Shown here: piece after piece, positions 1 to 64,000 of the stretch
How positions within the stretch are numbered: the stretch's first letter is position 1
How the letters are laid out: every line of letters begins with the position of its first letter
Notes under the pieces: model-generated
Told to the model about the DNA's origin: nothing
The model's input: only the letters and a program-made list of their open reading frames with translations
Databases searched by the model: none
Assembly: GCA_040954595.2 (NCBI GenBank)
Contig: CM082595.2
Span: forward strand, 6,164,137 to 6,228,136
Source of the DNA: Balanoglossus misakiensis
Lineage: Eukaryota; Animalia; Hemichordata
Reading direction: 5' to 3'
DNA length: 64,000 nt
Translations under genes and position numbers: made by a program

Positions 1-999
1 ACATTGATTGCATTTCCGATTTTTGGGGTACCGCAACCAAATAACGTAACCGAATTTCAGAATAATAAAACGCCAGCTTATGATTATCGCCCACAGTTCA
101 AGAGTTCTTACACAGCCAGTGTACATCATATATCTTTTTGGGCAAAACACGTGTCTATTTCGCCCGGTCATGTCAACTTATAAATACAAATTTAGTTATA
201 TTTGTATAATTTTACATACAAACAAATCTTTCAATCAATACATTTCTTCTTAAAAATATACTTCGTTATTCTACAATGAAAAGTCTCACTTGCTTTGTTA
301 TTACTTTCACTGTATTTCGAAACACGAATTTTGTATATTATCTATAACGTTTTTACAGATTGGCACGACTTTTGGCTCCGCATTTTTCACACATTTATAT
401 GATGTGCAGTTTGATAATTCAGTAATCTTAATGTTAAATTGCGCAACTTTCTTCAATTTCCCCATAATCTACTCCCCTGTCTTAAAAGGATTTAAACTCG
501 CCGGTTGATCTTTTATAAAATAATACCTGGTTTCAAGTACATTTTATATAAAATTAAATTAAACTTAAGTTACTCCTGTTCTATTAAAAAATATTAAGTA
601 ACGTTTAAATTTTGCCTAATGTGGTATCACGATTAAAAAATCCGTATTCATCAATTAAATTAAGCGCCCAAGCTAGTTTTTTTTCTTTTAATACTGATAT
701 AGACTTGCATATTACCTTCTAACTGAGAACAAAAAATGTTTTTATTGATGAGGATACTGTTGAAGTGCGATACTAGTTAGTTTATTATGTCAATAGTAAT
801 ACATGGTGGAGAAAGTATACGTATTGTATGCAGTTGAAATTCGCAAACTTTTTTTTTTTTCAAGAAAAAATACTCGGTCAGATGACCAGGTTGATCAGCT
901 AAATGACAAGAATAATATATGCATGCTGTTGCCAGAATAACCACCAAATATTTATGCATAATATCGAATAAAGATTGAATTGTCGATCGGCTACTGAGG

Positions 1000-1149
1000 C
1001 GACTGCACATGCGCAGCCACTGTTTACGCGCAGCTAGTTGCCAGTCGAGTCGCCCCGTGTAACTGTTCGATGTAGCGTCGCGACTGGCGTTGCGCGTCGA
1101 GTTGCCCACCGAGTTGCCTACCGAGTTGCCTCGTGTAACTCGGCCTTAA
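1000..1149. mobile_element. Possible terminus of a DNA transposon with subterminal repeats
   Basis: GC-rich patch with repeated cgagttgcc and cgtgtaact, ending in cgtgtaactcggccttaa. No partner end is visible in the window. Confidence 0.3.
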
Positions 1150-1612
1150 CTGCTACAATGTATATTATTCCAAAAAATATGGTTGCTACTTTGTATTACA
1201 CTGTAGTATAACTGCTACAATGTACATCATTGCAAACAATATGGTTGTTACTTTGTATTACACTGTAGTATAACTGCTACAATGTACATCATTGCAAACA
1301 ATGGCATAGTTACTTTGTATTACACTGTAGTATAACTGCTACAATGTACATCTTGGCAAACAATGGCACTTTTACTTTGTATTACACTGTAGTATAACTG
1401 CTACAATGTACATCATTGCAAACAATGGCATGGTTACTTTGTATTACACTGTAGTATAACTGCTACAATGTACTTCTTGGCAAACAATGGCATAGTTACT
1501 TTGTATTACACTGTAGTATAACTGCTACAATGTACATCATTGCAAACAGTGGCATAGTTACTTTGTATTACACTGTAGCATAACAGCTACACATCTTGGC
1601 AAACAGTGCATA
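1147..1612. repeat. 62-bp tandem minisatellite, about 7.5 copies, downstream of the GNAT gene
   Basis: The unit aactgctacaatgtacatcattgcaaacaatggcatagttactttgtattacactgtagtat recurs at 1148, 1210, 1272, 1334, 1396, 1458, 1520 and 1582 (partial). Confidence 0.95.
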
Positions 1613-1687
1613 GTTGGCAAATACAGAGTTTACAAACATACATACATGTATGCTTAAGTTTACAGTGTAAATACATTGTAATTACTT

Positions 1688-2365
1688 TTAATCCAAGTCT
1701 CTCAGCTTATAAGTGTACACTTTTGTGTACAGTCTAAAGAACGGGAAGAAAGACATCATTTTACATGATTTCACTTTGAAACCTGACCTTTCCAGCACAC
1801 GCTGGGCAGCAACTTGAGATTCACTGGCACTGCACATAATTTTCTCATACGGATTACTCAGGCCGAACCGTATTGCTGCCGCCACCAGCATGGCACCGAT
1901 CCCGGATCGCCGATGGAAGCGGGAAACGCTCAGTGTTTGCAGTTCGAGGGTCAGAGGGTCCACTTTCATGGGGCTGACCGAGACGGTCCCGACGACTTCG
2001 CCGTCCTCCTCGGCGACGAACATCTGGGCCTTGCGGTTGTCGATGTAGGTGCGCTTGATGTCCCGCAGGTCGGTCATCATCCGACGCTTGGCGTAGGCGG
2101 CGCTCTTTATGTACCCGACCACGTACATCACGGCGACGGTGGCGACGATCACCGAGCCGGATATGACAAAGGACCGGAACACAGCCCAGGCCATGAACGC
2201 CACCAGTGTGATGTATACCCTGGCCGACTGGCGGTGCAGAAAGACATGGAAGATGTCTTGCGAGTTGTCGATGCAGCCATCTCGAAATACTTTCAGGGCT
2301 GCGTGGATGTCTCGTCTTTCGCAGGGCCTTACCTTTATCCCAGGGTCAGTTGCATGGGAAAACAT
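1688..2365 (-). CDS. NAT8/camello-like GNAT N-acetyltransferase, 225 aa, single coding exon
   Basis: N-terminal hydrophobic membrane segment, then FVAEEDGEVVGTV, an acetyl-CoA motif (LSVSRFHRRSGIGAMLV) and AAQRVLERSGF. Confidence 0.85.
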   Translation of the reverse strand: MFSHATDPGIKVRPCERRDIHAALKVFRDGCIDNSQDIFHVFLHRQSARVYITLVAFMAWAVFRSFVISGSVIVATVAVMYVVGYIKSAAYAKRRMMTDLRDIKRTYIDNRKAQMFVAEEDGEVVGTVSVSPMKVDPLTLELQTLSVSRFHRRSGIGAMLVAAAIRFGLSNPYEKIMCSASESQVAAQRVLERSGFKVKSCKMMSFFPFFRLYTKVYTYKLRDLD

Positions 2366-3291
2366 TGCTGGTTTGATTCCAACTCTAAATCAAGAAACAG
2401 AACATAATAAATTTGATAACATATCACAACATTGTAAACTCCAGTCCTGTCACAATTTTGATTACGTAGCTGAGGTATCGTGTCGTCTTGATCGTGTCTT
2501 GAACAAATACACGCTATAAACCCGGCCCACAGGGACGACTGCCCAATACAATCATTCGCAGATCTCACATTCTCAGCTGCCATACGCGAAACTACAACCA
2601 CGCATAGATCATGTAGGTCGGTAGCATTATTGCACGTCGCACCCAACAAAGGGCTTTGATTGTCTAACCCCTCCAGCACTATGGTTCGGTCCAAATTCAT
2701 TGTTTTCTACGGTAATTTTGGACCTCTAAAGAGGGAAGTGGGGTGAAAGGGTTTGCATTGGGGGTTCCTAACTTGCAAGGGATTATCGCCTCCGAGACGG
2801 CGTTGACTTGCAATCGTCTATCTGCAGTCATTGGATGATATATTTTACACTGGTATGATTGATTATGATACTCACTAGTCCACCTTGGAGGTGATCTCGA
2901 CTAGGCCACAATCTTTGACGCCTGTGGCTAAACCATAAACATGTTAGTTTGCAGAGAGCCTCATCGAGTCGACCCACATACACAGTGCACCTCGCATGAA
3001 GGGGTCAAAGTTCGACTATGCCTCCCTAAGCCACTTACGATTGTTTCCGATTGTTTACTGGTATTATAAAACTTTTCACGGCGAAGTGAATGTTTATATC
3101 AATTTAAATTAATGATTCTAAAAAAATAATCAACCGAGATACCGTACAAATGCAACTCTAGCGAAAAAGCGACACATTATTCGTACAGTTTCAAAGTTCT
3201 GACCCCCTAGCACAGTACGTTCGGCTCTACTCGTTGTGTGTTCGGCTTTTGTCGACGTGTCCATTTCCTTTTCTCACTCAAAGCGATCAAG

Positions 3292-6145
3292 ATGGCAGGC
3301 GGTAGCAAAAAACTTACCAAAGAAGAGGAGCTTTTGCTGCAGGATTTCAGCAGAAATGTCAGCACAAAGTCATCAGCGTTGTTCTACGGCAACGCGTTCA
3401 TCGTGTCAGCTATCCCAATATGTAAGTTTTGCCCAATTCATTGTGTATTTACACCAGAAGTGTTATTTGATGCACACATACTCGGCGAGGTCACGGGGCC
3501 ATTGCATTGTACAGTTACTAACAGCTGATTGTAAAAAACACGGCGATCTAACCAAAATGGCCCGACATTCCTAATACACGATCTCACGATTCTGACGACT
3601 GGTTTAGAAATATTGATCATAACAACTGTGTGCACGAACTGGCCGATTTTCAATGATTTCGTTTAGGAAGCACACAAACATTACACACTGGCTTGTGACC
3701 CAGATGGCCGGGTCATGCGGTACTCACACACATGATAGAGTAGGCACTATCATGGTCCCAACTTTGAGTGTGGTGGTGTGTACATTTGTACATGGTTTGT
3801 GTGCCTACAATCCCCTTCCACCAGTTCTACACTGTACAACAACTTCTGAAACATGGTTACCATGTTACAAAGTATTATTACATACTGAGATAACAAGATT
3901 AAGTGAACCAGGAAATTACAAATATCTTTACAGCTGTACACAGTCAGTAACTTTATATCATTGTATATGTAGCTTGGTATTGCACATATTTGTGAAAAAA
4001 AAACATTATTTTATACACACTTATTCAACGGTTTTCCTTGAAAGTTAAAACAGTATTATATTTTTAATTTTCTGCCCTCATAATCATATTGAACATTTTG
4101 CATGTATTAGAGTTGCATGCCCACATTGTCCTCCCCCCACCATGGAAAACAAGATTAACACCTTTTTGAATTTAATTTTAACCACATGTCTGCATTTTGT
4201 TAAACAATAGGAAGCAACCCCATTACAATGAATGGTGAGAACATGTTACAGCTGCAGACATAAAAATGATGGTACAATTCTGGACCTTTGTTTGTTGAGA
4301 CATTAGCATGCACACACCAGCCTCTAAAATTGTGGATAATTCAGTTATTACTCTACATGTTTCATGTCTAGTAAATATTTCATGTTTTTTTTCCCTAGGG
4401 GTTTTCTGGCGTATTCATCAGATGGATCTTTTCCAGTCAGGAATCCTCTTTGGAATCATGACGCTAGTCAGCACATATCTTGTTGCTTTTGCATACAAAA
4501 ATGTCAAATTTGTTCTCAAACACAAGTAAGTACTTTTGTGGTATATTTAGACTTTGCATTGTTCCCCACATGAGATTGTAGATAGGGAAATATATACAAT
4601 AGGTGTGTCAAAATAAGATGTGAAAATTTTGTTTTAGTCGGCCCAGAGGTTCCGGAGATTTTTTCCGGTGTGTACTTCAATAAGCATTCAGAATTTACTT
4701 TGCATGACATGTAACAAAATTGCATAGGCAATTGAAAGCATGTAATAGAACACCACTATATTGCTACAAAAGTTTTATCTATCATGTTGCCAGAGTGAAA
4801 ATTGCAACACTTCCATGCATAAATGTTGCAAAGTTAGTTGCTTTTTTAGTTTGCAAGTCTTGCTCAATACAATTTGCATAATTATGGTCAGAAATGCATG
4901 AAATGCACAGGATTTTGCATTGACGGAACCTCTGATGGCCTATTTAATTTCTCTGTAAAATAGGAAACAAATATTACATCACTCAAGAAGCATGTTGCCT
5001 CAGAGTCTGAGCGCGAGTCCTTTGCTCAAATTTGTAGTTTCTGATTTTTTTTCGTTCTGTAGAATCGCCTTGAAAAGGGAGGAGGCAGTTTCCAGAGAAG
5101 TCATGAAGAAACTGTCGGATGCTGACTCCAAAAAGATGTCACGCAAAGAAAAGGATGAAAGGTAAAAGGAACTGGCCAGTTTTGACTTGAAATAAATTTT
5201 GTTATAATTGTTAAACAATTCTTCAGAATTCAACTTTGCACAATGTACAAAAGGTCAACACTGGTGAAATGTGTATATTCAAGTACCCTTAGCTTGTACA
5301 CCCAGGTTATTTTCAAGGACTCGCAGAAAATTGATGTGGACGACAATTTGTTTAGTAAAATTATCTAAAGCAATCAGCTTTGGCATGCTACATTACCAGG
5401 CGGTCGTACGTCTTGTCTGTGCTTCTGAGGTAATTATTTGTGAAAAGAAGTTGCTGACACAGAAATTTTTTATTCTTTCTTTTTTTCCCTCTCCACAGAA
5501 TCTTGTGGCAGAAGAATGAGGTAGCTGACTATGAGGCCACCACCTTCGCCATCTTTTACAACAACGCCTTGTATCTCTTCCTGATAATCCTGGCATCGTT
5601 CTACTTCCTCAAGTCGTTCAATCCCACTGTGTATCCTTTTAATACAAATCATAATCCTTCACTTAGGCTCCACCCAAGATTAGGCACAAGCTGCACGGAA
5701 GTAAATGTACTAACTAATTTTTTTATCAACAGTCAAAAACAAACACTGAAAGAAACAAGAAGAAAAACCATATGTTATCCAGACTTCAATTAATGCTTAG
5801 TAATAAGAATGTATCACGCTAAACAAAATCCAATCCAATCATTTCCATTATGTCAACACATGTTTTGTGAGATTTGCACTATTTATACAATAACTGTTTC
5901 CAATCAAATGAGACTGACAACAATGTATACGATCACTCTGTTTCGTATCAGCTACATGATGATGGTCAGTACAGTCCTATGCAGCTCAAACCATTTCCAC
6001 TGTATCTATACTGTACATATAAAACATACCCTCTCTTTTCAGTATTCCCTGATATTCCTTGACTGATTGCTCTCACAGAAATTACGTTCTCTCCATAGCC
6101 ATGGCAGGAGGATTACTGGCATTGTTCTCAACTGGCACAAAATAA
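3292..6145 (+). CDS. SSR3: Translocon-associated protein gamma (TRAP-gamma), 184 aa, 5 exons
   Basis: Exons 3292-3421, 4399-4525, 5063-5161, 5499-5630 and 6079-6145 join in frame (555 nt). Protein: [42 protein letters not shown]...[15 protein letters not shown]...[17 protein letters not shown]...[26 protein letters not shown]. Confidence 0.97.
4644..4934. mobile_element. Putative hAT-like MITE in SSR3 intron 2
   Basis: Perfect 11-bp inverted termini CAGAGGTTCCG / CGGAACCTCTG. No clean TSD. Confidence 0.4.
5631..6078 (+). other. U12-type (minor spliceosome) GT-AG intron, SSR3 intron 4
   Basis: 5' splice site GTATCCTTTT. Branch point TTCCTTGAC at 6055-6063, close to the 3' AG at 6077-6078. 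Confidence 0.93.
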
Positions 6146-6348
6146 TATTTTTGCAACAAAAAAAGTTTAAGAATATCTCCAAGGAAACAAGACAGTCTTT
6201 GTTAGCTTTTTACATGTCAGTTGTAATTGTCATACTGTAATGAAATAAAACATGTTTATTCCACCCAGAAGGAATATAAAACAAAGCGATGTGGAATTGA
6301 ATTTGTATCACTTCAGGGCGATTCATACATATATACATATAAAAACAT

Positions 6349-6350
<2 letters not shown>

Positions 6351-6380
<30 letters not shown>

Positions 6381-6417
6381 CATACATCATACATACATAC
6401 ATACATACATACATACA
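6351..6417. repeat. (TACA)n microsatellite
   Basis: Visible directly in the sequence. Confidence 0.95.
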
Positions 6418-6571
6418 AAATATGCGGTTCGACTGGTCCAATAATACAAAGTGCTCGATACTAAATGAGTGACTCGCCCAACACCATTGTAGAGATTATA
6501 CCGCATATCGTTGCTCCAGCTACCCTTACTTTACATACATATACATACATGTAAATCAAACTGCACAAGTA

Positions 6572-7209
6572 TCACGGTAACGGAATTCAGTTATTGATAT
6601 TTGTCATATCATTAGCTTTACACCCCTGGTCATAACTAACTCTTGCAATTGTCATTATTATCACTGCTGTGATCATTAGGGAGGTTAATGGAATTAAATT
6701 TCCATCTGCCATCGTACTGATCCTATAAAACTTCTATGTGTTTTTAAAATAACAGATGGAAATGACGGTTAATGGATGAATCGATGACTTTCTGGTTACT
6801 GCAGGTAATTGCCGTAACAACTGATTGCTAGCTAAGTAATAAGGCCAGAGAGAAAGATCCAGTCCTGTACAGGCACTCCGGCAAACATTGAAACTAGAAT
6901 GCGTGAAGAGTTTAACCTGTTTGCCAGTTAACACGATGTGTCATGTATTGTTTTTCCTGTGTCACATGAGAACGCCCTCCTATATAGACTAATTCGCATT
7001 AGAGATCTCGCCGGTGCATACTGATCATTTCCCTCACTACACACATACCATGGTAACGGTATTTAATTATTATTTGTCATGACATTATAGCCTTACACTC
7101 CTGGTCATAAATAAGTCATGCAATTTTCATAGTCATCACTGCTATAAACATTGGGGAGGTTGACGAAATAGAATTTCCATCTGTCCATTGCTCTAATCCT
7201 ATAAAACTT
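6572..7209 (+). promoter_or_regulatory. Duplicated ~165-bp TATA-containing promoter block upstream of the secreted peptide gene
   Basis: About 6572-6733 and 7048-7209 are diverged direct copies, both ending aatttccatctg...tcctataaaactt. The second copy is followed by a short non-coding exon with donor AG|GTAAGC at 7300/7301. Confidence 0.65.
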
Positions 7210-7872
7210 AGTCGGTGAGGTACTGTTAAAACAAAACGCTGGATATCAAGACCAACGATCTTTGCCGCCATTGAAGAGAATAGGACTATATAAAAGTTAG
7301 GTAAGCATTCAACTACAAATCACTTTTCATCTTTGTGTTTTTCGTAGAAAGCAACGTCAACAGTTTCCTAAAGTTGGTCGGAATAGAAATAGCAAAGTCT
7401 GTGCTCAATATTGCAATTATCTGTCTCACCTAGCATGAAATGCAAATGTCTATCGCAGGTGTCACATGGCAGATCTATTCTAGCCATGCTACACTAAACA
7501 GTCAGTCTTCAGTAGAACTGTGCATTTTGAAAAAAAAAATGGAAGAAACCTGATTACGCGACACGTGGTAGACGAATTTACTAAAATGTAAGAAGTTAAA
7601 CTTGAACGACGCGACATAGGCCTACATCTGAAGCCAAAGAAAAAGTGAATGTGTACTGCAATGCAACAGAAATTACTAAAGCTTCGAGAGGCACGTCGCC
7701 ATCTGTTTCATGAACGGTTACACGTTTATCTGTGTCTCTCTCAGTGTCGTGTTATCACTTCGCAGATGGTGTAGTCTTCAGACCTATTTCAAATAGCAGA
7801 TAGCAACTCACTTTATGTTTTGAGTTTATCGTCTTCTCTGCTTCTCTCCTGCAGAGCGTGTACCAGACAAGT

Positions 7873-9496
7873 ATGAATCTAAAACTCTTGACTCTTGCGA
7901 TGGTTTTCCTGGTCATTTCGGTGCAACATGCGTATGCCAAAAAGAAACCTGTGACATGGTGGGTAGGACAAGCCAATGTCTTGTGGCGTGTTTATTTTTT
8001 AATAAGTTATTAAAGGGACAAAGTCTCTCTCACTCTCGCTGCCCTTTTTCTATTAATTATGTTTGATACAAGACACCATTTATGTTAAGGTACACGTGTA
8101 TACATGTATGTGGTGAATGAATGTTCAACCACACACAACTTCCATCCCGCTTGTATGATACGAAAGTAATAACTCGCCCAAAATGAATAAATGGTAGAGA
8201 CCCATTCATTTTGGCGAGTTTTTCACTCCCTTGTCTGCAAGCGGGAAATTGTGTGTGGTCGAACGTTGATTCACTAAATATCCACGTGTACATTAACATC
8301 AACGGTGTCTTGTATCAAACATAGTTTATAATGGAAAAAGGGGCAGCCAGAGAGAGACTTTGACCCTTTATGCAGGTGGCAACAGAGTCACTGAAAACAC
8401 AGCTTCTTCTTTGAGTTGTTCGTGTTTCAATTTGACTGGACACTTCGGACATATGGCGCATTACGATTTCATACTATACCTTTCGTATACTTGTAGTATC
8501 AACTTGTAGATGCATAGAATGATTTGGCCATCAACAGGCAAAGTGAATTTACCCTGGTAACTTTCGTAAACCGGAAAGTATCCAATCTTGCATTAGGCCT
8601 GTATTATTAATTGTTTGCGCATTACATGTATTGGTCGTCATTTATACTGAAATAAATCAAATGAAATCAAACTGATTTTTTTCACAGCAAAGGCAGCTGG
8701 TTTCAAGCTCAAAACAATCCAATGTGCCAAACAGGCACTATTGGAATACTTAAAAGAACAATGGATACAGGGTAAGGCATTCTATACCAGCTAAATAATC
8801 AATCAATCAATCAATCAATCAATCAACCAACCAATCAATCAATCAATCAAAATTGATCAAGCTTGCTATCAACCATTTAGTTAGTAAATTGGTCATGAAG
8901 TACACTAGCTGTTGGTTTATTATAAAGGGCGAATTGACTTTACAGATACATGTGTACATCGACCCTACTACCCACTGGCAGGTCACAATACATAGTTACA
9001 TGACAGCATTGAAATATTTTTTATGACCGATTCTCACAATCAGGCGTATAACGAGGTTTTCTATCGGTGAGATATTATAAAGAAAATTAATTTTCAATCA
9101 AAGATAAACAAACTTAGATACTCTTTCCTTTTCGCGTTACATTCGTGAGAGTAGGAGTGAAAGCACTACCTTTTAAAGTACTCGGTTAATTTGATCTTAA
9201 TATTTTGCATGACATCATAATCAGGTCGACAAATACGAAAGAACCGCTTATTGGAGCAAGGTCACCATATCTGACTTGACACCACTTATCCGCGTTGCCT
9301 GTCTTTAATTTGCAATTTTAGAAATGATGACGAGAGAGTCCAAGAGACCAGTTTGGCCGATGAAGAAGTGAATGTCGACGAAAACGACCAGATTTCTGAT
9401 GAAGAATTATTTGAACTACTTCTCGACCAGATTTCTGATGAAGAATATTATGAACTACTTCTCGAAGTGTTCGGTGATGCAGAGGGCGAGCCTTAG
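7873..9496 (+). CDS. Secreted prepropeptide, 114 aa: signal peptide, cationic 2-Cys peptide, KR, acidic propiece (antimicrobial-peptide- or neuropeptide-like precursor)
   Basis: Exons 7873-7958, 8688-8771 and 9322-9496 join in frame (345 nt) with GT-AG boundaries. Protein: MNLKLLTLAMVFLVISVQHAYA / KKKPVTCKGSWFQAQNNPMCQTGTIGIL / KR / TMDTGNDDERVQETSLADEEVNVDENDQISDEELFELLLDQISDEEYYELLLEVFGDAEGEP. Confidence 0.8.
8010..8371. mobile_element. Fold-back MITE (whole element is a near-palindrome), TTAA/AGG ends, Kolobok-like
   Basis: Termini ttaaagggacaaagtctctctc ... gagagagactttgacccttta. Internal arms also pair: tatgtttgatacaagacacc/ggtgtcttgtatcaaacata, gtacacgtg/cacgtgtac, aactcgcc(c)aaaatgaat/attcattttggcgagtt. 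Confidence 0.85.
8797..8849. repeat. (ATCA)n microsatellite
   Basis: Visible directly in the sequence. Confidence 0.9.
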
Positions 9497-10752
9497 ATCG
9501 TGTGGTGAGAATTGATATTTCATTCCTACTTGTTATTGCATTATTATGTCGAAATGGCAGTGAAATTCGATTTCTAATGTGACAAAACGATAACTATTCA
9601 CTTCATTTGAGAGCAAGTAGTACGTTGTTTTAGTGATGATGGTGATGATTTTGGTGGTGGTGGTTGTTGTTATCGATGTTGTGGTGATGGTGATTGAGAT
9701 CATCATTCTACAATTATTGTCGATTTTAGCATTTTATTTCTCATATTTTAACACGATTACCAAAGCTTTTAAAATGGGTTCTTGCTGATGCTTACACCTT
9801 AGGTTTGTTTTCGTCTTCCAGATCTTTTCAAGTAGACTTCTGTTTTCTGGTGGTGAAATTGAGATGTTTGAAGCGATAAACGAAACAAGAATGGGCTAAA
9901 CACAAACCGGCTTCAAATGATACTGTATGCTGTATCTGTATTTTAGTTCCTATGCTATATTGTAGTTTTTACCAGGCAGACAAAAGGTGGTTTTATTCAA
10001 AACAGATGACACAGGCTTATTCCTCAGAAACGGGTTACTTATGCTTCAAAGAGTAAGAATCCTCAAGTTTAAAGTACTTTTACTAGAAAAATGATTACAC
10101 AAAATATACAATCTGATGTGTTTTAACTGTCCTGTCATATAATGATTCTAGTAATTCGATCAACTTGACAATGGGACGATTTTACATTTGATTCGAATAA
10201 ATGTAGAAAATACTTCAATGTAAAATTCGTCTGTAAAGATTTCAAGGCTCTTGGATTCAGATATGCTTTAGACATATTAACAATGAATTGTCTATACATG
10301 ATTCATTAAACTAAACAATGGTGTCTACGTACATAATTAGTTAAGAAAGTCTCGAAAAATCCTATTTACTGTCGAGAATACCAGTTTTTTGGTTAATCAA
10401 TGCTTTATTTGGTAAATCCAATGACTATCTACTGTCTATGATCGATCAATGGTCAGCATAAATATTTTTGGCTTTTCCCGACATCCGTATAAAATGAAAT
10501 ACCTAATTTCCATAATAGATAAAAACATGGAAAATAATGCACGAACGTTTTACTATTGTCTTTCACTATCGGAGCATTTCCAGTTAAATATGGTAACACG
10601 TGAATGGACGAAATACGACCATTTATTGTGGAGTGTGAGTAGTGACAAGTGATCAGAAAGATTCTCGGTACTTCTTATTACAATCTTGGTGAAACCGAAC
10701 AGTGACTATCAAAATCAAATTGAGATCTTCCTGAGTGAGTTTGGCCAGACAG

Positions 10753-13716
10753 TTACGCCACCTGCGGTAACTCTGGTATTCCGTATGTTTTTGGCAAATC
10801 TCGGAGCATATTTAGCGTCTCCTCTCGCTCGTCTGAAGCGGCGTCCACCTCATCTCCTCCGTCCAAGGGCGTTGCTGAAACTTCCAGACTCTTGCGTTTC
10901 CTGCGGACCGTTATCAGGAATCCGATGATGTTGTCTAATACGTCACTTTCAATCGCTATTCCATTCGACTGGCTGACCTGTTCATGAGTAGGAAAAGATG
11001 AGACAAACAAACAAACAAACGGGAAGACAGACAGACAGACGGAAGGACAGATAACCAGACAAAGACAGCGAGAGAGAGAGACAGAGAAACAGAGAAAATG
11101 GTGAGTCACAAGAGACAGACAAGGAGAGTGAATCTATGATGTACATGTACTAGTATACAAATTCAATTGCAAAGAAATGTGATAATACAGGGAGAAGTCT
11201 AGTATCGAGGGCGGGAAGATAAACATTAACACGCTTGTAACATTTGTGCTGTTTAACCATAGACAGTGCTGTCTATGGTTTAACACGACGGGCCATGTGT
11301 TGTTTGTCCAGCATCTCATGAGAATTTCCTCCGATCAAATCTGCCTAGTCATGCGAGATCTCGCAGGTTCTCAGGGAGTTGAGGAAACGGTCTATTGCTT
11401 CAGCACCACCCATCACCCCAACACCATCCATAATATTATCAGGGACATTACATCTTACCCTGTGGAGGAAGTTGGCCAAGCAGATCTCCATGTGTCCCCA
11501 TTGCGGTATCAAATCTTCACGCTTTACGGCCGATAGATTTGCACTGCCTTGGTAGACGTGGTCGAAGGTCTCGCAGATCAACAGATAACACAGAAGAAAC
11601 GTGTTTTTCTACATAAAATATATAATTGTCTGATTTTAAATCCATACTCTGTACATTTTCTCGAGAGGTTAGCCGACGTCAGAATAGCAATGACAAACTG
11701 GTTCCATACATTCAGCTACATTTTTCATTCTTAGCAAATACTTCGTCCGCTTTTTCTCATAGAAATTAATCGTCATTTTGGGTACTTGGAGAGCAAACAT
11801 AGTTGCTTGTGGTTGCAGAGTAAAGACGAAACTGTCGTAAAACTGGTTTAAAATCTTATCTACCAGTATGGGATTCATCATACGTTAGTCGTAGTACCAA
11901 CAGAAATGCTGGAAGCGGTACTAGAGGCAAAATTTGACCTACCCTGGCTAATACATCAATCTTGGAGACCTCGCTTTCGGCGTCGCACAATATGGAGGCG
12001 ACAGATCGTGACATGAAAGCCACCACAGTGTTGTACACCAGTATGTCTTGTGACGTCAGCACTTCTGCATTGAGGAGTTTGCTCAGTGCGGGTTCTGCTG
12101 TGTCGAGCAGCCAGACACAGACTGAGTCCGGGATGCCGGGCATGGGGCCGTCGTCCAGCAACTCCAGGACATAAGAAGGCACGGCCCACTGAGAAGGTAG
12201 AGTTGACGAGTGTTTAATATGCAATCACATTACACACGTACATTAGCCGTTCTTCTGATATCAATAAGACAAGCAGAGGCTACTCACCGATGAAGCAGCA
12301 TCGACTTCATCACCGCCATCGCCAACGCTGACTTCGGCGCCTTTCGTTTGTATACACTTGAACGCACTCATGGGGGTCATTCTTGATTGCGCATTTTTAC
12401 GAGAAACCCTGCAATGTAACAATTTATATACATTTGCACATTTATTAATTTGATACTACTGAATGTGTCATTACTAGAGAAACGAACGGACTGACCGGCG
12501 GAAGTCGGACAGACAGACGTCTAGACAAACAAGCAGACATATTCAAACAGGCAGACAGGCAGACAGAGATGGTAGTGGTGGCGGCGGAGGTGGTTATGTC
12601 TATTTACCTCACAAGGGAGACCATCGCTTCTACAAGAGGCACACAATACTCGATACAGCGGCGACCGGGAAACTCTCCCTCAGACGTGTATTCACACAGG
12701 TATCTGTTGACAAAGAAAGTGAAGAATCCGTTGCCGAGGTTTCTACATGAAAGCGACTTTTCTCTGGAGTTGCAGGCAGCCAGCACATACGTCGATGCGT
12801 CCATCGTCTGTCCCAGGAGATTGTGGGCGAATTTTCCTGCGAAGCAACAGTCCAGAATCATGATGACGTATTTGGCCTTGGCTCCCTTGACAGCCTCATT
12901 CAGATCGGAGACTGTTATGACTGATTCCCTCGTCTTGTTGTAGTCGGCAGGTACCAGCACCGTCTCGCCTTCAGCCGTCATTAAGCAATGGCCGGAAAAG
13001 TGAAACACCAGCACGCCATCGCTGGGCACTTCTCGCGCACAGACTTTCAGGGATGCCTTGACCATGTTCCCGTTGGCTGGAGTTTCGCAGTCGTCACTTG
13101 TGAATAATCTGACGTGATCCTGGATAAGAAAAATAACACATAAGGTTGTGTTCAACACAATTGTCAGGAAAATTTAGCAGCTGAAGACTTGGTCATCATG
13201 CTTAAAAAACTTTCCAAGGATTATGTCAATGTTCCTGGGCCAAGTGTTCTAAAAAGAACATTCCATTTCACAGTGACTATATCAGTAGCACTTCTACGTT
13301 ACTAAAGCTTATACTATCCTTTTCACTCAACTTACCTCTGGGAAACCCAGGTGATTTGTCAGTGTGTCGTATATTGTGGACGCATCATTATTAGCTGAGG
13401 CCCCAAGGTCAGCCACTGACACATGCAGTTGTTTACCGACCCCTATTTGGTGGAGAAAAGCACGAAAAGCATGAAATTTATAAGCCTGATTAAGACACAA
13501 ATTCATAATGCATAACATCTGGAGACACGATAATTACACAAGAGTGCAGATGTTGCTTCAGGCACCTGTAAAATGAGTTTCTGTACCTGCACAGACGGCG
13601 TAACTGCTTCCGGCGTTGTACTTAAAGTTTTCTTCCGGGGCGAGGAAGAAGTTCGTCCAGTCTTCGTATTCATCTCGCTCGATACTGTGATTCTTGCGCG
13701 AATGGCTGCTGCCCAT
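10753..13716 (-). CDS. Metacaspase/orthocaspase-like (peptidase C14, clan CD) protease copy A, 496 aa, 7 exons
   Basis: Exons 13716-13587, 13442-13336, 13119-12608, 12408-12288, 12188-11943, 11608-11459 and 10977-10753 join in frame (1491 nt). Motifs: YAVCAGV...LGASANNDASTIYDTL...LGFP, VLVFHFSGHC, VIMILDCCFAG, VLAACNSREKS...NGFFTFFV. N-terminus MGSSHS. Confidence 0.88.
11251..11284. mobile_element. 20-bp TIR-only transposon remnant with 7-bp TSD
   Basis: GTTTAAC + CATAGACAG-TG-CTGTCTATG + GTTTAAC. The paralogous site in copy B (about 15880, atttaacacgac) is empty. Confidence 0.8.
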
Positions 13717-14297
13717 GGTAAGCTGATAGCAAAACGACCACAGAAGGGTTATAGAGCGTTAGCGGCAGTAGCAGTAATGGTGTAAATACCGTGAATACCA
13801 CATATACTGTTCTTTTTCCGCAACGACAGAAATACTAAGCTTATCAGCTGTCATGTCATCCACCATATGAAACCACTTTCACTGTAAGACGTACATCAAA
13901 ATCGTGTTTATGTCACTCTAAGGATAGGAACAGTCGCCATCTCTGCTGGAGTATGTATGTCGTCACATCATAGACGCCCAGGGTCACATTGACACCTGCG
14001 TCACCATCGCCTATCTAACGACCGTTGTTTCAGTGCCTTTATACTTATACCTTGACGTGACCCAAATCTTTCTACGCATGTCATGTGACACAGAGTGTCA
14101 CCAGCCGCAGAGCCTGCAGTGTAGTTCAACGTCTCGGTGCGTGTACTTACCAAAATAAGATGCCTTAACCAGTTAAACGGTGTTCGAAGGTGTCCAGCGG
14201 TGTTATATGTACCGTGCGGCTCGTCATGTGATGCTTTGAGACTACTGGAAAGTTGATAAGAATATCTCGTGATCTAACACGACCACTCAATTCTGCC

Positions 14298-14455
14298 GGG
14301 GCTTTCCAAGACGCCATAGCTGCCCAATGACCCAGCTGCTAAAATAATAATGATTTCATTGTCACACCCCCTGACCCTCGCCAATTCGGGCTACCCACGT
14401 CAGACCTCCCTTACAAAGTTTTGACAGGGCTGTTTTAAGTGGCAAGGGAGTTTCC
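14298..14455. promoter_or_regulatory. Two kappaB-consensus sites upstream of protease copy A
   Basis: GGGGCTTTCC (14298-14307) and GGGAGTTTCC (14446-14455) match GGGRNWYYCC. Both are conserved upstream of copy B. Confidence 0.5.
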
Positions 14456-15226
14456 GAACACAAATGGACAGGCACGACGAACCCGGAAACACACAGTTTT
14501 ATTTATAATAGATTTAGAAATCATGAGACATTATGGTCATACTGATAAGTTATTACCCATATGGTTTATCAAACTAAAGATATGGACTCGTGCCAAAAGA
14601 GTGCATGATGTCATGTCCCACAATGTGTTTTGCAAATGGTCAATTATATGGAACGTTAAAGCCCATCATCAATGAGCCATTTTTCATCTGCTATTTACAT
14701 GTAGTTGTTTATACCACTTCTACATAAACCAAAACCTTCACGAAGTTGGTGTTTTATTTTTAAACAATCGCGTCAGTTTCGATGGGAGGCAGATTTAATG
14801 TACTATTTCACTATTCGTAAAACGAGATCGCCGACTTTACAATTTAACTTGAATTCAGTTAAGACATATTTGAATTCTATTTGACTTAAAGCTGTCATGG
14901 TCGGACGAGAGAAATAACTTGTTTATCTTTCAAAGACACATGTAAATACATGTATAGGCACTTTAACATATGTAGTTAAGCAATAAGCACTATATTCCTG
15001 TTTCTTTTAAGTGGAAACTTAACCACAGCGACCACCGTATATTACAAACCGAAGCACTCAAGAAACCTGTCAACACCCTAAAGGCTTGGTTACACGTCTC
15101 TCGACATGACATCCGTATAATGATTGGAATACAATATTTCCATAAAACTTAAAACACGGAGAATAATACACGAACAGTGACTATCAAATCAAAATGAGAT
15201 CTTCCTGACTGAGTTTTGCCATACAG

Positions 15227-15488
15227 TTACGCCACTTGCGGTAACTCTGGTATTCCGTATGTTTTTGGCAAATCTCGGAGCATATTTAGCGTCTCCTCTC
15301 GCTCGTCTGAAGCGGAGTCCACCTCATCTTCTCCGTCCAAGGGCGTTGCTGAAGCTTCTAGACTCATGCGTTTCCTTTGGACCGTCCTGAGGAATCCGAT
15401 GATGTTGACAAATACGTCACTTTTGGGTGCTATTCCATTCGACTGGCTGACCTGTTCACGAGTAGGAAAAGATGAGACAAACAAACAT

Positions 15489-15522
<34 letters not shown>

Positions 15523-18500
15523 CGACAAACGGAAGGATTGACGGACGGACGGGCGGACAGTTAACCAGACAAAGACAACGAGAGAGAGACCGAGACTCAC
15601 AGAGAAACAGAAAATGGTGAGTCACGAAGACAGACAAAGAGATTGAATCTATGATGTACTGGTATGCAAATTGCAAAGAAATTTGAATCGGATAATACAG
15701 GGAGAAGTCCAGTATAAACGAAACAATTAAATATGTCATTCTCTATTTAGTTTCTCAAACGTTCAAGAAAGAAATTATACAAATTATACTAGTCACAAAC
15801 TAAAACACATGTATTGAGTATACTAGTACATCTGAGAGGATTGGAAGATGAACATGAACACTCGTGTAACATTTGTGCCATTTAACACGACAGGCCATGT
15901 GTTGTTTGTCCAGTGTCTCATGAGAATTTCCTCCGATAAAAACTGACTAGTCATGCGAGATCTCGCAGGTTCTCGCTCTATTGCTTCAGCACCAACCACC
16001 ACCCCACCCCAACACCATCCCTATCATTATCAGGGACATCACATCTTACCTCGTAGAGGAAGTAGACCAAGCAGATCTCCATGTGTCCCCATTGCGGTAA
16101 GAAATCTTTACGCTTTACGGCCGATTGATTTGCACTGCCTTGGTAGACGTGGTCGAAGGTCTCGCAGATTAATAGATAACACTGAAGAAACGTGTTCTTC
16201 TACATAAAATATATAATTATCTGATTTTAAATCCATACTCTGTACATTTTCTCGAAAGGTTAACCGACGTCAGAATAGCAATGACAAACTGGTTCCATAC
16301 ATTCAGTTACATGTGTCATTCTTAGCAAATACTTCGTGCACAGACATTCATAGTTGCTTGTGGTTGCAAAGGGGAAGACGAAATTGTCGTAAAAATGGTT
16401 TCAAATCCCATCTACCAATATGGGATTCATCATACGTAAGTCGTAGTACCAACAAAAATGCCGAAAGCTGTACGAGAAGCAAAATTTGACGTACCCTGGT
16501 TAACTTGGACACCTCGCTTTCGGCGTCGCACAATATGGAGGTGACAGATCGTGACATGAAAGCCACCACAGTGTTGTATACCAGTATGTCTTGTGACGTC
16601 AGCACTTCGGCATTGAGGAGTTTGCTGAGTGCGGGTTCTGCTGTGTCGAGCAGCCAGACACAGACTGAGTCCGGGATGACGGGCATGGGGTCGTCGTCCA
16701 GTAACTCTAAGACATACGAAGGCCCGGCCCACTGAGAAGGTAGAGTTGACGAGTGTTCAATATGCAATCCCATTACACACATTAGCCGTTCTTCTGATTT
16801 GAATAAGACAAGCAGACAGACAGACAGACACTAGACAGACAGAGCTACGACAATAGCTCAATTGGTATACCATGTGAGCTAAAATTGACCAGGACTACAA
16901 TTGTCATGCATGGTTAAAAGGGGACAGACATTCCACTCACCGATAAAGCAGCATCGACTTCATCACCGCCATCGCCAACGCTGACTTCGGCGCCTTTCGT
17001 TTGTATACACTTGAATGCACTCATGGGGGTCATTCTGGATTGCGCATTCTTACGAAAACTCCTGCAATGTAACAATTTATAAACATTTGTACATTTAATA
17101 ATTTGATACACTCACCCACATAAATCAGACATATTACTGAATGTGGGTTTTGAATGTGTCATTACTAGAGAAACGGACGGACTGGCCGGCGGAAGTCGGA
17201 CAGACAGACGTCCAGACAAACAAGCAGACATATTCAAACAGGCAGACAGGCAGACAGAGATGGAAGTGATGGCGGCGGTGGTGGCGGCGGTGGTGGTGGT
17301 GGTGATTATGTGTGTCTATTTACCTCACAAGGGAGACCATCGCTTCTACAAGAGGCACACAGTACTCGATACAGCGGCGACCGGGAAACTCTCCCTCAGA
17401 CGTGTATTCACACAGGTATCTGTTGACAAAGAACGTGAAGATTCCGTTGCCGAGGTTTCTGAACGAGAGCGACTTTTCTCTGGAGTTGCAGGCAGCCAGC
17501 ACATACGTCGATGCGTCCATCGTCTGTCCCAGGAGATTGTGGGCGAATTTTCCTGCGAAGCAACAGTCCAGAATCATGATGACGTATTTTGCCTTGGCTC
17601 CCTTGAGAGCTTCATTAAGATCAGAGACCGTTATGAGTGATTCCCTCGTCTTGTTGTAGTCGGCAGGTACCAGCACCGTCTCGCCTTCAGCCGTCATTAA
17701 GCAATGGCCGGAAAAGTGAAACACCAGCACGCCATCGCTGGGCACTTCACGCGCACAGACTTTCAGGGATGCCTTGACCATGTTCCCGTTGGCTGGAGTT
17801 TCGCAGTCGTCACTTGTGAATAATCTGACGTGATCCTGGATGTTAAAAGAAAAAGAACACATAAGGGACCGTTCAGTTTTTACGGCCGGGGGGGGGGCGG
17901 CAAAATCCAGGGGGGGGGGGGGGTCACTTAAATTTTGAAGTCCACAAAAGGGGGGGGGTCATCTGTTTTTTTTTAAACGTTTAGGGGGGGTCACATACTT
18001 TTGCCACCGAACTTTTGCTTTTGAGTCCACAAAATTGCAGTTTCGCACCCTTTATTTTACAAAATTTTCTTATGTGAGAGGGGGACACCCCCTCCTACAC
18101 CCACCCCCTCCATTCTTCGCCACATTGCATTTATTCACTGGTTTGTCTAGTGTACCAGGGAAGACTTCTTGCCACCCCACCCCCACCCCGATGCTTACTT
18201 TGAGTGGAGTGGCAAAATTAAAATTTGTCCTCCCTAACATTGAGTTAATTTGCTTTTGAGTTCATTAAATTGCAACTTTGAGCACCGTATTTTACAAAAT
18301 TTTCTTATGTGGGATGGGGACATCCCCTCCCACGCCCACCCCCGCCACTTTTCTTGTTTTACCGATTCTAGCAACTATTGTATTGACTTGTCATTTTAAT
18401 TTGTTCATAGATACAGTGTACATAGGATCAGGACGGCGAATGTTTTGGGCGTGGGGGGGTCATCATATTTTTGGGTCTGTCAAAGGGGGGGGGGGGTCAT

Positions 18501-19446
18501 CAATTTTTGGTCCTGGGTGAAGGGGGGTCGGCCTGATTTTGAGAACCGATGACACAAACTTGCCGCCCCCCCCCCCCTGCCGTAAAAACTGAACGGTCCC
18601 TAAGGTTGTGTTCAACACAATTGTCAGGAAAATTTAGCAGCTGAAGACTTGTGAACTTGGTCATCCATGCTTAAAAAAACTTCCCAAGGATTATGTCAAT
18701 GTTCCTGGGCCAAGTGTTCTAAAAATTACATTCCATTTCACAGTGACTATATCCGTAGCAATTCTACGTTACTAAAGCTTATACTATCCTTTTCACTCAA
18801 CTTACCACTGGGAAACCCAGGTGATTTGTCAGTGTGTCATATATTGTGGACGCATCATTATTGGCCGAGGCCCCAATGTCACCTACTGGTGAGACATACT
18901 GTTGTTTACCGACCCCTGTTGGGTGTATAAAAACACAAAAATCGTGAAATTTAATTCCCAACAGCTTGCTTCTAACAGGATCTCCAATCAATAGGCCTGA
19001 TTATAACACAAATCCATAAATCATAACATGTGGAGACAAGTTGGTAGCCAAGTACGTGTCATACTGTACTATAGTCAAGCCTTGTGTGCAAATACAATAG
19101 GCGTGGGTGTATCCTGTGGAACATGGTCCACATAGACTGCCTAGTCGTACGAGATCTCGCAGTTTCTCGTCGAGTTCTGAAAATGGTCTATTGGCACAGA
19201 CACTCACAGGATGCCAAGTGGGGATAAACGACAATTTAGTACATCCCAGAGCTCACATGACAGGTGTAATCACCCCTATATGTTGCTTCGGGCACCTGTA
19301 AAATGCGTTTCTGTACCTGCACAGACGGCGTAACTGCTTCCGGCGTTGTACTCAAAATTTTCTTCCGGGGCAAGGAAGAAATTCGTCCAGTCTTCGTATT
19401 CATCTTGCTTGATACTGTGCTTCTTGCGCGAGTGGCTACTGCCCAT
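15227..19446 (-). CDS. Metacaspase-like protease copy B, 494 aa, 7 exons (recent tandem duplicate of copy A)
   Basis: Exons 19446-19317, 18915-18806, 17835-17324, 17061-16941, 16731-16495, 16199-16050 and 15451-15227 join in frame (1485 nt). HFSGHC and LDCCFAG are intact. Confidence 0.88.
17865..18600. mobile_element. 736-bp PIF/Harbinger (Tourist)-like MITE in intron 2 of protease copy B
   Basis: TIRs GGGACCGTTCAGTTTTTACGGC / GCCGTAAAAACTGAACGGTCCC, flanked by a TAA TSD (17862-17864, 18601-18603). Copy A has the empty site cacaTAAggttgtg at about 13137-13150. Confidence 0.92.
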
Positions 19447-19996
19447 GGTAAGCTGATAGCAAAAGACCACAGAAGGGATATTATAGATCGTTAGCCGCAG
19501 TAGCAGTAATGGTGTAAATACCGTGTATACCACATATACTGTTCTTGTTCCGCAACTACAGAAATACTAAGCTTATCAGAATCAGCAGTCTTGTTATCAC
19601 CCAACATATAAAGCCACTTTCACTATAAAGACGTACATCAGAATCGTGTTTATGTTGCACTGAGGATACGAACAATCCCCATCTCTGGAGTATGTATGTC
19701 GTCACATCATAGAGGTCCATCCCGTTGTTTCAGTGCCTTTATACTTACCTTGACGTGATTCAAATCTTTCTACGCAATGTCATGTGACATAGAGTGTCAC
19801 CAACCGCAGGGCCTACGTTGAGTTCAATGTCTCGGTGCGTGTACTTACCAGAATAAGATGCCTTAACCAGTTCGAAGGTGTTCAGTTGTTAACGAAATAG
19901 CGTGAAATGTACCGTGCGGCTCGTAATGTGACGCTTGGAGACTACTGGAAAGTTAATAAGAAGATCTCGTGATCTAACACGGCTATTCACTCTGTC

Positions 19997-20158
19997 GGGG
20001 CTTTCCAAGACGCCATAGTTGCTGAATGACGCAGCTGCTAAAATAGAACTGTTTTCATTGTCGCAACCCCTGACCCTCACCAATTCGGGTTAGGCTACCC
20101 ACGTCAGACTGGCCTTTCGATGTTTTGACAGGCTGTTTTAAGTGGCAAGGGAGTTTCC
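19997..20158. promoter_or_regulatory. Two kappaB-consensus sites upstream of protease copy B
   Basis: GGGGCTTTCC at 19997-20006 and GGGAGTTTCC at 20149-20158. Confidence 0.5.
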
Positions 20159-20929
20159 GAACACTTCTACATAAACCGAAACCTTCACGAAGTTGGTGCA
20201 ATAAAATTTTATTTTTAAACAATCGCGTCAGTTTCGATGGGAGGCAATTTATAAAGGTATTGTTCCACAATTCGTACATCGAGATCCCCTACGTCACCGG
20301 TGAATGTACCATTAAACTTGAATTCAGTTAAGACGTATTTGAATTCTATTTGACTTAAAGCTGTCATGGTGAAAAGAGAGAATTAACTTGTTTATCTTTC
20401 AAAGACACATGTAAATACATGTATAGGCACTTTAACATAATGTAGTTTAGCAATAAGCACTATATTCCTGTTTTTTTTAGTGGAAACTTAACCACAGCGA
20501 CCACCGTATATTACAAACCGAAGCACTCAAGAAACCTGTCAACACCCTAAAGGCTTGGTTACACGTCAACAGTGAACATGTCTCATCCAACAAGAAGGTC
20601 TCTGGTTTCGAGAAGTATAAAAGACATTTAAAATAATACTGTTGTAACATCTGGTTGTTATGGAATGCTCTATCAGGAATGTTGCTCCAACCAGCTTCCA
20701 AGAACTCGTGAGTTCGTGCCCGTTATCCACATACGTGCACATACGTTTCTGTTGACAAATAATTGCAGTGTCTGATATAAAATATTAATTGCTTAAAATT
20801 GCACATGCTGTATGAAAGATTAATAATTGGGAACTTGGTTACCAGCACGAATTCGAGAATGTACATATATATATAGAAAAAATACAAGTTTTTAGTACAG
20901 CAGTGTCTGTACATCTTTCACGTAAACAA

Positions 20930-23900
20930 TCATTCAATTTGTGGTAGCTCTGGTACACCACAAAGCCTTGGCAGATTTCGAAGAATTTTCAACGCCTCTA
21001 AGCGGTCGCTTGAAGCAGAATCCACCTCGTCCTCGTCATCGTCGGGTGGAATGTTCTTCCTCGATCCTCGACACCTCTCCCTTGCGTACACCAGCCTCGT
21101 CAGGAGTCCGATGATGTCCGCAAACAACTCCTCCCCGAACTCAACACATTTGGCGTGGCATACCTTTGGGGGAGTAAAGACAGAAAACGTAATGATTGCT
21201 GAACCTAAACGTGAAAGTAAGGTTATCGTAGTTAAAGGCGCTTTTCAATTTTAAGTGATTCTTTCAATGTGTGTAAGTGGTCATTGTCGTCAGTTGTCAT
21301 TGTCATCATCACCACCATCACCACGATATATGTGGTTTGACTTACCATCTTGACATAGTTCACCAGAGAAATTTCCATGTGGGCCATCTTGGGCATCAGG
21401 TCTGGATTGCAGCGGTCGACACGGTCAAGGGTCTCGCAAATACGCAGATAACACACAAGGAATGTGTTACCCTGAAAATAGAAAACAAAATCTAACCACC
21501 ATTCCTAGATTCATTACTTTTTTGGATAGACTGCTTTGACCCATTCACTTAGTCACTGCAATGACTACGCAGTTTCCAATTTATTTTCTAATTAAATAGT
21601 ATTTTGTTATATTTCAGTTACGAAACAGTAGAGAGCTTTCACAACAAGCATCCAAAAGACCAAAATAACAACTGCACACCTTTGCTAAAACATTTATCTC
21701 CGAGATCTCGCTTCCAGAGTCACACAGTATGGCGGCAGCCGACTGTGACATCATCGCCAGCACAGCTGAGAACATGTCGCGTGTGGTCAACACGCATGCG
21801 CCGTGAAGATCTCGGAGTGCCGGCTCCGCGGAGTTTACCAACCAATCACAGAGTGAGTCCGGCATGACGGGCATGGTCTCGCCTTTGGTGAACAGGTTTA
21901 GCACATATGATGGGACTGTCCACTGTACGGTGAGGAAAAAGACAAGTGAGAGTTATTGTAATAGTTTATCAGGATGTTAGGTACGTAGCCAATATCAACG
22001 AAGTAGTCATTAGAGGAATTACGTATTTCAAGTGCCAAGGAGTTGATTCTCTCTAACTACTGCATCTTCGAGGCTTTTTGCCCGTCTGTCTGTTTGTCTC
22101 TCTCTCTCTCACAACATTACACGAGTTGTGTGTATCGTCCATTGGAGGGCGCACTTCCAATTAACTCACCGCCAATGCAGCATCAACTTCATCATCACTG
22201 ACACCACTCTCTACCATAGTCTCAATTGTCTGAACGCTCTTAAACCCGCTCATCGGTGTCATCATGTACACGTCTTTGCGTATGGGCCTGCGATAGACAG
22301 CAACGTTCAGTTAATTCGTATGGCAGGTGTCCGGCATATCGTAGTACATATAATGCTTCTCATCACAAGCAAAGTTATGTTTGTTTAGTTGAATGTCAAG
22401 TTTTTTTTCTTTCATTGAATTATAGCACCAAATGACTTCACTCAGATGTCAGTTATTGTCGGTGACAATGATAGTCATAGCAACTCAGATGACCATGGTA
22501 AAAACTCCTTGGATAACCATGGTGATGACAAGGAGAAGGTGAGCAGGATGAGGAAGGAGCAATGATAACGGGTAAGTCATGTCCCACCCAATTGGGTTTT
22601 CCTGCTCTATTCCCTGTCATTATACAAGCATTCAGCCTATCAGTGATGTCGTCTCTCAGTGTAGTTGTCGGCATTGCTGAGAGAGAAAAAACACCCATTG
22701 GGTGTTCCTAGTGTATTCCCTGTCATTATACAAGCATTCAGCCTATCAGTGATGTCGTCTGTCAGTGTAGTTGTCGGCATGGCTGAGAAAAAAAAAACAC
22801 CCAATTGGGTGTTCCTAGTGTATTCCCTGTCATTATACAATAATTCAGCCTATCAGTGCTGTCGTCTGTCAGTGTAGTTGTCGGTGTGGTCGAGAAAAAA
22901 CAACATTTACCTCAGAAGGGCTGTCATCGCCTCTACCAGCGGTTCGCAATAGTCGATACAGCGGCGACCAGGAAACTCCCCGGGCGAAGTTTGATCGCGC
23001 AGATACCTGTTGACGAAAAACGTGAAAAATCCGTTGCCGAGATCGGCAAACGAGAGCGACTTCTCCCGCGAGTTGCAGGCGGCCAGGATGTACATGGAGG
23101 CGTCCAACCTGTGCCCGAACAGCAGATCCTGCGCAAATTTCCCGGCGTGGCAGCAGTCCAGGATCATGATGACGTATTTGGCCTTGGCTTCTTTGAGGGC
23201 CTCGTTCAGGTCGAACACGGATATCAGTGAGTCCCAGGACTTGTTGTAGTCGGCGGGCACCAGCACTGCCTGGCCCCTCGCCTTGTTGCAGTGTCCGGAG
23301 AAGTGAAAGAGCAGGACTCCGTCGCTTGGCACGTCCCTGGCGAATACTTTCAGCGAGGCTTTGACGATGTCTCCTATCGCCGGTGTTGTATTGCTTGTAA
23401 ATAGTCTAACGTGGTCCTGATTCAAGCAAATAGGGGAGAATAAGTGAACTGCAACCATTTTATATTAAAATCAAGCGAATACTTTATGGCTACAGTTATC
23501 CCAGAATAGTTCCAAAGACGCGGCTACAGTGCCTTAAAAATCCAAACGTTCCACAGTGCCTCGCATTTTGCATTCCAAATTACCCAATGGCTAAACGAAT
23601 ATAGACATTGGGGTCATAAGTCAACGAAATAAGTTCACCTTTTCCATAATAACTTTATTCGAATCACAGTTAATTTACTTACAGTCGGGAAACCGAGATG
23701 ACTAGTGATTGTGTCATGTATCACGGATGCGTCATTGTCGGCGGCAGGTCCTAGGTCGCTTGCCGCCACGTACAGTTGTTTCCCTACGCCTGTTAGAATA
23801 TTGTGAACAATATATATAGCTTCGGTACAGTGTTAAAGTTCTCGTTTATGGGTTATATAGAATTTAGAATATTCAGAATCCGCCAAATGACTTTGAGGAA

Positions 23901-24197
23901 TACGGAAGAGAGACGCGACAGTTTGAAAAAAACGCGAGGGCACTCTCAACTTCGTCACTCATCAGAATTCAAACCAATTGCATTATACGTCAGTGTATTG
24001 CTTTCGACCGATGTGTTCTATGGTTTTGCTTGATTCGTACCTGCACACACGGCGTAGCTGTTTTTCGCATTATACGTAAAATTTTCTTCGGGCGTCTGGA
24101 AGATGTTCACCCAATCCTCGTAGCGGTTTCTCTTCCAGAAAATCGCCTCTTCATCGGAATCCGTTGCTGGACTCTCGTCTGATAGGGTACCTCCCAT
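20930..24197 (-). CDS. Metacaspase-like protease copy C (older, diverged paralog), 496 aa, 7 exons
   Basis: Exons 24197-24041, 23789-23683, 23416-22911, 22287-22170, 21922-21680, 21471-21346 and 21163-20930 join in frame (1491 nt) with the same intron phases as A and B. Motifs: MGGTLS, AADNDAS, LFHFSGHC, ILDCCHAG. Confidence 0.88.
22586..22905. repeat. About 107-bp tandem repeat, 3 copies, in intron 3 of protease copy C
   Basis: The unit ccca(a)ttgggt...ttccctgtcattataca...gcctatcagtgatgtcgtctgtcagtgtagttgtcgg occurs three times. Confidence 0.9.
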
Positions 24198-26541
24198 CTT
24201 TAGCTAGAAGAAAGAAAAAGAAAGATTTAATTTTCGCTCGTCTTGTTGAATGCATAATAGGGGCAGATCACCTTCGATAGTCTCTGTCATTCAATTGAAA
24301 ATCTAAATTATAGACCTCGCTCTCCGACGGTATTTTTAAAAAAAAAATTTATATTGTTGCTTCTGTTGTTGTTGTAGCCCGGAGACCAGGGCGTCGATTC
24401 TGAGGATTATGATGATCTTGCTGTTGATGTTGTTATTGTTGTTGTTGTCGGTATAACTAGAGACCAATAGACAGACCTATGACGATTTACTACATCATAC
24501 ATGTATATTTTTATTGCAAATGGATACATGTGAAAAAGGTCACCACTATATTAATTATATGCATAACTATATTAATTATATGCAGACGTGTTTTACAAAG
24601 GGAAATTACGTCACGTCCCGAAGTCACAATTGCTGCGGGAAACGATGCGCATCCCTCCAGTTAGAAATGGTTGCGCCCAGCATCGCATCTCAAGGTCATC
24701 TGGCCGGGGTATTAAGGTCGTACTGGTGGAATGACTCAATAAAAACATCATGAAATGCAAATTCGGTTTCCTCGCCCAAGAATCGAGAATAATTTGAGCG
24801 AAACTTACCGCGGTATCGTCGGACATGATTGTCAGACACTTATTAAAGCAGAAGCTCTATGATATCACCCTGGTTTTGTCCCACACAGATTTTAACAGCT
24901 GTGTTGAAAATAAATCCTGCCGTAAACACAGTTTACCACTAACAGTGTCCCAAAAGGTTTGGTCGACTACTGTTATATAAGCTTTACCGTCGTTTGTCAC
25001 TTGTTAGCGACCACCTGCTCTAGATCATCATGTGCTAAGCCTATTTCACTAGCTATTGCGCAGAGCTTAGATCATGGCTGACTTTGGTGAGTTTCACTGG
25101 TGGAGTGCAAAGGTGGTGTTTGTGCAGCGTCGTTCCAATATAACAAATCATCACAAATGACACATTTATCATGATCTGTACAGTTGTAAACCACTGTTGT
25201 AAACACGAGTAAAAGCGATGAGTGTATGATCAAAAACAATGGATACGTGTGGTGTGGTGTGGTCGGGTTTGTCGTGCCATTATCCGGAACTTAAAGGTTT
25301 CATACGAACACAAGGGTTCTCCTTAGAAAGCAAAAGTTCCGGGTGGGCTATGTCGTCGCGATTGTGTGCAAACTCACCTGCCGAGTGTGTTCCTCGTCTA
25401 TAAGTTACACCATTTCATGGAAAATCGGTTTAATGAAGATCAGCGTGATTATTATGACTCAATGTTACACAAATTCACACCCTTTGACCCAGTGTGTCAT
25501 CAAACACCAGTATGGACTGGTCGCCATCTCTGAACTGGAAATGTCAACAAATAATGATCGACCGTGAACAGCTGGTCATTGACCTATACCACGAGAGGGC
25601 GCCATTGCATGTCGTTCGGAATGACTGACAGCGCGCGAAACAGGGACAGATGATCCAGGTACCCTCTTTTGGGGGTGCCCGGATGTACTTCCGATAGTAC
25701 ATTGTATCAATAATGCAATCTTACATAAGGATATGATCACTCATTAAATTTAAAGTTTGCGTCTGCGCCAATTCCTTGCTTTCTCATGACTTTCATCGAA
25801 CTCAGCGTCAAGCAACTTTTAGCAGGTACAAGCTCTGATATTTTGGGCCGTCAAACTTGAAGTTTCGGAGTTACTTGGCAAATGTAGAAAGACATATTAT
25901 TAAGGTGCGTAGACAAAAATCTTTCCTAAGGTTATTTAATTCCATGTTTTCGCTTTCTCTTTGCGCCTCCTTCCCAAATTGCATCGCGCATCCTACCACA
26001 CCGAATTCTCCGTTGAGATCCTAGTACAACGTTGTGTTAATTAAAAAAAAATCCTTTGAGGCCAATTAACGAAGAAACAACTGATCGCTTTGAAAATACA
26101 AGTTCAACGAAAACACGTAGCTATTTCAGAATTTACCTATGTTGTAGTTGTAGTAGTAGTATCTGGGTGATGAATTCATTGCGCGTCACGGTCGTTAAGC
26201 AGAAATCGATCTGTTCCGCATACACTGTCGACGCATTCTCTCACTTACAGTTTTATTGGTACAAAGTGGGGCCAATCTCACCGAATCTATGGTTCCTTTC
26301 CTTATACTGAAATGCTCAAATATTATCTCCAGTGTTTTTCCGTGGATAGTTACTTGAAACATATCACCCTCCTAGATAAAATCATGTCGGATAGTGTGAG
26401 TGTGTAGTGTTTTAAAGACAAAAACGTTTATCTATATTAATTGCGTCGACATAGTTCATTTATTGGAGTCGTATTTGACTGCGGCTTTACTAGCACACAT
26501 CACACAAGTAATAAAACGTTTACAGGTCTCTTGATCAAGGT

Positions 26542-29500
26542 ATGGCTACATGTTTCGAAGTGGATAATGGCGTCGACGCCGTCTATGATATCGATCTCAG
26601 TGATCATCATTTGGAGGAGGTACTAGACGACATTACCAATCTCCCTAATTTGAAGAAGCTGTCTCTCGCCAGAAATTGCATTTCCATGCTGCCGCCATCT
26701 TTGTTTTCGTTGCACCAGCTGACGACACTGACTCTGAGCGAGAACAACATCAGCGAAATCCCGCGCGATATCGGACTTCTGAAACACCTGGAGTATTTGA
26801 ATTTGTCCCACAACCACATCAAGTCAGTGCCGCTGAGTTTATTCACTCTGACCGAATTGACGGAACTCAAGTTGAAAGACAATAATCTGGTCACAATACT
26901 GTCCAACATTAAAAAACTTCAAAAATTGCAACATCTTGACCTCAGCGATAACCGCATACAGCACATCCCGCTGACGTTCTACACACTGGAAGAGCTGACG
27001 TCACTGCGTTGCGAGGGCAACGACCTGGTGAAAATTTCACCCCATGTCAGCAAGCTGAAGAAACTGGCCATTCTAGACTTTTCAAATAATCAAATACGGG
27101 ATATACCGTCAGCCCTTTACACGTTGCCGGCGCTGACAGAATTATACATGGACGACAACAACATATCTATTGTCCACCCGGACATCAGCGAGTTGCGGAA
27201 ACTGGAAAAACTCTCTCTCAGTAATAATAAAATACAAAAGATACCATCCACGCTGTTTTCTCTCGATCACGTTACCACCATCCATCTGGCGCGTAATAAA
27301 ATAACCATTGTTTCGCCAGAGAACTTTACAGCCCAAAAGCTGTGCCTGTTGGATTTAACTGACAACCATATTCACACAGTACAGCACACACTTTTCAAAT
27401 TTCCCGCGCTGACGACACTTTACATCGGCGGGAACAAGCTGGGCGGTCTGTCAGCGTCGATCGGCAGCCTATCGAAGCTTGCCGTTTTCGACGTATCCGG
27501 TAACGAAGTGACGGAGCTGCCGCCATGTTTGTTCAAGCTTCACGATCTGTGCGAGTTGTACGTCAACAACAACGAACTGAGGAGAGTCTCTTCCAAACTC
27601 GGAAATCTGAGGAAGCTTCGGAAGCTGGATTTGGCGCAAACTCGACTGCACGACGTTCCTACTGGGGTCTTCAAACTGATACTTCTCACCCATCTGTCGT
27701 TGCGGGGCAACAGGCTCACCAGGATTCCATCCGACTTGGGTAAACTGAGAAACCTCGATATGTTAGACATATCGAATAATCAACTCTATGAAATACCAGC
27801 CGCTGTTTTCACGCTAGTAGAGTTAAGAAAGCTGTCCCTAAGCGGAAATTGCATTATCCATATCCCTGACTGCATCAGCGCGTTAACCAAGCTACAGAAA
27901 CTGAAACTTGCCGTTAACAGCATCACCAAAATTCCCGCGTCCACGTGCTCGTTAGCCGAATTGACAGTGCTTGATTTGAGCGGGAATCAACTGCACACAG
28001 TACCAGCTGAAATGGGGAATCTTGAGAAGCTGACATCCCTGGACCTTGCGAAGAACAATATACAAATACTTCCAGCCGATTTGTTTCAGGGTGAGTTTTA
28101 AAGTTTTGAATGAATATATGAATTAATGAATGAATGATGTACGTTGATAGTGAAACTGCCACATCTTTCAACTGAAAAGGACCAAGACAAATTAAAATAG
28201 GATGGACTTCGATAACACGTGATCTGTATAACGAATTGACAACATCATGTTCACCAAATTTATCACATTTTAAATATTTTTATAAGGGAAACTCGAGCAA
28301 CTACGTCATCTGAATATCGGCCAAAACAATGTTTCCCGCCTTCCTCAAGAAATTGGCAATCTGACGACTTTGCGGGAACTGTACGCGAACGGCAATCGCC
28401 TAACAGACGAGGCTTTGCTTCACATCAAGCGACTCAAGTATCTCAAGAAGCTCGAAGTCGGCGACAACTCCATCGGGCGCCTGCCACGGATGTTCAGCAT
28501 CGACATGAAATGGCTGCAGTCTCTGGTCCTGGGCGGCAATCCGATGAGGGTGCCGCCGATAGATGTGTGTGACCGAGGTTTGTCCGCCATTAGACAGTAC
28601 CAGGAAGACTACCCTGATGCAGGTGAGGGCGCTCTTGTCGTTGATAACGATTTTCTTTTTTTGGAGTGGATCGTGAACGGGTTTTCACGTTCATTTGCAT
28701 ACCGACCAAGCAGCAGGCCACTGTCATGACCTCCACGTGACTTTTGCATCATGAGATTTTGTTGGTATGAGTTTATCAATTTGATTAGTGCACTGTAACT
28801 CAACCTGGTACAAAACTGTTCCATAACGTACGTTGCGAAAAGGGTGAATGCTGTAATGTAATGATAAATGACGTGATGCCATGTCACTCAGGGGTCATGA
28901 GAGTGGCCTATTGTGAAGTTGCTGGTTGGTGCACCTGGTTTGGATGACCTTTGTCTGCCATGCCGTCTGTCTGTCTGTCTTCATGAAGCCTTTCTTGCAT
29001 AACACATGATGGTACGAGGAGAGAATTGCTCCATACTTGGGAAGCAATAATTCTCCCCGTCTTCTAACGTCTGTTCCAACTCTCTGCTTTCCATTCAGAT
29101 TCTGCTGCCGAGTGCCAAGCATGTATCATCCACGTTCAGCCGGGCCGACAGGTAATTATATAACTGAGACCCCTTTTGCAGTAACTTTTGCAAAATAATG
29201 TTTCAGTTATACGTTCAATTTTGAATCCACAGTGTATTGTATGTTAGATTAAGACCTGCGTGTGTTGTGTTCAGTTTAAGATCACCTCTTAGTGGCAGTA
29301 TGCCACAATAAGGATAGCGTTCTCTTTATATCGAGTTTATCGTTATGACTTCATTATTTTCTTTGCAGACACAGCACTTTTTGCCCGCCAACTTTTGCCT
29401 CACCATACCGTGCAGTGCCGTGAAGACCTCGGTGGATATTCTGGTCAGGCGTGTGGCAGACGATGACGCCATGACACCAAAGCTTCAGGATTTCGAACAC

Positions 29501-32500
29501 TTGGAGTCTGACGTCATCGAGATTTCTCCCGACGGTGTCACTTTTTGTAAACCCATGGTGCTTGAGTTTAAATGTGACATGAAGGGCTCGTCACGGGTGA
29601 TGGTCATAATGGAAAGTAGCGATGGATCTGTGTGGAAGGAAAAACAAACTCGCACGGTAGGTCAATTTATGATGGTTTATTCACATCTTTTTAGCTGTTA
29701 TTACAACAGTGAAGTCATACTCTACGAACTTGCATTCGTTTAAGTTGACCACCCTGTCTTGCTTACGGCATTTCAAGTCTGTGAAACCGGCCTCTGTCAC
29801 CGCCGACCTGACTAGCTCTTCATCGGCGCAGTATGCCGCGAACTTCTTTCCCCCTACGGTGTAAAACTTGCCCGGTTGGCATATCTGTACGAAGGTCCCG
29901 CCAGGCTTCAGGTACTTCGCAATGTTCTTGACGGCTTGCTTCCACTGGTCGTCCGTGAAACACGCCGCCTCCAACGTCAGAGAGGTCAGCAGGCAGTCAA
30001 ACTGCGGGAAGCTGTGTGGTTCTATCGGGTCAGCCTTGTTTAAGTCACAAGGGATGATCTCCTTGATTACACTGCGAAGCCTCTTCTCACGAGATTCAAC
30101 TTCACTGCAGAGTACATGAAAATGGAGGCACTTGTCAAAACCATTTCGGAGTAGCACCAATGCATGCAAAACGCAGCCACTCACGAATGCCTGTGTTAAT
30201 AATAGCCACGTTAGTTGCATGGTAGAGGGATATGCTATTTTTGGCGTGCCTGCATCTCTACGCTCACTAGCTGTGGACATACCATGCAAGACTATCTAGT
30301 CTAGCTCACCAACATTCTGGTTGCCCCCCTGGTTGGGGATCTCAGCATTTGTAATCAACAGGTGGTCTGGAATGGATCTGGAGGCCTGGAAAAATTTCTA
30401 ATGTTGAGGGCATCAGTGAGTTTGTCTGAGCGTCAACTTTATGCCAAAGGTTCTCCTTTTTGACCAAAAATCAAAGGGGAAACCTTTATCATTCTGGGGG
30501 AACGTAGGACATGTACAGGTTTCGGCGACAGCTCATGACTGTGTCAGTGCTGGCTGTCTTGTACGCCAGTTATCGGTGCACGCACAAGTTTCAGTGAGGT
30601 ACACGCATGTAATGGCGTCAACATATTGCAAAACAGTTCAATGTCAACAAACCTATGGTCTATGAACAAACTGTACTGACCTGTGCCCTTCCAATTCACA
30701 CACGTACTGAACGATTGGCTTCCAATCAAACGCTCCCTTGTCATCGTTCAGCCATCGCTTGATAGCGTTCCTGTTGTCCTCCACGTACTCGCAGCAGACG
30801 ACTTCGCTGAAGCGAGTGCAGGCAGAGATGAGGTGGTGAACGCACGGCCCGCTGCCAATGTCAACCAGGCGGTCTCCCGCCACGGCATCTGAAAACAACA
30901 ATTGAATAGGCGTAAGCGAATGTAGCATGATTTGTGTCAGACGGGTTGACCTTGTATTCTCGGGGGTGTGCACCTTTACAAATCCAACCACGGGACCTCA
31001 GGCTGCCGTTGCCACGATTCTTTTCATGCTGGATAATCTCAGACGTTTGCCTGCAAACAGACAACCAGACTGTGCTAGCCTTATTCATTTAAGAAAAACG
31101 TAGTACACGAACTAAAATCTGGCTATAGTGTGGCTTATATTACTCATACTGTTTTATATCGCGGTGGCGAATGTTCCAAAGGACAACACACACACAGTTG
31201 TGGCAAGGTCGAACCGACGTTGCAATGAGAGCACAAGCTTTCAACCAACCCACCTTGCGTGAAGATCTCATGTAAACTCTGCAACCAGAAAGGCAGAAGT
31301 CCCACCTCGTCTGGGTTGCCTTCTGGGCTGGAATAGTACTCTCTGAGGTACGCATTGGCGTCGAATTGATCGTGGTACTCGATCCCACGTAAACCAGGCG
31401 AGACACCGGTGTCCATCGTTAGCCTAGCAAACAAATAGTCTGACGATGGTATATACGGTGTTGTCTGCACTACACTATAAGCGCACCGGGATCAACGGGT
31501 CACTGTATCATTGTATCATTACAATTACTGACCCTTTATTTCTCTTTTATTCAAGCCCCAGCTTGAGGGGCATATGCAGTCACAGCACTTTTTACCCGCC
31601 AACTTTTGCCTCACCATACCGTGCAGCGCCGTGGCAGGCGTGTGGCAGACGATCACGCCACGACACCAAAGCTTCAGGATTTCGAACACTTGGAGTCTGA
31701 CGTCATCGAGATACAAAAACCAGTTTCACATATTCAATGCTGCTCAAGTCGAATACACCCTTTTCATAAATCTAGCGCCCTCACGCAGTGACCAAGAGCT
31801 TGAACTCAAAGTTCGCTGAACACTGCGTCTCACGTGACTAGGCAAAAAGACGCGTCACGAAGATAGACGCAGATAAAGGCCGTCCGCCATTTTGTAATGT
31901 GTTAGTTTTTTGACACTCTGGATGTGGGCTAATGCGCATGTCTGTTGTAAAACTTACGTACATTTGTGTCAGTAGTTGTATTGATTTTAGCTTCACTTCC
32001 ATCATAAACTGTTGGTTTTTTAAAAATATGTATATTCGGGAAGAGTAAAAATGAATGTCAAGAAACGCGACAGATTGAATCTAGCCCGGAAGTTATAGAA
32101 CGTTCATTTATTAGCCAATCAGATTCCACAATTCTAAATATGGCGGTTTGTGTTTACCTGCCTCTTTGGTGTTTGTCACCATGGAGGTACTAGAGTTGTC
32201 ACCGAGGCAGGGTACCAGCCAAATGAAAATGGTGTAATATTATTTTTAGTTTATTGGCAATGAAGATAAGAAAATATTTTACTTTCAAGCGGGCCTAAGA
32301 TAAACTAGAACTGTACTCATTCGTCCGTTTATTCACATCTTTTTAGCAGTTATTAAAACACCGAAGTCATACTCTACGAACTTGCATTTGTTTAAGTTGG
32401 CCTCCTTGTTATGCTTACGACATTTCAAGTCTGTGAAACCGGCCTCTGTCACCGCCGATCTGACAAGCTCTTCATCGGCGCAGTACGTCGCGAACTTCTT

Positions 32501-35500
32501 TCCCCCTACGGTGTAAAACTTGCCCGGTTGGCATATCTGTACGAAGGTCCCGCCAGGTTTCAGGTACTTCGCAATGTTCTTGACGGCTTGCTTCCACTGG
32601 TCGTCCGTGAAGCACGCCGCCTCCAACGTCAGAGAGGTCAGCAGGCAGTCAAACTGCGGGAAGCTGTGTGGTTCTATCGGGTCAGCCTTGTTCAAGTCGC
32701 ACGGGATGACCTCCTTGATTACACTGCGAAGCCTCTTCTCACGAGATTCAACTTCACTGTAGAGTACATGAAAATGGAGGCACTTGTCAAAACCATTTCG
32801 GAGTAGCACCAATGCATGCAAAACGCAGCCACTCACGAATGCCTGTGTTAATAATAGCCACGTTAGTTGCATGGTAGAGGGATATGCTATTTTTGGCGTG
32901 CCTGCATCTCTATGCACACTAGCTGTGGACATGCCGTGCAAGACTATCTAGTCTAGCTCAACCAACATTCTGGTTACCCCCCCCCCCCCGCCCTTGCCCA
33001 GTGAGCAAGTACACATGGGCAGATAAAATGTAAAATATGGTAACAGAAGCACGATATCATATATTGGTCAACCGTGGAGTTAGGCTCCTACCTCCATGGT
33101 TACACCTTATGGTACATGTGGTACATGGGTATCTCAGCATTTGTAATCAACAGGTGGTCTGGAATGGATCTGGAGGCCTGGAAAAATTTCTAATGTTGAG
33201 GGCATCAGTGAGTTTGTCTGAACGTCATGTTTACGCCAAAGGTTCTCCTTTTGACCAAAAATTAAAGGGGAAAACTTCATCATTCTGGGGGAACGTAGGA
33301 CAGGTTTCGGCGACAGCTCATGACTGTGTCAGTGCTGACTGTCGTGTACGCCAGTTATCGGTGCACACACAAGTTTCAGTGAGGTACCATGTATGTAATG
33401 GCGTCAACATATTGCAATACAGTTCAATGTCAACAAACCTACGGTCTATGAACAAACTGTACTGACCTGTGCCCTTCCAATCCACACACGTACTGAACGA
33501 TTGGCTTCCAATCAAACGCTCCCTTGTCACCGTTCAGCCATCGCTTGATAGCGTTCCTGTTGTCCTCCACGTACTCGCAGCAGACGACTTCGCTGAAGCG
33601 AGTGCAGGCAGAGATGAGGTGGTGAACGCACGGACCGCTGCCAATGTCAATCAGGCGGTCTCCAGCCACGCCATCTGAAAACAACAACAATTGAGTAGGC
33701 GTATTAAGCTAATGTAGCATGATTTGTGTCAGACGGGTTGACCTTGTATTCTCGGGCGTGTGCACCTTTACAAATCCAACCACGGGACCTCAGGCTGCCG
33801 TTGCCACGATTCTTTTCATTTTGGATAATCTCCGAGCGCAGACGTTTGCCTGCAAACAGACAACCAGACTGTGCTAGCCTGATTCATTTAAAGAAAAAAC
33901 GTACTACACGAACTAAAATCATATCTGGCTATAGTGTGGCTTATATTACTCATACTGTTTTATATCGCGGTGGCAAATGTTCCAAAGGACAATACACACG
34001 CAGTGGTGGCAAGGTCGAACCGACGTTCCAATGAGAGCACAAGCTTTCAACCAACCCACCTTGCGTGAAGATCTCATGTAAACTCTGCAACCAGAATGGC
34101 AGAAGTCCCACCTCGTCTGGGTTGCCTTCTGGGCTGGAATAGTACTCTCTGAGGTACGCATTGGCGTCGAATTGATCGTGGTACTCGATCCCACGTAAAC
34201 CAGGCGAGACACCGGTGTCCATCGTTAGCGTGGCAAACAAATAGTCTGACGATGGTATATACGGTGTTGTCTGCACTACACTATAAGCGCACCGGGATCA
34301 ACGGGTCACTGTATCATTGTATCATTACAATAACTGACCCTTTATTTCTCTTTTATTCAAGCCCCAGCTTGAGGGGCATATGCAGTCACAGCACTTTTTA
34401 CCCGCCAACTTTTGCCTCACCATACCGTGCAGCGCCGTGGCAGGCGTGTGGCAGACGATCACGCCACGACACCAAAGCTTCAGGATTTCGAACACTTGGA
34501 GTCTGACGTCATCGAGATACAAAAACCAGTTTCACATATTCAATGCTGCTCAAGTCGAATACACCCTTTTCATAAATCTAGCGCCCTCACGCAGTGACCA
34601 AGAGCTTGAACTCAAAGATCGCTGAACACTGCGTCTCACGTGACTAGGCAAAAAGACGCGTCACGAAGATAGACGCAGATAAAGGCCGTCCGCCATTTTG
34701 TAATGTGTTAGTTTTTTGACACGCCGGTAGTGGGCTAATGCGCATGTCTGTTGTAAAACTTACGTACATTTGTGTCAGTAGTTGTATTGATTTTAGCTTC
34801 ACTTCCATCATAAACTGTTGGTTTTTTAAAAATATGTATATTCGGGAAGAGTAAAAATGAATGTCAAGAAACGCGACAGATTGAATCTAGCCCGGAAGTT
34901 ATAGAACGTTCATTTATTAGCCAATCAGATTCCACAATTCTAAATATGGCGGTTTGTGTTTACCTGCCTCTTTGGTGTTTGTCACCATGGAGGTACTAGA
35001 GTTGTCACCGAGGCAGGGTACCAGCCAAATGAAAATGGTGTAATATTATTTTTAGTTTATTGGCAATGAAGATAAGAAAATATTTTACTTTCAAGCGGGC
35101 CTAAGATAAACTAGAACTGTACTCATTCGTCCGTTGTTTATTCACATCTTTTTAGCAGTTATTAAAACACCGAAGTCATACTCTACGAACTTGCATTTGT
35201 TTAAGTTGGCCTCCTTGTTATGCTTACGACATTTCAAGTCTGTGAAACCGGCCTCTGTCACCGCCGATCTGACAAGCTCTTCATCGGCGCAGTATGCCGC
35301 GAACTTCTTTCCCCCTACGGTGTAAAACTTGCCCGGCTGGCATAACTGTACGAAGGTCCCGCCAGGTTTCAGGTACTTCGCAATGTTCTTGACGGCTTGC
35401 TTCCACTGGTCGTCCGTGAAGCACGCCGCCTCCAACGTCAGAGAGGTCAGCAGGCAGTCAAACTGGGGGAAGCTGTGTGGTTCTATCGGGTCGGCCTTGT

Positions 35501-38500
35501 TTAAGTCACAAGGGATGATCTCCTTGATTACACTGCGGAGCCTCTTCTCACGAGATTCAACTTCACTGTAGAGTACATGAAAATGGAGGCACTTGTCAAA
35601 ACCATTTCGGAGTAGCACCAATGCATGCAAAACGCAGCCACTCACGAATGCCTGTGTTAATAATAGCCACGTTAGTTGCATGGTAGAGGGATATGCTATT
35701 TTTGGCGTGCCTGCATCTCTATGCACACTAGCTGTGGACATGCCGTGCAAGACTATCTAGTCTAGCTCGCCAACATTCTGGTTGCCCCCGCCCTTGCCCA
35801 GTGAGCAAGTACACATGGGCAGATAAAATGTAAATTAACAGAAGCACTACATATCATATTGGTCAACCATGGAGTTAGGCTCCTACCTCCATGGTTGCAC
35901 CTTATGGTACATGTCCTATTTATTGGGGATCTCAGCATTTGTAATCAACAGGTGGTCTGGAATGGATCTGGAGGACTGGAAACATTTCTAATGTTGAGGG
36001 CATCAGTGAGTTTGTCTGAGTGTCATCTTTATGCCTAAGGTTCTCTTTTTTTGACCAAAAATCAAAGGGGAAACCTTTATCATTCTGGGGGAACGTAGGA
36101 CAAGTTTCGGCGACAGCTCATGACTGTGTCAGTGCTGGCTGTCGTGTACGTACGCCAGTTACGATGTACGCACAAGTTTCAGTGAGGTACATGTATGTAA
36201 TGGCGTCAACATATTGCAAAACAGTTCAATGTCAACAAACATATGGTCTATGAACAAACTGTACTGACCTGTGCCCTTCCAAGTCACACACGTACTGAAC
36301 GATTGGCTTCCAATCAAACGCTCCCTTGTCATCGTTCAGCCATCGCTTGATAGCGTTCCTGTTGTCCTCCACGTACTCGCAGCAGACGACTTCGCTGAAG
36401 CGAGTGCAGGCAGAGATGAGGTGGTGAACGCACGGCCCGCTGCCAATGTCAATCAGTCGGTCTCCTGCCACGGCATCTGAAAACAACAACAATTGAATAG
36501 GCGTAAGCTAATGTAGCATGATTTGTGTCAGACTGGTTGACCTTGTATTCTCGGGTGTGTGCACCTTTACAAATCCAACCACGGGACCTCAGGCTGCCGT
36601 TGCCACGATTCTTTTTAATCTCGATAATCTCAGAGCGCAGACGTTTGCCTGCAAACAGACAACCAGACTGCGTTAACCTTATTCATTAAAAAAAACGTAG
36701 AACACGAACTAAAATGTGGCCATAATGTGGCTTATATTATTCATACTGTTCCAAAGGACAATACACACACAGTTGTGGCAAGGTCGAACCGACGTTGCAA
36801 TGAGAGCACAAGCTTTCAACCAACCCACCTTGCGTGAAGATCTCATGTAAACTCTGCAACCAGAATGGCAGAAGTCCCACCTCGTCTGGGTTGCCTTCTG
36901 GGCTGGAATAGTACTCTCTGAGGTACGCATTGGCGTCGAATTGATCGTGGTACTCGGTCCCACGTAAAGCAGGCGAGACACCGGTGTCCATCGTTAGCGT
37001 GGCAAACAAATAGTCTGACGGTGGTATACACGGTGTTGTCTGCACTACAATATAAGCGCACGGGGATCAACGGGTCACTGTATCATTACAATAAATGACC
37101 CTTTATTTCGCTTTTATTCAAGCCCCAGCTTGAGCGGCATATGCAGTCACAGCACTTTTTGCCTGCCAACTTTTGCCTCACCATACCGTGCAGCGCCGTG
37201 GCAGGCGTGTGGCAGACGATCACGCCGTGACACCAACGCTTCAGGATTTCGAACACTTGGAGTCTGACGTCATCGAGATACAAAAACCAGTTTCACATAT
37301 TCAATGCTGCTCAAGTCGAATACACCCTTTTCATAAATCTAGCGCCCTCACGCAGTGACCAAGAGCTTGAACTCAAAGTTCGCTGAACACTGCGTCTCAC
37401 GTGACTAGGCAAAAAGACGCGTCACGAAGATAGACGCAGATAAAGGCCGTCCGCCATTTTGTAATGTGTTAGTTTTTTGACACTCCGGATGTGGGCTAAT
37501 GCGCATGTCTGTTGTAAAACTTACGTACATTTGTGTCAGTAGTTGTATTGATTTTAGCTTCACTTCCATCATAAACTGTTGTTTTTTTTAAAATATGTAT
37601 ATTCGGGAAGAGTAAAAATGAATGTCAAGAAACGCGACAGATTGAATCTAGCCCGGAAGTTATAAAACGTTCATTTATTAGCCAATCAGATTCCACAATT
37701 CTAAATATGGCGGTTTGTGTTTACCTGCCTCTTTGGTGTTTGTCACCGAGGCAGGGTACCAGCCTACGCAAAGACCTGCGTGAGGGCGCTAGACTTATGA
37801 AAATTATGTAATATTATTTTTAGTTTATTGGCAATGAAAACAAGAAAATATTTTACTTTCAAGCGGGCCTAAGATAAACTAGAACTGTACTCATTCGTCC
37901 GTTGTTTATTCACATCTTTTTAGCTGTTATTAAAACACCGAAGTCATACTCTACGAACTTGCATTTGTTTAAGTTGGCCTCCTTGTTATGCTTACGACAT
38001 TTCAAGTCTGTGAAACCGGCCTCTGTCACCGCCGATCTGACAAGCTTTTCATCGGCGCAGTACGTCGCGAACTTCTTTCCCCCGACGGTGTAAAATTTGC
38101 CCGGTTGGCATAACTGTACGAAGGTCCCGCCAGGTTTCAGGTACTTCGCAATGTTCTTGACGGCTTGCTTCCACTGGTCGTCAGTAAAACACGCCGCCTT
38201 CAACGTCAGAGAGGTCAGCAGGCAGTCGAACTGCGGGAAGCTGTGTGGTTCTATCGGGTCAGCCTTGTTTAAGTCACAAGGGATGATCTCCTTGATTACA
38301 CTGCGAAGCCTCTTCTCACGAGCTTCAACATCACTGTAGAGTACATGAAAATACAGGCACTTGTCAGAACCACTTCTAAGTAGCACCAATACTAGACTCT
38401 CTCACAGCCCCTCTCGTCGTCCATGCAGGCTTATGGGCTGATTGCATGTGTGCCCAGCGAGAGGGTTAGCTACACAACACCAGACGGTGCTTCTCCCTTG

Positions 38501-41500
38501 CCAAACTTTTGAGGGAGCGTAGCGAACCGTGGGCTGTGAAAGAGTCTACACCAATACCTGTCTATATACCAATTTGCCAATCACGAATGCCTGTGTTAAT
38601 TATAGCCCTATTGACGAAGCGTTAGTTGTATGGCAGAGGGCTGGGCTATTGTTGGTGTATATGCATGACTGTCTAGTCTAGCTCACCAATTTTCTAGGGT
38701 CTATGAACAAACTGACCTGTGCCCTTCCAATTCACACACGTACTGAACGAAAGGCCTCCAATCATACGCTCCCTTGTCATCGTTCAGCCATCGCCTGATA
38801 GCGTTCCTGTTGTCCTCCACGTACTCGCAGCAGACAATTTCGCTGAAGCGAGTGCAGGCAGAGATGAGGTAGTGAATGCACGGGCCGCTACCGATGTCAA
38901 TCAGACGGTCTCCCGCCACGCCATCTGTCAAAGCAACAATTGACGTAAACTTATGTGGCATGCCAACCACAAGACGTGACGCTCCCATGATTCAGTACTT
39001 TCATACTGGATATTCTCCAAGCACAGACATGTTGCCTTCAAACAGACAACCAGTCTGGGCTAACCAAATTCATTTCAAATACATACAACATGAACAAGAA
39101 ATCTGGCTGTTGTGGCTTTTTATTAGTCACGCAGTTTTATACGTAAACGCTGTGGCGAATGTTGCAAAGGACAACCAACCTACCTTGCGTGAAGATCTCG
39201 TGCAAATTCTGCAACCAGAATGGCAGAAGTCCCACCTCGTCTGGGTTGCCTTCTGGGCTGGGATAGTACTCTCTGAGGTACGCATCGGCGTCGAAATGAT
39301 CGTGGTATTCGATCCCACGTAAACCAGGCGAGGCATCGGTGTTGTCCATCGTTAGCGTGGCACACAAATACGCTGATGCCCGCCGCTGCACTATAAGCGG
39401 GTCACCGTAACCTCGTGTTCACCTTCGGTCACTCTGACCCTCGTTTGCACTATTCACTGACCTTATTTACTGACAATCCAATTTCCATTTCTCTTTTATT
39501 CAAGCCCCAGACTGAGCCGCATGACAAATGATATACTTTAACCGATGGCAGTTCCAACATTTAAGTATGGTCTTAAATAGTTTCATATCAACATAAAATA
39601 GTTATAGATGACTACATTCCTCTTCAGAATAACCTCAGTGAATTTTGAAATGCGATTTATTTTTTGGAATAGTTAGCCCTGTCCAATGCTGGTGTTATGG
39701 CATTATTTCTCATTTAACAATGATGGTATATTGTATCAGCTAGCAGATTTCAATAGTTTGGAACGCTAAGCTATCAAATCGTCATCGAATGACCAGCCTG
39801 TAGCCCGGCAGTATGGGGTGGGGGAAATTTATCACAGCATTTAGACAATTTACACAATGTAGCGTCCTCAGTGGTCCAAGTATTTATTGAATTCCTTCGT
39901 TTAACTGGCCTCTCTGTATATGCATAAACAAACACTAACCAGCTATCAGACTGAGGTCCTCATGTCTGGACAAGTATAGGCACTCGGAGCATTATGTGGG
40001 GTGGAGCAAGTCAGTCAACTTTGGACTAGGCAGCAAAATAACGCCCTCAGTTGTCAAGGAATCCTGTTACTCAACAGCTTGCGCCACATTACACCACGTT
40101 GTCTGGAAATACTGTAACGTTTGAATCTAGCCCATGGTGCACTCTCTGAATCATATACACCGATAACCAAAACTTTTCACTGATCACTGATTCTTCTCTC
40201 AAAACCGAAAACACTCAGCAGATTCCATGTTTGCTTTTTCCCCTACAGGACGACGACGGTGTGAGCGCTGACGTCACAAGGACTGGGAAGTTCGTAGTGG
40301 TTTCTAAACCGAAAAGGGAACGGGCGAGGATTAACCGGAAAGGCAGCAAGATCTCGTTGGCGGGAAACTCAGACATTGCACTGGATATACCACCTGCAGC
40401 TGTGAAGACTAGTGAGCCCATTACTTTAGAGGTAAGATGCATAAAACTCGTATGTTATACATCACCGTACATGCGCTAGGATGTCAATATTTCGAACGCT
40501 CTAAAGCACCATGTTTTGCGTTATTTTCATGATGTTATTTTCAACCTTCAACCTTTTATTTTCAACCTTCAAATTATAGGTAATTAGGGTTTCGAGACCA
40601 GAAGAGTCTCAAAACCCTCTTGAAATCTTGCAGTCCTACACCCTGCCTCATTAAATATGCACATATCTATCTCCAGGCGAACCAATAGTGCTAGTAGTGT
40701 CTCGAAACCCGCCTGTTGCTGTTCGCAGCTATATTTGTTCATTACATTTTTGATACATTATTGAGAATCATTTCAATCTAGATTCACCAGGACCCAACTG
40801 CACCATCTTTCCGAGATGACACTGACGCCATGGAAGATCAGACGAGTTTTGGAGTCATGCTGCTCATTAAAGGACGAGCCAGTGAGTGCATCGACCTCAC
40901 CAGGTCAGCTACGGTGACGCTGCCTATGCCAGCCAGTTGGACCACGCCCTCTGACGCCATCAACGGCGAAGTCAGGATATTCAAATGCGAACGAGAAGAC
41001 GAGTGGGAGGATATCACCGACGATACGACGTCGTGCATGGAATTGTATGACGACCACGTGTCGTTCAAGGTCAACGCATTGTCAAGGTAAGGTGGTGGTT
41101 GTGGGTGTCGATAGGGTTGTGTTGGTGTGGGTAGTGGTGGTGGTGATGATGATAGAGGTAAGGTGGTGGTGAGGAGGAAAATGAGGAGTAGCAGGAGAGG
41201 GGAGGTGGAGGGTGGTTTTCAGTGAGGTTGTGGTAGTGGTGGTGGTGATGGTGTCGGTAGGGTTGTGTTGGTGTGGGTAGTGGTGGTAACTATGATAAAG
41301 GTGTGGTGTGGTGGTTGTGGTGGTGAGGAGGATGAGGAGGAGTAGCAGGAGAGAGGGAGGAGGGTGGATTTCGGTGTAGTGGTAGTGGTGGTGGTGGTGG
41401 TTACTTGGAGATGTTCACGAGGAGTGTTGTCAAACCTTGGTCTCCGTATTTTGCAAGATGCGCAACGGCGAGAATGACTTCATCGGACATTGAAGACACT

Positions 41501-42716
41501 GAGAAATTCATGAAGGATAAGATCAACTCTCTGAAGCGCGGTGAACACATCGTCAAGATTCTGCTGCTGCAGCACGAGAAGGATCCATGCACCCTCCTCT
41601 TTGACGTCGTCGAAGAGGTGGACCTCGAAAAGCGAATTGATTTCTGGTCCAGCAGTGGCTGGGTCAATGCCTCCTACAGCAAGGACACCGTGCTGGTCAA
41701 CGGAGAGACCATCTCAGTGGAGCCGCATCCGCGTTTCGCCATGGTAACAAAGACGAAGAGCAACAAGTTCTTCGCGAAGAGAGACAACCACTGGATCGGT
41801 GTTTTTGAATTCGTGAAACACGACGCTGAACCTTCGGAGCAGCAGCAGGCTGTGGGTTTGGTGGAGTTTTATCGCGAGGAGACAAGGGAGCTATTGGCCG
41901 AACTTCACTTCACTGTTCCGATCCCCGAGATGAACACATGTGAGGTGAGCATATGCAAATAATGATGCAATTTTTAGTCACGAAATTTAACCCACCATTT
42001 TTATAACCTACTACATTTCCATGGTTATCTTGCAAGATTACTGTATTTGATTTTGTTGCGCTTTCCAGAACTTGCAAAACCCAGTCTTTGTTGAAGACGT
42101 GCTGCCATCTTCTCCCATACCTAACCACGGTAAGGAACGTTAGAGGGCATCAAATGACATTAATGAGTGGAAATAATCATACAGCTAATGACGATGTGCA
42201 GATTTAAAAATATACGTGGTAGCGTCTTATATTCTGATCTTTGCTCAGATTTGTCCACCGAAGACATGCATCTTGCATACAAGTATTTTGGAATGTGTTG
42301 AAGTAGACTCATTTTGAAAGGAGAGCCAAGATCTTTATATTCAATACCACGTCTTTAGAGAAGCGAGCGTTAAAATGCCTTACAGACTGACTTATAGTTA
42401 AATGTAACCTCTTTCAGATCAAGAAGACCTGTTTCGTTATGTTTCAAAGAGAATCTTATCCAGCCAGTGGAAGAGTCTTGCCCGTCAACTCAGCATCGCT
42501 GAGCCAGAGATCGACCGGATAGAGTTCAAAAATCCTCGCGATCTAACAGAGCAGATCTATCAGATGCTCCTACTGTGGGAAAAGAAGTTCCGGCTGAGGG
42601 GGAGGGTTCTTCGTGAGCGACTGGCTGAGGCGCTCGTAGCTGAAGATCTTCCATCACTGGCGAGAGATGTCATGGAATTGAGGAGGCGAAAGTCTACTGT
42701 GTGCTCTGTTTGTTGA
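26542..42716 (+). CDS. PIDD-like LRR-ZU5-ZU5-UPA-death domain protein 1, about 1186 aa, 9 coding exons, C-terminal CaaX
   Basis: Exons 26542-28090, 28287-28622, 29099-29151, 29369-29656, 40249-40431, 40782-41086, 41458-41944, 42069-42129 and 42418-42716 join in frame (3561 nt). About 26 LRRs of 23 aa with a GNPMRVPPIDVC cap. ZU5 motifs SDVIEISPDGVTFCKP and LDIPPAAV. UPA-like region. Death domain QWKSLARQLSIAEPEIDRI...EQIYQMLLLW. Ends RRRKSTVCSVC*. Confidence 0.87.
29681..31416 (-). CDS. NNMT/INMT/PNMT-family SAM-dependent N-methyltransferase M1, 264 aa, nested antisense
   Basis: Exons 31416-31254, 30888-30681 and 30104-29681 (163/208/424 nt). Motifs: YHDQFDANAYLREYY, LVDIGSGPC, FDWKPIVQYVCELEG, LTLEAAC, LKPGG. 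Confidence 0.9.
31581..31712 (+). pseudogene. Frameshifted copy of the 5' part of host ZU5 exon 4
   Basis: Near-identical to 29370-29523, with a net 22-nt deletion and truncation after gtcatcgagat. Confidence 0.85.
31754..32236. mobile_element. MITE co-duplicated with the methyltransferase unit (right TIR partly deleted)
   Basis: The left TIR tacacccttttcataaatctagcgccctcacgcag is present. The right end keeps only atgaaaatggtgta. A fuller copy is at 37321-37810. Confidence 0.7.
32333..34222 (-). CDS. NNMT/INMT/PNMT-family methyltransferase M2, 264 aa
   Basis: Exons 34222-34060, 33674-33467 and 32756-32333 join in frame. Confidence 0.9.
34387..34518 (+). pseudogene. Second frameshifted copy of the host ZU5 exon 4 fragment
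   Basis: Same sequence as 31581-31712. Confidence 0.85.
34560..35042. mobile_element. Co-duplicated MITE (right TIR partly deleted)
   Basis: Nearly identical to 31754-32236. Confidence 0.7.
35142..36991 (-). CDS. NNMT/INMT/PNMT-family methyltransferase M3, 264 aa
   Basis: Exons 36991-36829, 36476-36269 and 35565-35142 join in frame. Confidence 0.9.
37148..37279 (+). pseudogene. Third frameshifted copy of the host ZU5 exon 4 fragment
   Basis: Carries the same deletion as the other two copies. Confidence 0.85.
37321..37810. mobile_element. About 490-bp MITE with both TIRs
   Basis: TTTTCATAAATCTAGCGCCCTCACGCAG (37328-37355) pairs with CTGCGTGAGGGCGCTAGACTTATGAAAA (37776-37803) with one mismatch. 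TA at both outer ends. Confidence 0.8.
37910..39349 (-). CDS. NNMT/INMT/PNMT-family methyltransferase M4, 265 aa (most diverged copy, with LTLKAAC)
   Basis: Exons 39349-39184, 38924-38717 and 38333-37910 join in frame. Confidence 0.88.
38393..38548 (+). mobile_element. 156-bp MITE with TAGACTCTCTCACAGCCC TIRs and 9-bp TSD CACCAATAC
   Basis: TSD at 38384-38392 and 38549-38557. The element is absent from the matching intron of M1-M3 (empty site agcaccaatgc). Confidence 0.9.
41088..41400. repeat. GGT/GGA-rich low-complexity intronic repeat
   Basis: Visible directly, including an internal duplication of tagggttgtgttggtgtgggtagtggtgg. Confidence 0.8.
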
Positions 42717-45347
42717 TTTTGTGCAGTTGGGTTGTGTGAATGGAATGGGGAAAATGGGATGTGATTTAGTTCTTGGTATATTCTGGAAGCTCGTTCTACA
42801 GAAGAGCCCGGTTGCTAGGAGAACATTCATTAGTTACATCGATATGTGGTAACCTTTTGGATAGAACTAAACTGTGATATCAACTAATATCTGAGAGAGG
42901 ATTGTACATTGTACTTACCGACCTACAATTGACTGGAATTTTATCTGCATTGGTCGAAGTTGTTGATAGCATAGGAAGCTTTTGGAGGACAGGGGCACCT
43001 ATCACACAGTCTTTTAAAGATCAAAGAAGACCTTTCATCAACCTCGTCCTAGATAGATAAGTCATTGTGATAGCTCAATATGAACTATATAATATTGTTA
43101 TACGCAATGAGAACATGTCACGGGACTAGGCTTTTTGATCTTTAGATTAACTACTGACAACATTTTGCTCCACTCCCCAGTACATAGTGAAATCCAGGTT
43201 ACTCGGCAGTTATATCAACATGACCTGCATGTTGCGCACGTGCACAACCTGCATATATCTCATATACAGTGTTGTTTGCGTTATTTGATGGTATCCGGAG
43301 GTAAATTCGTAGACAGTAGAGGCGAGATTGTGTATGCACTGGTCATAACCATAAATCGACGTGCAAATGCATGCCAAGTACTCTGTCCGTTATACAGGTT
43401 GAACATGACTGACTCGCCATATGGTGGGGACTTGTACTTGCTCTGTATGGTCGAGCATAGTCCAGGTTGTAGGTTTACCTGCACGTCGCCCGCGAGGATT
43501 TATATCAAACTTTTGCAGCACAATCGCTCCAATAATAAGACTGGCTTTTGTCCATCAAGAAAATGCAAGCCATAATACCCGTCTCTTCAAACAAGGAACA
43601 AGGAAAAAGCAAGCAAAGGTACATGAGTATTTGAAGAATGTTTCCAAAGAAGTTGTCAACGACGTAAACGCTATGTAAACTGAGAGCTGACGTTATTGTC
43701 CAATTTGACTGGAGATTTGTTGCCATATTCGCGGTAACAAAGGAATTTGTGTCGATGTTTGTACCCTGGTCCAGTTCCGCGGACAGCTGGGCATGCGTAA
43801 ACAAAGTGCCAGCTTATCTCAAATAGGTACCATCGGTGCACGTCCTGGTTCGGACCGCAGAGCTACTTGAGCCGAACACTCTGGTGGACGTGCGGGTTCG
43901 GTCTGGAAGCAGGTAAGAAGGACCTTTGGTTATTAGTGTTTAAATAGCCGGTCGACTCGCCGAGCGTTGCCCAGCGCGAGTTTGTTGTTGCGGTTTATCT
44001 GCAGTGAAGGACAAGTTATAGAGCAACTTTCGGAAATATCTGAGCTTCTTCTGGGAGCTCTTTAAACCCACTATACTTAGGGCGTACACGTGCAATTGCT
44101 GCAGCAACGCTATTCGTGGGTGCTGTGACGACTATTTAACTGCTAAAACAATGTCCGTTCGCATCGTTACTTAAAATTCATTTGATCATCCTCTGTAGGC
44201 CTGCAAAACAAGATAACGCTGCGTGTTTATCGTGATATGTAGTGTGTCATATTTTAATCTCGCGCTGCTGGGTTCCTCCGACACAAATTACGTTATGGTG
44301 TACGACCGGATCTCTGCTTGTTAGGACATCCGTCTATGCTCTGGCCGTGTATACCGTTTATGTCGGTCTCCATGTCTGTCATTGCGCCAATAAAACGGCA
44401 ACTTTTCAACAGTTGGCAAACAGAACGATTTTTAAGTTGTTTAGTGACCGAAGACACGAAATGTACACGTAGACGTACAGTGTAACATTGACTCACCAAA
44501 TGAGAAACTGGTAAAAACATGTGCTGTTTGAAATTGTCTCGACAAGGAAACAATAATTAAAATGCGTTGTTTTATTAGTGCGAATTGCATGTAGTCTCCT
44601 CATTAAGCAATATCGAGATATCTTTGCAATCTTGTTCGCTCTTTGATATGCTGCTATAAGTCAACCTATTTATCCTCTGTCTCGCCACACCTCGTTCAGT
44701 TGTTCAGCGATATTGCAAGCTGGTAATCTCCATACTCAATCGCCAATTGGATTTCTGCAGCGAAGATAACCACGTCGATGGGTAATGAGGTAGTGTAGTT
44801 ACCGTACAACGTGAGATACCACCCGAGGTAAAGTTATTGATTTATTGTATGTTGCTTTTACGAGTTGCTCCGTTCGCTGAAAAAAACACAGTGTGCTGTG
44901 AATTGAATTTCTGATCAGAGAAATGATTACATGCAAGGGAAAGTGATCATATTTGCGACAAGCTGAGGCTTGAGAGATCCTGCAAGGTTTCGTGGGAGGA
45001 TTATTCCCAGACCCCTAATGTATCCAAACCACACAGGCAATTAGAGTTAACTTTATATCCCGGAGCAAAGGTCAACTGACAAACAAGTCTGACTATTGAC
45101 TTAACTATAGATTGTAGCGACATATGTGACGGAAATGTAACAGAACTCAACGTACCCAGATACCCTAAAACTTGCCCCTTTGTTCTCTTGAATTTAAAAA
45201 TCGATATCACACAGGCAGTGGCGTTGTGACAAATTTAATTGTATCAATGGAGATGACAAATTAGTCACACACACCCTTTCGCCTGCATCAAAGCAACTGC
45301 TAATTTATTTGGGGTTAAAATAAATACATAAAAATGCATGTAAATAA

Positions 45348-45361
45348 ACACACACACACAT

Positions 45362-45392
<31 letters not shown>

Positions 45393-45492
45393 TACATACA
45401 TACATACATACATACATACATACATACATACATACATACATACATACATACATACATACATACATACATACATACATACATACATACATACA

Positions 45493-45524
<32 letters not shown>

Positions 45525-45540
45525 CATACATATACATACA
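45348..45540. repeat. (CA)n(TACA)n microsatellite
   Basis: Visible directly, just upstream of the acceptor at 45580. Confidence 0.97.
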
Positions 45541-45596
45541 TTGTCTAAATGTCGACTTAATATGAGATATCTTACCACAGGAATAAATACACAAGC

Positions 45597-48500
45597 ATGG
45601 ATGTGAATATTCTTTCAAAGTTCACTCGCAAGAGTAAGGCTATTACTCTGGAAGGACGTCAGTTGGAAGAACTCCCCGGCAACATCAGCAGATACAAGAA
45701 GCTGAAGACACTAAACCTGAAGAACAATCAGTTATCAACTCTACCTGAAGAACTCATCCAGTGTCAACAGTTGGAGGAAATAAATCTAACAAACAATCGA
45801 TTCGCAGAGATCCCGGATGTCGTCTTTCAGCTGAAAAACCTAAGACATCTTCGCATCTCCAACAACCGAATTAAAGAGATTCCACTTAACATCAGTAAGC
45901 TGAGAAACTTGGTAACCATCGATGCATCTGACAACAGAATCGAAGATATTGCTGAGTCCAAAATCTGGAAATGCTCGTCGCTTGTGAGTTTGAACTTCAA
46001 AGGTAACAGAATACAAGTCATTCCAGAAGAACTGGGCAAATTGAAGCAATTGGCCTACCTGAGTTTTTCCAACAACGCCATCCAGGAAATACCAGCGCTG
46101 TTATCCAAATGTTCCAGGCTTCATACGTTCATGTTGGATGGAAACAAGATCACCACCGTTCCCAGGAATATTGATCAGTTCAAGAGGCTGAAGATACTCC
46201 ACTTGTGCCACAACTCTGTCAACGAAATCCCGCCGGAAATCTTCAAATGTCAACTGTCGGAGCTCTACCTGAAGAAAAATGACCTGACCGCCATACCTGC
46301 AATTGTAACTCCGGCGAAGAAGATGCAGATGCGAATTCTCGATTTGTCGAACAACCAACTCAAGAAGATTCCATCCCTGTCCAGGATCCATACCCTAACC
46401 TACCTGTATCTCAACGGTAATAAATTTAAAGAAGTACCATCTGACATAAAGAGTTTGGAAAATCTTCACACAGTAAACTTAGCGGATAACCGCTTTCAGC
46501 ACATTCCAAAACCACTGTTTGAACTTCCCAATCTAATTGTCCTTAACCTAAGAGACAACAGAATAGCTGAGCTACCAGAAGCTGTTGGTGACCTAACCAG
46601 TCTCGTCAGACTACACCTGTCAAACAACAAGATTACTGATGTGCCCGAATCAATTGTGCGGTGTGCACAGCTAAGAGACCTCAATCTCCAAGGAAACAAG
46701 TTACAAACCATCTCAGATGCTATCACAAAGCTGGTGAACCTACGTGCCCTCGATGTATCAAGAAATGAGATTCAAGAAATGCCAGAGGCATTGTCCCAGA
46801 GCGCCCAGCTGCAAGAGCTGAATATCAGTGGTAACAAAGTAAGTGTGCTGCCTGACATTGCTTCGGGGTTCAAGAGTTTGAAAGCACTTGATGCGTCCTA
46901 CAATCGGATTTCATCAATTCACGAATCGGAGAGCGAAAACAAAGTGTTGTCCACCCTCATTCTGAAAGGGAATAAACTGAACGACACGTCTGGAGATCTC
47001 TCACAGCTCCTGGCAACCTTGAAGGCTCTGAGGACGTTGGATTTGTCAGAAAACAATTATGGAATGTTGCCGCCGAACTTGGCCGATTGCAAGAAGCTGC
47101 AGGTACTGATCGCCAACAACAACATGATCAGAGAAGTACACGAAGAATTTAGTGGCCTTTCCCACTTGGAGACCATCGATTTGTCAAACAATCGAATTGA
47201 GCGCATCATGGCAACTTTTACTGATAATAAGAACTTGCAGACTTTAATCCTCCAACACAACAAACTCACCGAAATTCCACCAGGCATTGCCAACTGCAAG
47301 CGACTCTCGACTCTCAATGTTGCCAAGAACAAAATCGTGGAGATTCCCGGGGTTTTGACGGCTTGTGAGCAGCTTGAAACACTCGATGCCAGACGCAACA
47401 GAATTTGCCACATCCCTGACTTCATATGGGACATGAAGAAGCTCGGAACGCTCGATCTGTCCAACAACGAAATTGAGGAAATACCACCACACTTGACATC
47501 GTGTCCAGCGTTGCACACTCTCAAGCTAAAGGCGAACAAAATCGCCAACTTTCCTGACGACATTTGCCCATCTAATGAACTTAAAAGCCTGGACTTGGCA
47601 CACAACCAACTCACAACAATCGCGCCATCAATGTGCCAATTTCCTAAATTGAGCATATTAGGTCTCAGAGGCAACGACCTCACAGAGATACCCGACACCA
47701 TCAACAATTTGAAGGAATTGCAACTGTTTGATGTCTCGGAAAACAAAATTAGCGAGATACCACTGGCACTTACTGAGTGCAAGCAACTGACAGAGTTGCA
47801 CCTGAACGCAAACTCTCTCAGCAGCATCCCGGATCACATCGGTGAATTTAAATCTCTCCAGGGCCTTGACTTGGGAACGAACGGGATTGAATTCATTCCT
47901 GAAACGCTGTCTGGGTGTGAAGAGTTGACCGGCCTGTACCTGAATGGAAACAAACTGAAACAAATCCCAGAACACATCAGCGACCTGAAGCAGCTACTTA
48001 TTCTCGACCTCTCCGGGAACTTAGTCAGAAGTATTCCAACTACATTACCACTGTGCCCTCATCTCAAGGGTCTCTTACTGAAGAAAAACCGATTGCACGT
48101 CTTATCAAGTCTCATTGGAAACTTCGAGAACCTTCAGAAACTCGATCTCTCCATTAACGAAATAGCAAGTCTCCCAGAAGAACTTTTCGGGCTCAAGAAA
48201 TTAGTGGAACTCAACATGGAAGAAAACTCGTTGACGGTCATCCCAAAAAGCATCCGGTATCTGAGAAGCCTTGAAACGCTCAATATCGCTAACAACAAAA
48301 TTTCAAAGCTGGCGCCGGATGTGTTTATTCTACCTAAACTTACCCATCTAAATATGAGAGGTAATGATATTGGGTTCATCACGGATGAGGTTGGCCGACT
48401 GAAGAAGCTTGAAAAGTTCGACATATCGATGAACAGGATTGAGAAGTTACCAAAGGTTCTCTTTAACCTGAAAGAACTGACTGAACTCTCGGTGGAAGGT

Positions 48501-51500
48501 TGTGGCATCTCTAACATCCAGGAAGACATCAGCAAACTCGACCGGCTGAAGAAGCTCAATTTGAGGGACAACAACATCAGTGAAGTGCCAGCCAGCCTGT
48601 TCTCCCTTAGCCAACTAAACGACCTGGATATATCAAAGAATGAGATTTCAGACATCCGGGGTATTAGTGACCTGGAGCGACTTCAAGAACTGCACTGCGC
48701 TGAAAACCTAATGACACAATTGCCAGAGGAATTCTGCAGTCTGCACCATCTCACTAAGGCAAACCTGCACAGAAATCATCTGTACAGCCTTCCTGAGAAC
48801 ATAGACGGCTTACAAGCATTGCAGGTCTTGGATGTGTCCCACAATTACCTGGACCGGATTCCTGAAAGCATTGGTATGTATAAAAGATCATTTCCCTTTC
48901 CCTCGTGAAGTTTGGAGAATGCTCTGTTAGGATCATACTCAACTATATGCTGAAAATTCGATAGGTCCAATGTCATATTTCCATGGCAAGTTGCAAATAG
49001 ATAAAACACAGATCACTACGATTTCAAATAAGGGACTTTTTCTCAGAGATTGCATAAAATACATTATCTTACCGTACATACAGCTATAAAACTTGTGTTA
49101 TTAGACCCAGAAGTGCTGTTTTTGAATTGTGCATGAAAAGACTATGCAAACGATGGTATCTTAGCGAAGTAGTAACGTTAATGTTGATTGGGTAAAATTC
49201 CTGTTCCACATTGTATAACACTGACATACTTGAATGATTATTGTCCTTTTTAAAACTGTTTCTACAACAGGAGGACTTCCAATGTTGAAGGAGCTAATAC
49301 TCTCAGAGAACGAAGGCATTCAAAAGTTACCAGATGAGATGAAGAAGTTGAGTTCCCTGCAGGTTCTAGACGTCAGCCAAAACCAGCTGAGATCAATACC
49401 CCCGGTTACGACTGAGCTCACGAGTTTGGAAACGTTAAATATGAAAGACAACAAACTCCAAGTAATTCCAACCGACATAACAGCATTGTCTAATCTGAAA
49501 GAACTGGATATAAGTTCGAACTATCTCGACCAAGAGGCCCTGGGGGAGCTTGAGCAGTTGAGCCAGTTAGAGAAGTTGGACATTAGCAACAACAAAGTTC
49601 GAGTTCTGCCGCCGAAGTTTACTCTCAATCTGAAGAACCTTGGCGAACTAAATCTGTTGGGTAACCCTATGATTAAGCCAAGTACTAAGGTGTGCAGAGG
49701 GGGTGTCGAAGTCGTACGAAGCCACCAGCGAGACGAATTGGTCGTGAAGACTAGCAATGATATAAAAGGTAAAGCATGACCAAATATCTGTTCTAGTGCA
49801 ATAAAGATTATAATAGTGTGATAACGTGCCTTCTTTATGTCTCTTTGTCTGTCACCAACTATCTATCATTTATTCTCATTCCAGAGGTTAATGTTGATGA
49901 TGCGACTCTATGCATTGTACCAGACAGACAGGTATGTCAATAGACTACTAATTTTTGTTTGCTCTCAGAGAAAAAGATAAGTAAGGGAAAAACTGCCTCA
50001 AATAAGCTTGGCAGATGACATGTAATCCATATTCTACTTGTATTGCAGTGGTACTTCTTGCCAGCTGACTTCTTTCTCGACACGTGTGAGCTGGAAGTCA
50101 CTGAAATGATCAAGCTAAATGTGACGTCACTGAAGGATCAAGACGAGAGGCCTGTTCTTGAAGAGTTTCATTACTTTGAATCTGACGTCATCGAGATATC
50201 TCCGCGGAAGTTCACGTTCAGCAGTGCTGTTGCACTTGGCCTGAAGTACGTTTCTAAAGATCCATCGAGGCAGCCTGTATTCATGACAAGTGTCGACGGG
50301 AAATATTGGACAGAGCTGGCTACGTCACCAGTAAGTACCACCATAGACAGTGGAGAGGGGTAGACCGTCTTCCCCCCTCTACTGTCTATGCTACCACACT
50401 GAGAGGTGCTTATTCTCTAAAGCCACAAATGATTTAAGTAGCAATAGTGTAAACAAATAACATTTCTTTTGGTCTTTTCAGCATCCAGACGGCGTGGCTT
50501 GCAAATTTACTAAAGCTGCTTTGTTCGTGGTGATCTCCAAGCCATACCGGAAGCCAATTGAGATCAAGGAAAGTGGCGGGAAATTTAACTTCGAAGGAAA
50601 TACAGTTGGACTGGACGTTCCCCCGGCCGCTGTTGATAAAACGGAAAATGCAACGATTGAGGTAAATATCTGTTTGTTTGACACACACAGTATTCATCAG
50701 TTCATCCGTCATATATTCAAGGCTTCAATCATTGGTTAGACTGCGAAACGTCCTGTGACGTTATCTATGAATGGCTGTTCACTGGATAACTTGGTATAGC
50801 GTGTCGGGGTCAGCAGGGTTGATAATTGTGTTAAAATTGGATGTGAAGGAAGACTGGCGGTAGCGAGTACCATAATTGAAACTACTTTATTGAAATCTTT
50901 GTATGGACTTACGTGTTGCAACACTAGGCAAATGGATACACATGACTATTGAATATTAATTAGTGCCTCATGAATATTAACAGACATATCACTATGCTAC
51001 ATCCTATACATGCACGAATGCATGATGACTCATCATTACCCTGTGTCTAGGTGCACAACCCTGACCCATCTATGGTAGCGGCAACGAGCAGCAAGAAACA
51101 GGTGAAGGAGGATGTGACCCTTGGGCCCATGCTCTTCGTCAGGGACGACAAGGGTGACAACATCGAGCTGAAGTTCAACAAGCCCGCCACCATCAAGCTA
51201 CAGATCCCTCCTCCGCTGGACGACGACGACGAGGACAACAACACAATCATCACTGATGACGAGATTCGGATACTTTCAAACGAGAAGAAGGAAAACTGGA
51301 AGGATATTACACTCCAAGTGTCTGGCACATTGGTATTTAAGGATGACTTCATCACCTTCCAGCTCGACAGTCTTTGCAAGTTAGTTATGTTTACTATTAT
51401 TAAAGTATCGAAATAATTAATGCATAGTAATACAAAGCAACAACAAACACAAAATGTATATTTGGGATGAGGGCAGACTAACAGACATGTGTCTTCCGGT

Positions 51501-52928
51501 GAGGCACGGAAGTGACGTGATCTCTGCCCTTGGTGAAATGAAGGCGGGACTGGAAAAGTCTCCATCTGATACTAGCATATAAACAGAGCAAGGGATGTAG
51601 GAAATTTTCAGCCACTTCTTAAAATCGGGGTAAATTCAATCGTTCACGAAATTATATTTATGTACTCTTATATCCATCCTTTCCCTTCTTTACTAATGCA
51701 ATCATATTTGTTGTGACTGTGCAGGTGTGGCTCGGTAAGAAAACTGAAGAGGCAGCGTCTTAATCTGTCCACTCTGATGCAGGAGAAAGAAGATGCATTG
51801 AAAGTGGGTAAACACACTGTGAAGTCAGTCATCTTGCAACACAAGCGTGATCCTTTCACTCTACTTGTTGACCTGACGGAGAAGGATAACCTGGAGAGCC
51901 TGCTGAGACGCCGCGAAGAAGAAGGCTTCAAGAGTTACTACGACAACGACATCACCTACAGCCACGACCTTGAACTGGTCAACGGGGAGGAAGTGTCGAT
52001 CAACATCGGCGAGGCCTCGCAGAAGTTCTTCTTCCTGATCACCAGGAAGACCACGGGTACCTTCTACGCGAACCGGGACAACCACTGGAAGGCGTGCGTG
52101 GATGTCATGCCGCAGGTCGCCTCTGGGGTTCAAAGCGAGCACGGGGTGAAGGGGTTGGTGGAATTCCAAAGGCTGGCTTCGGCGGAACTGTTGTCGGAGC
52201 TGCAGTTTCGCGTTCCTAAGGTAAGATCATGTCATCTGCATCTTACTGCTATTGTGTCATGTGTGGCAGAGAAGGACGAACAGAAAACCAAATAATGTTA
52301 CATTATCTTGCTGTTGTTTATCGCTTGCTTTTGTTTCCTGGTGCCAGGTACTGTTTGGATGGCTATCCTCTTCCACCGCCTTCTTATTTTATTTCTTTCA
52401 ATTACTTTCTTTAGAGTGCAGTAAGCCATCTAATCAGATACTTCTCAAAGAAAGATAGGGGTGAGTATTCGTGAATTAAGATTTGATATATACTACTAAG
52501 CTGCAAACGATGTGTCACCTATTCAAAAAAGACAAACCAACGCAAGGCAACATTTTGGTGACTGTCATAATGTCAACTGATTTTCATTTCCTTAAAACCG
52601 TCGACAGAAAAGGATTGTTCTGGCTAATCCAAAAGCCCTTTCTGGCTATTAACACTTTTTCCAATTTCTTTCAGGTCCGCATCGTAGGTTCAAACAGATT
52701 GCATCCGGGATCCCAGCCAAGCTGTGGAAGCAGTTAGCCCGAGATCTCGATCTCGACGAGAACGAGATTGCCGATATCGTGTATGAGCATCCTGCGAATG
52801 TCCGTGAGCAGGTCTACCAGATGCTTGTGCGGTGGCACAGAAAGTTTGGCGAAGAAGCAACTAACGAGCGACTCCTGTCAGCGTTAGAAGAAAATGAGCT
52901 GGCTCTTGTTGCTGAAAAGGTTAAATAA
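45597..52928 (+). CDS. PIDD-like LRR-ZU5-ZU5-UPA-death domain protein 2, about 1802 aa, 9 coding exons
   Basis: Exons 45597-48873, 49271-49768, 49885-49931, 50049-50330, 50482-50661, 51051-51379, 51725-52220, 52415-52460 and 52675-52928 join in frame (5409 nt) with the same phases as paralog 1. More than 50 LRRs. Motifs ESDVIEISPRKFTF and LDVPPAAV. Death domain LWKQLARDLDLDENEIADI...EQVYQMLVRW. Confidence 0.88.
50342..50390. mobile_element. 49-bp hairpin micro-MITE with CATAGACAG TIRs
   Basis: catagacagtggagagggg ... ccccctctactgtctatg, flanked by gtaccac / ctaccac (7 bp, one mismatch). Same TIR as 11258-11277. Confidence 0.7.
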
Positions 52929-54817
52929 TTCTGAAGACTGTGCTCGAACGTCTACCATGCAATAGTCGCCATTTTGAACCAACGAGGACGACGTATAAAT
53001 GTGCGAAGTTTATAAGTTTCAACCACACAGAAAAACAACTTTGATGAATAATTCTCAAGAGTGCAGTCCAACCTATAAGGTGCGTCAGCTCTTTAAACAA
53101 ATGGGTGGAGGGGGGAGGGGAATAAAACACTAAAGTTGCTCTGTAACTTAGAAACCAATGAATTTCTCAAGGTTTTAGATAAGTTATTTTTTATTCAATA
53201 ACACCTGAAAGAAATTCCACCTGGTGTAGGTAGTTTAAGGTATTTATTATCATGTTTATACGCCATATCAATAAGATTTATGATAGCGCCATCAACGAAA
53301 TCCGACATATAAAGTAATATTTCAAAAATCTGTGCTCAGAAGTATTTTTTAATCCCACAAACGATACAAAGTTGTCTTTCAATGGTGATTGCGCTAATAT
53401 CGAGGAATGACGATGACCGATTAGTTCACTATATATTTGCATATATAAGTTAACGAAAATGACACATGTATGTATTAGCAAGATTGCCACTGTACATGTT
53501 CGTCTGTGTTTATACGTATCGCGTGACCGGTTGCCATGGTGCATAAACTGCTGCCTTCTGCGTTCTGCTCAAACTTATTATGAGTTATTGTATTTGAGTA
53601 TCGTTGACAGACAGCAGACGTTATCTGATGTTTCGGGCACGACTTGCAGTCACAATGGGGTAAATTATGGCCACTTTGTCGAGTTGATCGATTGCGGTAT
53701 GTAGAGGTACTTGAGTACTTTGCTCTCGATATTTGAAGAGTTCATGTACACGCTTGTATCAAATGCAGTTTGTATTGGTGTGAAACGGTCGGGCCTGTTT
53801 GCCTCCGGATAACACAATTCCCTTGACAGTCCACTTCAGACAGATACGTGAACTTAACCTTGAGAATAACACTCCGTGTTTCCACCAAATTGTACTGCTG
53901 GTGGGTCATCGATTATCGTCGCAATGCGGAGAAATATTTGTCTCTAAAATATATGAATGTGTATTCTTATGTTATATGTACATGTACATTTATGTATGTG
54001 TGTATGTGTGTGAGGGGGGGTGGGTGTACATGCATGCATGTATGTATAAAGCGCGGTGATAGAGAGGTTTCTTTATATGTATATTTATGTATATTTAGAC
54101 AGATTCTGACCGAGATATGTCGTGCTGTAGGCATAGTACACGATTACTCTACAAATATCAACTGTCCAGTCTTCAGTCGTTAATCATCGTCGCAATGCGG
54201 TGAAAAAAATTGTCTCTAAAATAAATGCGTGTATGTATAAAGCGCGGTTTTCTTTATACCGTTTGATAAAGAACATCTTTTAACACCTTGTGAGAAAATG
54301 ACAATATTGCACCAGCTTTTTCTCAGAATTCTACATACATGTATAAGGTTGTGGAATATTATATGCATCTGGCTAATCCTCTAATTTAAGATAAGTTACT
54401 TCAACTGTATCTTTACACATGATTTAATAATGTGGGGCTTTGTGTACGGAGTGTCTATTCTACTCTAAGCTGAGCCTCCTTCTCTGGATTCTGCCGAAGT
54501 TGCCTACAAAGAAAATGAGAAAATGCCTTACACTTCTTGAGTATGGGAGATTTAATCCTCTTTTGTAAATGTTTTTAATTATGAAAGATTTCAAACCTCG
54601 TGTATTTAGCTAAGTACAATATATTGGACCAGTGTAAAATATTAAAATATATGATAAGAGAATATTTAAAAGGTGTATCTTTATGATACCTCTTACTCTT
54701 GGGGTGATTAAAGTTGTCTGACTTTAGGGAGAACATTATAGTTTTAAAATATGTATGTGTTGAAAACTTATAAAGTATACTGGTAAGAAGAAACCATTCG
54801 TCTGAAATCTTCTCTTC

Positions 54818-54818
54818 G

Positions 54819-54880
<62 letters not shown>

Positions 54881-54928
54881 GATGGTGTTGTTGTTGTTGT
54901 TGTTGTTGTTGTTGCTGGTGGTGGTGGC

Positions 54929-55002
<74 letters not shown>

Positions 55003-55066
55003 TGATGATGATGATGATGATGATGATGATAACACTGATGATGGTGATGATGGTGGTGGTGGTGGC
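54818..55066. repeat. Compound trinucleotide microsatellite (GTT)n(GAT)n(GAC)n(GGT)n in the GPCR 3' UTR region
   Basis: Visible directly. It begins about 30 bp after the GPCR stop codon on the minus strand. Confidence 0.95.
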
Positions 55067-55094
55067 GTTTATCCGTGCATTAATTTGTTCTGTT

Positions 55095-56156
55095 TCAGCG
55101 AACGGATTGATTGTTTGTTGACGCCGCTGTAGTTTCAAAAGTTTGTGGCTGAAAGAATTTAAAACGGAGTATTTTACTGTATGCTCGTCTGAAATCCTCC
55201 TTGTACGCGTAAAGTACAGGGTTTATCGCCGAATTAGTAAAAGCCAACCAATGAAACAGCTCTATATATATGAAAGGTACACAGTAACAGATTGAATTCA
55301 CAAGCAGTGTCAGTGTCAGGGGGACCCAAACTATGAGAAATATAACGGCGATTAGGAAAATCGTTTTGATCATTTTAATCTCGCCAGGTCTGAATGTCCG
55401 AAGTTGGCTGAACCGGCGCTGGGCCGCGTCAGTTTCCCGGGTATTTTCAGCCTGGCTCGCGGCGGCGGCGTCCGTCACCGGCCCGACCAATATTGGGTTT
55501 GTCCTGCGGACGTGCTGCTTCAGGACTTTCATCGTGTAGCAGTTGGTGTAGATCATCAGTAGCAGGGGTAGGAGGGCGACGACTATGGCGACGCCCATGA
55601 ACTGCGGCAGGACGGGGAAGCAGAGCGGGTGTATGATCACCAGTCCCCGCATTCGCACGTCTTCGATCGCGCGCGTCAGTGACGGAATGAACGCGAAGGC
55701 TACAGACATAGCCCACGTCGTCAGTATGCACGCCACGATGCGTTTGGGCGTCACCAGGGTGTAGTACGTCAAGGGGTACTTGATGAAGATGTATTTGTCC
55801 ACACACAACACCATAGCACTGAATGTGGACTCGGTCGCAAGCATTATCAAGGTGCCCTGGTAAAAACCACACAGGCCGCGGATGAACACCCATTTGTCAT
55901 TCAGGCGGTAAATAATAGTCAGCGGCAGGATCACGACGCCTAACATAAAGTCCGTTATCGCCAAATTAGCAATCGGCAGATTATTTTGCGATCTACGAAT
56001 TCTTGGGAAGAACGCGTAAGCGAACAGTACCAGTATGTTGTTGACGACCACGAGGATGTTGATCGCGCACTGCAACGATATCCATACTCGTAAAGTTGTG
56101 CTCGTCTGTTGGACTGCGTGCGACGAATTCTGCAGAATGGTGTCGTTCATCGTCAT
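55095..56156 (-). CDS. Intronless class A (rhodopsin-like) GPCR, 353 aa, orphan
   Basis: Seven hydrophobic segments. Motifs NLAITD, DKY (DRY variant) followed by I..PL.Y, FLIVWVP and NSAINPVLY. N-terminal N-glycosylation sequons. Confidence 0.92.
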   Translation of the reverse strand: MTMNDTILQNSSHAVQQTSTTLRVWISLQCAINILVVVNNILVLFAYAFFPRIRRSQNNLPIANLAITDFMLGVVILPLTIIYRLNDKWVFIRGLCGFYQGTLIMLATESTFSAMVLCVDKYIFIKYPLTYYTLVTPKRIVACILTTWAMSVAFAFIPSLTRAIEDVRMRGLVIIHPLCFPVLPQFMGVAIVVALLPLLLMIYTNCYTMKVLKQHVRRTNPILVGPVTDAAAASQAENTRETDAAQRRFSQLRTFRPGEIKMIKTIFLIAVIFLIVWVPLTLTLLVNSICYCVPFIYIELFHWLAFTNSAINPVLYAYKEDFRRAYSKILRFKFFQPQTFETTAASTNNQSVR

Positions 56157-57441
56157 GATCGTCAGGTAGATAATCTTTGGCAGATATCGGTGTATTGTCT
56201 TTGTGTTGCTTCTTCTACTGGCGATAGCCTCGTGAGCTTATTTCACAGAAACACGACTTGTCCCATCGGGGAAACTCAAACTGAGAAATTGGCCTAAAGG
56301 AGTCTCCACAGTAACACCTATATAAATGTACCTTGACTTCTGTAACAGTTCTCGGCGACCAGTCCTCGCGACGATAGGTTTATGCACAACCCTTCAGTTA
56401 CTTAAACTCAATAATTATCTTGTTTCTATCCGCATATACTCTCGCACGAGGTCGTTTGTTGTCTTCCAACAACTTTCTTTGCACAATTTTGGTGGAAACT
56501 GTACGTATGCAACGGGTCTTTAGGTCTCCTGGCACGTCACCTGCAGTGTGTAAACGAGGGTGTCATCAATTTGCCGGCGGGACGAGCATTTGACAGAGCT
56601 GCCTGCAACCGCAGAGAGCAGAAATCGAATTATCACATCTCTCCAAGTTATGGCATAGATATAGATATCGTCAGGCGTCTCCCCAAGCTGATAAGAAAAC
56701 GACATGAATCGGAGCATTAATGTTTCAATAAGAAATAACACAATAGTATACGAGGCGTGGGATACTGAAACCCGTCGATCACAATAACGACTACTAAAAT
56801 TATTCTCTTTATCAAGTCGGCTATTTCCGCCACGAAACCAATTACATGTCATCTGTGACCCATTTAACGGCTCTTTGGAGATTCACAGTGCAACTTCTAA
56901 CTAATTCCACGAAATGTTAATCAGCTAATGGAATTAGGCGTTCACAAATGTATACTTCATGAGCAAATTCAATGTCTACACATTTTCTGTTGATGATATT
57001 ACCAGTACATGTATATCATGTTCGCTTAATTGATGTCCGTGTTAATCCAGTTTTATCATATATAAATTCACGCCTGCATTTCACTCTTATCTGCCGTTTT
57101 GCCTTCAATGCCAGTTGTATCAAACGCGTCTCTGATCAATGATGGACATCCCAAGAGGAAAGGCGATCAAAATGAATTAAAAGCGCATTAGCCTATCTTT
57201 AAATTGGTTATTTTCTCAGTGTTATATTCTGTGTATCAAATAATTTTTCTCATCCTACTCCCCCACGTCAGGCTGTCATACTTTGCTTGTGTCTACACAA
57301 CCTCTGGCCATTACTTGTTTTGCTCACATATCCATATTAATGTTGCTATGATTGTATATGTACACACATTTGGTGTGTCGATAAGATGAAAACTAGGTAT
57401 TTCGTCATGCTTCGGGGATTCGAACAAGAAACTGTAGTATA

Positions 57442-57650
57442 TTAAAGGTATACGGCCACCTCAAAATTTTATATGCCCATGTACAGTAATAAGCCTAGGG
57501 GCGTGTCTAAGTCTTCGAATGCCAATGTGGTGGCGCTCTTTTTGGACGTGTGTCACCCTCTGAAAATGTGCCACCGACCATGTTGTTCTTGTGTTTCAAT
57601 TGCCCATTGTAACAGTGGTTAAATTTGCATAGGTGACCGTGTACCTTTAA
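57442..57650. mobile_element. About 200-bp MITE with TTAA ends, Kolobok-like
   Basis: Inverted termini ttaaaggtatacggccacct ... aggtgaccgtgtacctttaa. Confidence 0.75.
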
Positions 57651-60606
57651 CACACAAAAAAATGGAGAGCAGACACGGGTGCACTGTTCGACTTACACGT
57701 CAACTACACGTGGTGTAAGAGTGTGTAAGAGATGACCTATCACGTAACACGCACTGCTTGTCAGCCAATCAGTGACGATTTGGACCGTGTATAGAGATTC
57801 CCATTGGTTGAGAGTGGTCACGTGCAATGCCTAGGCCCACCAGGTGCTTTCCCTGTCACGTTTGCAGTCAATTGACTTCCGTGGTGGAAAATGTCGTGTC
57901 GAGTAAAGAAGACAGGCCTATATTCATGGCCAAAAAACGCGTTCAGAAGTGGAACAGAACACCGTGTAGAGGATGACTGGGAGGACTGGTTGTTCTGGAA
58001 TTTTGGAGAACTTCTCGGGGGAAAATTTGCAGGACTGTGACGAAAGAAACTGCCGTTCCTTCTTGTGTGCTGAAGTCCGTTGTCCGTTCCACCAACCAAC
58101 AAGTAAGCATTCATTACCCTTTTATTTATCTGATTATGTGACGTGAATACAGATTAATATTCCCCAGAACAAGATTGTATCTCTGAATATTAATAACAGA
58201 TGTGAAACCTTTAGTGAACTCCATTCACTAGAGACGCGTAATTTTGTATTGGAAAATTGAAAGTGTAACTGGTTAATACAGCCGGCACTGTTTTCAAGTA
58301 AGCTAGGGCGTACATAGGCGTTAGAATGGTCTGCTGGTCACCGTAGCGCAACAAGTCAAATGCCCTTAAGGACGACAAGAAGATGGCCTTGGCATTCATT
58401 ACATATATATCAATGTTGTTAGTTTTGAAATTTTCAATACGTTTGTCAATAGTGGGGATAACAAATATATAGTGTATCCCGTGAATTACAAGGGAATTTT
58501 CGCCGGAGTTCTGCGATTTTAATGGCGTAACATTTTGAACCTCTAAGATTAGACATTTCCAAATGCCCAATGTTATGAAAAAAACTGTGTTATATCATTT
58601 GTAGGTGTAACAGACAGTCATTTTTGTAAAAGCAAGCTTCCGATGTGACTTCATTTGCCCGACATGGGACGTTCAAATGATAAACGTATGACTGTAGGGA
58701 AGATGAACACTAACGGAGTGAGAGTGAGTGAAAGAGAGAGTGCTCTCTCCTTGAAAAAGAGGGGGAGGTGATAGAGAGGGGGAGAGAGAGGGAGAGTGAG
58801 ACAACCAAAAGGAAAGCTAGCGATAGAGAAATCGACTTTTAGCGTTTGACTGTCAGCAATACTTATAGACCGCATACTTATAGACCATTATAATGAAATT
58901 AATACAGTCACTAAGAGACAAATTCATACTTACATGTTTAACCATTCCCATCGTTGTTGATTATATCTATCACTAAGGACCCCTCAACTACGTCTAATTG
59001 AACCACCACGCGAGCCGTTTTGCCATTCAAGGGGTTCTACAAACCAGGTGCAACCATGATATCGCTGTGTTTCATGTTAAACTTAGCCTGTCGAATTAAG
59101 TGCATGTGTTGTTACCGTCTGCAGCACTCATCACCTCAAAAAACCGTGTACTACAGGCAACGGCGGATTTATCGATCAATCGCCCATGAGATTATACAAA
59201 AAAATTCCGCTCTCGATAACGTTCGTTTGGCGCCAAAGCGCTAGTCTGCCGATCTGAAACTAGATGCATCATGATGATACGATTTACGATTATTGTTCAG
59301 TTTGTCTCTGTTCTTGGCGATATCAAATAATCAAGTTGGAAACTTAGGTCTAGAAGACAGCCCTGGGAACGAGGAATACTACTGTTGCCCATAACCACTG
59401 GCAGTATGCTAATTTATATTAGTTATTGTGAATGAGTAATTTGGTCACTTGCATAGTGTAGTATCTGTAGTAAAATACTTACTTTGTTCTTATCCTGTGA
59501 AGCTAGTGATTGAATGTTTTCCGAGCATTCAACGCAGTACCTTGTTGTTTTCAGGGGATAGAGACAGAGCCCTCAAACCTCTCGCGACATATCGCCTACT
59601 GCGCCACACTTGCCTGTAGGTCGACAAAACTCACACCAGAAAATTGGCCGGGATGGCATGCTAAATTGTTAGTGCACGTGGGTGGGTATGATGCCCGAGG
59701 AAAAGATATCTATTCAAATGCCGTGCATTCTCGGCATGTTGGTTATGAGGTCAGATTCCTAGTAATTTCGAAATAATTGTTGAGCGCAGTTCTCCTGGGA
59801 TGGTTACTGATGAGTTTATAGGACGCCCTCAGGTTAATGCCCGATTGTCTCCGCTTTATCTTCTATCTTTTATCTTTTAAGAGATGAAGTGTCAGCTTAT
59901 TGGACAGGTGTCATGATTTAATAACAATCTAAAGCGGGTATGTGTGCCGAGATGACAATAGAGGTCTTGATTTGGACCGTGAGCTTCCCCGATTGCCATC
60001 GGTCTTCATAAAAAAATAACACATTTTTCCATGATCGAATTTCGCACCTTACACATAGCTACTGTACTAAGTAGGTTCACGCAGACAATAGGACGGCGTC
60101 CCATCATTTGAACCTCGTTTGTGTGGGTAATTTCTGGTTTGTCACAAGGGGCTAGGATTCATATAAACGGTGTTAGTGTGTCCAAAATTAAAAGTGTTCA
60201 AAAATGAATTTATGAAGATTTATTGGATATCATGTTTTTCTTAGAAAAGCATAGGTGTTATTTTTACCGGTCATTCAGACAATTGTGGCAGATTAGCAAG
60301 GAAGGCATGCGACAGGTTTATTCGAAGAATGTTGATGAAAATATCGATAAGTGTGACAATTTTCCTCAGCCATATTTGAGTGCGACACTCGTTTACTATT
60401 CATCTCGTTCATACTTGCATATGCAGTCCAAATCAGTGAACAGTTACATGCAGATGTGTACACATCTCTCAGTCAGTACACTACTATCTAAACCCTCTGA
60501 ATCGAAAGTGGGACAATTTTAGCTGATGCTCCATGGCAGAGAAGAGATGAAAGAGTGTACTTCGGATTTCTTCTTTCCCAGTTTTTCTCAACATTCTAAT
60601 GTTACG

Positions 60607-63259
60607 TCACCACTCAAAGTCTAATCCACTGTTCTGTAGATGTTCCCGGTAGTAATTCTCGATCTGTTCATTCTGAGCCGCTGTGAAATAATTTTTCCAG
60701 TCCCCAACAGCACCTGTTCAAATAAAAAAGGAGAAAAAACATTCATATCATATCGGCCATGTGTGAATATTCGTATTTAAGAACCTTGGTGATTTAGGAG
60801 AGATAAATTACGATAATTGTTAATTTTTAATAAGAAATTGTCATCGCATCGATTAAAAATATGACTTTGTCAGCTAGAACACTGGCTTATTTTGACTTTT
60901 TAGGCTGTAAAACCTAAGAGCCTCGATTTTTCGGTAAGAGCCTCGGCTATGCATGAAAATTGTTCATTTAAATGAGAAATTATCATCACATTGACTATAT
61001 AATAGCAACTTCCGATTGTTCTTATGTAACTTCTAATTAATATCACAAGCGCACCTTTTCTCATGAATGGGCTTACAGTTGAATCCACATCACTCGTGTT
61101 TTCACGGTTCACCGCTGGGTTCTTCTTCATGTTATCAAAGGAGCAGTGATTCACAATTTTATCCACGGTCTCGGTGTCCAACTCTCTGCCGAGAAAGGAC
61201 GCTATCTTCAGCACTGTCTCTCGTTCGCCCTGCAAATGTTTAGAAGACCGCGTTAGGATTCAGTGCAAATGACGTATTGGTGTAGACTCTCTCACAGCCC
61301 ACGGTTCGCTACGCGCCCTCAACCGTTTGGCAAGGGAGAAGCACTGTTTGGTGTTGTGTCAGACTATAAGCCTGCATGGACGACGAGAGGGGCTGTGAGA
61401 GAGTCTAGTATTGGTGATGAAATCAGTAATCGGGGGAAAGATCGAAAAATAGAAATTAATCACAAACATTTCACATTTTAAAGTATTTCTTAACCAGACA
61501 CTTTACCTTCTTAATATCTTCATACTTGAGAAACAAAATATTGGACTCATTTCTATGTTTCCACCATCCGAGACAGTGACTAGCCCATCCACCCCACACA
61601 ACTGAAAAGAAGGTGTTTTATGCTGTTCAGAGTACAACGCATACACATTGTTTTCTACGAAAGCAACGTGCACGCGTGAGAATTCCATAGACTGAAATCA
61701 TGAAAATATGAAATATCTATGCAAAGACATCGCGTCTTTAAAAGTAGACTCTGACAGACAGGAGCACCCACTACAAACACAATACCCTTCATTTACATGA
61801 GCAGAAATTTGTATAGCCATAAGTTGTCATGTAGGACTCTCATGAAAACTTACGTTGATCTTTGAGATACATTTTGAGAAAATCCTCCCACGATCCTTTG
61901 TAATACCCAAAGCAATTGACACATTGATAAAAATGATAATACGATACAGCATTGTCCTTGGGATTTCGTCCAACATAGATAACCTGAAAATAAACAAACA
62001 TGTGATAATGGAAGACTTCGAAACAGAATATATTTTAATGATAAAATGAAATGGTGAATTGCTGTCAAAGTTAGGCTTGTTTTCAAATACTTTCCTGGTG
62101 CCCTGGTATTTGAATTTTATTTTTTCACGGGTGTTAGTAAGACTTGATATTTACTTGTGACGTCGCTGGTGCTGTGTTGCAATCACTAGATAATGTCATA
62201 GGTACATACCTTACTTTTCTTTTCAAATGCTTGACTCGGAAACAGATGAGTTTGGAGGTGTGATTTTATAAGTCTTGGAGATGCCATCCTTTCCATTGTC
62301 TCTATGTTGTCAAACCTAAATAGAAAAAACAAACAAACAAACAAAGAATTGGCTTAAATTATACTGATTTAATGCAGTCAATCTTGTGTGTGATTCCAAT
62401 AAGAATTCAAATTCTCTCAAAAAGGCGCTTGTGTGTGATTCCAATAAGAATTCAAATTCTCTCAAAAAGGCGCTTACTTCTGATGTTCGTCGTCATGGAA
62501 TTCAAGGAAGGGTATCCGTTCCTCTTGTTTCATAATCCCATCATCGCCAAGCTGCTCTGGGTGCAGCACCATGTCAGCCATTTCCATGACCCAAGTTGTA
62601 CCTGCAATGATGGTATAGTTGTTATTTAACAAGACATATGGCACAGCAAAAGGAAAGTATATGGTGTGTCCAGGAAGTTATTACATACCCGAGGCTTATG
62701 AGTCCTAGAGGACAATGTGTGGGGACCAATTAGTTTCCGTGTATCATTCCTTCATGGCTAATTTATTTTGTGATACGATCCAATGTGGCAGCTAAATATA
62801 AACATAAACAGTTACATATACATAACACCCCCCTTCCCTGCGTTTCGTTCAGCATGACTGATTTGGTCTGTTGGTGTGTTGGACTGAATGTACACTGTGG
62901 ATACATCACATGACACTCATGATAGCAGCGACCTTTTCATTAAAAGTCAATATACTCATGCCTCTGATCTGATAGCGAACAGGCTAGACGTCCCTGCCTA
63001 TGGTGCTCTGTCTATGTTGAATCAAACCTGGCTTTCCACCATATCTATATACACATGTACTATACTTACCTTACTTCAAGGAAAACTTACCTGACTTTGG
63101 ATACGTGACGACAAACACGTCATCCTCCCTGCATTCGATGGAATCTCGGTTTTCCAGGACGCTTCGTCTCACCTGCTTGCAGAACAGAACGCCTTCGTAG
63201 ATGTACTGTCCGGGAACTCTATGAGGTTGTTCGCTGCAGGACGCGTCAAGTTTCTCCAT
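60607..63259 (-). CDS. Cytosolic (SULT1-like) sulfotransferase, 301 aa, 7 exons
   Basis: Exons 63259-63091, 62601-62478, 62315-62210, 61983-61854, 61601-61507, 61229-61055 and 60713-60607 join in frame (906 nt). Motifs: TYPKSGTTW (5'-PSB), IKSHL (catalytic His), RNPKDNAVSYYHF (3'-PB), FMRKGAVGDWKNYFT. Confidence 0.95.
61283..61407 (-). mobile_element. Second copy of the TAGACTCTCTCACAGCCC MITE, opposite orientation, TSD GTATTGGTG
   Basis: Reverse-complement relative of 38393-38548. TSD at 61274-61282 and 61408-61416. Confidence 0.9.
62383..62475. repeat. 45-bp direct tandem duplication next to a SULT splice donor
   Basis: cttgtgtgtgattccaataagaattcaaattctctcaaaaaggcg occurs twice. Confidence 0.9.
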
Positions 63260-63530
63260 CGCACTTCGGTGGGGGTCAACGCCACAGCCAAAGTCACCCC
63301 TTGATAGTTAAATTCGACACAGACCCCGTAGATAAATATGAGCACGGGGGAAGACAATTTCATATGTCTGTGATTCACTCGAAAGAGGAGGCACGGATAT
63401 CGCTTCCTATACCACCAAGCTGGAGGTTTCAAATGACCTCCTGAGTGTCAGATACTTCTTGTGGCAAAGGGGAATTCGGGTCAGTGGGGAGCGTGGCGCG
63501 GCGTACAGAGCAAGCGGAAAGATGTGTTCT

Positions 63531-63853
63531 CAAGGTTCTTAGATAGGATTTTATACACGTGGCCGATCATCAAGGTTCTTAGATAGGATTTTATTCACGT
63601 GGCCGATCATCCAGGTTCTTAGATAGGATTTTGTACACGTGGCCGATCATCCAGGTTCTTAGATAGGATTTTATACACGTGGCCCATCATCAAGGTTCTT
63701 AGATAGGATTTTATACACGTGGCCGATCATCAAGGTTCTTAAATAGGATGTTATACATGGCCGATGTCATCAAGGTTCTTAAATAGGATTTTATACACTT
63801 GGCCGATCATCAAGGTTCTTAGATAGGATTTTATACACGTGGCCGATCATCAA
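63531..63853. repeat. 40-bp tandem minisatellite, 8 copies, upstream of the sulfotransferase
   Basis: The unit caaggttcttagataggattttatacacgtggccgatcat repeats head to tail with no spacers. Confidence 0.95.
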
Positions 63854-64000
63854 TTAAATTGTGACATATTATATAGACTTTGATTGTAGCATATTATTGT
63901 TTGATCCCACACGCGTGGTTATTTGCGAGTTATGATATCACGGTTTGACCCTTGACCCATCACTTTGACACCTTTTATTTGGTGCAAGAGTACCCTAGAC

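What the first reader, a model, noticed from the sequence alone, without database searches (positions are those of the whole stretch)
10843..22193. Every protease copy carries two perfect DEVD executioner-caspase sites bracketing its C-terminal domain
Seen: six of six positions read DEVD followed by A or S, in acidic low-complexity linkers. Copy A: 12300-12311 (GDGGDEVDAAS) and 10843-10854 (DGGDEVDAAS). Copy B: 16953-16964 and 15317-15328 (GEDEVDSAS). Copy C: 22182-22193 (VSDDEVDAAL) and 21020-21031 (DEDEVDSAS). The motif survives in copy C although the upstream linker residues have diverged. Established: DEVD with a small P1' residue is the optimal caspase-3/7 site. Inference: cleavage after about D286 would separate the protease from the helical domain, and cleavage after about D467 would remove a 29-aa tail. 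A protease with metacaspase-type specificity residues should not cut DEVD itself, so this looks like a relay in which an apoptotic caspase switches a second protease on or off, or releases the helical domain as an effector.
Basis: partly seen in the sequence, partly recalled or inferred. Interest (0 to 1): 0.88.

Follow-up and report, generated by a model that had tools for sequence, protein, structure and literature searches.

The report
Caspase-gated metacaspase-like protease of animals
Three neighbouring genes, most likely of an acorn worm, encode a protease that resembles the metacaspases said to be absent from animals, and relatives from sponges to amphioxus keep caspase-type cutting motifs on either side of an unnamed helical domain, so cell-death caspases likely switch this predicted second protease by cutting that domain out.

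Summary
Observation confirmed and extended. Three tandem 7-exon genes (A 496, B 494, C 496 aa; models from splice sites, no RNA evidence) encode a clan CD C14 protease (His123/Cys171 in A) plus a ~160-aa helical domain. All six DEVD sites are at the stated places (A: D286, D467). A and B are 92% identical, so they are not independent. The closest relatives are Ptychodera flava proteins. HMMER reveals a wider family (sponges, annelid, brachiopod, nemertean, amphioxus). Literal DEVD is mostly hemichordate, but DxxD-[G/S/A] lies in linker 1 of 31 of 94 members (shuffles 4.0, maximum 12) and in the tail of 24 of 77 (4.0, maximum 10), and is not enriched in either folded domain. The S1 pocket is acidic, as in metacaspases, the metacaspase calcium ligands are missing, and 7 of 9 dyad-dead members keep site 1. 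Selection for cleavage by a DxxD-type caspase is likely (~0.85); cleavage itself is untested. Best mechanism (0.42): two cuts excise the helical domain and activate a membrane-anchored Arg/Lys protease. Release of an effector domain, or inactivation, remain open. Ten literature searches found no description; reviews call metacaspases absent from animals.

The parts
10753..13716 (-). Gene copy A, 7 coding exons (13716-13587, 13442-13336, 13119-12608, 12408-12288, 12188-11943, 11608-11459, 10977-10753), 496 aa, starts MGSSHS (predicted N-myristoylation)
   Evidence: GT-AG introns, open frame; 59% identical to P. flava P0002, 57% to P0001
15227..19446 (-). Gene copy B, 7 coding exons (19446-19317, 18915-18806, 17835-17324, 17061-16941, 16731-16495, 16199-16050, 15451-15227), 494 aa; recent duplicate of A (92% aa, dS 0.13, dN 0.04)
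20930..24197 (-). Gene copy C, 7 coding exons (24197-24041, 23789-23683, 23416-22911, 22287-22170, 21922-21680, 21471-21346, 21163-20930), 496 aa; 74% identical to P. flava P0001, 60% to A (dS 1.8, dN 0.28)
12608..13119 (-). Copy A exon 3: core of the C14 protease domain with FSGH (His123) and LDCC (Asp169, Cys171)
   Evidence: Pfam Peptidase_C14 E 3.4e-6, above cut-off; residue mapping
12300..12311 (-). Copy A site 1, DEVD 283-286 followed by AAS, near the end of exon 4, between protease and helical domain
   Evidence: equivalent linker has pLDDT under 50 in the model of P0001
10843..10854 (-). Copy A site 2, DEVD 464-467 followed by AAS, before a 29-aa tail (helix plus Pro-rich end)
16953..16964 (-). 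Copy B site 1, DEVD 284-287 followed by AAL
15317..15328 (-). Copy B site 2, DEVD 462-465 followed by SAS
22182..22193 (-). Copy C site 1, DEVD 289-292 followed by AAL
21020..21031 (-). Copy C site 2, DEVD 464-467 followed by SAS
10890..12188 (-). Copy A exons 5, 6 and start of 7: all-helical domain (about residues 291-450) with no Pfam name, shared by the whole animal family
   Evidence: no Pfam family on exons 5-7 or on this part of 95 members; own profile finds 105 of 169 proteins held; helices in the model

Best explanation
These genes encode a clan CD protease with metacaspase-type active-site residues, predicted to be membrane-anchored and to cut after Arg/Lys, whose helical C-terminal domain is flanked by two conserved DxxD-[G/S/A] motifs that a DxxD-preferring caspase likely cleaves, which would excise the domain and switch the protease on. 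Shown: the domain order, the His-Cys dyad, acidic S1 residues, lack of the four calcium-binding Asp of fungal and trypanosome metacaspases, and selection on both motifs from sponges to deuterostomes. Inferred: N-myristoylation from MGxxxS; basic P1 specificity from the S1 residues; cleavage from the motif match; activation from the missing calcium switch, from the analogy with legumain zymogens (catalytic domain, cleavable linker, helical cap) and from the model's last residues lying where the plant legumain cap lies. On this reading the cut after D286 frees the protease, which stays on the membrane, and the cut after D467 releases the helical domain from the docked tail, so a caspase signal is converted into cleavage of a different (Arg/Lys) substrate set.
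For: Motif enrichment is confined to the two linkers: DxxD[GSA] in 31 of 94 linker-1 segments (shuffles 4.0, max 12 of 1000) and 24 of 77 tails (4.0, max 10); catalytic domain 11 of 94 (13.6), helical domain 4 of 95 (6.1), N-terminus 2 of 75 (1.7); Glu-at-P1 control 6 of 94 (5.2). It holds in each of four groups, including 74 unnamed rows that group with Ephydatia (17 of 74 against 2.4). P2 is Thr or Val in 38 of 49 linker-1 hits; the MEROPS pattern for caspase-3 is D/E/V/D then G or S (PMC3510211 table). Of 11 named non-hemichordate clusters 7 have both sites, 2 only site 2, 2 neither. S1: Asp at the TbMCA2 Asp95 column in 61 of 85 rows, at Asp211 in 89 of 94, never Arg/Lys. Calcium ligands Asp173/189/190/220 (PMC9622860) map to E/E/Q, V/V/V, S/S/F, H/H/Q in A/B/C, and to Asp in 5 of 89, 0 of 91, 25 of 91, 4 of 94 rows. 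Model pLDDT 86, pTM 0.84, linker 287-303 under 50, tail helix 481-490 at 91. Six plant legumain proenzyme chains among the 50 rows align to the model as far as residues 499-501 with cap residues 443-453. Sponge cells show caspase-3/7 reporter signal (10.1101/2021.10.31.466669). MG start in 46 of 95 rows, MGxxx[ST] in 33.
Against: No cleavage or activity data. About half the family lacks site 1 by the looser pattern (46 of 94 have it) and only 26 of 77 rows have both; Lingula and Owenia lack site 1 and two Sycon proteins lack both. Seven of 9 dyad-dead members keep site 1 against 36 of 83 intact ones (Fisher p 0.08), which activation of a protease does not explain. The legumain overlap covers only a few tail residues of a predicted model and the helical domain itself did not align to the cap. 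The reversed-motif control was also raised (15 of 94 against 6.9; 20 of 77 against 8.2), in part because G-D-E-V-D matches both patterns. S1 residues do not always predict P1: a Runella caspase-like (CHAT) protease cuts after Leu (10.1101/2021.06.07.447441). AtMC9 is calcium-independent without a caspase switch (PMC5756287). The [DE]-at-P4 pattern was chosen after seeing the data; family members are related, so shuffle counts are not probabilities.
Confidence: 0.42

Rival explanations
1. The two caspase cuts excise the helical domain as the effector (toxic or signalling fragment), and the protease half serves mainly as its membrane-anchored holder.
For: The sites bracket the domain on both sides; 7 of 9 dyad-dead members keep site 1; the helical domain is under purifying selection (A-C dN 0.37, dS 1.21) and has family-wide conserved residues such as W332, L344, S366, Y425 in P0001 numbering.
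Against: The dyad is intact in 83 of 92 scorable rows and the catalytic domain is the more constrained part (dN 0.18). Dead against intact difference is not significant (p 0.08). No known effector family matched the domain in Pfam.
Confidence: 0.22
2. Caspases switch the protein off: the intact protein is the active form (the helical domain recruits substrates or partners) and apoptotic cleavage dismantles it, as caspases do to several lytic or inflammatory proteins (recalled).
For: The model is confident across both domains (pTM 0.84), compatible with one working unit. Extra copies of the motif in some tails (P0003, P0005, P0022) suit rapid destruction as well as activation. Loss of the sites in about half the family would be tolerated more easily if they were only an off-switch.
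Against: An always-on membrane protease without the calcium site needs some other activator, and none is evident. Two sites placed precisely at the domain borders are more than inactivation needs.
Confidence: 0.2
3. The motifs are cut by the family itself (autoprocessing or paralog-to-paralog), which would mean an unexpected Asp specificity.
For: Clan CD zymogens usually self-process (PMC5756287); caspase-like proteases with unexpected P1 exist; the genes occur in tandem arrays here, in P. flava and on L001.
Against: No Arg/Lys at either S1 column in any row (0 of 85, 0 of 94); the review states caspases are the only C14 members cutting after acidic residues; the motif matches the caspase-3 pattern at P4, P2 and P1'.
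Confidence: 0.07
4. The motifs are not cleavage sites but acidic binding or phosphorylation motifs, or caspase decoy sites.
For: Several lie beside Ser/Thr with acidic residues downstream (DEVD-S-A-S-D; DSDEDD), like CK2 sites (recalled); the reversed control is partly raised.
Against: P1 must be Asp (Glu control null), P1' small in 47 of 71 [TVP]D cases in linker 1 against a background of 0.21, P4 acidic in 50 of 71 against 0.17; hemichordate site 1 (DEVDAA, DVVDAA) has no Ser/Thr inside the motif.
Confidence: 0.09

Closest known systems
Metacaspases (MEROPS C14B; AtMC4, AtMC9, TbMCA2, Yca1)
   Same: Best matches by sequence profile (AtMC4 E 3.8e-12, TbMCA2 3.1e-9) and by fold (AtMC4 Z 22.7, rmsd 2.5, 209 aligned; AtMC9 Z 22.5); ND, SGH and D-x-C motifs; acidic S1.
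   Different: No canonical calcium ligands, no auxiliary Cys (TbMCA2 Cys92), no long p20-p10 linker, an extra helical domain, Asp-type rather than Arg/Lys-type conserved linker sites, and presence in animals, where reviews say metacaspases are absent (PMC5756287, PMC12914765).
Prokaryotic caspase homologues (orthocaspases, metacaspase-like proteins; GSU0716; PADLOC 'caspase' PDLC02987)
   Same: Nearest ESM Atlas clusters are bacterial C14 proteins (0.92); GSU0716 Z 20.8; PADLOC caspase model E 1e-7 to 2e-12 on 5 of 6 proteins; protease fused to a C-terminal domain.
   Different: The helical domain was found in 0 of the 44 non-family HMMER hits, in 1 of 80 metagenome loci (L001, itself a family locus) and not in the one GTDB locus; the animal proteins form their own branch; DxxD motifs are 8-fold rarer in the non-family hits (0.13 against 1.10 per 1000 residues).
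MALT1 paracaspase
   Same: Animal C14B protease with basic P1 specificity; fold Z 20.5.
   Different: Weak sequence match (E 0.08 and above); no death or Ig domains; MALT1 is activated by CARD-BCL10-driven dimerisation (recalled).
Legumain / plant AEP zymogens (C13)
   Same: Clan CD domain, cleavable linker, C-terminal helical domain; fold Z about 20; tail residues overlap cap residues of six proenzyme chains; Pfam C13 weakly on 19 of 95 rows.
   Different: Pfam C14 on 80 of 95 rows; acidic instead of Arg/His S1; no signal peptide but an MG start; legumain self-activates at low pH (recalled).
Caspase-activated substrates with DxxD sites (ICAD two sites, ROCK1, pannexin-1, XKR8, GSDME; all recalled, from no call)
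   Same: Caspase-3/7-type sites in linkers that release an inhibitory or effector part.
   Different: None is a caspase-fold protease of other specificity; no sequence relation was found or sought.

Membership tests
Clan CD family C14 peptidase | Caspase-haemoglobinase fold | tested here: met
   Model residues ~50-286 align to AtMC4 Z 22.7, MALT1 20.5, caspase-8 entry 4jj7 19.6; Pfam C14 on 80 of 95 rows
Clan CD family C14 peptidase | His-Cys dyad | tested here: met
   H123/C171, H124/C172, H130/C177; both present in 83 of 92 scorable rows
Metacaspase (types I-III) | Acidic S1 pocket (TbMCA2 Asp95, Asp211) | tested here: met
   D63/D169 in A; 61 of 85 and 89 of 94 rows; the two residue numbers as S1 residues are recalled, the acidic pocket is from PMC5756287
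Metacaspase (types I-III) | Calcium-binding Asp173, Asp189, Asp190, Asp220 (TbMCA2 numbering) | tested here: not met
   0 of 4 in each window copy; mapping rests on a profile alignment, and the Asp220 column is by offset from the catalytic Cys. AtMC9 is a calcium-independent exception
Metacaspase (types I-III) | p10-like region with two extra strands that block dimerisation, and 280-loop | tested here: inconclusive
   The model aligns through to the end of the AtMC4/AtMC9 p10 region (54-284 to 1-410), but strand-by-strand topology could not be inspected without coordinates
Metacaspase (types I-III) | Cleavage after Arg/Lys | not testable with these tools
   inferred from S1 only
Caspase (C14A) | QACxG motif and basic S1 pocket | tested here: not met
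   LDCC at the catalytic Cys; no QACRG in any frame of the window; no Arg/Lys at the two S1 columns
Paracaspase (MALT1 type 1) | Death and Ig domains around the protease domain | tested here: not met
   No such Pfam family on 95 rows; C-terminal domain all-helical in the model
Legumain (C13) | LSAM cap fold in the C-terminal domain | tested here: inconclusive
   Only a few tail residues aligned to cap residues; the domain was not folded and searched alone
Caspase-3/7-type substrate | DxxD-[G/S/A] in an exposed disordered linker | tested here: met
   Motif; site 1 linker pLDDT under 50, site 2 in a coil between helices
Caspase-3/7-type substrate | Actual cleavage by a caspase | not testable with these tools
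   needs an assay

The most novel reading that the evidence does not exclude
An ancient arm of animal cell death or immunity, present since the sponge-bilaterian ancestor and lost from the usual model animals: a caspase-to-metacaspase relay in which caspases cut out a new helical domain from a myristoylated Arg/Lys protease, activating the protease at the membrane and possibly releasing a second, unknown effector.
Probability: 0.4. Interest if true: 0.92.

Novelty: new variant of a known kind. Interest (0 to 1): 0.82.

Why it matters
Reviews from 2017 and 2025 state that metacaspases are absent from animals. Here is a family of metacaspase-type proteases, with its own unnamed domain, in three sponge classes and five bilaterian phyla, and it carries the signature of control by caspases. 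If the cut activates it, this is a protease relay that joins the two branches of C14 in one pathway and shows how early animals may have wired an older Arg/Lys protease under the newer Asp-specific caspases. The claim is cheap to test: commercial caspase-3, two Asp-to-Ala mutants and a fluorogenic Arg substrate.

Tried and rejected
No whole genome is held for this window, so the animal's own caspases and further copies could not be searched. No RNA holder was listed; this says nothing on expression. The word-based protein search found only P. flava proteins twice (5 of 252 and 5 of 7997 candidates) and added one unnamed fragment with the 95-row profile, so it could not map the range; the range rests on the best 150 of 2776 HMMER hits and 20 cluster look-ups, 12 with an organism name. 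Absence from cnidarians, echinoderms, molluscs, arthropods and vertebrates is therefore not shown, only not seen. The first fold with 5 sequences was poor (pLDDT 46) and was not used. The complex predictor was not available, so the contact between protease domain and helical domain or tail was not tested. The helical domain could not be folded alone (both jobs used); whole-model searches of PDB and BFVD were filled by the protease domain; the ESM Atlas gave no usable feature hit and TM under 0.5 for residues 305-468: its fold is unassigned, not shown to be new. Gasdermin, HeLo/MLKL and death-domain identities were considered; no Pfam match supports them, which is inconclusive. An IQ-TREE bootstrap run timed out; supports quoted are FastTree 0.996 (150 rows) and SH-aLRT 94 (56 rows). 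Contamination or a prokaryotic origin of the window genes was rejected: spliceosomal introns, animal neighbours, 1 distant GTDB locus among 155 candidates without the helical domain, 0 of 86 viral candidates. A recent internal duplication making the two sites of copy A alike (DGGDEVDAAS twice) was rejected: 7 of 10 codons differ silently. Earlier findings of the scan: none. Literature: ten searches gave no paper whose listing, or passages where read, describes this family; only open-access text was searched and no supplements were read, so a mention in a supplementary domain table (for example of PMC8195603) is possible.


Full report
What is in the window. They belong to three tandem genes with the same seven-exon plan and the same intron phases (1, 0, 2, 0, 0, 0); all 18 introns are GT-AG and the frames are open. 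The proteins are 496, 494 and 496 residues. In copy A the sites are 283-286 and 464-467, leaving a 29-residue tail. A and B are 92% identical (dS 0.13, dN 0.04), C is 60% identical to both (A-C dS 1.8, dN 0.28), so all three look functional but A and B are not independent. The models come from splice signals and agree in length and alignment with RefSeq models of Ptychodera flava; no RNA evidence was available. The closest relatives are five P. flava proteins with consecutive accessions XP_070561528-34; copy C is 74% identical to one of them. The host is therefore most likely a hemichordate (inference).

Is the motif more than chance? Two DEVD arose in 5 to 8 of 100,000 shuffles of each protein. 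Between A and C, site 1 has no amino-acid change and site 2 one (at P1'), while about half the non-synonymous positions differ in the linkers just upstream. In P. flava site 1 reads DEVD-A in 2 and DVVD-A in 3 of 5 proteins; site 2 reads DEVD-S in 4 of 5, the fifth ends before it, and two carry repeated copies. Three of the P. flava records are labelled isoforms of one locus, so they too are not fully independent.

A family across animals. phmmer over 1.84 billion representatives gave 2776 hits, of which the best 150 were returned. A profile of the helical domain alone found 105 of the 169 proteins then held, the three window copies and cluster members included. Twenty clusters were looked up; 12 carry an organism name, all animals: Branchiostoma lanceolatum, Owenia fusiformis, Lingula anatina, Tubulanus polymorphus, P. 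flava, Sycon ciliatum (4), Oscarella pearsei, O. lobularis and Ephydatia muelleri. Most other members are unnamed metagenome proteins that group with Ephydatia and are probably demosponge genes (inference); their tails may run into introns. The catalytic domains of the family form one branch against the other hits (FastTree 0.996; SH-aLRT 94 on 56 rows), with bilaterians apart from the sponge groups, which suits descent from the sponge-bilaterian ancestor with many losses; transfer was not tested. The alignment A2 has 95 rows: 90 chosen by the helical-domain profile and 5 shorter family members; isoforms, cluster members, the window models, 15 short fragments and 44 non-family hits were left out.

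The motif in the family. With the prior pattern DxxD[GSA], 31 of 94 linker-1 segments match (within-segment shuffles: mean 4.0, maximum 12 in 1000) and 24 of 77 tails (4.0, maximum 10). The catalytic domain (11 of 94 against 13.6), helical domain (4 of 95 against 6.1) and N-terminus (2 of 75 against 1.7) show nothing. Allowing Glu at P4, a pattern I chose after looking, gives 46 of 94 and 31 of 77. Glu at P1 shows no clear enrichment (6 against 5.2; 13 against 8.7). The reversed motif is partly raised (15 against 6.9; 20 against 8.2) (all). The enrichment holds separately in hemichordates (6 of 6), other bilaterians (2 of 4; tails 4 of 4), the Sycon/Oscarella group (6 of 10; 4 of 7) and the unnamed group (17 of 74; 11 of 60). 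P2 is Thr or Val in 38 of 49 linker-1 hits, P3 most often Glu. Examples: amphioxus DVVD-G and DAVD-G, Tubulanus DDVD-G and DAVD-G, Oscarella DEAD-G and DEPD-G, Sycon DSPD-G and DTID-G, Ephydatia DETD-G and EECD-A; Owenia and Lingula have only site 2, two Sycon proteins neither. Literal DEVD occurs outside hemichordates in only two family rows, P0015 and P0032. Both sites occur together in 26 of 77 rows. The pattern matches the MEROPS pattern for caspase-3, D/E/V/D then G or S (PMC3510211, table passage). It does not name the caspase: coral DXXDases are CARD-bearing enzymes (PMC7586219, passages), and the reconstructed ancestor of effector caspases was promiscuous (10.1101/749143, passages). 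Sponge cells light up with a caspase-3/7 reporter (10.1101/2021.10.31.466669, passages).

The protease. Exon 3 carries Pfam Peptidase_C14. The family profile matches metacaspases best (AtMC4 E 3.8e-12, AtMC9 8.9e-10, TbMCA2 3.1e-9, Yca1 4.5e-5; MALT1 0.08). The AlphaFold model of P0001 on A2 is good (pLDDT 86, pTM 0.84) and matches AtMC4 (Z 22.7, rmsd 2.5, 209 residues) and AtMC9 (22.5) ahead of GSU0716, MALT1, legumain and caspases (20.8 to 19). His123 and Cys171 are present in A, and the dyad in 83 of 92 scorable rows. Asp63 and Asp169 sit at TbMCA2 Asp95 and Asp211; these columns hold Asp in 61 of 85 and 89 of 94 rows and never Arg or Lys. The four calcium ligands of TbMCA2 (PMC9622860, passages) are absent from all three copies and mostly from the family, so the usual metacaspase switch is likely missing. 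A and B start MGSSHS, C MGGTLS; 46 of 95 rows start MG, 33 of them MGxxx[ST]: predicted N-myristoylation.

The helical domain and tail. In the model the protease ends near residue 286 (P0001 numbering), 287-303 is low-confidence coil holding site 1, helices run from 310 to 465, site 2 lies in the following coil, and a tail helix (478-488, pLDDT about 91) and Pro-rich end follow. No Pfam family names the domain. It was not found in the 44 non-family hits, in 79 of 80 metagenome loci, or in the one GTDB locus. In the structural alignments six plant legumain proenzyme chains reach model residues 499-501 with cap residues 443-453, whereas mature legumains stop at 284. That hints that the end of the tail lies on the active-site face, but it rests on a few residues of a predicted model.

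How it most likely works. Selection for cleavage by a DxxD-preferring caspase is the only reading that explains Asp at P1 and P4, Thr/Val at P2, a small P1' and the restriction to two linkers; I put it at about 0.85. What the cut does is open. I favour activation of a zymogen (0.42): no calcium site, a legumain-like plan, a docked tail. Two sites would be needed because the helical domain is tied at both ends, by linker 1 and by the tail. Release of the helical domain as effector (0.22) explains better why 7 of 9 dyad-dead members keep site 1 (against 36 of 83; p 0.08). Inactivation (0.2) explains better why half the family has lost the sites. Self-cleavage (0.07) and non-cleavage roles (0.09) fit poorly.

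Comparison and novelty. It works like a metacaspase in its pocket and like a caspase-activated substrate in its linkers. It is a C14 peptidase, but not a caspase or MALT1-type paracaspase, and it fails the calcium-site test for types I-III metacaspases, so I call it metacaspase-like. PMC5756287 and PMC12914765 (passages) state that metacaspases are absent in animals. Passages of PMC8195603, PMC13303787, PMC10959488 and PMC5520454 do not mention such a family; the other papers listed in the ten searches were seen as listings only. Closed-access papers and supplements were not seen. Verdict: real feature, new variant of a known protease kind with a likely new regulatory link; interest 0.82.

Noticed in passing
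window 26515-42716 (+): LRR gene (528-aa exon at 26515-28101) followed by ZU5-like exons and a Death domain exon (42408-42716); the ZU5-like exon near 29318-29743 recurs at about 31575, 34381 and 37142. ZU5 label is my reading, LRR and Death are Pfam hits.
   Followed up: partly
window 45561-52928 (+): Second LRR plus Death domain gene with a single 1115-aa LRR exon; PIDD-like architecture (recalled label), close to the protease cluster.
   Followed up: partly
window 29675-39418 (-): Four tandem NNMT/PNMT/TEMT-family methyltransferase genes in ~2.8-kb repeats, 93-96% identical, nested on the opposite strand inside the first LRR-Death gene.
   Followed up: no
window 10825-10863 and 12288-12320 (-): In copy A both sites read DGGDEVDAAS, with 7 of 10 codons differing silently; in B and C site 2 reads EDEVDSAS.
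   Followed up: yes
P0105, P0114, P0123, P0133 (tree): A clade of pseudo-proteases (His to Ser/Pro, Cys to Ser/Ala) that keeps the helical domain and, in 3 of 4, site 1; possible decoys or regulators.
   Followed up: partly
L001 1-3668: Two tandem family genes readable as single long ORFs, each with site-1-like motifs (ETVD-A; DMVD-A and EMTD-G), suggesting few introns in this lineage.
   Followed up: partly
window 17960-18600 and 22585-22903: Intron 2 of copy B holds a ~750-bp insertion relative to A; intron 3 of copy C holds a ~107-bp tandem repeat.
   Followed up: no
window 1688-5793, 55095-56237, 60900-61259: Ordinary neighbours: GNAT acetyltransferase, TRAP-gamma, rhodopsin-family GPCR, sulfotransferase.
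   Followed up: no
P0175 (Ephydatia muelleri, 726 aa): Family member with about 270 extra N-terminal residues; a fusion or a merged gene model.
   Followed up: no
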